DNA from: Cetorhinus maximus
Taxonomy: Eukaryota
DNA: 64,000 nt
Assembly (NCBI RefSeq): GCF_964194155.1
Contig: NC_135880.1
Location: 118,606,001-118,670,000, forward strand
Reading direction: 5' to 3'
Shown here: positions 1 to 64,000 of the stretch, piece after piece
How positions within the stretch are numbered: position 1 is the stretch's first letter
How the letters are laid out: every line of letters begins with the position of its first letter
Position numbers and translations under genes: made by a program
The notes under the pieces: model-generated
Database searches by the model: none
What the model was told of the DNA's origin: nothing
What the model saw: only the letters and a program-made list of their open reading frames with translations

Positions 1-246
1 AACCTGCCTAACATTTCCTGGGTAACTAACCAGGTAAATCAGAACTGTCCAAAGTCTCTGACTCTAACTCAGAGTTGGAGACTTTTGGGAAGGTCCTGAG
101 GAGCAGGGGGATTGCCCTTTGGAAGTTCAAACTCATAAGCAATTCCCACTGAGTCACTGTGTTGGATCTTCTGAGACATGCTGTAGCGCAATTTGCGGGG
201 CCGTGCTTCCGGACTCTGACTATCCAGGGACTGGAAGATCTGGGCC
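1..246. mobile_element. Terminal part of a non-autonomous Harbinger-like DNA element
   Basis: Ends GGAAGATCTGGGCC and contains GGAAGTTCAAACTC..GCAATTC, similar to 52999-53123 (GGAAGTTTAAACTT..GCAATTC, end GAAGATTTGGCCC). Confidence 0.35.
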
Positions 247-529
247 ATGGTTTTGCCAAATGTAGTTGAGCTAACGTGCAAATGTTTCAATGCTATTAAT
301 GTATTCTAAATAATTCATTCACTGTTTTATAGAAGAATACGACAGAAATAACTTCACAGTTTTTTTTATGCTGCTTGTAGTTGTCTTATTTTTATTCCCT
401 CCCCCAATGCATTATTCATTTTCTTGGGCTGCAGAAAAGTAATTACTATTCATTAAACTAGAAAAACAAAGGCCATTTACACACTCCTGATAGTGGAAAC
501 TTATTTTCTCTATGTAACAATATTGTGTG

Positions 530-1880
530 TCTGGCCGGGGGGTGGGGCCTGCAAGAGCAGGAAACGTGGTGTGCGGGGTCAATTAATTAGGCGGATGCAA
601 AATTTTGATTTCCTGATGGCGGGTTCAGATGCAAAGATTAAGTCCGTGGCATGTTTGCGAGCCTCACGCCATCCTCTGTCAGGTTCCTACCTCCAAGACA
701 TTTGCGTGCCATGAATACTCATTAGCGTGAAGATTTTTAAATTTATGTTCTACTTTCAAGATACAGTCCGCCACAGGAATCTTGTGGCACCAGGTTCACG
801 TTTGTTTAAAGGTGGCGTGCACCGCAAAGCTTTGTGCAGTTGTGTGTAAAGTCAGCGGATTCCCTTGTTTAACTCTACGGCAGGGAGGGTAGCAGAAGAA
901 TGGCAGCTTGCACGGAGGCTCAGCACCGGCAAGGGTGAGTCAGTGGTGAAGGAGGGCGGAGGTGGCGTGTGGAGTGGTCTCTGGGATATGGAGGAGTGGA
1001 AGATGGATTCAGGGGAGGACAGAGGATGAGGTCAGGGGCATGAAGGAGTTAAGTGGGATGGGCCAGGTGCTCTGGGTGTGTTGGGGGGATAGTCAAGGTA
1101 GGAAAATGAGGGATCTAAAGGGTGGTGTCAGTACTGTCCAAATGTGCGCCCATCTCAGGGTGTTGGCTGGCAGAGTCCTCACAGGGCTTTGAGTTCACTA
1201 CAACATTTCAATTATCCCACTGAGAGTGATCTTGGGCAATGTCTTTTGCAACATATAAAAGGGAGAGCCAGCTGAGCCTGCAAGTTCAGCTATATCCTAC
1301 AGAGTGAGGAGTACAACACTGGACACTAACATGAGCTTTCAATAAAGAGTGAAAAAAAAACACAACATTGTTTCTTTCACAATAAATAAAATGTCCCTAA
1401 CTCCCCTGTAACTATGAATGTGTGCCAGCCATGAGGTGTGCCAGTACATTTAGCTCTCTGACTCAACTAAGCTCAACAAATAACGATGATGCACATGTGA
1501 ATAAAGGGACACTAATGTAACATGAAATATTTACAAGTGAAATTTAAATTTGAAAAACACCCTTGCCACCTCTGTGCCCTCAAGTTTTATGTTAATGACA
1601 ATGGGGTTAGGCAGGAAAGTTCTGATCTTGATGCAGAGCCTCCCTTTTTAACCAGGAGACTCTTTTATAGCCTGCCTGTACCTGCAGCATTAACCGCTGA
1701 CAGCGGGTTTCACACTGAAAAGCTTCCCTTACCACTGAATTGTACGTGTTTCCCATTCACGCTGCTGGCACTTAAAATTTTATTAGTAATCATGTGGGAA
1801 ATGGGAAAAAGAGAGAGCGGAAGTGGTTCACACTTCCAGTTACACCATCGGGAACTGCACACTGTTCACAAAATCTCCCC
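530..1880. mobile_element. Degraded non-autonomous Harbinger-like element
   Basis: Right end CAAAATCTCCCC (rc GGGGAGATTTTG) resembles the GGG-N-RRATTTT termini of other elements here. The interior is GC-rich. The left TIR is not evident. Confidence 0.35.
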
Positions 1881-2599
1881 TGTGGAGTTCATTTATAAGA
1901 AATAGGGTTACAATTTTCTTGCACAAGCTATACAGAGAAAACCTTTTCCCATAGTATTTTTTTAAATAAGCAGTGGAGTCAAATGAACTATTATTTTTTT
2001 ATCTTAATCCCAGCCACTGGTTTAAAATTGAGCAGCATACAAATTTTTGAAATTCTGGCTGAATAGGGCCAAACATATAAAAATCTGACGCAAAGTGCCT
2101 TTGGGTATTGACAGACTAATTTGACACTTGCTGCAACTACGCTGTATTATGGGTGAGGATTCTAATGATTTCCTCATGGAAATCAAATCCTTTGACAATT
2201 CTTTGACAGAAATACAAAGCTTTACAGGATATAGAAAGAATACTACAAACACTTTACAAAAAGGCGCTGCTGGGTCTAGTAAAAGCCACATGCAGGGGGG
2301 TGCTTATTTTTTATTTACTGTGCTAGAATTTGGCCACAGTATTTTTATTCACCTTAGAAATGAGCTACGGCCAGATTTTTAAACCACCTTTTCTGCTAAG
2401 GCACTTGATAAGTGAAATAAAGGAAATCCCTAACCTCAATAAAGAACATTGTTTTCCGAAATTTCTCCATGCACATTTTAGCTGCCATTCCAGACCCGAG
2501 CCGATCATTCTATTTCTACTTCTTTCTCTTTTCTTTACTTCTTTTCTCTTTATTTCTTTTCTCTTTAAACCTCTATGATCCCTCTCTTCTACTGTCATA

Positions 2600-3859
2600 C
2601 CTGCTCACTGGCACTCAGTTTAGGTTCTGCCAGGGTCACTCAGCACCTGACCTCATTACAGCCTTGGTTCAAACATGGACAATAGAGTTGAACTCCAGAG
2701 GTGAGGTGAAAGTGTCTGCCCTTGACATCAAGGCAACATTTGACCGAGTGTGACATCAAAGAGCCACAGCAAAACTGGAGTCAATGGGAATCAGGGGGAA
2801 AACTCTCTGCTGGTTGGAGTCATACCTAGCACAGAGGAAGATTGTTGTGGTTGTTGGAGGTCAATCACCTCAGTTCCAGGATATCACTGCAGGAGCCCAG
2901 CAGGGTAGTGTCCTCGGCCCAACCATCTTCAGCTGCTTCATCAATGACCTTCCTTCCACCATAAGGTCAGAAGTGGGGATGTTTGCTGCTGATTGTACAA
3001 TGTTCAGCGCTAATCGTGACTACTCAGATACTGAAGCAGTCCATGTCCAAATGCAGCAAGAACTGGACAATATGCAGGCTTGGGCTGACAAGTGGCAAGC
3101 AACATTCGTGCCACACAAGTGCCAGGCAATGGCCATCTCCAACAAGAGAGAATCCAAACATCGCCCCTTAACATTCAATGGCATTACCATCATCGAATCC
3201 CCTACTATCAACATCCTGGGAATTAGCATTGACCAGAAACTGAACTGGACTAGCCACATAAATAGTGCGGCTACAAGAGCAGGTCAGAGGCTAGGAATCC
3301 TGTGGCGAGTAACTCATCTCCTGACTCACCAAAGCCTATCCACGACCTACAGGGCACAAGTCAGGGGTATGATGGAATACTCTCCACTTACCTGGATGAG
3401 TGTAGCTCCAACAACACTCAAGAAGCTTGACACCATCCAGGAAAAAGCAGCTCGCTTGATTGGCATTACCTCCGCCACTGACGAACAGTGGCAGCAGTGT
3501 GTATCATCTACAAGAGGCACTACAGAAGCTCACCAATGCTCCTTAGGCAGCATCTTCCAAACCCAAGACTGCTACCATCTAGAAGGACAGGACAGCAGAT
3601 ACATAGGAACACCACCACTTGGAAGACCTCTCCAAGTCATCATCCTGACTTGGAAATATATCGCTGTTCCTTCACTGTTGCTAGGTCAAAATCCTGGAAC
3701 TTCTTTCCTAACACCACTGTAGGTCCACCTACACCACAGGAACTGCAGTGGTTCAAGAAGGCAGCTCACCACCAACTTCTCAAGGGCAATTAGGGATGGG
3801 CAATAAATACTGGCTTAGGCAGCAACTTCCACATCCCATAAATGAATAATAAAAAAAAA
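2600..3859 (+). mobile_element. 5'-truncated CR1-group LINE (family A): RT 3' half and tail
   Basis: ORFs give LDIKATFDRV, QGSVLGPTIFSCFINDLP and MFAADCT (FADD mutated), with a premature stop and frameshift. Tail CAAGGGCAATTAGGGATGGGCAATAAA ending in an A-rich run. Confidence 0.93.
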
Positions 3860-4069
3860 CACCTTTCACTTCTCTGGTACTCATTCTCAGGCACTCTTCT
3901 CTCCCAATTTCCTAACGCAACCCTTCAGTACTGCTTGACCTTCCTATCTCTTGATGCCATTCCAGGATTGACTCCCTCTTAGATAAGCCTACAGCTTCCC
4001 TTCATGCTTCTCTCTGCATCCTCAGAAGAGCTCCCGAGACACCTGACTCTGGCTCAATATAAGTAGCAA

Positions 4070-4875
4070 CCCCAATTTCCCCATCCCACACTCTTGTCCA
4101 CTTTCCCATCCAGTGGGCCCTCTGAGGCCTAATTTTATCAATCTCATTTCTGTCCAAATTGCCTCTCCCACGGCTGACCATGTGGACTCTGCTCTTACCA
4201 GCCTTCTATACATCTCCCTCCAGAATATCTGTTCACTAATGAACAAGGTCCTTGCCATCCATGAACCTATCACTGTGGGTGTTTGCATTGACATCACGAC
4301 CTTAATGGAAACCTGGCTGAGGAGTGATTCCCCTTAATGATGCCTCGCCTCCTGGATATATCTTCCACCAGTTGCCCAATTAAGATTATCAGAATGGTAG
4401 TGTGGTGATTGTCACCAAATCTCACCTTAACCCGACCCACTAGTCCTTTGGCACTTTCTCCTCCTTTGAGCATCTCACCTCTCATTTAAGATCATCATCA
4501 TTCCCTAACAGCAACAACCCCCCCGACCACCCCCCTGATTATGATAAAAATGTTTTCACTGATTTATCTTCACTGTTTTCCTCCCTCAGCTTCAGACTTC
4601 TCATCCTCAGTGATTTCAACCTTCCTCTCAGTCTGTCCCTTTTTTTTTAAAAACTGCCATCATCGCCCTACTCCTCAAATAACAAACCTTGACCCCACCA
4701 TCAATGTTACCAACCTCCATATCTCCATACTTCTTTCCTCTGCAAATTCCTTGAAATTGTTGCCTCCCAAATCCTTGCCCATCTTTCCTGGACACCATGT
4801 TGAATCCCTCCAATCAGGTTTTCACCCCTGCCATAGTACTGAAACAGCTCTTATCAAAGTTACAAATTACATCCT
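4070..4875 (+). mobile_element. L2-type LINE, 5' segment (APE endonuclease remnant and start of RT)
   Basis: SLQNICSLMNK...METWL (APE motif) and QSGFHPCHSTETALIKVTNYIL (typical L2 RT start). Continues at 5979. Confidence 0.75.
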
Positions 4876-5975
4876 TATTTTTATTCATTCACGGGATGTG
4901 GACTTCGCTGGCTGGGCCAGCATTTATTGACCATCCCTAGTTGCCCTTGAGAAAGTGCTGGTGAGCTGACTTCTTGAACTGCTGCAGTCCATGTGGTGCA
5001 GGTACACCCATACTGCTGTTAGGAAGGGAGTTCCAGGATTTTGGCCCAGCGACGGTGAAGGAACAGCGATATATTTCCAAGTCAGGATGCTGAGTGACTT
5101 GGAAGGGAGCGTCTAGGTGGCGGCATTCCCATCTATTTGCACATCCTTGTCCTTCTAGATGGTAGTGGTCATGGGTTTGGAAGGTGCTGTCTTAGGAGCC
5201 TTGATGAATTCCTGCACGCATCTTATAGATGGTGCACAATGCTACTACTGTACATTGGTGGTGGAGGGAATGAATGTTTGTGGATATGGTGCCAATCAAG
5301 CAGGTTGCTTTGTCCTGGACAGTGTCAAGCCTCTTGAGTGTTGTGGGAGCTGCACTCATCCAGGCAAATGGGGAATATTCCATCACATTCCTGACTTGTG
5401 CCTTGTAGATGGTGGACAGGCTTTGAGGAGTCAGGAGGTGAGTTACTCATCTCAGGATTCCTAGCCTCTGGCCTGCTCTTGTAGCCACAGTATTTATATG
5501 GCTAGTCCAGTTCAGTTTCTGGTCAATGGTAACTCCCAGGATGTTAATAGTGCGGGATTCTGTGATGGTAAAGCCATTGAACATCAAGGGGCGATAGTTG
5601 GATTCTCTCTTCTTGGAGATGGTCATTGCCTGACACTTGTGTGGCACGAATGTTACTTGCCACTTGTTAGCCCAAGCCTGGATATTGTCTAGGTCTTGCT
5701 GCATTTGGACATAGACTCTGAGGAGTCGCGAATGGTGTTGAAACATTGTGCAATCATCAGCAAACATCCCCACTTCTGACCTTATGATGGAAGGATGGTC
5801 ATTGATGAAGCAGCTGAAGATGGTTAGGGAGAGGACACTACCCTGAGAAACTCCTGCGGTGATGTCCTGGAGCTGAGATGACTGACCTCCAACAACTGCA
5901 AACACAACCACCATCTTCCTTTGTGCTTGGTATGACTCCAACCAGTGGAGAGTTTTCCCCGATTCCTATTGACTC
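4876..5975 (-). mobile_element. 5'-truncated CR1-group LINE (family A) inserted in L2
   Basis: Minus ORF GVSQGSVLSLTIFSCFINDHPSIIRSEVGMFADDCTMF. The family A tail lies at 4876-4990 in reverse. Confidence 0.93.
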
Positions 5976-5978
5976 TTA

Positions 5979-6125
5979 GGTGACTGTGACAAAGATAAAC
6001 TAATCCTTCCTCATCCTTTTCGATCTATCTGCAGCCTTTGACAAGATTAACCACACCAGCCCCCTCCAACACCTCTCCACCATTGTCCAACAGGGTGGAA
6101 CTCCTCTCAGCTATCTAATCGCAGC
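5979..6125 (+). mobile_element. L2-type LINE, middle segment
   Basis: Reads ILFDLSAAFDKINH, matching the L2 LLDLSAAFDTIDH motif. Collinear with 4800-4875 and 9885 onward. Confidence 0.75.
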
Positions 6126-6127
6126 TT

Positions 6128-9100
6128 GACTCATAGACTCATAGACGTCTACAGCATAGAAGGAGGCCATTCTGCGCATCGTGTCCACGCTGGTCAACAA
6201 AGCTCTGGCTAAACTAATCCCATTTGCCAGCGCTTAGCCCATAGCCCTGGAGGCTATGGCAACGCAAGTGAATATCTAAATACTTCTTAAAAGTTACGGG
6301 ACTTTCTGACTCAACCACTTTCAGGCAGAGAGTTCCAGACTCTCATCACCCTCTGAGTAAAAAAATTTCACCTCAACTCCCCTCTTAGCCTTCTACCTCT
6401 TAGCTTAGATCTATGCCCCCTGGTTATTGACCCCTCCACTAATGGAAAAAGTGCCTTCCTAGACACCCTTTCTATGCCACTCAATATTATATACCTCAAT
6501 CAGGTACCCTCTCAACCTTCACTGCTCCAAGGAAAACAACCCCAGCCTATCCAATCTTTCCTCATAGCTCAGAGACTCCAGCCCAGGCAGCATCCTGGTA
6601 AATCTCCTCTGCAACCTCTCCAGTGCAATCACATCCTTTCTATAATGTGGTGACCAGAACTGCATGCTGTACTCCAGTTGTGGCCTAACCAGCATTTTAT
6701 ACAGTTCCAGCATAATCTCCCTGCTCTTGTATTCCAAGCCTCGGCCAATAAAGGCAAGTACCCCTTCTTCTTAACCACCTTATATACCTGCCCTGCTACC
6801 TTCAGGGATCTGTGGATATGCACGCCAAGGTCTCTCTGATTTTCAGTGCTTTCCAGGGTTCTACCATTCATAGTGTAAACCCTTACCTTGTTAGCCCTCC
6901 CCAAGTGCATTACCGCACACTTTTCCGGGTTGAATTCCATTTGCCACTGCTCTGCCCACCTGACCAGCCCATTGATATCCTCCTGCAGTTTACAGCTATC
7001 CTCCTCACTATTTACCACCCTACCAATTTTCAAGTCATCCGTGAACTTCTTGCTCATACCCCCTACATTTAAGTCCAAATCATTTATAAAGACCACAAAC
7101 AGCAAGGGCCCCACCACAGAGTCTTGCGGAATCCCACTGGAAGCAGACTTCCAGTCACAGAAACATCCCTCTAACATCACCCTCTGCTTCCTGCCTCTCA
7201 GCCAATTTTGGATTCAACGTGCCACTTTGCCTTGGATCCCACGGGCTCTTACTTTCTTGACAAGTCTGCCATGAAGGACCTCATCAAAAGCCTTGCTAAA
7301 GTCCATGTGGACCACATCAAATGCATTACCCTCATCGACACTACTGGTTACCTCCTCAAAAAATTCAATCAAATTTGTCAAACGCGACCTTCCCTTAACA
7401 AATCCATGCTGATTATCCCTGATTAATCCGTGTCTCTTCAAGTACAGATAAATTCTGTCCCTCAGAGAATTCTTTCTAGTAACTTCCCCACCACTGAGGT
7501 TAGGCTGACTGGCCTGTAATTTCCTGGTCTATCCCTTCTTTAATAATGGGACAACGTTAGCAGTCCTCCAGTCTTCTGACACTTCATGTGTGGCCAGAGA
7601 GGATTTGAAAATTACTGCCAGGGCCCCTGATATCTCTTCCCTTGCCTCCCTCAGCAGCCTGGGATACATCTAATCTGGGCCTGTGGATTTATCCACTTTT
7701 AAGGCCGCTAAACCCGCTAGTACCTCCTCTCTCTATGTTAATTTCCTCTACTATTTCACAGTCCTCCACCCTGATATCAATACATGCGTCGTCCTTTTCC
7801 ATTGTGAAGACCGATGCAAAGTATTCATTGAGGACTGTACCCATATCTTCCAGGTCTACACACATATCATCTCTACGGTCCCTAATTGGCCCTACACTTT
7901 CCCTAGTTATTCTCTTGCTCTTTACATATTTTAAAAACCCCTTTGGTTTTCCTTTATTCTACCCATCAATGCTTTCTCATGCACTCTCTTAGCTTTCCTA
8001 ATTTCCTTTTTAAGTCCCCCCCCTGCACTTTTCATACTCCTCTAGGGACTCTGCTGTATTGAGCTCTCAGTATCTGCTATTGGCTTCTCTTTTTCTCTTA
8101 ATCTTAACCTTAATGTCCCTTGACATCCAGGGTTCTCCAGACTTGGCCCCCGCTTTGTCTTTACGGGAACATATTTGCCCTGCACTCTCGCTATTTCCTC
8201 CTTGAATGCCTCCCAATGCTCTGACACAGTTTTATCTGCAAGTAGCTGCTCCCAGTCCACTTGGGTCAAAACATATCACATCTTAGTAAAATTAGCCTTT
8301 CCCCTGTTTAGGACTTTAATTCCCAGCCCAGCCTTATGCTTTTCCATAACTATCCTAAATCTAACTGAGTTATGGTCACTAACTTATGAGTTATATCCCC
8401 AAAATGCTCCCCTACTGATACGCTTTCCACCTGCTCGGGCTCATTTCCGAATATTAGGTCCAGAATTGCCCCCTCCCTTGTTGGGCTTTCTACGTAATGG
8501 CTAAAAAAATTCTCCTGGATGCAACTTAAGAATTTTGCTCCCTCCCTACCTTGCACACTAAAACTATCCCAGTTAATATTTGGGTAGTTAAAATCCCCTA
8601 TTACTGCCTGATTATTCATAACACTTCTCTGAAATGTGATTGCACATTTGATCCTCGATCTCTCCCTGACTGTTTGGGAGCCTATAGTACACACCCAACA
8701 GTGTGTTTGCCCCTTGTGTGTTTTTAACTTCTACCCATATGGCCTCATTTGATGATCCCTCCAAATATCATCCCTCCTCACTGCTTGCATTGATTCCTTG
8801 ATCAATATTGCAGCCCCCCCCTCCTCTTTTATCCTCCTCTCTATCTCATCTGAATACCCTATAACCAGGAATGTTGAGCTGCCAATCCTGCCCTTCTTTT
8901 AGCCAAGTCTCAGTCATAGCTATGATATCATACTCCCATGTGCCTATCTGTACCCTCAGCTCGTCTGTCTTATTCCTCAAGCTCCTTGCATTAAAATATA
9001 TTCCATTTAGCCTTGCTAAACTCACTTCTTTCTTATCCAACCTATGTTTCCTCTGCCTTCCAGACTCACTTACTTGTATTTTAACTTTTAATTCCATCTC

Positions 9101-9884
9101 AGCTTCTCTCCCCTCTGAACTACTTTTCAGGATCCCATCCCCCTGCCAATTTAGTTTAAATTTGCCCCAACAGTATTAGCAAACCTCCTCGTGAGGATGT
9201 TGGTCCCATTCCTGTTCAGATGTAACCCGTCCAACTTGTACAGGTCCCACCTCCCCTAGAAACGATCCCAGTGCCCCAGGAATCTAAAGCCCTCCCTCCT
9301 GCACCATCTCTCCAGCCACACATTCATCTGCTCTATCCTTCTGCTCCTATACTCAATACTCCATGGCACCGGGAATAATCTGGATATTACTACCTTTGAA
9401 GGCCTGTTTTTCAGTTTCCTACCTAATTCCCTAAAGCCTGCTTTGCAGGACTTCAATTCTCTTTCTTCCTGTCATTGGTCCCAACATGGACCATGGCCTC
9501 TGGCTGTTCACCCTCTCCTTTCAGAATGCCTTGCAGCCGTACCATGACATCCTTAGCCCTGGTACCCGGGAGGCAACATACCATCCTGGAGTCACATCTA
9601 CAGCCGCAGAAGCGCCTGTCTACTCCCCTCACTAACAAATCCCCTACCACTATTACCCTTCCACGCTTCTTCCTCCCCCACTGAGCAGCTGGACCACCCA
9701 CAGTGCCATGGCCATGGCTCTGGCTGGCCTCCACAGAGAAACCGTCACTCTCACCGTTTTCCAAAGCCAAAAAATGGTTTGTGAGTGAGATGCACTCAGG
9801 GGGATTCCCTCAGTACCTGCCCGGTCCCCTTCTTCCGTCTGGCGGTCACCCATTCCCTCTCTTATTGCACTTCCTTAAGCTGCA
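6128..9884 (-). mobile_element. Near full-length decayed CR1 LINE (family C): ORF1 SGNH esterase, ORF2 APE and RT, (TCTATGAG)n tail
   Basis: ORF1: IVVGDLLVRGVDRRFC...HVGTND. APE: YFNARSLRNK, DIIAMTETWL, IGDFNYPNINW. RT: NQHGFVKGRS, MDFSKAFDEV, FTDD, LVRPQLEY. Octamer tail ctcatagactcataga at about 6130. Many stops and frameshifts. Confidence 0.95.
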
Positions 9885-10781
9885 GTAAGTATCACTTACA
9901 ATGGCTTCTCTTCCCATTCCTGCTTTGCTACTCCTGGTGTCCCACAGGGAACTATCCTTGGCCCCCATCTATTTCTCATCTATATGCTGCACCAAAATGA
10001 CAATATCCAAAAGCACGGCGTTAGTTTTCACATATATGCCGATGACACCCAGCTCTACCTCATTACCACTTTTCTCAATTCCTCCACCGTTGCTAAATTA
10101 TCTGGCTTATCTGGCATGCAGTACTGGATGCACAGAAATTTCCTCTAATTAAATATTGGGAAGATTGAAGCCATTGTTTTCGGTCCCCATTCCAAACTCC
10201 ATTCCCTAGCTACTGACTCCATCCCTCTCCCTTGCAATAGCCTGAGACTTAACAGTCTGTTTGCAAACTTAATGTCATATTTGACCCCAAGAAGAGCTTC
10301 TGATCACATATTCGCATCATCACTAAAATTGCCTGTTTCTGGAACACTGCCCAGCTTTTCCTCTGTCTCAGCTCATCTGCTGCTGAAATCCTCATTCATG
10401 TCTTCATTACCTCTAGACATGACTACTCCAATGTACTGCTGGCTGGTCTCCCATATTCTGCCCTCCATAAACCTGAGGTCATCTGAACCTCTGCTGCCCA
10501 TGTCTTAATTCGCACCAAGTCTCATTCACTTATCATGTAATTCTGGACCTGTGCATTTTACTTGATCCACCATTGAAGACTGTTGCCTGGGCCCTAAACT
10601 CTGGAATTCCCTCCCTTAACACATTCCTTAAAACCTACCTCTCTGAAAAACTTTTGGCAATCTGACTCAAAGTGTCCTTTTTGTGGCTGAGTGTCATATT
10701 TTGTTTTATAATGCCCCTCTGAAGCACCCTGGGATATTTTATTACGTTACAGATGCTTTACAAATATAGGTTGTTGTTGTT
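9885..10781 (+). mobile_element. L2-type LINE, 3' segment
   Basis: GVPQGT.LGP, YADDTQLY (tatgccgatgacacccagctctac), LDMTTP region equivalent to RLDY.N, and a tail ending (GTT)n. Confidence 0.85.
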
Positions 10782-11157
10782 TCTTGAAGGATATAGAAGT
10801 ATAACATATCAAGCCTGCTGCATCAGTTTCAGCTATCTCAGTTCTTTTTAAAAAAATCCTAATTCCTGATCTCTTTTCTATATACCTAGTAACATTACTT
10901 CCCAAACATAACTACGGATCCACCAGGGACTAAGCCACTGATAATCCTATACAAATAGCACACAAAGCCAAGTACATGGCCAGTCGGAAAATACTTGTTA
11001 CTTGATTGCAACTGATGTCATTGACTAATTACTGGAATACAGGTTCATAAGTTCTCTGTTACCATGCCCAAGTGGCCATTTGTCAGATGTGAGCCTTAAC
11101 ATGGATATTTGAGGATGGGGGAAATCATAGCTGAAGGTGATCCTGACCTCATCTAAT

Positions 11158-11842
11158 GGGTAGAATTTAATCTGGCCCTTGGGAGTGGACCTGGAAGTGG
11201 GGGTGGGAGTCACAGAAGCGGGAGAAAAGGCGGGGGATGGAGTGCCTGTCACCTTCCCGACTCGTGCAATTCAATCAGCGGTGGGGAAGATCGAGGACGG
11301 TCTTCCCATCCAAACATCAACTGAGGCCCTTATTTGGCTAATAAAGGGACACTTAAGGGCCTCTCCCCATTGCTGTTGGGAGGCCACCCAGTAAAAGCTG
11401 GTGGCTGCCCTGTGGGCTTGGGGTGGGCCCTCTTGATCGGGCACCTTGTGGCCCACAGATGGCTCTGCCCGATTGCAAGGGCTGCTCCTGCTGAAACAAC
11501 AACCCCTATCCCCACCCACCGGAGCCTACTTAACTGGCACAGGTAAGCCCAATCCCATTCACCTGGAATTTGGGCCTACTCCATCTTGTTGGTACAGTAC
11601 CAGCAGTAGTCACCACTGCTGGGGGCGCTCCTGGGACTGAAGAGCTGCTGTTCCTCCGATTGACCAGCAGTTCCTGAAGGTGGGATCTTTGCCCTCAAAG
11701 GAATGGGAGCCCTGATCGCAGGCAGTTAACTGCCTGATGGGCATAGAGTCGTGTTGAGGGTCCCGGAAACAGACGTGACAGGATTGCCCTTGTCTTTCCG
11801 GCCCAGCATTAGGGCCACTGCTGCTGGCATTAAATTCAGCCC
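11158..11842. mobile_element. Harbinger-type MITE with AAT target-site duplication
   Basis: TIRs GGGTAGAATTTAAT and ATTAAATTCAGCCC, with AAT directly on both sides (11155-11157, 11843-11845). Confidence 0.8.
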
Positions 11843-11949
11843 AATGTTTGCACTTCTGTACTTTCAGCAATAAATGCTAGATGGAAAATATTATGGATGG
11901 ATGAGGAATTTTGGTAATCCTGCTGTTGCCTTGGTTGGGATTACTAATT

Positions 11950-12025
11950 TAGCACAGACTGGGAATCAAACCTGGGACAAGCATGGCTTGTACGGCTCAG
12001 TTACTAGACACATTTGCTGAGCTGT
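11950..12025 (-). mobile_element. Old tRNA-derived SINE head fragment
   Basis: Reverse strand has a B-box-like GGTTTGATTCCC downstream of CTGAGCCGTACA. Short and diverged. Confidence 0.3.
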
Positions 12026-12304
12026 AGAAAAGGCATTTACAAATAGTCACTAAAAATGACGAATTGAAGAAAATTAAAGCGCCTGGAGGGATTATTAATT
12101 TCACAATTAAGAATCATCTAGCTTTGTACCTTTGCCAAAAGGCTTACTTGACAATGAAGTATGGTGCTCAAGTAACAACAGCTATTTCAAAGTTATACAC
12201 TGTATGAGCGTTTCTGAGATATCGTAAGGCTTTTTATAAATACAGTGGGAATATTATTCACCTTCAATGAGGTGTTAACTTGGCAGTGCAGATCACCCAT
12301 CCAT

Positions 12305-12497
12305 TATAGAATCTTGATCCAACATCCAGCAAGATCATGGCTGATCTTCTACTTCAACTCCACCATCCTGCACTATCCTTACAACCCTTAATTCTTTAGT
12401 ACCCAAAAATCTATCGACCTCAATCTTGAATCAGCAACTGAGCATCCATGGCTGTCTGGGATAGGGAACTCCAAAGGTTCACAACCCTTTGAGTGAA
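12305..12497 (-). mobile_element. CR1 3' fragment
   Basis: AAGATCATGGCTGATCT...CAATCTTGAA...GGGATAGGGAACTCCAAAGGTTCACAACCCT, a reverse CR1 3' end similar to 28113-29325. Confidence 0.6.
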
Positions 12498-13374
12498 CAA
12501 CACATTGTGGAGGACAAGAGGGTATGCTGCATCTGTCCTTTAATTTGTTGTATATCATAATTAGGAGCTGTATACAGTTTTAAATTGTATTTACTAATTC
12601 ACAATGCACTATTTGTGGAATGTGCTGCCCCCTCTCCACTCCACAGATGTCTGTACTTCTCTGGCAGACAGTTACTGCTCATCAGCCTGAAAAATATTTC
12701 ACAGCAGAGGAGCTGCCATATAGGTCCTAATATTCTGTAGTTTCTTCAGGAATACTTTATTGATTGGGTCAGTAATTCTCAGTTAGATGCGGAAATGATT
12801 GTAACTGACAATGCCATGAAAACAATTACGGCATTGTTAGATGATAATTACAATCATGTTTGTTTTGTACAGACTAAACATTATTAATACCCTCACCCAA
12901 TGAGTGCCAGTCTTTGCAGTATTTTTGATCAATGTGCATGGCATTTCAAATTGCTTCCATACACCAGTAAAACACACAATGCTACTGAAGCATCAAATTG
13001 AACAGGGCTTTGTAGCCTTAACCATCGTCTGCTGAATTACAGTTGCTGCAGTGTGCAAAGGACTGTAAAAATCCTGTCCACTATAAAGTTACCTCTGATC
13101 CTGCATTGTTATTAAATCATCTGACCAACAATACAAAAATAGGAGGGTACTTCTAAACATCCTATATACAAGAAGTTACAATGAGTTGGTACTCCTCATA
13201 TTTTATGGCCAAATTTCTGAGTTTCCCAATCTCATAACCTTGGCGGAAACGCAGAAGAATCAATGCGAACAACTGTTTTCACCATCTCTTCCATCAAACT
13301 TATGGCTGGAAGAACCCAGTGAAATTCCAGGTGTAGTATCTAGCAGCTCAGGGGAGATGGGGAAAAGAGACGGC

Positions 13375-14857
13375 GAAGGCTATGGGCCCCGACAACATTC
13401 CAGCAATAGTACTGAAGACCTGTGCTCCAGAACTAGCTGCGCCCCTAGCCAAGCTGCTCCAGTACAGCTACAACACAGAGATTAACTGGATGCTACGAAA
13501 AATTGCCCTGTCCACAAAAAGCAGGACAAATCCAATCCGGCCAATTATCACCCCATCAACCTACTCTCGATCATCAGCAAAGTGATACAGAATGCCATTG
13601 ACAGTGATATCAAATGACACTGCCGGGGCTACTCGGCTCCTGTGCTTCTTACAGCCTTGATTCAAACATAGACAAAAGAGCTGAGCTCAAGAGGTGAGGT
13701 GACGGTGACTGCCCTTTGACAGCAAGGCAGCATTTGACCAAATGTGACATCAAGGAGACCTTGCAAAATTGAAGTCAATGGGAATTAGGGGAAAATTCTC
13801 CATTGGATGGAGTCATACCTAGCATAAAGGAAGATGGTTGTGGTTGTTGGAGGTCAATCATCCCAGTCTTAGGACATCGCTCTCAGAGTTCCTCAGGGTA
13901 GTGTCCTGGTGCTAACCATCTTCAGCTGCTTTACCAATGACCTTCCCTTCATCATAAGGTCATATTTGGGGTTGTTCACTGATAAAAGCACAATGTTCAG
14001 TACCATTTGAAACTCCTCAGATGCCTAATCAGTCCTTGTCTATATGCAGCAAGACCTGGGCAACATTCAGGCTTGGACCGATAAATGGCAAGTGACATTT
14101 AAGTCACACAAGTGCCAGGCATAGAGCATCTCCAACAAGAGAGAATCTAACCATCTCCCCTTGACATTCAATGGCATTACAATCACTGAATCCTCCACTA
14201 TCAACATTCTGGGGGTTACCATTGACCAGAAACTGAATTGGACTAGCCATATAAATACTGTGGCTACAAGAGCAGGTCAGAGGTTAGGAATCCTGCAGTG
14301 AGTAACTCACCTCCTGACTCCCCAAAGGTTGTCCACCATCTACAAGGCACAATTCAGCAGTGTGATGGAATGCTCTTCACTTGCTTGGATGAGTGCAGCT
14401 CCAACAACATTCAAGAAGCTTGATACCTTCCAGGACAAAGCAGCCCACTTGATTGGCACCCCATCCACCACCTTAAACATTCACTCCCTCCACCACTGGC
14501 ATACAGTGGCAGCAGTGTGCACCACATTCAAGATCACTGCTGCAACTCAACAAGGCTCCTTTAACAGCATCTTCCAAACTCACGACTACTATCACCTAGA
14601 CGGACAAGGGCAGTATATGCATGGGAACATCAACACCCACAGCCCCCAAAAAGCCACAGACCATCTTGACTTGGAACTATATTGCCATGCCTGCACTGTC
14701 GTTGGGTCAAAATCCTGGAACTCCCTTCCTATCAGCACCATATAGGCTGCAGCAGTTCAAGAAGGTGGCTCACCACAACCTCCTCAAGGACAATTATGGA
14801 TAGGCAACAAATGCTGGCTTTACATATGGCGCTCACATCCCATGAAAGAATAAAAAA
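13375..14857 (+). mobile_element. 5'-truncated CR1-group LINE (family A)
   Basis: GPDNIPAIVLKTCAPELAAPLAKLLQ, RT motifs with stops, and the same tail as 2600-3859. Confidence 0.92.
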
Positions 14858-14976
14858 TGTTAGAACGAGGCTGAATTTTCCATCCGCACAATGGTTGTGG
14901 CCGTCAAATTTTGCAATGTCTCTCGGTGTCAACATAAAATCCCTTACCTCAATGAAACAGGTCAGAAAATTGGTGG

Positions 14977-15203
14977 TAAAAGCAAAATACTGTGGATGCT
15001 GGAAATCTGAAATAGAAACAGAAAATGCTGGAAAAACTCAGCAGGTCTGACAGCATCTGTGGAGAGAGAAAAAGAGTTAGCATTTTGAGTCCGTATGACT
15101 TCTTCAGAGAAGAGTCATACTGACTCGAAACATTAACTCTGTTTCTCTCTCCACAGATGCTGCCAGACCTGCGAGTTTTTGAGCGTTTTCTGTTTTTATT
15201 TCG
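14977..15203. mobile_element. Inverted-repeat Penelope-like terminal element (degenerate)
   Basis: Imperfect palindrome (CAGCAGGTCTGACAGCATCTGTGGAGAGAGAAA versus TTTCTCTCTCCACAGATGCTGCCAGACCTGC). Flanking direct repeats GAAAATTGGTGG and GAAAATTGATGG. Confidence 0.75.
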
Positions 15204-15584
15204 GAAAATTGATGGGGTGGGATCTCCACCCAATCCTTGTCTAAGCTGCTGAACTTGGTCTGTTTCACTGTGACAGGGTATTTTGCATATGTACAGTGAG
15301 CACTGTGCCTTTTGATGGCAGTACAGCAATGCACCCTGCCCCTCATGTGAGGGGCAGTTGGGGTGGCGGGGAGAATGGGAAGAAGGAAACTGTAAGACTG
15401 TATTGGCACAGATCATCATGTATGGTGCTGGTGTGTGAAGAGGAATACTTTCCTCTAAAATTCAAAATGTTTAAGTTTTCTCCTTTAATTGAGGCAAATG
15501 TATCAGTGTAATCAATTACTGTGTGCTCTATGCCACATCTTTAAATTTGAATCCCCTTTCCCACATTTCCTTCGCCCAAAGGAT

Positions 15585-15805
15585 TGTGAGTCTTTGCAAT
15601 TCTCCAGCTCAGAGTTGTGGATGCTCAATTTATGAATATATTAAAGGCTGAGATTGACTGATACTTGGTCCCTCAGTGAACCAAGGAATGTGGGGAGCAG
15701 GCAGAAAATGGAGTTGAGGCCAAAAATTGGCCATAATCGTATTGAATGGTGGAGCATCGAGAGGGTGTAAGGTCTACTCCTGCTCCTATTTCCTATATTA
15801 TTCTG
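15585..15805 (+). mobile_element. CR1 3' end fragment
   Basis: AAGGCTGAGATTGA...GAATGGTGGAGCA...CTACTCCTGCTCCTATTTC, a typical CR1 terminus. Confidence 0.7.
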
Positions 15806-16049
15806 TATCGCTAACAGTAATGGTGTGTGCCAGCAATGCAGTCAAACTTATTGTGTCTAACATCCCTAAGATGCGATTACAAGAAATACATCGTATGATG
15901 TCATTCTGCCCACATTTTCATGGGTGGCTCAAATGCTCTAAGTCACTTCTATGGAGAAATGCTGTTGAATTGCAGGAAGCTCACCAATATTCCTCCTCTG
16001 ACCAACTAGGTTATGCCAATTTACAGACATAACTTATCAGGAAAAATTG

Positions 16050-17170
16050 GCAATCATACTGGAGGGAGGTATATTGTGATGCTCCCCAGGGGTCTGTATT
16101 AGGACCACTGCTCTTTTTTGATATACGTACTAATGACCTGGACTTGGGCAGAGTTTCAAAGTCTGCGGATGACATGCAGTAAACAGTGGGAAACGTAATA
16201 ATAGACTGGTGAAATGGGCAGTCACATGGCAGATGTAATTTAATGCAGCGATGCAATTTAGTGCATTTTAGTAATCAGAAAGGGGAGAGGCAATATAAAC
16301 TGAAGGTTACAATTTTAAAGGTAGCAGGTAAGCTGGGAGAGCTGTTAAAAAGTGTATGGGATCCTTGGATTGTAAACAGAGGCAAAGGGCAGGATTTGCC
16401 CCTCGTCAGGCGGGCGGGCCTGGGAACAGCTCTGACCGCGATAACGCGCACTGAGCGCTTCAACGCTGCCGGGGTCGGGGGGGGGAGGAGGGCGATCGCT
16501 GAGGTCTGCACATGCACGGGGGAGCATGCACCGAAAGCTCCCTGATGGCACAGAGCTGCCTCATCAAGCTGAATAATTTTAAAATGAAAAGTCAACATTT
16601 TACAAATGATATAAGCATGTCCCCACATGTGACTCAGTCACACAAAGAGGGACACGTAAAAATTATTTTTTTTTAGTTACCGTTGGAAGCCTCATCCCGC
16701 CTGTGGACGAGGTTTCATAAAAAATGCAAAGGCCGCATGGCCTATTCGCCCGCCCAGCAACTGAACGGTTGAGCGGGCAGTGGAAAATATAAATTAATTA
16801 CTTGTTTGAGGGCCTTAATAGGCCTCTGAATTGTCGGTGGATGCGCTGCCGCCTCTTGGTACGCCTGCCAACCGAAAGATCATGAGAGTGTGCGATGACA
16901 TTGGGACGCTCGCCCGACATCATCGTGCACTATTTCACTCCCGTTCAGGTTGGGCGCGTGCCCGCCCGCGGGACAAAAAACTCTGCCCATAGAGCACAAA
17001 AGCAAGGCAGCAGGTTAAACCTATATAAGTTGCTAGTTAGGTTTCAGCTGGAGTATTGTGTTCAAGTCTGGGCACCACACTTTAGCGATAATGTCAGGGC
17101 AATGGAGTTTTACTAGAATGGTACTAGGGATGCGGAACATCACTTACGTGGAGAGACTAGAGAAGCTGAG
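16050..17170 (+). mobile_element. Decayed CR1 RT fragment split by a MITE
   Basis: PQGSVLGPLLF..TNDLD and ADD before the MITE, then LYKLLVRFQLEYCVQVWAPHF after it. Confidence 0.75.
16387..16988. mobile_element. Harbinger-type MITE inserted in CR1
   Basis: Ends GGGCAGGATTT and AAACTCTGCCC. Removing it restores the CR1 sequence AGAGGC-ATA-GAGCACAAAAGC. Flanks are AAA and ATA. Confidence 0.8.
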
Positions 17171-17189
17171 GTAGTCCAAAGTCCAAATT

Positions 17190-18482
17190 GTTCATGTAAA
17201 TTGTGAACAGCAGTGGCCCCAGCACTGATCCTTGTGGAGCAGCATTTCCCACCTTCTGCCACTCTGAATAACTAACCTTCAGCTTTCTGTCTTGAAGCTA
17301 TCTAGCAATCCACGCAACCACTTGGCCTCTGACTCCAGGGGCAGCATTTTATGGGGAGAGGGGGTTGCTGTTGGTGAATGGCTCACCCAGAGAAGGTAAG
17401 TTGGCTGGAAGCCAACTCGCTCTGTGCAAGCAACTGCGGGAGTCCTAAATTAGCTCACAGTGGGAATTCCACTCCTCACTGTGGAGGAAGTCCCGCCCTC
17501 GGGAGCTGCCAACCAATCTGATTGGCTGGCAGCTCCAGCTGTCCCAGCAGCACCAAGTGCTCAGGAGTGGGTGTCACTGGGCCTACAACCAGTCCCAAGA
17601 GGAAGGCCCACTGGATCCTGGAGTGAGGTAAATCTGGGGTATTGAGCAGGGAGGGTTTGGCCAGCTTAGGGAAGGGGGCAGGAGTGGTGGGTTTTAGAGA
17701 TCAGGCAGGTAGGAAAGGGGGGTTAACTATCTTGCGGGGCTGCCACTGATGCACAAAGGGTACCTCCAAAAGATAGTACCCCACACTTCCTCCCACCCTT
17801 TTAAAAACTTATTTTAAAAAATGGCCCACCTGCTCCCACACATCTGCCCACGCCAACCATATTATGGCAAGCTCATTTTTAACAAGCTCATCTAACCCAT
17901 GGTTATTTATTTACATATGGTGGGCAGCTGCTGATTTGGCACCCACCCACCTACCGTGTTATGGGGGTAAGCTCAGGAGAGGGTGGGAAGGGGATGGGTG
18001 TGCACCTGCACTATTTTAGGTGCCCACCTCCCAACAAAAATACGCCTGGTGGGGGCACATAAAATCCAACCCAAATTTTCTGATCTTATTCATTAGTCTA
18101 TTATTGGGCACCTCATCGAAGGCCTTTTGAAAATCCAGATAAATTACATCTACTGCATTACCATTGTCTACTCTCTCTGTTACCTTCTCAAAAAATTCAA
18201 TTATCCCTTTTGACTTTGTTTAGTTTGTTCAATACATCCCCTTTTTTATTTTAAATACACTTATCTCATTATTCATCTCAGCGTTCAATGTCATGTCTAT
18301 CTATCTATCTCCCTCGTGAATACCGAAGCAAAATAATTATTTGAATATTTCTGCCATCTCTCTATCATTACCTGTCTATCCCTTAATAGCCAAATTCCCA
18401 ACATAATCTTTCTTTTTTTATTAGGGTGGCTGTAAAACATTTTACTATTTTGTTTTTCATTTTTTGATAATTTAGTTTCATA
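17190..18482 (-). mobile_element. Old CR1 fragment (reverse), interrupted by a MITE and by the Harbinger at 18483; probably resumes near 25015-25110
   Basis: Reverse strand gives PQGSVLGPLL and DVIYLDFQKAFDEVP (rc of GGCACCTCATCGAAGGCCTTTTGAAAATCCAGATAAATTACATC). Confidence 0.7.
17339..18072. mobile_element. Harbinger-type MITE inserted in CR1
   Basis: Ends GGGCAGCATTTTATG and CATAAAATCCAACCC. CR1 sequence is on both sides. Confidence 0.7.
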
Positions 18483-20699
18483 GGATGGAATCTTCTACTC
18501 CTGCCAGCAGTGAGAATCATGGCAGGTGGGGGTACTTAATTTGGCATGAATGAAAAAAATCAGTTTCCCACCTGGGGAAAAATAGTCTGGAATTTTTTTC
18601 TCCCGATTTTCCAAGTGGGTAAAAGGCAGGTCGAGTTTCCTGCTAAGCAATGTCAGGAGCCCCATTTTCATTCATTAGCATATCATGAATGCTCATTAAA
18701 AGGCCAACTCACTGGAATCACATTCCCCTTCCAAATGAAGTGCCCCACCAGCAGATAATTAGAATGTTTTGTTTTACGACTGTATGTAAGTGGCGCGCAC
18801 CTGGCAAGCTTCACCCACGACTTGGAGGTCAGTAGATGCTGCTTTTGCCTTCCTTTTACACCGTCACTGAAATATATTGGATGCCTGTAGCACAAGCTGT
18901 TCCAAGGCTGGGCATGGGAGGCATGATTAGAAGGGATGGGTGAGACAGATGCAGGACTGGGGTCGGGGCGGTGCAAGGACCAGAGTGAAAGACTGTCCAT
19001 AAGTAAAAGTTGAAAGACTGTCCAGGGAAGGTTGAGCGACTGTCCTAGGGCTGAGGCCACTCTGTTTGGGGAAGGTTGAGAAGCTGTCCTGGGGTCAGGC
19101 CATGCTGTCTGGGACATATTGAGGAGACTGTCTTGGGGCTTATGAGCCATGTTAGAGGGCTCCGAATGGCACACATGTCTTGTGGAATGGGAGGAGTGGG
19201 AGGGGGTGGGGGCGGCAGGAAGTGGGCGGGGAGGGGCTCTCTGGACAATGAAGTTCGTGGAAAGAATGGTGTGTAGGATGTGGTCAATGAACTAAGGCAT
19301 TTAAATGGGGGGGGGTCATAGTATTGGGAGACAGGGGGCACAGTAGCATTCAGGGGAGGGATCTGGATTCTGCAGATCAGTAACTGAAAAATCATGGGGG
19401 GGTGGTTTCAAAAAGTAAGGGTGCATGTGGCCTTGAGAAGGGGAAGGGTCAGGTCGATAAAGGGCATGGGGACATAAACATTGAAGGGATCAGGGGGAGA
19501 ACAGGAATATCAACATGGATAATGATGGGGTCAAGGGTAATGGGAGAGGCTGGATAATTACAGGAGGGATGGGAATTAGGAGGTGGCGACTATAGAGGAG
19601 GATGGGAGAAACATGATGGGTGATGGGGGAGGTTGGAAGCTGGTTGTACTCATGAATCTAATGAGCACCACCTTCACCTTCAGTGACCAATGATGCAGTT
19701 GGAAAAACAAGCTTGAAGAAACGATATGGAAGGAGTCTTAAGGCATGTGGGAGGAGTTCAGCACAACTATTTTGGACTGATTGAAGGAGCATCCTATTAA
19801 TTACCTGCTCAAGCCATGGAGAACAGGGCTCAGCTGAGTGCTGGATTCAAGGGTCTAATGTATAATGAACACGTTTTGCACCTTCACTAATGGTGCACAT
19901 TCAGGCAAGAATCCATTAAGTCTTGGTGCTGCAGTAAATTAATGATATTAATGGCCCTATGTTCCTGGAAGAGGCATTTAAAAAGGGAAGGAGGATCAAC
20001 AAATCAAGGGCCCCAGCTGCTGGGCAGAAGCTGCATGCACACTACAAGCCTCAATATTCCTATCCCAGAAGGAAAAAACAGTTCGGACCAGTATTCTTAT
20101 TTCCCAGTTTTTACTGTTTTTTCCTTCTGGGATTGTACTAGTCATGGCTTACAAGGCACCATGCTTACAGTCATGACATAAGTACAAGGCTAGAGTACTG
20201 ATAGATCGTTTCTAGGCTACTGGAGGCAAGCTGACAATAGCCTGACTGAGGATTATAGCACGTGGTTGTATTGACACTAATCAAACCCTCATAGAGAATG
20301 CGCAGTTTTGTCTGAGGGGAATGCTCTGCCACCTGTGGACCTCCAGGATGTTATTCACCTGCAAGGGGTGGCCTGGGGATGCCATATCTAGATTGAGGGC
20401 AGGTCAAGGGATTGACACTGGATTCCTGGCTTGGAGATGGAGGGAGACCATTCAAGGGGAATTATTAATGATGGCTCAATTCTATTCATTCACAGATACA
20501 AGGAGTGGAGAACCCAGGCTGCAGGCAATGCTGCCTTGGTGACAGCTGTGAATCAAATGAGGAGAAGAAAGGCCGGTCACCGATTGTCACAACTCTGGGA
20601 AGACCATCGGCCTGAGGAGCAAGAGGCAGTGGGGCCCCAGGACATTCCAGATGCTGTCGAGGAGGGGAAAAATCCACAAAGACGTGTGGTGTGACTATA

Positions 20700-21730
20700 A
20701 GTATGTATAAAACACAGCTCATATATAGAAATAAGCGAAAGACAATGCAGCAGGAGCCTTCACTTGTCTAGGGGTGTGGTAGCTCACATTAATCACCTTC
20801 TCCGAGAGGAATTTGGGGGGAAGGACTTGGGGGGAATCCCATGCTGGTTGCTTTGAAGGTGACCGCTACACTGAACATTTTTGCTAGCAGGTCCTTCCAG
20901 GGCTGCACTGGGGACCTTTGTGGAGTATCACAATCAGTGACGCATAAATACATAAGGGAGATTACAGACGGCCTTTTCAATAAAGCTCACCATTACGTAC
21001 AGTTCCGCATGGATGATGCAAGTCAGGCTGCCAGAGCTGTGATCTCAGGTTTCCCGCAAGTGCAGGGTGCCATTGACTGCACACATGTGGCCTTGAGAGC
21101 TGCCTAGCAGCAGCCATTGAGATTTATAAATAGAAAAATATTTCATTCTCTGATCGTCCACATAATTAGTGATCACAGAAAGCAGATCCTGCATGTGTGT
21201 GCTAGGTATCCAGGGAGCAGTCACGACTCTTACATCTTGATTCGCACTCAGGTGCCACAGGTCATTGAGGGACCTGAATGCTTGCAGGATTGGCTCCTCA
21301 GGGACAAAGGGTACCTCCAGAAGACACCTGTTGACACCTGTTCGCCATCCATATAGTGCAGCTGAGGACAGATACAGTGAAGCACATTTTGCCACAAGGT
21401 CCTTAATAGAGTAAACGATTGAGCTCCTGAAGATGTGTTTCCGATGTTTAGACTAATCATGTGGGACTCCCCAATACTCACCAGACAGAGTGTCCCACAT
21501 CATCGTTGTTTGCTGTGCCCTGCACACCCATGCATTGCAAAGGTGAGATGTGTTGCCTGTGGGAGACATTGAGGATCTAGACGTCTCCCCGGAAAAGGAG
21601 GATGTTGAAGGGGATGGCTCTGAAGAGGGTGAGGATTCAGATGAGTCACATGAGGATGCCATTGCATGGGCATGAATGGCATTCATGCCTGAGACAACCT
21701 CATTGTTACAAAATTCCAGCAGGAATGAGG
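20700..21730 (+). pseudogene. Harbinger DDE transposase (HARBI1-like), disrupted
   Basis: LKVTATLNIFASRSFQ...GFPQVQGAIDCTHV; FINRKIFHSL; ARYPGSSHDSYIL; DKGY; CCALH followed by an acidic tail. Stops and frameshifts present. Confidence 0.92.
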
Positions 21731-23037
21731 TGATGACAAATTTTCACAATCAATCTTTAATGCTTAGCGCTTGGACGTCTCAAGAGGGAGCAGCATCCAG
21801 AGAGCTGCACTTGTCCCATCACCAGCTCTCACCAATGCATAATGCTGAGGCATCATCTTGCTACTGACCCCCAATCGCCCTTCACACATCAGGATGCGCT
21901 GACATTTAACTCTACATCATGCAGCAAAGCTGCGGGGTTTGTTTCCATCGTCCTCACAGAGTGCTTCACCAGGACAATGGTTTGATGAGTACCAAACACT
22001 CAAGACTCTGCAATTGGAAGCCTGACAAGTCTCTGTCCTGGATGACCATTGCATTAGGGTGAAACTTTGCCCAGTCATTACTGACACAACAGCCAATGAC
22101 AACATCTTCTTTGCAGAGTCTCTGCTGAGGCTTTAGGAGATTTGCAAATTCATCGCTTTCAGAGCATGACAGTCCTCGACAAGGTCCAGCTCACAAAGGC
22201 CATTCCTTTCTATATACCCCAAGTCAATGAGAGCACTGTCATGCAATGAATTTCAGATTGAGTTGTGTGCTGTTCCTTTACACAAGAAGCACGTAAAGTC
22301 CTGGTAAGTAGGCGTCCAGATCCAATGAAAGGTAGTCACAGGTAAGGAGATGGCTTCATCAAGATGAGTATGCACCGCTGACATTACACACTCAAACTCC
22401 TCTTGCAGACATTAGTAAGTTTCCTGACTGAACATTACTTCCCTAGTTCAGCGCCATGCATGGGGAGAGTGGGAACTCAACCTTGAACATGGACGCTACA
22501 TCTTCCTGCAGAGGGGCATGGAAGCCTATAGACTCCAAAGTTTGACACTTTTTTCATGAACTGGCTCTCATAAAGTTAACACCATTGCAAACCACACATT
22601 GGAGAAACAAAAATCATGTTAGTCTCGACTACTACTTGTCTTCCCTAAACAATAGACAGCAGCAGGACCATCACTTACCTTGATGAGCGCCTCTCCAGAG
22701 CTCAAAACATGTCTGCCTGAGATTGAAGGATGACAGGTATATTGGCCAGGCATCAGTGTCACATATGATGTGCACTTCTTGATGTCGCAGATGTGGAAAT
22801 AAAGGCAACTCACAGTGGTGAGATTGCGTGAGAATTTCTGCAACTGAAGATCCAGATGGGAGTTCTTTGGGGACCTACATTTTGGACCCTTGAATGACCA
22901 TGGGACATTGAAGAAAATTAAATATCAAATTAATCCATGAGACTTGGAGGAGGGTTAATGCATTACAGAAGTAAAAAGTCAAATCAATGAGTGAGCACCC
23001 ATGGCACCATTGCGCATTCAAAACTTCAAAATTTTTC

Positions 23038-24745
23038 TTACCCTACTGCTCCGCCTAGGTGCAGCCCCAACATCCACAGCAGAGGAGGAGGCAGCCGCTG
23101 ACTGCTATGCCTTGTTGTTGTCTGAGATGATTTAGGCAGGTGTCCTCTGCTGGCCCGAAGCCTTGAGGGCCCTAGCCTGCTAAGGGACTCCTGCTCAGGT
23201 GCCCTCCTCGGCCTGACCTTGGAGTTGATGCAGTCACTGGCAGAGGGGAGTTGGAGCAGCAGGGCATCTTTGGAGTGTCCTGGGTGGATACCCCTGGGGT
23301 GCCTGGCTGGCAATCCTTCTCCCTTTGGGTGCCTGATGGCCCCTTCCTGAATCCTTGAGAAGGGCATCTGGAGGGAGGTTGGGGTGCCCAATCGTCCTCT
23401 CGCCTAGCCACTGCTGGAATGCACTCATGGCTAGAGCTATGGTGTGCAGGTCCGAGCGCAAATCTGGCAGAAGCTGCTGGATCTGGGTCTCCAAGGCAGC
23501 TGCCACCCTTCCCACGGAGACTTCGATGCATTTGCATGCCGGAGCCATGACATCAGACAGAACGTGGACGGACACCCCCATCCTTCGGTCCAGTCTGCTG
23601 ATGGCCTCTGATAACTCTGCCTACTGTTCCATTGCCTGTCTCTACATCTCCAACATGTCTCATAGGGCTGGTTCCAGAGGCTCATCATCAGACTCAGTTT
23701 CAGCAGGAGCATGGTCTCCAGGAGTCCTCCAAGCGTCAGAGACCTCAGCTGTCACTGCCTCCACCAGCTGTAGACCCGTGTCTGTGAGGTGATCACCAGA
23801 TATTGAACCTGAACCTACTTTAGAACTAGGTCCCATCGAGGTGCGTCTAACTGTGCTGGTAGAGGGTGCAGGTGAACAACAGCCTCCCTCCGAGGATAAT
23901 TCTGCTTCTTCCTCAGAAGTGTCTGCAGGCTGAGGCTGGGGCTGAGTCTTCTTTTGGAGGAAGTCCTCCCCCTTTTCTTACTGGTACCTGGAGTAGAGAG
24001 AAGAGAGAATTAGTGATTGAATAAGTAGACTCATACATTAATGATTACTCATTGTCTGCATGTTGTCAAAGTATACTGGATGCATCCTCACTAGCTTGTT
24101 GGGGCGTCTGACATTGCCTTCCACGCAGGAACGATCCCTCTCCTCACCAGCAAGCTCTGAAGCCTGATCCTCAAACACTGGCAGGGTTCAGAACTCCAGG
24201 GCTCCCCCACCCATCGTGGCTTACTTTCTTTCGTTATGTGTAATCTTGTCCTGCATAAAGACAGATAGGTTAACTGTGAGCACAATGGATGAAAGAGCAG
24301 TTCAGAAGCATGCATGCCTGTTACCTCTGAGCAGCCCTCCTTGTAAGGGATTCTGACACTGTTTGTGCAAGAACTTACATGAGATTGTGAACTTAAAGTG
24401 GCTGACAGACATTCGGTGCTGATGTCCCATCTGCTGGTTATGTGTGACATCCCTGTTGGCTCTAACCCTTAGACTGCTTGATGCTTTATGAGAGGGAGAG
24501 TTTGGAGTGAGTAGAAGTTTCACTTATCCTGGTGGAGCTGAGCAGATCATTCATCTGTTTTCAGCAGTGCAAGGTGGTCCTTCTTTGGGTTCCACAGGTG
24601 CTAACTTCCCCAGTGACCTCCTCCCAGGCTGGCATGGTCAGGTGGGAGGACACCCTGCTCCCATCCCTCCTGCCTTTCTTGGGTGGCCTGGAAGAGAATC
24701 CAGAGGGAGGCTTCGCTGAACCATGGTGCTTCGCTTGGGTGCCAT
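23038..24745 (-). pseudogene. Harbinger Myb/SANT (MADF/trihelix-like) DNA-binding gene, three exons, disrupted
   Basis: APWFSEASL...AWEEVTGEVS...RT..HC*KQMNDL. Exon 2 begins after tatgcag near 24252 and exon 3 after ctccag near 23988, with a coiled-coil-like MGRVAAALETQ segment. Confidence 0.8.
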
Positions 24746-25710
24746 AGTTTTCCTCTTCACTGCAACATCTGGTCTGCAGTGAGTGAATGTCTGTCTGGGT
24801 GCTGTTTAAATATGGCGGCAGGACCTTCGACCCCATGAGGTTACAGCAGGGCGGGCGACTTCCTGCCCACCCCACCATGAGATTCGCTGAGCTTCTCGCT
24901 GATGCATAATTAATCTGATGAAAAGTGGAAGATCACACGTGTTCAGCTGTCTCACCGCCCAGCAGGAATTACAACGGCCACTGGACTTAGCCTCCAGAAT
25001 GGAAAATTCCACCCATTGTTCCTCCTTGCCTTCTTAATTGATTTTTAAAACTCATTTTCTATAGTCTTTGTCTTCCGTCTTATCATGCACTACTTTTCTA
25101 CTTATAGGACAATGTGGCACAGAATAGAAGGGAGCAGAAATGCATCGGAGGATCCCAGTTTTGGGACCTTGAATCCCTTCAAAGAAGCCAAACATAATCA
25201 CGAGGATCCTTCGAGGCTGTCCAAGGTAGCCTGCAAGTTCTGGTCATGACTGTGGAGTCTCTCACCAGATGAATTTGTACATTTGTGCAGGAGGTTTAAT
25301 GGCATCATAATCTATTGTGTGACAGGTGGTAACTAAACAGGAATCTGCAGGAAAAACCAATGGCAAGGGTCCTAGGCAAATTGGGAGTATCCCTCCTGAA
25401 GGCTTATACAACAGATATTAAGGTCTTGGGTTAAAATGTCGAATGTATGCTCTTGCATGCTTTAGTGAGCTGGTTGAATGGAAAGAGTCTTGATGCAGAG
25501 TTTAATTTCATAATTGCCCACAGTTCTGCTCCCATCTATATCACTGAATAAGCTGAGGGAATGCCCAATTCATCCTGTGTCGTGCTCTCGTAGACAAGAT
25601 GGTTCAGTTGAAGAGTGGCTTAGTCAGTTAAAAGTTATTCCACCATTAAAGTGGGTACAGTAATGTGGTGCTGTCAATAGAGTTGCTGAAGCAGTCTATA
25701 AAAGATACAA

Positions 25711-25946
25711 ACAAAAAGCTACTGCGGATGCTGGAAATCCAAAACAAAAACAGAATTACCTGGAAAAACTCAGCAGGTCTGGCAGCATCGGTGGAGAAGA
25801 AAAGAGTTGACGTTTCGAGTCCAACATGACCCTTCAACAGAACAGTTCTGTTGAAGGGTCATGTTGGACTCGAAACGTCAACTCTTTTCTTCTCCACCGA
25901 TGCTGCCAGACCTGCTGAGTTTTTCCAGGTAATTCTGTTTTTGTTT
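25711..25946. mobile_element. Palindromic Penelope-like terminal element with 14-bp TSD
   Basis: Perfect inverted repeat 25741-25843 / 25845-25947, with TATAAAAGATACAA directly repeated at 25697-25710 and 25947-25960. Confidence 0.88.
25844..25883 (+). ncRNA. Minimal type I hammerhead ribozyme-like motif (mirror copy on the - strand at 25805-25843)
   Basis: agtt-CTGTTGA-a-gggtc-atgttg-gactc-GAAA-cg-TC-aact: stem I agtt/aact, stem II gggtc/gactc, palindromic ACGT stem III, GUC site. The core has U in place of the conserved A6. Confidence 0.6.
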
Positions 25947-26056
25947 TATAAAAGATACAATTGAATGAATTACTACAATCATTAATAGAATTACAAAAAC
26001 ACAAGCAACCTGGGTAATCTAACTTTTCCCAAGATTGTTGCAAATTAGAGGTTAGA

Positions 26057-26320
26057 TAGTATCAGTTTGGCTCAGTTGTAGTGCTCTTGCCTCTAAGGCA
26101 GATGGTTGTAGGTTCAAGTCTCAGCTCAGCTTGGCGGCAAAATCTACATGACACATCTGCTGAAAAAGTGCTGTATTATTTCAATTGTGATATTTTGTGA
26201 GAGATGTTGACTGGGGACCTGACTGTTTTTTCAGGTGGATTTAAAAGATTCCATGATACTATTGAAGGAGAGGAATTTTCCCAGTGTTCTGCCAACGATT
26301 ATCCCTCAGCTATCACCTCC
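26057..26320 (+). mobile_element. tRNA-derived Deu-domain-type SINE, decayed
   Basis: A-box-like TGGCTCAGTTG and B-box-like GGTTCAAGTC, followed by CAGGTGGATTTAAAAGATTCCATG...TTATCCCTCA, which I recall as the DeuSINE central domain. Confidence 0.6.
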
Positions 26321-26449
26321 AAAATTTGATTTTTAAAAAAATTTTCTGTCCTTTAGTTCAGGTGATTCATTAAAATTTAAATGTTACAGTCAGAATGCTT
26401 TGCTGTTTTCATCGTGAACTGTCATCTTGGCATAAAGATGGAAATCACA

Positions 26450-27260
26450 AATTTGTATTCATGATCCCCTTGTTCCATCAGCCTCATTTCTTGAACTCTA
26501 ATGACTGCAAGCAATGGCATTATATTATTCTTCCTTCAACATACACATGCATGATGGTAACTGCATGAAAATTTCTTTGCGGTGGCTGCATCTAGATTGA
26601 TACTTGACAACGCCTGCTGACTTTGTACAATTACAGTGTTTAACGTGACTCGATTATAATATGCAGTTCTCAGAAACTCTATGGTAGACATTGAAAAGGG
26701 AAGATTGGCATGATGTTGAGAAAAGTCAAGACATTTACCCATCCCCTCCAAGACAGCAAAGAGATCTGGCACTTTAAACAGTGTGTTGTATAGAATAGGA
26801 CAAGTTGGAATTTTGTCATCAACACTGCTAGTTTCTCGAAACAAAGTCTTTCAGCTACACTGGATTACTCGAAGAAAGACCTATTCATGGGGATGTAGCA
26901 AATGCAAAACCACTTAATCCTTAGGCAATGATCATGGGAGCAGGGAATGAGGAATAGCAGTTAACATGTGAGCAGCATTCCACCAGGTTTCAGGTTTGTC
27001 AGCATTTACAGATACTAATGAAGAAGGCGTGGAAGGAATAAAAGTAACTAATGATTTTGTTATCTGGGAATAACTAAGCACTATTCTCCCAAAGAAGAAA
27101 CTGCACATGGAAAAATGGCCATTTCTCTGCTGAATTAAGATGAGACTACTTGGCTGTTCCCTTTCCCTTTTGAAAGTATAGGGGGAATTAATATCCAGCT
27201 GTATCAACAGCAGTAGTCAAGTACCTTGCCTGTCCTCACATTTATCTGCTATTGCAATGA
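26450..27260 (+). pseudogene. Highly decayed hAT-family transposase relic
   Basis: Motifs in hAT order across frames: TLKREDWHDVEK (about 26690), PLNP* (LDPR-like, about 26910), PFPF*K...YPAVSTAVVKYLACP (dimerisation domain, about 27160-27237). Confidence 0.45.
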
Positions 27261-28112
27261 TCGTAGAACAACAAAGAGTTACATCACTCATGGTTGCACC
27301 TTTAAACCTTTCTCAACCACTCATTATAAGACTGACTCTATTTTGGATACTAAGTTGATGGATGTCTCTGGCCTCGGCAATGGTATTTATAATGTGAGAA
27401 CAGTCGTAGCACTAGACTGGCATCCGTTTTGGCTGTACATAAAAAGTGATTCAGCAGCAAAGTCATTTGGCACAATATTTGGAGATCATTATCCAAAAAA
27501 CTATGGACAATTGGCACTGCTTTGCAACTTTAATTGTTAGTCCCCACTACCAGCCTTCAACTCAAGCCTTTGCTGCCTCCACCATGACTGGTCTATCTGT
27601 GTGAATTGAACTGCTGTTTTTCCATGAATACATTAACACAATTGTTCAATGTGTCTCCCCTAGTGGGTTTAGTTTTGAAAAAATATTTTAGCAGCATAAG
27701 AAAATGCAACTATGTCCAAAAGCTTCAAATTGCATTTTTAAATGGTCATGCCCATAGATAAATAGGGTATAATTAGTTCTTTTAATATTTACTTTTTGAT
27801 TTCCATTGTATAAATCCAAATGTTTTGCAATTGAAATTCAACTGTTTTTAAGTTGACTGCTTTCAACAATTTTTTCTCCCACCTTTCTGTAGTACTCAAA
27901 TGCTATGGGGTTAAATGGGCTAGCCCCTAAAAAACAGGCTTGGGGATCCCAGTGTGATTAACCTGTGCCCATTCATTACATCCCCGGCAAGCAGCATGTT
28001 AAAATTGTGCTGCCTACTTTTTTTAAATGATTGTTGTGTGCAGTCAGTACCATCTGCGCTATTGATTGGCTGCACGCATCAGAAGGAGGCTCAATATTGT
28101 AGGTGGCTAATG

Positions 28113-29325
28113 CTAAGAACATAAGAAGTAGGAGCAGGAGTAGTCCATTTTCCCCCTCCAGCTTTCTGCATCATTCAGGTCAATAAGATCACTGCAATCT
28201 GATTTTGGCTTTAGCTCCACTTTGGCTTTAGCTACCACCCGATAACCCTTGACTCCCTTGTGTTATGACGTGGCAGCTGATGTGTGCTAGGAGGACCAAA
28301 TCTACAAGGGAAACTTGGTCAAACTATCAAACGGTTTTACAATTTGTATTTATTATGAGATGCGTTCACTGAATTCAGAAGTATTAAGTCCACTAAGACC
28401 TTTAGGACTTTTAAAAATTAAATTAAAATATTTATTAATAAAATATAAAAGATTTCAAGCACATACATAAGACTACAATTATTTACTACTATAATAACTC
28501 CTAAAATTCCTAATTAATTTGACCCCCAGTCACAGTCCCTTTAAGGCAACGGTCTAAAATAGATTTTAGATTTAAAACAGAACCAGTAAGTTAACACAAT
28601 ACCCACTTGACAGTGGAATTCCAAATGGCTTTCCCCAACTTCAGTTTCATTATATAGCAGACTGGAGGCTTCATTCAGGCTATTTCACACATTCCTGTTA
28701 GATCTTACATGGCCTTCTGACACACAGCATTTCATTCTCCTTTATATATGTATTTCTCTCTTTAATATGTAAATTCTATTGTTCCATATGTCTTTGGAAC
28801 TGTATCTTTCTCGTAATATAAAAACTTGCATGTTGCCAATATTATCAGTAACCTTTGGGAAAAATAAACACATTCCTTAGTCTTGCTGATCTGGCTAGTT
28901 GTAAACAGACTAAAATTCCTTTGAAATCCAAAACTCTTCATTTATCTAAAAATGCAAATTCCTTTCACACCTTAAATGCTAAGCCAGCATCCATGTTTAC
29001 TCATTAGCATGTCAAGCACCTAGCTTCTTTTGATGATTTCAAACTTGCCGTCTACTTGACTCTAAATGTAATTAAATAACACACAGACCCAACTATACTT
29101 ACCCCCATAAACCTACTTCAAAATAAACCAGAAAAATACTATGAAAATTATTATACTTTCATCACACTTGTCAATCAAAAATCTGTTTAACTCAGCCTTG
29201 ATTATATTCAAAGACCCAGCTTTCACTGGGGTAGAGGATTCCAAAGATTAACAACTCTCAGAGAAGAAATTCTTCCTCATTTCCTTCTTAAATGGGAGAT
29301 CCCTTATTCTGAAACTGTGTTCCTG
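28113..29325 (-). mobile_element. CR1 3' fragment, host of the solo LTR
   Basis: TAAGAACATAAGAAGTAGGAGCAGGAGTAG (reverse CR1 tail). The sequence GACTCCCTTG|TCAATCAAAAATCTG is continuous once the LTR is removed. Confidence 0.8.
28261..29166 (-). mobile_element. Solo LTR (906 bp) with 4-bp TSD CTTG
   Basis: TGTTATGA...TCATCACA termini (imperfect inverted repeat), CTTG on both sides, no coding content. Orientation is tentative, from TTTATT motifs. Confidence 0.85.
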
Positions 29326-29689
29326 TGCTACATTATAGGCTGCTTGCACCTTTTAAAGGGAGGTGTATTGCAAGATGTAAAGGGAGTCTTTTGAACAGTC
29401 AGTCTAAACTCTTATACTTTATGGAATGGTTGAACACGTGAGGGTGTGAACAGAAAGGTTTTCTGTCAAGGCACTAAAAGTCCTGGTGCAAGGCATGGAG
29501 AGAAAGAGAGACATCCTGTACCAGTATGAGGTTGGGGTAGGGGTGGGATGCTGCAGGGGGCCTCAATACAAATGGTCAGGAAGCAGTGGGGAGAAGTAGT
29601 AGAGGTCAATGTCGTAAGTATAGGTCGAAGAATATAGATATAGTGCAAGGAAAAGGTTCAACGATCTGAAACAAGTTCTCAAGGTGAGT

Positions 29690-30402
29690 GACTTTATCTT
29701 CAAATGAATCATGTCATATCTGACCCAGTGATGAGCTAATGACCACATATTTGTGCCACCACTAAGACCACCTATTCCATCTCTGTAACAACACCTGACT
29801 TTGCCTGTGCTCAGCTCATCTGCTGCTGAAACTTTCATTTGTGCCTTTGCCATTTCTTGAAATGCCTATTCCAATACATTCTACCCTCCATTTGAGGTCA
29901 TTCAAAACCCTGTAGCCTATGTCTTTATTCACATCAAGTCCTGTTCATTCATAACTCCTTTGTTCGCTGACTTACACTGGCTCCTGGTTAAGCAATATTT
30001 TGATTTTAGATTTTTCACCGTTGCTTTCAAATCCCTCCAAGGCCTCCCCCTCCCTATCTCTGTAATCTTCTCCAGCCCCACAACTCTCCAAGATATCTGC
30101 ACTCATCTAATTCTGGCTTCTTGAGCAACCCCGATGCTAATCATTCCACCATTGCTGGTCTCTCCTTCAGCTGCCTCAGCCCTAAGCTCTGGAATTCCCT
30201 CCCTAAACCCCTCTGCCTCTTCACCTCACATTCCTCCTTTAAGACAATCCTTAAATCCTACACCTTTGGCCAAGCTTTTGACCAGCAGCCCCAATACTGC
30301 CTTATGTGGCTCAGTGTCAATTTTTGCTTTATGCCGCTCCTGTGAAGTGCCTTGGGGTATTTTGTTGTGTTAATGGTACTCCTTAAATACAAACTATTGT
30401 GG
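29690..30402 (+). mobile_element. L2-type LINE 3' fragment
   Basis: LFADLHWLLVKQ, FSCLSPKLWNSLP, FKTILK, and a tail similar to 10560-10781. Confidence 0.8.
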
Positions 30403-30766
30403 TTCTTGATATATATACCTAACCTCACGCACTGCTCAATTCTCTACACTCCCATTATCCACCTTCGAACAATCTCAATCAATCAGCACTGAACACTGAA
30501 ATTCATTTGCTTATCTCACTCTTGCACTGTTAGCAATGTTGCAAGCCTCACGCTCAACTCACAGGAAGGATGTACTGGCAGCTACTCCAGCATGACAGCC
30601 ACATCACCCAACACAACATTGCACAACATTCATTGATACTTCTACCTTTCTTAGAGGAGAGGTTGGGGCATAAACAGAACAGCAGGAAAGAACTGGTGCA
30701 GGTCAAACACAGCTGCATGTTTTAAACCCTCTGGAAGAAAAAAGTGTTGGCCATTATCACTGATGC

Positions 30767-31087
30767 TGTAGCACAGTGATAATCTCACTGGGTTAGTAAT
30801 CCAGAGGCCCAGGCTAATGCTTTGGGGACTTGGGTTCAAATGGCAGCTGGTGGAATTTACATTCAATGAATGAATCTGAAATATAAAGCTAGTTTCAGTA
30901 ACTGTGACTATCACCGATTGTGGCAAAAACCCATTTGGTTCACTAATGTCCTTTAGGAAAGGAAATCTACTGCCCTTACCTGGCCTGGTCTACATGTGAC
31001 CTCAGACCCACAGCAATGTGGTTGACTCTTAACTGCCCTCTAAAATGGCCTAGCAAGCCACTCAGTTCAAGGGCATGAAAGAATAAA
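30767..31087 (+). mobile_element. tRNA-derived SINE with a family-A LINE-like tail
   Basis: GGGTTCAAAT B-box-like head, body GGTTCACTAATGTCCTTTAGG..ATGTGGTTGACTC shared with the copies at 38695 and 42348, end CAAGGGCA..GAATAAA. Confidence 0.8.
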
Positions 31088-32047
31088 GGAAACAAAACTC
31101 ATTTCAGGGATCAACGATGAGGACGTCTGCATACCTAATCATCTTTCTTCCTTCATACTTCTCCTTCATCCCACAATTTCTTCTGTGTGAAAAGCTACAG
31201 GCGAAGCAAGCATGCATTCCTTACTTTCTCTTCTCCCTGTGCTATAACCAACCCTTGTCCTCTTTCCATTTCCAGTCAGATGAGGAAAGGAAAGAAGACT
31301 GTGAGTATGAAGAGATTGTCACTCAATCTTACACTCGGAGCCACCAGCTCAAAGAACTGCACATATTTCAGAGAGTAGGGAAGAGCAGAGCGGAGGATGA
31401 GTTTGCACACTATTACTGTTGCAGATGAGGACTTTGATGAGTGAAGCTACAGGAGAATGCTGATGTGAATACATAAACAAATGCTTGCTGCATTGGAAAG
31501 TCTGTCAGAAAGCTTGCACTTAATCTCAAGGAGCAGGAGCCAAATTCCAACTTGGCACAGAGCTTGTTCCAACATGGAACAGGTGGTCTTCTCCATCAGC
31601 ACAATAGGGGAACCAACTATCATGCAGGGTCTGATGTCTAACGTTAGCTTGCCTTGCAGTGTAACACCTTCCGCTGTATAAACAGCTTCCAAAGGTCTTA
31701 GTGCCATAGTAGAAGCTCACACAGCTCCCATATTCGATCTACTGTTCATAAAGGGCTTCCACGGCATCACAGCAGACCAGCCATCTGTTCTCTAACAGGT
31801 TAGTAGGATTGCTGTGATGCTGCCTCAGGATAGTGGCAGTGGCTACATGGAATACAAATCTGCTGTCCTCTCTCAGGAGGGTAACATTCCACCTCCCAAC
31901 CCTGCTACTCTGCCAGTGCCCTTGCAGTTACCTGTCAGCCAGCTAGACCAGGCTGTTGCAGTCCCGGCTGAGATAGTGCAGTCTGAAGCAAAGCCTTCTA
32001 TGCCCAGAGCTACTCAAGGTCACCCTACACAACCGTGTGCAGTCTCC

Positions 32048-32817
32048 TGACAGGGAGGAGAGATAAACTGAAACTCCTAATTCCCTTCCCTTCTGTCCAT
32101 AATCAGTGTGGTTTATTTTTTAAAAGGTAAATGTGTGGTTCTAAAGCCCCATTAGAATGTGGTCATTTCTAAAAGTACCAGCAGCAGACCTTCATGATTT
32201 AAACAAAAAGGATTATTTATTCACACACTCACCCTGAAAGATCTAAACGCTAGGTCAGTCACACACCACACAATCAAGAAAGGATAAAATTAAAGAAGAT
32301 AGTGCACTCCTACAAGTATAAACCAAAAGAATAGCTAACAGTTCACATGCCTTTGTGAGTCCAATGAAGAAAGAAGCTTTTTCCCACTCTTGAATTATAG
32401 TTCTGATAAGGTCAGGGAGCTGAGGTCAGATGTCAGGATCACTGCAGGATTTCTTCAATGAGAAGAATGTTCAACAGGTCAGATACTTGTGGCTGTTTTA
32501 TCAGGAGATCCAATTTTTTTGTGTGTGAACTCGGAGCTTTGGAATCAGGCTGGGAAGCTTTTTTTAAAAAACTCTTAAGCCTCTCGCTTCTTAAAAAGCA
32601 AAGGTGGTACAGCCTTTCTCTGCAGCCGTTGATTTTGTTGGTGTTATCCTGAAGACTGCCCAGGTCTCTTCTGAGTTTTGGGATAAAAGGATTTCAGTAT
32701 CAGAGAACCAGTTTCAGTCAAATGGTCAATGGCCATTGATATACAGAAGAAGGGAGATAATGGTCTTTCACACTTAACTTGTGGATAATTGGTCTCATCA
32801 GCTTTCCTTTTCAACAT
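32048..32817 (-). mobile_element. Possible solo LTR
   Basis: TG...CA-bounded segment with a TTTATT(CA)n block that cuts off the Myb relic. No convincing TSD. Confidence 0.3.
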
Positions 32818-33242
32818 CATAAAGCTGGAGTCACAGGCCCAGGGATTGGCGGACCTGACGTTTAAAAATGTCCACCCATGGATCAGATATTAGTTTGGTG
32901 GGAGCAGGCTAAAAAAACTAGTGGGAGCGGGCTACCCTGAACGACTGCGCAGTCTGCCAGGTGTGGAGGCGGACTGGACATAAGGCATGCCTCTGTGCTC
33001 CGGCACTGTATTTATATAAATAAAATAATAATAATAAAACAAAAAACATCTATCCAGCCCTCAACCCTCTCTCCCCTCACCCCCCACACACTCAGTATGC
33101 CCCATCCATGCCAAGCTATGACAACTCATGCCCCCCATTGCACCTCACACCCCTTTGCAAACTTAGTGTCAACCTATGCCAACCCTTGCCCCCCCACCCA
33201 CTACCCTTTGCTCTTAACCTTTCCTTGCCAACTCACCTAGTA

Positions 33243-33530
33243 CCTTGGACAGTTTCTTGACAGCTTTGAAACTTTATGAGCACCTTTGACAAGCTTGACA
33301 CTGGATCCTGGACATCCTGGACGGGTTTGACAGCTTGGGCAGGGTTTGACACTGCCTTGGCCGCTTTGATAGGGTTTGGACAATTCCTGGATAGCTTTGA
33401 CAGGGTCTGACACTTCCTGGACAGCTTTTACAGATTTAACACTTAGTGGACAGCTTGACAGCTCTTTAACAATTCCTTAACAGCTGGGCAGTCCCTTGAG
33501 AGTTGGACAGTTCCTTACAGCTTGATAGTT
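33243..33530 (+). repeat. Degenerate ~10-bp tandem array with core TTGACAG/TGGACAG
   Basis: Repeated ttgacagc, ttgacac, tggacag, ttaacag variants at roughly 9-12 bp spacing. Confidence 0.75.
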
Positions 33531-33638
33531 CCAATAAGTTTGTGCGTAAAAAGTACATAAACATGTTCAGTTTTAATAATCCCAAAGGATGCTTTACCTC
33601 TCCCAAAGGTGTCTCTGGATCCTTTTCAAAGGAGTATC

Positions 33639-34641
33639 TTTTTTTTATTCACTCATGGGATGCGGGTGTCGCTAACTAGGCCAGCATTTATTACCCATCC
33701 CTAATTGCTCTTGAGAAGGTGGTGGTGAGCCGCCCTCTTGAACTGCTGCAGTCCATGTGGTTTGGTACACCCACAATGCTGTTGGAGAAGGAGATCCAAG
33801 ATTTTGATCCAGCGACAGTGAAGGAATGGCAATATATTTCCAAGTCAGGAGGAGAATTTCTAGGTGGTGGCGTTCCCATGTGTCTGCTGATCTCTCCTTC
33901 TAGATGGTAGTGGTCGTGGATTTGGAAGGTGCTGTCAAAGGAGCCTTGGTGAATTTCTGCAGTGCATCTTGTAGATGGTACATACTGCTGCCACTGTCCG
34001 TTAGTGGTAAAGGGAGTGAATGTTTCTGGATGGGGTGCCAATCAAACGGGCTGCTTTGTCCCAAATGGTGTTAAGCTTCTTGATTGTTGCTAGAGCTACA
34101 CTCATCCAGGCAAGTGGGTAGTATTCCATCACACTCCTGACTTGTGCCTTGTAGGTGGAGGACAGGCTTTGGGGAATCAGGAGGTGAGTTCCTTGATGCA
34201 GGATTCCTAGCCTCTGGTCTGCTCTTGTAACCATAGTATTTATATGGCTAGTCCAGTTCAGTTTCTGGTTAGTGGTAACCCCCCAATGATGTTGATAGTG
34301 TGGGATAAGTGATGGTAATGTCACTGAATGTCAAGAGGCAATGGTTAGATTCTCTCTTGTGTGGCACGAATGTTACTTGCCACTTATAAGCCCAAGCCTG
34401 GATATTGTCCAGGACTTGCTGCATTTGGACATGCACTGCTTCAGTATCTGAGGAATCACAAATGGTGCTGAATATTGTGCAATCATCAGCGAACATCTGA
34501 CCTTATGATGGAAGGAAGGTCTTTGATGAAGCAGCTGGAAATGGTTGGGCCTAGGAGACTACCCTGAGGAACTCCTGCAGTGATGTCCTGGTACTGAGAT
34601 GATTGACTTCCAACAACCACAACCATTTTCCTTTGTGCTAG
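33639..34641 (-). mobile_element. 5'-truncated CR1-group LINE (family A)
   Basis: MFADDCTIFSTI, QKLNWTSHIN, and a reverse tail with poly-T at 33639. Confidence 0.92.
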
Positions 34642-35250
34642 CTATCTAAATGCATCCATCAAGTTCAGACCTCCTCTTACCTGTTCTAATCTTAACACTC
34701 CAGATTCCACACTCCTGTTCTTCCAAAATCCCACTTCAGTGGAGGCAGCTGGTGATTTAATTGGCCAGCTGCCTTCACGAATTGCACATGCGCCTACCTT
34801 GGCCCAGTCCTGCTCCAGTGAAGATGGGAAATACCAGGCTCGGGAGTGTGACCTAGAATTTATCGCCATTTCCAGGAGAGGCTCCCTGTTATGGTGAAAA
34901 TCCAAGCCGTAGAATCTAGGAGTCCACTGACTGTGTTTTGGAGTAAGCTTCAAACAATAGCAAGCATGACTTCCACAAAGGAGTGTTGTCTAGGCATGTC
35001 CATTCAAGGCAGAGACCCCTACCCAGTATGATTCAATTCGGGACATTCTGGAAGCTTGATAGTCTGAGTTGAAGTTACTCAGGTCACCTGACTCCCTTGG
35101 CAGCCATCTTAACAGTTCATTAGTGTCTATTTTTAAATAAATAGAGGTAGTTCCTGAAGCTTCCACATGAGCAGAGTCCGAGTTTAAAGTTATGAATATG
35201 ACATGCCTTTTACTGTGCATGACACTCCTCAATTAAAGATCAGAAACACA

Positions 35251-37195
35251 GGCCAGGATTTTCTGTTTGGGGGTGGGGGAGGCGGAGCAGGAGTGGGCGC
35301 AGCCGGGTGTGGACCCGATTACCACCCATGATCGGGTCCGCTCTGCCATTTTACGCGAGCAGGCCAATTAAAGCCCGCCCAGCATATTTGCTGACTCCCG
35401 TGGATAGCGGGAGCGGGGGGGGGCTGCGGCGGGTGTGCACAGACCGCTGGGTCCAATGGCGACCCAGCAGTCTGTTGAAAGAAGGCCTGGCAGCCTTTTG
35501 TAGGCTGCTCACAATGGCCAGTTCCAGGGCGCACCAGAGTGGTTCGGGTGGGCAGGCCAGGCTGGAAGGAATGGTAGAGGAGCAGGGCAGGCTGCAGGGT
35601 AGGCCAGTGGGGGGCTAATGCGTCCCTTGTTTTTCTGATGAATGCCTTGCTGCCCTCCTCAAGGAGGTGGCAGCATGGCGAGAGGTGTTGGTCCCCCAGG
35701 ATGGGAGGAGGAGGCCCTCCACATGACCAAAGGTGCCTGGGAGGAGGTGGCGGAGGTGGTGAGCTCCCGTGATGTGGTGCAGCGCACCTGGATCCAGTGC
35801 CGCAAACGCTTCAATGATTTGTTGCGCTATTGCAGGGTGAGTACCAATGTTGGCATTGGGCATATAACCCAGCAGGTAGCCTTTCTCTCTGAGGACCCCC
35901 CCCCCACCTCCAAGTCTTACTGTCATGACTGCATTGAATCATTTATGGCATTTTTCCTTTGCTGGGTGGCCAAGCAGATAGTGCCCATACTGAAGTCAGC
36001 CTGAGTGGTTCATGAGGAGATGAGTTCTCCCCTGCACCATGTGTTGCTCTTAGTCGCGCATGGCTAGTCTGGGAGCAAACCGGAGGAGGCGCATACTCAG
36101 AACTCCAGCACATGTCCTATTCAGGGCGGTGAGATGGTGGCAGGGGAGCCTCAAGGTGTCATGGCAAAGAACCATCTGCTGCCCACTACGCTGAACATGA
36201 TTGCGCCTCCTTGCTATGGGAAGAAATACCGTGTGGTTCCTAATGTGATGTACGCAGCATGTGTCCAAGGGGGCATTGGGGGGGTGGGGAGCAGGCGTAA
36301 CATCTTTGTCTGAGTGATCGGCAACAGTGGGGAGAGGAGGCACTGGAGGCCTGATATGCCCCACTCTGGTTGGGGTGTGGCGTGCGAGTGCAGAGTCCAT
36401 GTGCAATTTTCCCTAATGAATGGTCTTCTCTCTTTTTCAGGAGAAGAATGCTCATAACGCGTCCAAGCGTGCGAGGACTGGAGGTGGCCAGGTACAGCTC
36501 TCCATATTAACCCAGTTTGAGCAGGAGGCCCTTGAGCTGGAGAGGCGCTATGCACCCAGGTCTGCTGGTGTCGGTGAGGCTGGGGTGGCACGGTCAGGTA
36601 TTTGAGGCCAACAGTGAGATCCGCAATGTCCCCCCAACATCCATAGCACTGATGATTGTTTAATTGGTTATTGTTGCAACATTGCTGGTTCTGGAAGGTT
36701 GAGCGCTTAATGAGCCAGGGGGACAGGGATGAAGTTTGTCAGTGTGTGCATGCTAACTGATCCATTGTCCTTGTTCTTCCTTTCAGCATCATCAGAGCAC
36801 GGTCGGGAGGAGGAGCAGCAGAAGCCCCCTCCCACACCTGAGGGCCCTGAAGTCTCACCAGCATCACACCATTTCTGCGAGGCAGGCGCCAGAATTTGAA
36901 CATCGGCTAATGTCCCGGAACACAGTGGTGAGGGCACTTCACAGTGGCTGGAGGAGCTGGCAGAGACAGAGAGTGCCCATGGTGCCAGCAGTCAGAGAAC
37001 TGCAGGGGACCAGGCAAATGCTCAGTCGGTGCCTGATGACGTGCCTCTGGAGTCGTCCGCGATGCAGTAAGTGCAGGAAACGCGGCCGGGTGTGCGGGAG
37101 AATCTGGTGGAGATACACAAAGCTATTCTTGGCTTGGTGTCCGTGGTGGAGGAGTCTACGCGGACGATCGCCGAAGCAATGAGCCACATGTCCAG
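35251..37195 (+). mobile_element. Truncated Harbinger element carrying a Myb/SANT gene relic (exons about 35514-35836, 36441-36597, 36787 to beyond 37190)
   Basis: TIR-like GGCCAGGATTTTC; PCFSDECL...AWEEVAEVVSSRDVVQRTWIQCRKRFNDLLR; GT-AG introns; paralogous to the element at 60316. Confidence 0.88.
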
Positions 37196-38630
37196 CTAGT
37201 TTTAGTCTCCCCGACATGAGGAAACATCCTCTGGGTATCCACCCTATCAAGTCCCCTCAGGATTTTATATGTTTCAATGCGATCACCCCTCATTCTTCTA
37301 AACTCCAATGGGTACAGGCCCAACCTGTTCAACCTTTCCTCATAAGATAACCCCTTCGCCCCAGGAATGAGTCTAGTGAACCTTCTCTGAACTGCTTTTA
37401 AAGCAATTATACCTTTATTTAAATAAGGAGACCAAAACTGAACACACTACTCCAGATGTGGTCTCATCAAGGCCCTGTACAGCTGTAGTAATACTTCCCT
37501 ACTTTTATATTCCATTCCTCTTGCAATAAACATCAACATTCCATTTGCTTTCCTAATCACTTGTGGTACCTGCATACTAACTTAATGTGATTCATGTACC
37601 AGGACACCCAGGTCCCTCTATACTACTGAGTTCTGCAATCTTTCTCAATTTAAATAGTATACTGCTTTTCTATTCTTCCTGCCAAAGTGAACAAGTTCAC
37701 AATTACACATGTTATACTCCATCTGCCAAATTTTTGCCCACTCACTTAAATTGTCTATATCCCTTTGCAGAATCTCTACCTCCTCTTCACAAATTACTTT
37801 CCTACTTATCTTGGTGTCATCGGCAAATTTAGCTCTAATACATTCCCTCCCTTTATTCAAGTCATTGATATAGATTGTAAATAGTTGAGGACCCAGCATT
37901 GATCCCTGTGGCACTCCACTAGTTACAGCTTGCCAATCCAAAAAAGACCCATTTCTCTCTACTTCCTGTTAGCCAACCAATACTTTATCCATGCTAATAT
38001 GTTAACCCCTACACCATGTGATTTTATCTTGTATAGTAATCTTTGATGTGGTACCTTATCAAATGCCTTTTGGAAATCCAAGTACACCACATCTATTGGT
38101 TCCCCTTTATCAACCTTGAATGTTACTTTGTCAAAAATCTCTAACAGATTTGTTAAACACCATTTCCCTTTCACAATGCCATATTAGCTCTACCTGATCA
38201 AAGTGTGATTATCTAAGTATCCTGCTATAACTTCCTTAATAATGGATTCTCGCACTTTCCCTATGACAGATGTTTGGCTAACTGGCCTATAATTTCCTGC
38301 TTTCTGCCTCCCTCCTTTCTTGAATAAAGGTGTTAAATTAGTTGTTTTCCGATCCGCTGGAACTTTTCCAGAATCTAAGGAATTTTGAAAGATTACAACC
38401 AATGCATCTGTTATCTGTGTCGCCACTTCTTTTAAGACTCTAGGATGCAGGCTATCCGGAGGACCAACAGTAGCTTTAGTTACACTTTTCTATTCAGATA
38501 CTTGTAGAAACTTTTACTGTCTGTTTTTATATCGCTAACTGGCTTTCTCTCATACTCTGCTGTCTGCCTCTTAATTATCTTTTTAGTCATTCATTGTTGG
38601 TTCTTAAAATCTGTCCAATCCTCTGACCTA
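37196..38630 (-). mobile_element. CR1 ORF2 fragment
   Basis: GNYRPVS, YLDFQKAFDKVPHQRLL, GVPQGSMLGPQLFTIYINDL, KFADDTK. Confidence 0.93.
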
Positions 38631-38694
38631 AGATCTAAGACCTCAATTCCCTGAGGTAAGAGAATTGCTCTCTAAAACCCTTGGCTGTCCTGCT

Positions 38695-39028
38695 TTTTTT
38701 TCTTTAATCTTTCATGGGATGTGGATGTCACTGCCCTTGAGCTGAGTGGCTTGCTAGGCCTTTCAGAGGCCAGTTAAAAGTCAACCACATTGCTATGGGT
38801 CTGGAGTCACATGTAGGTCAGATCAGGTAAGAATGGCAGATTTCCCTAAAGGACATTAGTGAACTAGATGGGTTTTTCCAACAATTGATGATAGTTGTCA
38901 TGGTCACTATTACTAAGACTAGCTTTCTATTCCACATTTATTCATTGAATTTGAACCCATGACCTCCAGAGCATTAGCCTGGCCCTGGGTCACTAGTCCA
39001 GTGACATTACCATTACACCACTGTCTCC
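38695..39028 (-). mobile_element. tRNA-derived SINE (same family as 30767)
   Basis: Reverse copy with poly-T at 38695 and head GGAGACAGTGGTGTAATGGTAATGTCACTGGACTAG. Confidence 0.85.
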
Positions 39029-40859
39029 ACCCAAGGCTGAGAGCCCTTCTTCCCTTCCTCGCTCTTCTAGCAGTTTGTCTTTCCCTAGGTGGTGTTGCTT
39101 CACTCTCCTCACTTCCCAGAGGAAGCCCTATCACCCACCCTTGTCTGGAAGCAACTTGTTTTAGTATAAGCTTTTAACAGAACAGGTAAGTATTTCAGCA
39201 CCAGCCAGAGCACTCACTACAGATTATTCAAACTTCCCTCAAATATAAGAAAGTTCCAAAAACATGTTCAATTTCACAAGCAGCCAGAAGGAATGTTCCA
39301 GCAATTAACACGCAAGTAACTCTTGATCCATTTAAATGATGCTTATTGGCGGGGGGAGGGTGGAATGGGTCCTTCATTCCATTGAACCCATGTTCAGCTA
39401 TTCAAAATTAACATAGGGTGTTGGCCAGAGTGTGCATTTGGAAAATGGCAGTCTGTGTGTGCCAAAACAATGTTGCACATTGATTTGCATCATGATCTGT
39501 CTGCTTTGCATATTGCCTGGTGTTTTGTTAGGTGCACATGGGCAAACTCCTTTACCAAGATGGTGTCCTGCAAACATTCCCTTGGAAGTATGGCATATCT
39601 CAAATCCCATTTTTGATCATTAGATGGTCAGGTAGTGCTTAATAAATGGCGGGGTGTGGAGTTCCAATTTTGCCTCCACTATGTGTCTTATGGTCAGGGA
39701 AAGTTAAAAAAAAGTATCTATTGATGGATCTGAGTTCAAAGAGTTGAAACTGTATATCATTCTGATTTAGTGAACTGTGAAATCTGCTACATTAGCTAAA
39801 TCTAAACATTCTCTTTCATGAGTTTTATTCAGGGTACTTAGCTTAAATATTTCAAGAACTGGTTGGTTTCTAAAAATTTCTCAACATAACTTTTAAAATA
39901 TATATCCATAATAATTTTATGGGGATCTCAGCTGTTAAGTCCATTGTGGGTGAGATGGAAAACAGCTTCCACTTTTGTTCTGCAGACCACCAACTCAGCG
40001 ACCAGAATAAGCAAAATCAAAGCACACATTCAGATTCAATTTTTCCACTATTTCCATGTTTGTAAGCTTTCTCCTGCAGACTGTAGCGGTCATCAGGTGG
40101 CTGAAATAATTATTACAAAAACAGAAATAAAAATGAGGGGATGGGTGGTGCACTGTGCAAGAAAACTGTCCTTTCATACTTGACTGACATTTTTATAGTT
40201 TAAATAGAAACAAATTAAGATTTTTCACTGATGGTTGTATGAACTGTAAACTAGTGGTCATATGGTCTGAAGGCAAATCTGATTCACCAGTATTGTTGGA
40301 TCAATATTCCAAGAACCTCAGATTTGTAATGCATTGGCTGACTGACAATTCGACCCTGCTTTACATAGGTCATTTCTTCATTAATTTGGCACAAGTATAC
40401 ACTGGCTCTGTTTACACAGTACATTCTATCACTGCAGCTTTTACTTTGTATCCTTCTTTATTAGAATGTTTCAGCTGCGGTTTTGTCTTGTGGGCAACCA
40501 CTTCCACCACAGTACAATTATTCCAGGTTTGATCTCTACTCAGAGGAAATGCTTACCAAGAACATTTAATTTGTTCATTATTTAAACAAAAAGTGCTATC
40601 TGTTGGTATACTAAACAAAATGTATTCTGTCTGCTGAACTGATAGTAATAATGGCCATTAGTAGATGGGCAGTTTGAGGTGACTTGGTATTATTTACCTT
40701 GGTCTCCTTGGCATCTCTCCCTGCTAGAATAATTTGAAATTAGGAATTTACCAGATAGGAAAAGGCAGGCATGAATCTGTGTAGTAGCACTCTTGGAGGT
40801 GACAAAAGCATGTCTTACTACGGGGTCAGGAACCCAGTTTGGAGTTGAATAGGACATAG

Positions 40860-41900
40860 TGAGTGTGAACAGTCTGCATCAACCTGGGTCAGTGGTTAAT
40901 GAGAGGATTGGAGTAGGTGTCAAGGGTATGAAATTAGTGGTGCAGACTGAGAGCAATGGCCTTCAATATTCAGTGATCAACTGGAGTATTTCACAGCTTA
41001 ACCAAGACTGGTTTTGGAGCAGTCACCTGACAGTTACAGGGACAGCAAAATTGTTGGGGAGGTAGAGCCGAGTGTATTATTGCACACGTGGAAGCTGACT
41101 GCACATCTATCAATAATATTGGCAAGGGGCAGAATATAGGTGGGGAAGAGGAGGGGGCTAAGAATGAATCCTTCATGAGGGAGCAAAGAGACGCCATTGG
41201 TACAAATTCTCTGGTTATGATTACAACTGCAGAGTGGAGCTAAGAAAGTCAGTTTTACTGAGATGGACACTGGAGGAGAGCTCTTGGAGGAGCTTAAAAC
41301 AGTTGATTGTGTGAAAGTTTGCAGGGAGGATGGAAGACAATGGGGCTGGTGGCAGAAGTTAAGGTACTATGGTCACAATCGCACAGAATGTAATTCATGC
41401 CTTTGATATAAAGGCTGTTTGGAAGATTCGGTGGGGTGTGGAGGTGGGGTGGAATGGTGGCAGATGGGTGTGTGCAAAAACCTCATTAGAGAGACAAACA
41501 TGGAATTACAAGGGAAAGGGTGCAACTCTGATGATGACAGCACAGAAAGGACTTCAGTGAGGACAGGGGTTGTTGGAGGTGGGGCAGTCGTTTGTAATAA
41601 CGGGGTGGGGGTGGTAGATGGTGAGTTTCTTGAGGGGGGGGGTGATATAGCTGTTTTGAATTAAAGGAGGTTAGTGTCTCAGGAGAGGGAACCAGATTTC
41701 ATGAAGGGAAGTCAGTCATCAGCAATTTAGTGAGAATACGGTTAAGGAAACAAAAGATGTGCTTCATGGTCAAAATCAGCTAGATGAGTGGAGGTTCAGA
41801 ACTTGAGTAGGGGTCCTGGTTGGGAGGCCTGGTGAGCAATGGAAAGTAATGAAGCAATGAAGAAAGCTGAGTGACTCGTTTCCTTCTATTTTACAAGGAA
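40860..41900 (-). mobile_element. Old L2-type LINE fragment
   Basis: Reverse strand has remnants of GF.LSPLLF..YILPL.NII and AFISKA..HS (DLSAAFD-like), heavily decayed. Confidence 0.5.
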
Positions 41901-42347
41901 GCCCATTAGCTGTTTGTACTTCTTGTTATAGGTGACGGTGAAAAAGCAGGGAAATGGGGTTTAATTAATAGTGAACAAAAGATGTTAGTAAAGGTTTGTC
42001 TGGCGAGTAGGGCATCAAAATTGGAAGTCAGAGAGTAGTCAAGCATGTCAACGGCTGCAGGCATATGTTGCCAAAGGATTGGCAGTTGGGAGCTTGTAAG
42101 TTCTTTGTAGAAGAGTTGTCTTTGGGGAGGATGCAGTAAGAGGTGTTTGGAATGCAGTAGAGGAGTGTGGGTGATGAGGTGTACAAGGTACAAGTCTTGT
42201 CAGTGTTGTAATATTTTTTACAAGCTCCCACCTCAGCCAACCATGTCATTGTATGTGTTCTTCCTACTGTGGTGGGATGGTAGGTCATTGATGAGATCCT
42301 ACAGAGTTGTATGTTTAAACATTAACTCTTCATTGGTAGTCTTTAAC

Positions 42348-42674
42348 TTTTTTTTAATTCGTTCATGGGATGTGGGTATCACTAGCTAGGCCAGCATTTA
42401 TTGCTCATCCCTAATTGTGTTTACGAGTCAACCACATCGCTGTGGGTCAGGAGTGACATGTAGGCCAGACAAGGTAAGGACAGCAGATTTCCTAAAGGAC
42501 ATTCGTGAACCAGATGGGTTTTTACGACAATCGGCAATGGTTTCATGGTCATCATTAGATTTATAATTCCAGATTTTTATTGATTTCAACTTTTACCATC
42601 TGCCGTGGTGAGATTCCCACAGCATTACCTTGGGTCTCTGGAATACTAGTCCAATGACAATACCATTGCCTCCC
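42348..42674 (-). mobile_element. tRNA-derived SINE (same family) with complete LINE-A tail
   Basis: Reverse: head, then ATGTGGTTGACTC, then CAATTAGGGATGAGCAATAAATGCTGGCC..CACATCCCATGAACGAAT and poly-A. Confidence 0.85.
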
Positions 42675-43282
42675 CTAACTATTTATGGTTCCAAGGTTAC
42701 TATCTTGCTTGGAGCTGTTACTGCCATGCAGGTAGGCTGCTTACAGAGTGCTGCTCTAGAGACTTCTGTGAGAGTATACCAATGTGACTCTATACAACAT
42801 ATCGTGGGCGGTGCAATTCTCCAGTCCCACGTTAACCCTTGCTCTGCCGAGCACCTTTACATTACAATGCATAAAGACACACATAATAATCAGTGAGAAC
42901 AGTGGAGCAGAGAAGCCATGGGAAAGTCTATATGGAGGATGTTTCGGAAACAGGACCGTTAATTCAGAGGAAGAGGACCAAGGAGCTGGGAGAATGATTG
43001 AAATAACAGGTTAAGGAACTTGGATGGGGCTGCATGGTGACAGGCATTGTGGATTGTAAAAGAGAGGCAAAAGAAATAAAACAGCATGAGGTGCTCAAAA
43101 GAGAAGGCAACAGGAGAATAGAGGGAGAGGCCAAGTATGATTTGGTGTTAAGGGTCACAGCGCTACTCTGGCATTTTGAGTGAGATGGGTGATGGAAACA
43201 TAGTATGTGGGAACAGTTCAATAAGAGGCAAGGCAATGGCACCCCTTAGCTAAATTTCAGTCAAAGCTGGATACCAATACAA

Positions 43283-43650
43283 TCAACAACAACTTACATT
43301 TATATAGCGCATTTAAAGCAGACAAACTGCTAAAGCATTTCACAGAGGTGTAAACAAACAAAGGTTACCAAGACGACTGGCAAAAAATTGGTGGAAGAGG
43401 TCGATTTTCAGTAGGGTGTTTAAGAAGGTGGAGAGGTGGTGGGTGGGGCGAATTTGACAGCGTGGAACTGAAATCGTTGAAGGGATTTCCAATAATGGAG
43501 CAAAGGGATGGCGGATGCACAAGAGGCGAGAGTTCAAAGAACAGAGAGTTTGAGGAGAGTTGTTGGACAGAGCAGGCTAAAGGGATAGGAGAGCAGGCAA
43601 TGAAGAAATTTAAACATGACGAAGAGAAGAGGAAACTAACATCATGAACA
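43283..43650 (-). mobile_element. L2-type LINE 3' tail fragment
   Basis: (AAC)n-TTACATTTATATAGCGC, the reverse of the L2 tail seen at 10760-10781. Confidence 0.6.
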
Positions 43651-44437
43651 TCATGGCTGATTTGGAGTCAATGACTGAAGAGGAAGAACTTAATCAGTGG
43701 CCAGGGATTGGAGTTTGAGGCTTAGGCTGAAGACAATGGTTCTGTCCTCCTAATCAAAGATCATGGGTGGCAAGGACATTGTTCACAAATAAATATTCTG
43801 GGGAGAAATATGGAAAGGAGCAGTGATCCTTGAGGAGCAAAGTACAACCTAAACATCCTGTCCTGGATTTTCCGTTAGATTACGCTCAGATTGAATTAAT
43901 CACCAATTGTGAGTTTTCAGTAACTGCATGCGTTTGAAGGCCTTCATGAAGGTATCTGAAATTAAGCCATTTTTAGATGCAAGGACACTCATATGCATCT
44001 TTTAAAACACATTAAACATTTTCTTTTAATTTGCTAAGAAACTGATTAGTACGTCAATGTAAACAGAACATTTTTGCATTTTTTAAGCCATTTTCAATTA
44101 TTTGAAATTGGATTAATCATTGGTGGTAGACTAGACATGCTGATTAAAAATGCTTATATTTTAAAATGATGAACCCATTTTCAATTGTGTTAAGTAAGCT
44201 ACATCAGGTTATCACTGGGGTTATCACTGTTGAATATGTCAAGGAATATTTTTTAAAGCAAAATTTAAAAAAATAAAAGTTACACTCTAAATCGCTGGAA
44301 GATTTTACGTTCGGCAATAAGCTTGATTACAGACTTAAGCAAAAAACACTCCCCTGGAAACTCATTGAAACTCTCAGTCCCTAAATTGAAGTGAACAAAT
44401 ATCATGATGATCATTCCAGAGTTCGGTGTAATTTTAT

Positions 44438-44830
44438 GGGCTGAATTTTCCCCCTGTCGGGGGGGGAGGTTGATGGGCGGGCGTGCTTCCGACTGGCGCC
44501 CCAGATCGGAGGTGTGCCGCCATTTTATGTGTTGGCCCGCCTAGCGTGATGTCTGCATGGAAGCGCTATGTGCTCCCTGTGCGGGCGGGGGGGGGGGTGT
44601 GAATCCCAAAATCGAGAGCGCGCTCTTTCCCACATGCGCACGAAAGAATGGCACAAAATTGGCCATTGACAGGTTGGCGGGTGCGCAGCTGATTTTGCTG
44701 CGCTCCCACCTTCCTGAAAATTTAAATGGGGCGTGGTGACGTCGGGTGTTCCCCTCGACGTCACTGTGCATCATTTTACGTGTTGGCGAGCAGGCCCCGC
44801 CCCCGTTTGCCAAATCGTAAAATTCTGCCC
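44438..44830. mobile_element. Harbinger MITE with TAT TSD
   Basis: TIRs GGGCTGAATTTT and AAAATTCTGCCC, TAT on both sides. The left part resembles the ends at 35251 and 60316. Confidence 0.88.
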
Positions 44831-46929
44831 TATGAGTCTGTGCCACCGGCAGGACCCCTTGTCCATTTGGGGCACAAACTCAGGAAATTACTCCTATTTT
44901 GTTTATTCTATGGTCAACCCATAATCAATCAAATCCATAATTTCGACTTAACCCCTTCTGCTCAACAAGAATGGGGCTTTAAATTGATTGCAGTACCTGC
45001 TCAATTGGTCTCATTGGTCTTGCTTGTACACCATTTTATCAGGCAGGTTCTGGCCAGCAGTGAGGTCCCCATGCCATGCAGTTAATGGCATTTTAGGGAC
45101 TGGTGATGCCATTCTGACCCAAACTATATATTAACCCTCAGCAGCCCTATACAGACCCTGCCAGGTGCATTAGACACATATGAGCAGCAAGCCCATAAGT
45201 AATTTTTGTTCAAATGGTTTCCTGTGGGCCTTGGGGGGCATGTGAGCTGTGCTGAGTGTTGCAGGGTAACCTAAGTTTCCCGGCTGCCCTCGATAGTGAT
45301 CATCTATTCTCAGCACTACCATCCTCACCACATTCCTCCACACACAAACTTATCTGATTGCTGGAAACCATTTCTGCAGGACCCTGGCATTCCTGGCAGT
45401 CTAGAAACCAGCCCAGCAACCTGAAGTTCTTAACGTCGGGATAAGGTGGCAGTCTGGTTAGTTAATTTAAAAACGTTCCATGAGTTAAAATAGCCTGGGC
45501 TTTGGGTGAGCCTTACACTCGCTACGTCAATGCCATGTTTGTGCCCAGAATGAAAATCAAGGATTAGGTCTATCTCATGACGTAAGTATAGATACACACC
45601 TTGTAGCCGGTCTTCCAACCAGCCACTGGTGGTGAATTTCCTTGGGGCTTCTCTCACTCCCTGTCATAAATATGGTGAAACCTTGCTTATGCTCGTAAAC
45701 GGTGTCTGCTGAACTTGTGCTGAAGTTACAGCCGTGGAGCAGCGTGACACTCAGAAAATTCACTCCCATTATTTTCTCAGTCAATTCTATGTATCCAAAA
45801 TTAAATGTGTATGTTTTACAAGTGAAGGGGAGTTCCAAGTATCATTTGTCTTGTCTGATAGAAGCCAACCACAGCTCACCATAGATAGAAATATCCTTCA
45901 GGTATATTTCACAGTTTCAGAAATTGTTTTCTGTAAATTTCTAATGTTAAATATAGAGAAATATATGGAGACATAACAATATTTAGAGGCTCATAACATA
46001 CTCAGGGAAGAAAATAAAACCCTCTCCATTTTGGAAAGAAAGTGCTTCTGCCGTTGAATCAAAATAAAATCATGGACTCCTAATTTGACAATGAGATTTA
46101 ATTTTGTTTTTAATCCTATAATGCACGTGTCTTTTGTTTTCATCTTCAACAGGAATTGTCATTATTTCTGTCCCAATATGTCACAAGGAAAGAATCTTTC
46201 AGATCATCTGGCCTGTGTTTCTGATGTCGGTTAACAGCCTTGAGGCATTTTTATGCCAAACTAAATACTTAAAACAGATAGATTTCAGTCTTCTCTGCCT
46301 GGGTGGTCACCTGAGAGACTAGGTGGTGTGGTCATTTTAGCCCCCGTCTGATCTTCATCCAATTCGTTTCTACAACAGGCAAGTGATTCCCTTTGCCAGA
46401 TTACTGCCCAATCAGTGAACACCCAATTTAATCCAAATATTTGTAACTCCAGGCTGGTCTAAAGGACTGTTATCTCTGGGCTGTTGAGTCAGTAAGCAAA
46501 CTAACTATGACAGAACTGACCAGGAATTAAAGGAGCTATGCATTCATTTGTTACTGTTGAAGTTGTTGATTTTGCAATTGCACTATTGATACTATGTCAA
46601 TATTTTAAAAAGGTAAAAAGTAGAATCAAGGTTCACAATCATATTTGTCCCTCTAGCTGGCTGGAGGGAAGAACCAGCTGCAATAAAAAGTTCTTAGAAA
46701 TTATTATTTTACTCAGTTATCCTTAATAATAATTAAATAATAATTAAATTAATAACAATTGAAAACAATTTAAGTCTGTGCCCTCGTTATAAATTTACTT
46801 AAAGTATATAATCTATTAACATTAAGTAATAGATAAGCTAAAAGAGAAATATGTAAGTAGAACAGATGAAATGTATTGTGTTTTCCAAATTTGATCCAGT
46901 TAGGTTGCCTTTTTCTTATTTCTATAAGA

Positions 46930-47135
46930 AAAGCCACTCACCATCCTGACTTGGAAATATATCGCTGTTCCTTCACTGTCGCTGGGTCAAAATCCTGGAA
47001 CTCCCTCCCTAACAGCACTGTGGGCGTACCTACAACACAGGGACTGCAGCGGTTCGAGAAGGCAGCTCACCACCACCTTCTCAAGGGCAACTAGGGATGG
47101 ACAATAAATGCTGGCCCAGCCAGTGACACCCACAC
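46930..47135 (+). mobile_element. Family A LINE 3' tail
   Basis: HHPDLEIYRCSFTVAGSKSWNSLPNS...HHHLLKGN, matching 3640-3830. Confidence 0.9.
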
Positions 47136-47294
47136 TTTTTATTAAACTTTTCATATTGTTAATTATAAGGCAGTCTCAAGTTCAGGCACTTTTTGTTAAC
47201 TTCATACATGCCCTAAATCATAGTTTCTGACTAATATTATCTTGCATGTGTCACTTTCATAATAAAATGTTTTTAAAAAAGTTGATTTCCCAAC

Positions 47295-47448
47295 CTCCAC
47301 CACACATGGCACCGCAATCCTCCCAACCAGAGTGAGTCCACATGAAAAGTGGCACATTGGCCTTTGTACTGTGGTTTCCTGGACCTGGCTCGATTGGAAT
47401 TGTGTACTCATAGTGAATGCCGTAATTCTGGTCATTAAAGAGGAGCAC
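47295..47448 (-). CDS. ADAMTS19: Internal coding exon of an ADAMTS metalloprotease (end of spacer domain and start of TSP type-1 repeat), ADAMTS19-like
   Basis: Minus strand: pyrimidine-rich acceptor ttttaatctgcag|GTG, 154 nt encoding [51 protein letters not shown] plus 1 nt, then donor GAG|gttggg (phase 0 to phase 1). From memory it resembles human ADAMTS19 (VLLFQDQNYGLHYEYTIP...PLFMWTHTSWEDCDATCGGG) more than ADAMTS17. Confidence 0.88.
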
Positions 47449-49229
47449 CTGCAGATTAAAAACAAAGGCAAAGTCAAATAAATACCAAGGGATCAAATAC
47501 ACTATAATATATAAACTTGGAGTTAATTAAATTGCCTACACACAATGAGGCTTCTGGCAATATAGCTTAGAAATTAAATAAACATGTTAAAAATAAACAG
47601 CAATGTCTGGATTGAAAGATGGCATTTTTTATTTTCCAATTTTCTCCTCTTTTCTCTTTTTGAAAGCAAAGAGTAATATTGAAATATTGCTGTAGAAGAA
47701 CTGGCAACTACGCAATACCTCACCCATGTGGCCATTCTTCAGGACATGTAAGTCACTGGAGCACAAGAGGCATCACAGCCAAGCCAAATTCTATCATCAT
47801 GAGTTGACAAACATACATTTCCTATCCAGTGCCCAAGCAAGAGTGACAAAGGGGGCAAGAATATTGGAGCTACCAAATTGGGCTTTGTAAGAGAAATAAT
47901 ACAGTTGGTAAAACCACAAAGAGCTCCTATGAAAATGCATAAACATCAAAAAGTAAAAAATAATTAGCTTTATTTAACAGATTATTTATAAGCAGTGACC
48001 TCAATTTGAGCCAGGATTGCTGAGGAATAGAGATATGGCTAGATGGGAAAGGACCCCGGTCCATCGAGGTTGCCTTTTACCATTTTGATGGTCATAAGAT
48101 ACAATGAGAATGGAGTTGTTGACTAACCATAGCAATCAATCTCTATCAATTAGTCTACAAGCGGCCCAGACATGAGGGGAGAAAAACCCCAGTGGGGGAA
48201 GGCTTTGGGTACTACAGGTTTAAAATCACATGTTGCTCCAAAGTATGCTACACTTAGCACACATCTTGTCCCAAATTACTGGACCGAATTATTACATTCA
48301 GAAAGAAATCTACCTAATTTGCATTTGAATTGAACAGATATTACTATCTGCTTTCATCATTTTCTGGGGGAGCCTGAGATTAACCACTCACTCACCAAAT
48401 TCATGCAATCACAAATATAATCCTTAAGTTTGAACTAGCACTTTGATTGCTATAAATTACTCACATAATACTCATACCTATGCTGAAAAAAAACTTTTAC
48501 ATTTAACTAAAATAATTATTAAGAATATGTAACCTTTTTAAAATTAAAAAATAATTAACAACATGGAAACCTCAAAGGTAGTGGAGAGAGAGGGTGAGAG
48601 AGAGAGAAGCTAGACAGAAAGATTTTCATCCCTTCTACCTAAGCATTTCAACTCAGGTCTAGGGGTGAACGTTTTTGGGTCTAAACTTAAATTAGTTGCA
48701 ACTAAATAATGGGCCTCGAACATGACAAAACAATAATTAATTTAGCAGTACAGAGCTCTGTGCCTGATCTACATGCGCATTCAGGCACTGGCCACATGAA
48801 ATGAACACAGGCCTTATTTCAATACTTGAATGAGGTTTCTGTGCTCATTTCCAACCTGCTTTGGTAAATTTGTTTAGGTGGCGTTTGTAATGCAAAGTTC
48901 AATTGGTATTGGTCTATACATTTAACCTAACCCTACAGGGACCGCTGAAGATTGTTCAAAAAGACCCCAAAAACATGAATTTTTTTTGGTGCTCCAAGGA
49001 GCAGGCCTATACTTTCCCTTTTCTGTGGGGGCCTTGGGAGTGGCATCTAATGTTGGTAAGGTCCCAACAGACCAGATGTATTGGGGCACCTGCATGGCAT
49101 CCATAGCTTGCCTGAACCAACATGACGAAACCTCAGGGTGATCTCAGGTTTTTCCATTCATTGGTAGTTGAGGGAGAGGGGAAGGTTAAGAAATTTAGAC
49201 CCTTATATGTTGAACCTAATGTTCTACAT

Positions 49230-49785
49230 GGTGCTGGATTTAACAGTGTGCCGGAGTCCCTTGCCCCCCACCCTGGCTAAAAAGTGAGCCATTAATTGGC
49301 CATTAATTGAGTTCAGGTGGGGCTTCCGCTAGTCAGGGACAGGTAGTCCTGCCTCAGAGAGCTGCCAGCCAATCAGAGGCTGGCAGCTCTTCAGTTCAGT
49401 CAGCACCATTGGGAGCAGTATCAGTGACAGTACTGCAGCAAGATCAAGAGGAGTTGTGCGGTGCTGGATCCTGCCCAGCAGGTGAGTCTTGGGGTCTATG
49501 GTCTCATGGTCCCAAGCTACCAGGCCCTGACAAGGGTGGTAGGGGAGCCTGGCTGGGAGGGGGGGGGGGGGGGGGGGTGGGGTGGGTTTATACCTTGGGT
49601 GGGGCTCCGATTGACCCTGGGGAGCCGGTGAAGGAGGGACGACCACCAGACCGTGACTAGCCCAAATAGGGAAATCTGCCAGGATGGGCGATTGGCGTGG
49701 GGCTCTCCCACCACCACTTAAATCCCATTGGCCCACTGATGAGTGGGTTTTCCGAAAATATGCCTGGCAGGAGGCCGTAAAATCC
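49230..49785. mobile_element. Harbinger-type MITE, decayed
   Basis: GTGCTGGATTTAAC left end and GTAAAATCC remnant on the right. Internal GAGCTGCCAGCCAATCAGA motif is shared with 17339-18072. Confidence 0.55.
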
Positions 49786-49859
49786 TTAGAAGTTTGTCTG
49801 GAAATGGGGCCATTTAAATGGTTGGTGGCTACCATGGCAACGGTAGCATCTAAATTTCT

Positions 49860-50780
49860 GACTCTGAGACCGTGTACTTGGCTGCCCAGGCCTGGATCTG
49901 ACTGTAATCTGGTGGACCGCCAGCTCAGGGAAAGAACTCCCTCGCAATTTTCAATTAATTTCTTTCTGCCATTACATGGCCGTGGTCTCATCGCAGGCCT
50001 CCTTCCACATCAGCTGACTGCCTTTGCTCAAAAAACTGGGCCTGGATTTTATTGTTCTTTAGGCCTCCTATGAACCGGTCTCTAAGATTGATTTCTAAGC
50101 TTGTGCCATACCCACAGTGACGAAAGAGTTTAATTAATTTGAGAATGTAGTTTGCAACAGGTTCACTTGGCAACTGCTTCCTTTCATGGAATGCAACTCT
50201 CAGTGCAACTCTCATTCTTAGCCGTGCCATGATATGAGTTCAGAATCTCAGTAGTTTCAGAATTATTCATCGTACATTCACAGACAACAAGGTTGGTTTG
50301 ATACCACCTCAAAAGCACCTGGCCCCATCATGGTGAGGAAAACATTTACTTTCTCCTCAACATCTCTTATTTTATTAGCTTGCAGCCAAATGTGTAACCT
50401 TTGTTCATAATTACATCAGTCCTCTTTGTTAGGGTTGAATTCCCCCATTGCCCCCAGGTATGTCTTCAGTGCTTTTTTCTTCAATTACATACCGTGCTGA
50501 CTTACTGCGCACCTACACAATATGCACACATCTTTCAAACCACTCAAACTTCCTCAAAATCAATTTTAGAAGTCTAAAACAATTGTGTCACAATGTTCTT
50601 CAGCCCTTAAGTTCTCAAATGAACTGTAAAAAAGAATTCCATTCTAGTCTCGCCATCACCTTTCTGTTGTGTGTTGCACTGCGTAAGACATTTTCAACTG
50701 TAGGCAGCCATTGCTGAACTAACTTTATTTACACCTCCCCAACCAAGAGGGCAGCAGAGAGGCAGCTGTAATACACCACA
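49860..50780 (-). mobile_element. Gypsy/Ty3 LTR retrotransposon 5' fragment (short LTR, PBS-like site, gag relic)
   Basis: gag-like GEFNPNKED...FLTMMGP...FHERKQLPSEPVANYILKL..HCGYG...LRDRFIGGLKN. TG...CA segment 50780-50665 with AATAAA, followed by TGGCGAG. Confidence 0.7.
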
Positions 50781-51760
50781 CTATTACTATTAATCATCCT
50801 GAATGTTTCAGCAGCACTACAGTTCTATCCTGGTTCTGCAGCCACCTCCTCAAAAGGGCTTGCGGAAGTTCTACCCTGGTGTTAATTCAGTTTCTTCAAA
50901 TTTTGATGTTGACTCAGCCTTGTCAGTAGTTTTGATTCTAATATTTGCATTCTGCTCAATATGTGCCTTATAAGTAATTAATGGATTATCCCTCCTGCTG
51001 CTAGTTGTAATGAAGAGACCACAATTACACATTCACTGCCGTTTCTGGCTCAACCTTAATTCCCAGGCAAGCTATGATATAGCGTAGATAGTGTGGAGAT
51101 AATTTATTGAGGCTCTGCTCCCAGTTTCGAACCACATTAGATGAGAAGTAATGGACAGGGATATAACACGATTGATTTGTTTCTGCAACCTGTGCTCCCA
51201 CCTGGCAAGTCCCTACACTGGAATCAAAGGCTTAATTTATGCCTTACAATTTCACTATTTCTTCTGCCATTTCCACTGACTTGGAAGGTGGAAGAAGTCA
51301 ATGCATTAAGAAATTAGCTGGATTTTCCACCCATTGACTATGAATGGACAAATATCTAGCCATAATATTTTGGCTGGAAATTGCATTCAATATTTAGCTA
51401 GATTTGAAGTACTTTCCAGTACTAGTCCTTCACTGTTCCACTGTGTACTTTCTTGCTGTTTCTGGTCCTGTGAGGCTGTAACAATATTTGTAATTTATAC
51501 AGAATAAAGTTCATTATGTTCTCAGATTGTTACGTTCTGTCTAGCTGCTAAATGAGCCAGCCACATGCTTTGTTAGTACAAAACCTGTTAGAACCAGCTC
51601 TTAGACACAGTATTGAACTTTGAATTTGTGTATTTGTATGAAGCAGTAAAGAATTTAATGAACACAATGTGAATTGTAAGTCTGTTGCAGATCTTTTCTA
51701 TTTCACTATCTGAATGGTAATCTAGAACAAATATGTATATTATTCTTTTTGGGATTCCAT

Positions 51761-53123
51761 GGGGTACAATCCTATGGGCAAGCGGAGGTGCAGGCTACAA
51801 GCCCTGGCCTGAATGGTGAGACTTGATGCACCCCTGATACTGGGCCTCAGGACTGATTCCAATGGGTTGGGCAAGTGGTGCAGAGTTGCTGGTGAATCAT
51901 CAGTGAATACTGAGCTTATGCTGGCATCACAGTGGATGTCAGTTCAGTGAAGAAGGGTGGGCGATTGGACTTTGGTGACTGGGGGTGGACCTTGGGTATC
52001 GGCGAATAGGAAGGCCAGTGGTATTGTCTGTGGGGTGAAGGCTGCATTGGCTGGGGAGGGAGAGGTAGTGGGGGCTGGGTGGGTGTCAGGCCAGTGGGGT
52101 TTATAGCTGGAGAAGGCGATCAGTAACCAGGTTGTAGAGGGGTGGGAGTTGGGGGGTGGTCAGGGCACGAGGGGGAGGAGCGGCCCTGTTCTTTAACATG
52201 TGATTGAGAGGAATACTCCTGTTCCTCCATTCTCCACATTCAGATGAGCACAGGAGTCTTTCCTGCTAGCTAGCGCCATGTGGCTGTGGGAGTGATGCAC
52301 TGGAGTGATCCAACATCTACTATGGAACCTGTAAGAAGCACTGGATTCTAATTTAAATAAATCACTCTTCACTCTCAATGTTGCAAACATACACTCCTTC
52401 TGCCAGTGCAACCTACAGTCCCAATATGGTGGGTAGCACATTTATGGCCAGTTAACGCATGAAGAAGGTCTGATCTTCCAAGCAGCATCAATGATGGACC
52501 GATTACCGCTGCACTCGAAAATTCTCCAGACTTGACACTGCTGTACATTTCTTCCAGGGTCTTCAGATCCCAATTTTCACAGAACTGCGCAGCACAGGGG
52601 AACTCCGTTGGAGTGGAGTAGGACTGGGGGGGAGACAGGACATGCCCCCTTTTTTAGGGCAATAGCTGCCATATGGCAAGTTTAAAAGTTCAGTCTTAAT
52701 GTTAGTGAATGGATGAGTGAATGGGTGGGTGAATGGTAAGTGAGTAGGTGGATAAGTGGGTAGGATGGGTAGGCGGTAGGTGACATGGCAAATAGGTGGG
52801 TGATCTGGTAAATGGGCAGGTGGGTGAGATGGTGGCTGGGTGAGGTGGGTGTGGGTAGTCAGGTTGGGGGGGGGTAGTCAGTTGGTCAGGAGGGGTAGCC
52901 GGGTTAGATTCGGAGGGGTAGTCAGATCTGGTTGGAGGATGAGATTGGGTGGTTGGAGACATTTGCAGAGTGTCCTGGGAGCAGGGTAGTTACCCATCGG
53001 AAGTTTAAACTTCCTAGGCAATTCTCATGCAGGTGCGTGCATCAGGACTTCCACAGGGTCCCAATGATCATCTTCAGTCGTATGTCCAGTCTTCGATAAT
53101 TCAGAGGCCAGAAGATTTGGCCC
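51761..53123. mobile_element. Degraded non-autonomous Harbinger-like element with G-rich tracts
   Basis: GGGG-initiated left end, right end GAAGATTTGGCCC, shares terminal sequence with 1-246, GGGT-rich low-complexity interior. Confidence 0.35.
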
Positions 53124-53242
53124 AAGTGTTCTACATGAACAAGACCTTTGGTTAGAGAACCAAGAGAGTTATCAACACTTTAAAATAATCTAGCTGGTAT
53201 GCAAACTTTTAAGATAAATGTTAAATTATTCAAAGTTCACTG

Positions 53243-53641
53243 GGGCTGAAATCCTAGAATAACTCCCATGTTGTGTTCGCCCAGCACCTCCAGCATTGAC
53301 TCTCTCATGCCATCACCAAAACCCAGACTCCAGGTGGGCCTCATAACTGCCACTAATTTGGCCAGCCCACTTGCTCCCACTTCTCATAATGGCTGCCAAT
53401 GCTCCGCTCCATGGATCACAGATTAGGGATGCAGGGACTTCTGCTGTGGCTCCTCATCTATTCCCATTCCCTTCACTGATGACCTTGTTTGAGGTGGATG
53501 GAGTTTCCAGCCACTATAAGGCTCTGTAAAAACAATGGGGGAAGGATAACCCAGCACACCCGAGCCTTGGCCTAAGTCATAGCCCCACTGTTACTCTTCT
53601 ATCAGAGCGGGAGTGCTGACAGAACCATGGACATTTGGCCC
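53243..53641. mobile_element. Possible MITE
   Basis: Ends GGGCTGAAATCC and GGACATTTGGCCC. Confidence 0.35.
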
Positions 53642-55233
53642 TTTTTAAAAAAAAAAAATACTTTTAACAGAGAGGGCTGTTCAATGGAAAATATTTCCCA
53701 CAATTTGGCTAATATATCAAAATGTTTTAATATCTTTTGCTCATGACTACGATAGACTTGCCACAGTTCCATGGAAATCAAACATCTCAGGTCAGGCAGT
53801 TGATCAAAAGGTGGTCATCTAACATAAGTGAGTAATGGGCTGATGTGGCTTATAGTCCTAGTATAAGTTGAGATTCATAAATAATTTGAATAGTTCCAAC
53901 CAGCAGAGTACGCAGTGTCAACCAGAAGGTGCTAAATGTAATAAAAAAAGTTTGTTCTGCTTGGAATTGGGCTTCGTGTCTATACAGAGCTGCTCCCTGA
54001 AGGAATCATCACTGACATCAGCACAATGGCTTTTTGCCAAATGTCAGATTCAAAATGTTAACTCACCACAAGGCAGTTTGGAGTCAATCCAATTTTTCCT
54101 AACAGAAAGGCAAGACCTTAAATATGTTGAGTATTTTACTAGAAGTACTTCCTCCAGTACTGTGTACGTTTTAAGATGAAAAGAATATTTGAAATAAATA
54201 ATAAACCTGTTAACCAATGAGACAGGTCGTCTCAATATTTACAAAGTTAAAAAAAACATAGGCCTTTGCTGGAATAAATCCAACTTTGAATTGATAATAT
54301 TTATGCTAAAGTCACTTTCCGAGGTAAATGGTAGAAGCCATCTGCCATCCTCAGAAACAAATTTTCCTTGCAGCGCTGCTATTGACGGGGAGGAAAGCAT
54401 ACCTACTAGCATAGGAGCAAGCCTTCAGGTCCATTACTACTCAAGACCATGATCTATGGAACTGTAAAAATTTGCCCTAGATGTATTAAGGGTGCAATTA
54501 ACACTCTATTTTAAAAAGTTGGAAAAAAGTGATTGCAATACTGTCCAACTAAATACACAGAACTTATGTTTCATAGTACAGAAGCAGCATTTTTTGAATT
54601 CCTTTCTAATCATTTTCACCTAGCTGTTGGGCAACAGAATAAAAAATTACCTCCTCAATGAATGTATTAGTCCAATGTTAATGCTACATTGTTACAATTG
54701 GATACAACATAGTTAAGGCAACAAAATATATTTTGAATTTGTGTTTTCCTTTCCTGCTATTGCAGAACATTTAGAAATACCTAAATAGTTGCATAGTCAA
54801 AACTTCTGTGGAGATTATCTTATGCATGAGCAGCCAGGAAGAAAGAGGAAATAAAAGTATATCTATCCATCAGCACTGTAATTATGTAATTATCATTTCA
54901 CCATTTACAAATGGGTTATACTCAGAAACCATGTCTGAAATTACAAACCAAAACAACATACAGAAATGTTGGCGTCTAATAATATCAAGGTATGTCATTT
55001 CTTGATATAATAGCCTTGAAATTAATAGGAAGTCAATTTTCCAAATGTGATTGTCCACATCTTGAACCTATTGAGATGGTTAACTATTTGTTCAATTTCT
55101 TCCATTTAAACATGTGCGACAACAGGCCTATTTGTTCAAGTGGAACTGCACTTAGTTCTTCAAATACTTTTGTGCATTTAAGCTACACATACAGGAGGCA
55201 ATTCCCAAATTGAGAAGGGGTATAAAATTGATG

Positions 55234-55366
55234 AGTTCTGATGAAAGGTAATCAACCTGAAACACTAACTCTGTTTCTCTCTCCACAAAAGCTGGAAGAC
55301 CTGCTGAACATGTCTAGTATTTTGTTTTTATTATAGATTTCCAGCATCCACCATATTTTGCTTTTC
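55234..55366 (+). mobile_element. Monomeric Penelope-like terminal fragment with decayed hammerhead motif and 11-bp TSD
   Basis: agtt-CTGATGA-a-aggt..acct-GAAA-cac-t-aact, then the same body as the palindrome arms. TAAAATTGATG at 55223-55233 and 55367-55377. Confidence 0.75.
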
Positions 55367-55734
55367 TAAAATTGATGGTACCAGACTGCCCTTTTCCCCT
55401 TGCCGGATTTCAAGTTCCAGACTGGACAACTTAAAACATGTGATTGGAAGAGTGCTGTAGGAGTGATAGTTTCACATTTTGTTGGACACTTGGACAAATT
55501 TTGGAACAACTGAGGAACAAATGAAGGTTGGTTGACTCATTATCCATATCAACAGAAATTTCCCGACACCAAGATTAAATAGAGGCATAGGTGTGAGCTT
55601 TAGCTACTGAATTCATGGATATGGAGAGAGAGGTTTACTGAAAAGGAGATGGGGAAAAGTTAAGAATAAGTAGAATGGAGGAAAGAATATTGATCTATGT
55701 AAGGGAGAAGGGTTCCAAGAAGTAACGATGGGAC

Positions 55735-56620
55735 AAAGTTGAAATGTCTATATACAAATGCACCTAGCATTAGGGATTAAATTGCAGAACTACAAGGACT
55801 TATGGTGATGAGATAGTGTGATGTAACTTCAAAAGGAACTTGGCTTCAGATGAGGCAGAATAGGGATATAAACAACATTTTCAGAAGAAATAGTGAAAGC
55901 AAAATAAGGGATGAAGATTGGGAAAGTGGAATTATTAAAGTGGGACATAATTATAGCATTAAAAGAAAGGATATTATGGTAGGTGCTGTTCTGACTAGGC
56001 AGGAATGAAATTCAACATCAGCAGGAGGACAATTCAGGAGGTAGGAGATCAATCACTTGTAATACACATGGAAGTCAATTGAAAGGAACATCAGGCAGGC
56101 TGTCTTTTATCTTGAAAGGAAAAGGCTTAATGGTGATCTAATAGAGGTCTTTAAAATTATGTAAATTTTTGATAGAGTAGACACAGATAGAATATTTCCA
56201 TTTGTGGCGAAGAGCAAAACTAGAGGCCATCAATATAAGATAGTCACCAAGAAATATAATAGGGTATCCAGAAAAAAACTTTTTTACCCAAAGAGTGGTG
56301 AAAATGTGGAATTCGCTACCACAGCATTTGAAGTGAATCATATAGGTGCATTTAACGGGAGGTTAGATAAATATATGAGGGAGAAGGGAAAGATACCAGT
56401 GTCCAAATCCATGAGTGTAAATATATCTATAGTTTCTGCATCTGTAACAAGGGGGCATTTACTTAGAAATGGTATTGAAATCATAAAGAGGGGGGTTTAG
56501 AAGAATATTTTCACGCACAAAAGTTTATTTAAAATATGGAATGCATTATTGCAAGGGGTAAAGTAGCTTTTCAAGGGAGGCTAATTACAGCTTTTAAAAG
56601 AGAATTAAGCAAATACTGAA
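55735..56620 (+). mobile_element. Old CR1 remnants
   Basis: LKCLYTNAPSIRDK (APE start) and GDLIEVFKIM..SKTRGHQYK (RT C-terminus). Confidence 0.6.
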
Positions 56621-56824
56621 AGGAAAAAATAATAAAATGAGTAGGCAAATGAAAATGAAAAGCTTCAATATGGTGCTAGCACTTGGACAGGCATGGTGAG
56701 CTGAACTTTCTATGATTGAATATTACAAATGATAATGCTATGGTCTCAAAAAGAAATTCCATCTGGTGGATAACTGGCATTTCTTTTGATATTGGCAAGT
56801 TCAGGAAATGGAAGGAAGGGAGGA

Positions 56825-57209
56825 ATTCAGGAAAATTACAATCACCAGAGAAGTGGTGCTGAGTAAATTGTTGGAGCTGCGGGCTGACAAGTGCCCAGGT
56901 CCTGATGGACTTCAACCTAGGGTCTTAAAAGAAGTGGCTAGTGAGATAGTTGATGCACTGGTTTTAATTTTTTGAAACTCCCTAGATTTGAAACTCCCAT
57001 TCGATTGGAAGATAGCAAATATAGCTCCATTATTCAAAAAGGGAGACAGAAAGTGGGAAACTACAGGCCAGTTAGCTTAAAATCTGTCACAGGGAAAATG
57101 TTAGAAGCTATTATTAAAGAAGCTATTGCAGGGTACTTGGATAAATTCAAGGTAATCAGGCAAAGTCAACATGGTTTTGTGAAGGGGAAATCATGTTTCA
57201 CCAACTTAT
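56825..57209 (+). mobile_element. CR1 ORF2 fragment
   Basis: DKCPGPDGL.PRVLKEVA, GNYRPVSLKSV, RQSQHGFVKGKSCFTNL. Confidence 0.9.
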
Positions 57210-57824
57210 TCTCCCACAAAAGGAAACATCCTCTCCACATCCACCCTGTCAAGGCCCCTCAGGATCTTATATGTTTCAATCAAATCGCCTCTTACTCTTC
57301 TAACCTCCAGCGGATACAAGCCTAGCCTGTCCAACCTTTCCTCATAAGATAACCGGCCATTCCAGGTATTAGTCTGGTAAACCTTCTCTGAACTGCTTCC
57401 AACGCATTTACATCTTCCCTTAAGTAAGATGACCATACGGTATACAGTACTCCAGATGTGGTCTCACAAGTGCTCTGTATAAATGAAGCATTACCTCCCT
57501 ACTTTTGTATTCAATTCCCCTCACAATAAATGCTAAAATCTATTAGCTTTCCTTATTACTTGCTGTACCTGCATGCTGGCCTTTTGTGATTCATACACTA
57601 AGAAACCCAGATCCCTCTGCATCTCAGAGCTCTGCAATCTCTCACCATTTAGATAATATGCTTCTCTTTTATTCTTCCTGCCAAAATGGTCAATTTCACA
57701 TTTTTCCACATTATACTCCATCTGCCAGATCTTTGCCCACTCACTTAATCTATCTATATCTTTTTGTAGCCTCATGTCCTCTTCACAACTTACTTTCCTA
57801 CCTATCTATGTATCATCAGCAAAA
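57208..57824 (-). mobile_element. CR1 ORF2 fragment in the opposite orientation
   Basis: FADDT, LQKDIDRLSEWAKIWQMEYNVEKC, SYEERLDRLGLYPLE, RGDLIETYKIL. Confidence 0.9.
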
Positions 57825-60315
57825 TTGGTGTTTGTGGGTGTTAGGAATAAATTTTATTTTAATGTTTAAGTTTTATTTGTATTTCTACATCTGTGTGTTA
57901 AGAAAAGGTCAAGTTGAGTTTAAGTTTCCCTTTTAAAGGTGCCTGCATTTCTAATGAGAGTTTACGACTGGAAGAGAAGTTAGGCAAACACAAGAGTAGA
58001 AAACTGGGATGTTGCCTAGCATCAGGGGTCCAGAGAGGCAGGTCCCTCCTACAGACATGCACATAGAAGAAACTAGAAACAGCAGCTTGCTTTGGAAGCT
58101 GTTTGAGTTCAGCTGGTTTTGAGGACAGTTGCCAGGCAGAAGCAACCTAGAAGTGGCGGAAAGCCAGTCCCAAGCTAAAGTCAGTTGAAAGTAGCTGCCA
58201 GAGAGAGACTAGAGTAAAAGGGACAGATAGCAAGTCCCAAACTAAAGAAGAAAGTCCCCAAAATCCAAGGCAGTGGAACAGGAGAAAGTCCTAAGAAGAC
58301 CTTCTAGTCAAAGGAAGGACAGGAACCTAGAAAAGGTCGTGTCTGTGGATGTGAAAGTAAGGAGCAGAGAGGAAGGCTCCAAGCTCCAAGCTTAAAGGAA
58401 GCAAATTTAAAGCGAAAGGCCAAAAGGTCCAAAGAAATGGGTGAAGGTCTAACTCTTTGCTATGGGCATGTGAAGCATTGGTGTACTGTTGACGGCCAAG
58501 TCAGTGAGAGAGAGTACATGAAGGAAAGCTTGAATGCATATGGTGACCCAGGGGAGAGGAACGTTGGAAGGAGAGTTCGAAACCCTGGAGGTGAACTCTT
58601 GCAGAGCTCAAGTATCTGAGAGAAAGCATCAGTTTGGGAGAAGATTCCAAGGCGTGTTCTTGGAAAGTGGAGATTGGAAACCCTCGTGTGAAAGACTAAG
58701 TTCAGTGAGACTGATTAGCTCATTGTGTGACAAGCGTCTGGGGGGAGTTAAGGAGAGATCCATAGCATCTGGTTGAGGTGGCATCTGTCACTTGGTTCCA
58801 GAGTGTCTGACTACAGGTCACCAATTGGTTTATATGGACTGTGTACTTACTGTGAACATTAAAATATAAGATAGCTTTTGTAAATTGTGTTCTCCTTACA
58901 AAGCTGTGTATATCTGTAAAGATATATTTGTGGGCGAAGGAGTATTTGGAATTGGTGAATCTTAAGGTTACGAGTACGAGAAGCACTTTGAATTCAGGCG
59001 TTGGTGAGGTTTTTTTTTAAGAGGTGGTGAGACTGCAAGACGGCTTTGGCAATTGATAAGACTTGTCTGGGAGTAGAAGATATAACTCTGATTGGGTTGC
59101 ACAAAATAACCAAGAGTAAGTTAACAGAGTTGGCAGGTAAGTTAAAATTGGGGTTACCTGTGGGGGCTAGAAATTCAGATATAAATAAAAGTATAGCACA
59201 GCATCTACAGTTGGAAGTGATATTTGACACTAGTGAGTCACTGCTGTTTGAAATGAAGAAGCTTGAATTTGAACAAGCAAAGGAACTGAAAAAACATGAA
59301 TTAGAAGTAAGGGAAAGAGAAATAGCTTTTAAAAGGGAGCAAGCAGAAAGGCAGGAGAAAGAAAGGAAGCTGGAACTGGAATTTCAGGAAAGAGAGAAAA
59401 AGAGAAAACCTGCTTAAAAGGCTGTAAGTTAAAAAAGAGATCTTGGATTCTGTGGAGAGTGCTGATGATGAAAAAACCTTGAACCTAAAACCCAGTGGGG
59501 AGATATTTAGATTTGTACAAGTTCTTCCAAAGTTTGAGGAAAAAGATGTTGAAGTGTTCTTTATTTCATTTGAAAAGGTAGCTAAACAGATGAAATGGCC
59601 ACAGGAGTACTGGATGTTATTATTACAATCAAAGTTGTTGGGTAGAACGCATGAGGTATATGCTTCGCTGTCTGAAGAAGTATCGATGAATTATGATGTG
59701 GTGAAAAGGCTATTTTGAGTGCGTATGAGTTGGTTCCCGAAGCATACAGGCAGAAATTTAGGAATATGAGAAAAACAGCCTGGGCAAACTTATATTGAGT
59801 TTGAGAGGGTAAAACAAAATAATTTTGACTGGTGGATATGGGCTTTAAAAATAGAGACAACATATTCTTCCTCTTAGGGAAGTAATTCTTCTGGAAGAAT
59901 TTAAAGACTCAATCACTTTGGTAGTGAGAACGCATGTGGAGGAACAGAGGGTTCAAACTGTAAGACGAACAGCAGAGATGGCTGATGATTGAGTTAGTTC
60001 TTGGAGCTAAACCTTTTTATCGTCACCCTTTCAAATCGGAAAAGGATAGAAAGTGGGAAAGTGAGAGGAAGGTAGGTAGTCAGGGAAGAGGAATGGCTGG
60101 GAATTCCCAGGAAGTTTTTTCTCAGAATAAAAAGGAAGGTGCTGAGGGTAGGAGTAACATTCGGAAATTGAAGTGTTTTCATTGTAATAAAGTGGGGCAC
60201 ATGAAGTCAGTGTTAGAAATTACTGGGAAAATCTGTTGGAGTTATTGTGGTACAGAAAAGTTCTGGAAGTAAAAGTTCTGTGGGTTCTGAGGTTCAGGCA
60301 CAGGAATAAAACAAT
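57825..60315 (+). mobile_element. Gypsy (Gmr1-like) LTR retrotransposon 5' part: putative LTR/leader and disrupted gag
   Basis: Coiled coil at 59046-59417; LPKFEEKDVEVFFISFEKVAKQMKWP...AYELVPEAYRQKFR (SCAN/capsid-like); zinc knuckle CFHCNKVGH. LTR limits are uncertain. Confidence 0.85.
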
Positions 60316-60565
60316 GGGGAGAATTTTCTCCCCATCGAGTGGGCCATTTGGGAGCGGGCGCGGCCGGGCGCAGAGCCGATTGCCGCCCGCGATCGGCCCG
60401 GCGCCTCCATTTTACATGGGTGGGCCAGTTAAGGCCCGCCCAGTGTGAAGCACAACTCCTGAGGATAGCGGGACTGAGAGGGCAGCGGCGGGACTGCAAT
60501 GACCGCCGGATTCAAAGGCGACCTGTTCAAATAGAGCGCAGACAACCTGGCAAAGGCTGTTCATT

Positions 60566-62722
60566 GTGGCCAACAGAAGGGCTCCCCAGAGCGCTGCTGG
60601 AGAGCAGACCAGGCAGGAGGGTAGGGCAGCGGGGCAGTGCGCCCCTTGGTTTTCTGATGAGCGCCTAGTTACATTCCTGGAGGAGGTGGCAGCATGGTGG
60701 GAGGTCCTCTTTCTGAAGGACAGGATGAAGAGGCCCCCTCACCTGACCAAATGTGCCTGGGAGGAGGTGGCAGAGATAGTCAGCTCCCATGACGTGGTGT
60801 GATGCACGTTGGTCCAGTGCCGCAAGCAAGTCAATGGCCTCTTGCGCTTGGGAAGGGTGAGTGCCATGTTGGCAGACATCACTTAACACAGCGGGTAGGC
60901 TTCCCCCCCAGCAGCACCCCCCCAACTCTGAGTGCAGTTACAGTATTAAATCCTTCACGGCAAGTTTCTCTCGTTGGGTGGGCCAGCAAATATTGCCCAT
61001 GCCTAGTTCACCATGAGAGGGTAGTGCTGAGATGGGTTCTGCACCAGCAGCATGTGGTAGACTGACACCCAGCGTACTGTTTTGGGGGCTACCTCAAGGA
61101 TCTGCACCTAGGGGCAGTGCTGGAGCTGTAAAACATGTCAAAGTCAGGCTGCTGACATGCTGGGAGGGGAGCTTCCAGGTGGCGGGGCACCCATCCATCT
61201 GCTGGCCTTGGCATTCCATGTGCTTGTGCGTCCTTGCTTTGCAAGGTTAGACTGTGTGGTGCCAAATGTGATGGAGGCAGCATGTGGGCAAGGGGGGGTG
61301 GGTCAGCCCTGGCTTCTTGGTGTGAGTGTGCGGCAGCTGCAGGGTGACACAGCACTGGAGCCCTGCAATGTCCCATTCTGGCTGGGGTGGCAAGGATGTG
61401 ATGGGAATCCAGATACAGGGTGGACCAATCAATGTTCCTCTCTTCTTTTCAGGAGATGGTTGCACACAATGCCGCCGAGCAGATGTGGACTGGCGGATGC
61501 CAGGCCCAGTTGGCCATCAATAGGTATGGGCAGGAAGCGATGGATCTGGGGAGGCACCATGCGCCCAGGTCCACCAGTGGCAGTGAGGCTGGGGTGCCAC
61601 AGGGAGGTAAGATTGCTGAGCACTGAGGTCACCATGTGTCCCCCTGCAGCCATGGCACTGCTGAATACTCAGTGATTGAAGTTAGCAACATGGGTTGACC
61701 ATTGATTATGGAAGGATGAGTGCATACTGATCCGGAGGACAATGTCTCCACTTTAATTAATCAAGTGTCCTTATTCTTCCATTTAGCATCATCGGAGCAG
61801 GGCCATGAGGAGGAGGCAGAGGGGCCACCTCTGACATCTGAGGGTCCTGAACAAATGGACTCACCAGCGTCACACCATCTCTGCCAGACAGGCACCAGTG
61901 CAAATACTGGCACCGGTGGGAATTAGATCGTCGGCTAGTGTCCCTGGGCACAGCAGTGAGGGAGTGGGCGGAGATAAAGAGTGCCCATGGCGCCGCCAGC
62001 TGGGGACCAGGCACATGCTCGGTCGGTTGCCAATGATGTGCCTCTGGAGTCATCCGTGAGGCAGCAGATGCTGGAAGTGCAGCAGGGTATGCAGAAGGAA
62101 CTGGTGGAGATACATGAGGCAATGCGTGGCATGGTGCCTGTGCTGGAGGAGTCCATGCGGAGTATCACCGATGCAAAGAGCCTCATGGCCGGCACCATGC
62201 ATCCTCCATGGAGAGAATGGCGACTCTTGTGGAGAAGCTCCTCCAGGAGAACAATCAGGGCCTATTGGGGTTGCCCTCGAACCTGCAAGCCCTCACAGCA
62301 GCATTGACCTCAGCTGGTCAGTGCCAGTGTGGGTAATGGATTGGGCACCAAGCATCACAGCTCAGTGCCCATCCATTAATGGTGAGCAGGGAGGTCCGAA
62401 GTGATCCCACGTCGGCACACGAGCAGCTGTCGTCCCTGCGGGCTCCTCTCAAGGCGCTCCGGATGAGGGCAGCAGCTCCTCTGCCCCTCTGCCAGTGATC
62501 GTGGGATTCTATGAGGCTGCAGTGACTGGGGAGGTGCCAACCGTGGAACTGGCTGCTCCCTCCCAGGCAGGGCCATCAAAGGCTCCACGGGCCAGAGGAT
62601 GCACGCCAAGGTCATCGAGGCTAACAGAACAGCAGAGTGAGCAGGCTGTCTCAGGTGCCAGTGCCAGTGAGGGGGGAGCACCTAGACGTAGCACCCGGAA
62701 ACGTAAACTTAAGGAACCTTAG
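60566..62722 (+). pseudogene. Harbinger Myb/SANT gene, three exons (60566-60856, 61453-61606, 61787-62722), disrupted
   Basis: APWFSDERLVTFLEEV...AWEEVAEIVSS..V*CTLVQCRKQVNGL; donors gtgagt and gtaaga; acceptors ttttcag and catttag; C-terminal PRRSTRKRKLKEP (NLS-like). Start codon is GTG and there are internal stops. Confidence 0.88.
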
Positions 62723-63047
62723 GCACACCACGGGTTTCTCACTGGTGGTTTTATGTTGCCCGCTATGAGTTGATGACAAGTTGGTGTGATGCTGAACACC
62801 TTTGCATTCATTTTATTTTCTGCTTCATTTTGTTAATTCATTAAATTTTGATATGTGAGCATGGCTCAGCAGGATTCCTTACTTCTGCAGGTGGATGGGA
62901 ACCCATGATGTAATGAGTGAGCAGTTTCTCATTGAGCTTTATTGACAAGGCACATAGTTAATGTTCCTAACCAGGCAGATTTTGCTGTCAGCTACAGAGT
63001 ATGGAGCCTGCAGCACAGACTTGTGTTGGAGGTCCATTTGTGGTGGG

Positions 63048-64000
63048 CTAGCTGAAGGTTCATTGGATTAAAGCCTCCCGGGTGTCCCTGCCTCCCTAGA
63101 GGTTGCCCAGGTTGCCGTCTATCCCCTGAGCATTCCCGTGTGTGTGCTCATCCTTGCACTCACTGCTGGACTCATCGTGTGCAGCCGGAGCAACTGCATC
63201 TACGTCTTCTTCCTCCACTGCATCGCCCCTTTCCAGTGCCAGATTGTGGGGAGCGCAGCATGCAACCACTACCAGCGATCTGGGGGGTACTGGAGTGCGC
63301 CCCCTGAACGGTCCAGGCATCAGAAGTGCATCTGAGAAGACCGATGGTTCTCTCTACTACAGCCCTTGCGGAGGCGTGGCTCCAATTGTACCGCTGCTCA
63401 GCCTCTGTTCTTGGATGGCGGAGAGGCACCATGAGCCACCTTCTGAGGGGATAGCCCTTGTCATCCAGCAGCCCTCCATCCAGCCGGGCTGGAGCACTGA
63501 AGAGCCCCGGCATCTGGGAGTGTCTGAGGATGTAAGTGTCCTGGGAGCTGCCTGTGTTCCTTGCACAGACTTGCAGAATCAGCATCCTGTGATCACACAC
63601 TATCTGCACGTTCATGGAGTGGAAGCCCTTCCTGTTGACGAAGGCACCGGGCTCACCCGCTGGCACCTTGATGGCCACATGTGTGCAGTCGATTGCACCC
63701 TGGACGTGGGGGAAACCAGCAATGGCCGCGAAGCCTCTGGCTCACTCTGTCTGGCTGGCCTCGTCGCAGTGGTAGTGAATGAAAGTCAATGCACACCTGA
63801 ACAAAGCGTCTGTTACCTGATTGACATAAGTGTGGACAGCTGACTGGGAGACTCTGCAAAGAACACCCACCGGCCCCTGGAAAGAGCCAGAGGCATCGAA
63901 GTAGAGGGCAGCCATAACCTTCAATGCCCTTGGCATGGGGTGCCCACCCACACAGTTGGCGCAGATCTCAGGGTCTATCATCTGACAAATGGATGTCACT
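63048..64000 (-). pseudogene. Harbinger DDE transposase (HARBI1-like), disrupted, 5' end outside the window
   Basis: LKVMAALYFDASGSFQ, GFPHVQGAIDCTHVAIK, FVNRKGFHSMNVQIVCD, DKGYPL, RAVVERTIGLL, CCAPHNL. Confidence 0.93.

Follow-up and report, generated by a model that had tools for sequence, protein, structure and literature searches.

The window examined here is a 64,000-nt stretch of the Cetorhinus maximus genome (NC_135880.1, positions 118,606,001 to 118,670,000), which opens within a ~53-kb intron of an ADAMTS19-like gene carried on the minus strand. The host gene was assigned from exon matches, the exon at 47293-47460 (-) sharing 96-98% identity with cartilaginous-fish ADAMTS19-like proteins, in agreement with the ADAMTS host proposed by an earlier, sequence-only reading of this DNA. 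In the middle of this intron, at 25697..25960, lies a perfect palindrome. Its two 103-nt arms are 100% complementary, without a mismatch, around a 1-nt axis, and an exact 14-nt direct repeat bounds the whole unit (Table 1); both the palindrome and the target-site duplication (TSD) had been described before, and both stand. The ~30 bp of unpaired leader described alongside them is present as 30 unpaired nucleotides, but this "leader" is the 3' tail of a Penelope-like element (PLE) that reads on the minus strand. The tailed arm has the same orientation as the ADAMTS19-like gene, and the two arms end at element positions 102-103 (tail-less) and 133 (tailed). Taken by itself, the locus is a young transposon stub of an ordinary kind, set mid-way in a long intron.

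Other mobile elements can be found elsewhere in the window. An older head-to-head stub of a related PLE family (14977-15205, ~82% identity to the arm) has its tail on the left arm and arms that overlap within the hammerhead, and a decayed single pLTR (55235-55349, 73% identity) contains an A6 core. The minus-strand frames at 20793-21743 and 63130-63967 resemble decayed pieces of a Harbinger-type transposase, and the plus-strand frames at 59031-60269 are similar to the gag-like/SCAN region, with a zinc knuckle, of an LTR element.

Table 1. Features of the palindromic unit and its host intron in the 64,000-nt window.
Feature	Positions	Strand	Basis or remark
Host intron, ADAMTS19-like gene	1..47292	-	Bounded by an exon at 47293-47460; the following one lies ~6 kb ahead of the window (in L195)
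TSD, tail-end copy	25697..25710		Inner 8 bases match the element continuation at 7/8 (microhomology)
PLE 3' tail, 30 nt, on one arm only	25711..25740	-	Tail type as described in PMC3846280, PMC8557442 and PMC11167929
Tail-bearing pLTR arm, beginning at the first G of the hammerhead (element position 1)	25741..25843	-	97.9% identity to the L175 5' pLTR over 141 nt
Minimal hammerhead motif, U6 core, predicted C17 at 25809, stem I of 3 bp	25805..25843	-	Sequence
Axis base, single A/T spacer (commonest junction type counted, 386 loci)	25844..25844		Junction counts
Minimal hammerhead motif, U6 core, predicted C17 at 25879	25844..25883	+	Sequence, folding
Tail-less pLTR arm, inverted, reaching element position 102-103; its final T belongs to the TSD as well	25845..25947	+	Sequence
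TSD, tail-less-end copy	25947..25960		Exact repeat

Because the left repeat agrees at its inner end with the element continuation, the exact position of the left junction is ambiguous through microhomology. A contig from run X21 over 25250-25734, which reads from the flank into the element across this junction, showed 0 differences from the assembly (the run may be the assembly's own sample). In runs X19 and X23, checked for an empty site in relatives, the unique flank beside the insertion had no coverage, a result without weight either way. Assembly fold-back was ruled out by this contig together with the repeats of related copies, since an exact direct repeat of at least 9 nt, particular to the unit, flanks 102 of the 114 units that combine a tailed with a tail-less arm; the earlier argument that the TSD speaks against fold-back is upheld. 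A MITE or DNA-transposon reading was rejected as well, the ends being asymmetric and matching a retroelement terminus. The only Rfam matches at the window were hairpin-type miRNA models, all below their gathering scores, with no hammerhead model among them; a miRNA precursor was ruled out, as such scores reflect any perfect hairpin.

Each arm contains a minimal type I hammerhead motif with a palindromic stem III, as had been recognized from the sequence, with U6 on both strands. The plus strand reads, in order, stem I (4 bp), a CUGUUGA core, one extra A, a 5-bp stem II with one G-U pair, GAAA, the palindromic ACGU and C17; the minus strand holds the mirror motif, and cleavage is predicted after 25879 (+) and 25809 (-). 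Relative to the CUGANGA / GAAA / UH core, A6 is replaced by U, and every other core position agrees. The hammerhead pattern has 25,170 exact matches genome-wide and 0 in a reversed control, so the motif is not due to chance; for the loop variant seen in the window, the count of exact matches is 613. A6 is kept in 1,103 of the 25,170 matches (4.4%) and C6 is found in 6,674, the other 17,393 having U or G, with no G among the first 100 listed. Units with A6 look older than the U6 subfamily of the window (3.2 vs 1.3 arm differences, n = 6 and 23). The Rfam hammerhead check that had been proposed gave no match at E up to 10, either in the window or in two single-arm copies; the canonical-A6 copy among these also fails, and the test therefore has little power. 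Across 26 hand-picked variants, 99.6% of cells in stems I and II are paired, with four pairs varying on one side only and one cell on both sides, and 12 of 500 shuffles reach this score. The changes seen (G-U to G-C or A-U, U-A to U-G, and one double change) would fit a kept fold, and as covariation they are weak.

Folding gave -200.7 kcal/mol for the hairpin and -133.2 kcal/mol with the hammerhead stems forced, a gap of 67 kcal/mol; the hairpin, which the earlier reading had competing with the ribozyme fold, outcompetes it. The window hammerhead is predicted to be silent, locked in the hairpin, because each strand holds a single motif and that motif's complete antisense, because minimal motifs depend on a dimer partner, and because the base at position 6 departs from the canonical one. 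With the two motifs on opposite strands, no dimer can form in cis. Minimal PLE hammerheads reportedly fail to cleave as monomers and cleave little as dimers (PMC4209133), and A6C strongly cuts activity in Mg2+ (PMC3088659, PMC7151607); no published data on the effect of A6U were found. A dsRNA hairpin might plausibly form in the ADAMTS19-like pre-mRNA, where the earlier reading took it for a possible ADAR/Dicer substrate.

The unit recurs across the 3.99-Gb genome, as the sequence-only reading had suggested should be checked. A DNA search with the unit returned 1,251 candidates, and all 40 that were scored are full units at 94-100% identity, so that at least 40 near-identical full copies exist, each sampled one with its own TSD. 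A 32-mer downstream of the hammerhead has 36,344 matches genome-wide. The Penelope link and the GIY-YIG/RT partner that had been anticipated were both found in the same genome. The full-length copy L175, which belongs to the same subfamily as the window unit, has the layout pLTR-tail-ORF-3'UTR-pLTR (3,308 nt per unit). Beyond its 5' end, which matches the window arm (Table 1), the same tail continues into a 5' UTR and the start of an ORF, with an ATG ~35 nt past the tail and frameshifts in the ORF. In L061, an inverted tail-less end is followed by RT and GIY-YIG pieces and a tailed end, with a 14-bp TSD. RVT_1 and GIY-YIG matches were obtained in both L061 and L176, RVT_1 below its curated cut-off in both and GIY-YIG above it in L061 only.

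The order in the partner ORF is DKG, RT, a C-x4-C-x2-C linker and GIY-YIG with two internal cysteines, and all sampled ORFs contain stops, frameshifts or truncations. In P0001, the C-x4-C-x2-C linker ahead of GIY-YIG was read by eye, as was the Neptune mark of a CX2-5CxxC linker between RT and EN with a CCHH motif. A linker of this type before a C-terminal GIY-YIG is described as a mark of Neptune/Nematis (PMC8557442), and the Neptune assignment was made by such motifs, a Nematis-type element being formally possible.

Head-to-head spacers form a continuous series, from overlap up to 4,877 nt, in which the longer members carry RT and GIY-YIG coding sequence. The features looked for in an EN+ PLE insertion are all present, namely an RT/GIY-YIG ORF in related copies, direct or inverted pLTRs with 5' truncation, a tail at one end, and a TSD. 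We conclude with some confidence that the window unit arose when a Neptune-type PLE inserted head to head and without a body. A single event likely produced it, with reverse transcription on element RNA primed from the two ends of a staggered cut. The ORF-start region downstream of the tail is absent, so the copy is likely a dead end. The earlier view of a distinct non-coding, strand-symmetric retroelement is not supported, since the unit is made directional by its one-arm tail and sits at the zero-body end of the head-to-head size series.

We examined 129 head-to-head units, 114 of which combine one tailed and one tail-less arm within the length limits, and 98 of which entered the arm comparison; the samples are best-scoring or first-listed hits from contigs C1-C3 and others, and are non-random. 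Over 90 positions, arms differ at 2.3 positions within a unit and at 7.4 between units. A common subfamily signature links the two arms in 50 of 68 units without a body and in 25 of 30 with one (13% and 20% after shuffling), and 6 of the 12 signatures are found in both classes. Discordant signatures occur in 23 of the 98 units, and many or most of these look like CpG decay or single substitutions. That the arms usually share their marks, across many subfamilies, suggests that the palindromes likely form anew at each insertion. The earlier option that U6 predates the palindrome is upheld. Perfect arms were observed in 12 of the 98 units, including that of the window; in the least biased sample of the window subfamily (mean 1.3 differences), 3 of the 14 other units have them. 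Perfect arms being ordinary in this subfamily, the window copy is simply young, as had been claimed.

The earlier reading corresponds to a non-autonomous family whose palindromes are transcribed whole and reinserted whole. The many near-identical full units with their own TSDs would be expected of such a family, as would the one signature that is mostly body-less (14 vs 1), although that sample was chosen for palindromes. A master palindrome is not supported, because it would need every change to be mirrored in both arms many times over, and 10 different matched signatures were observed in which each change is mirrored. Descent from a master with a fixed junction is likewise at odds with an axis that varies and with many mirrored signatures held in common with body-bearing units, whose ends and TSD are also the same. 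The unit furthermore lacks the ORF-start region that the anole protein needs (PMC11167929), and a hairpin of -200 kcal/mol would presumably be a poor template. We regard this explanation as very improbable, and favour new formation of the palindrome at each insertion. In four units (L008, L021, L029 and L109), the arms carry loop variants of different subfamilies, which could mean that a single event used two RNA templates or that gene conversion followed.

The direct repeat is exactly 14 nt long in 48 of 102 units (30 of 70 with a spacer of at most 11 nt and 18 of 32 with a longer one), and 14 bp is the TSD mode with or without a body. In the 48 units, arm 3' ends fall into two clusters, at ~96-104 and 129-144. 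Between the TSD end and the element continuation, microhomology averages 1.78 nt in the 36 of these units with a clean tail junction (null 0.36) and 1.02 nt in the 43 with a clean tail-less junction (null 0.40), both above all 2,000 resamplings, with conditioning on repeats of exactly 14 nt possibly inflating these values. A C precedes the left repeat in 29 of 48 units and a G follows the right repeat in 21 of 48, a weak mirror symmetry at bases that are biased by the maximal-repeat rule. No microsatellite targeting was seen among the 14-mers. Among 15 clearly asymmetric units, the tailed arm is longer in 11 and the tail-less arm in 4; since either arm can be the longer, the arms are probably primed separately. 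Arm lengths are nevertheless alike beyond chance, with 10 of 32 units within ~25% (null 2.7, p = 0.0003) after centres were re-measured for 17 units, with 7 units with a spacer <12 nt left out, L144 added and L185 kept.

These junctions point to the following course of insertion. An endonuclease, probably dimeric, would cut both strands 14 nt apart, and each 3' overhang would pair, over one to a few bases, with either of two internal U-rich start sites ~35 nt apart, giving one tailed and one tail-less arm. Both cDNAs would run toward the RNA 5' end, stopping in the window unit at position 0/1; this is probably the 5' end of a pLTR-started transcript, and 100-135 nt would hence be copied. Joining of the two cDNA ends would leave the 1-nt axis. 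We draw this scheme from junction anatomy and from an enzyme of the Poseidon clade, not the Neptune clade. The protein of Poseidon_Ac, from Anolis carolinensis, is described as cleaving and extending both strands from two internal starts that bound the tail, as a predicted dimer, and as not needing hammerhead cleavage (PMC11167929). Poseidon_Ac differs in its clade and in having its ATG inside the hammerhead, whereas the shark ATG follows the tail. Points against two-ended priming include the discordant signatures reported above, and the description of the initiation site in PMC11167929 as not homologous to the cut DNA, whereas shark junctions show short primer-template microhomology.

Palindromes of this kind could also arise by self-priming, as put forward in PMC3846280, if a single primed cDNA, bent back on itself through the self-complementary motif where the hammerhead begins, served as its own template for the second arm. 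The usual subfamily match between arms and their similar lengths would both follow, and the 307 junctions of the 4-nt overlap type fit a 3-bp snap-back. However, fold-back is impossible with a 1-nt loop, copying a tailed cDNA cannot give the units in which the tail-less arm is longer, primer-type microhomology is found at both junctions, and some units have arms of different subfamilies. Many of the 4-30 nt spacers moreover hold short arm-derived inserts (read by eye), a signature of end joining. Self-priming is therefore considered unlikely relative to the priming of both arms from the two ends of the cut.

In total, ~1,700 junctions of the types counted are present in the genome. The counts are 386 for the single A/T type, 603 for spacers of 0-3 nt, 779 for spacers of 4-30 nt across all 27 lengths (~29 per length) and 307 for the 4-nt overlap type. 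The positions of arm 5' ends were tested with an anchor on a motif downstream of the hammerhead, which avoids selection for an intact hammerhead, and 93 distinct arms were taken from the 100 matches listed, after a duplicate filter that dropped some mirror arms. The ends of 18 of these 93 arms lie at -5..+4 (1.8 per nt), that is, at the first base of the hammerhead, compared with 13 in -50..-6 (~0.3 per nt; p = 8e-7) and 25 in 5..60 (p = 2e-5), with 27 past -250. At the cleavage site (position 35-36) there was no excess of 5' ends, with 3 of 93 arms in 35-44, and hammerhead-cleaved RNA was ruled out as the main template. The sharp upstream edge and the downstream shoulder fit run-off at the RNA 5' end, an explanation of the peak to which we lean slightly. 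The motif at -1..+6 is self-complementary and could drive fold-back, giving a peak without an RNA end, and the overlap type is nearly as common as the 1-nt type.

A pyrimidine tract, a branch-point-like motif and YAG lie just upstream of position 1 in L061, L141, L175 and others, and are kept across subfamilies. The 5' peak could accordingly be a splice acceptor and not a transcription start, with an intron ending at stem I as in D. virilis Penelope, whose intron end was mapped to the 5' end of helix I (PMC4209133). The tract with YAG at -1..+1 occurs in all sampled subfamilies, several of which have a branch-point-like CTAAC, in line with such an acceptor. No conserved upstream exon sequence is seen at the junctions, however, and none of the 15 joints listed (of 37) in RNA-like contigs ends there, which is a weak test. 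The same pyrimidine-tract and YAG bases are also compatible with the initiator consensus. We doubt that splicing explains the peak, and still lean to run-off at a transcript 5' end.

The combination of inverted pLTR, palindromic junction, one-sided tail of 30-40 nt and TSD is already published as a PLE layout (PMC3846280, PMC8557442). Pen2a_Av of Adineta vaga (PMC3846280) and the general scheme in the legend to Fig. 2 of PMC8557442 share with the window unit the head-to-head inverted pLTR, the palindromic junction, the tail, the TSD around the whole unit and 5' truncation. In contrast to these, the window unit is without any body, the TSD mode is 14 bp and not the 8-10 bp of the rotifer examples, and hundreds of shark copies share one junction point. 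The genome-wide junction counts and the hammerhead-independent test of the 5' peak are additions of the present analysis. No published account of shark PLE palindromes or of PLE twin priming was found, and supplements, Repbase or Dfam may already describe the family.

The minimal hammerheads of metazoan PLEs (PMC4209133) resemble those of the shark in the extra nucleotide before stem II, G10.1-C11.1, the palindromic 15.2-16.2, the short stem I and the location in the pLTR, and opposite-strand pairs 100-700 bp apart are already described there. They differ from the shark motifs, where 96% of genomic matches carry U or C at position 6 and stem II has 5 bp. Non-LTR retrozymes (PMC7229834; bioRxiv 10.64898/2026.07.22.740005) are similarly non-coding, hammerhead-bearing and PLE-related, but they are described as head-to-tail tandems with two hammerheads on the same strand, whereas the window unit is head-to-head with one motif per strand; an identity as a non-LTR retrozyme was rejected on this basis.

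As a class, body-less stubs are clean records of PLE integration, a process called still undefined in PMC8557442. They supply a 14-nt stagger, a pair of start sites, short stretches of primer microhomology and a candidate for the start of the RNA. A combined reading, which we offer as tentative and rather less likely than not, would take the palindromes to be run-off products that locate the 5' end of the RNA at the base where the hammerhead begins, with a dimeric enzyme priming both ends of the 14-nt stagger. A6 would have been replaced in the most successful shark subfamilies, with U and C both amplified and the stems kept, and an attenuated or protein-dependent hammerhead might be favoured because uncleaved RNA is the template. 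The family supplies natural A6, U6 and C6 hammerhead variants in one scaffold, which raises the question of whether PLE ribozymes need cutting at all.

Several individual copies showed further arrangements. A body-less palindrome lies inside the DKG-coding region of an older Penelope copy (L023:1500-1740), and a direct duplication of 2.57 kb in L182 (99.6% identity, 7.3 kb apart) contains one pLTR of the window subfamily in each copy. In L189:3224-3381, the hammerhead part occurs as three tandem 52-nt copies beside an inverted arm, forming a small head-to-tail array. At the axis of L005, L006, L008, L018, L028 and L029, the opening bases of the U6 motif on the tailed arm recur in additional 5-nt repeats, which account for the spacers of 6 and 11 nt. 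These repeats resemble telomerase-like slippage at the end of a template, and it is U6 itself that creates the permissive repeat.
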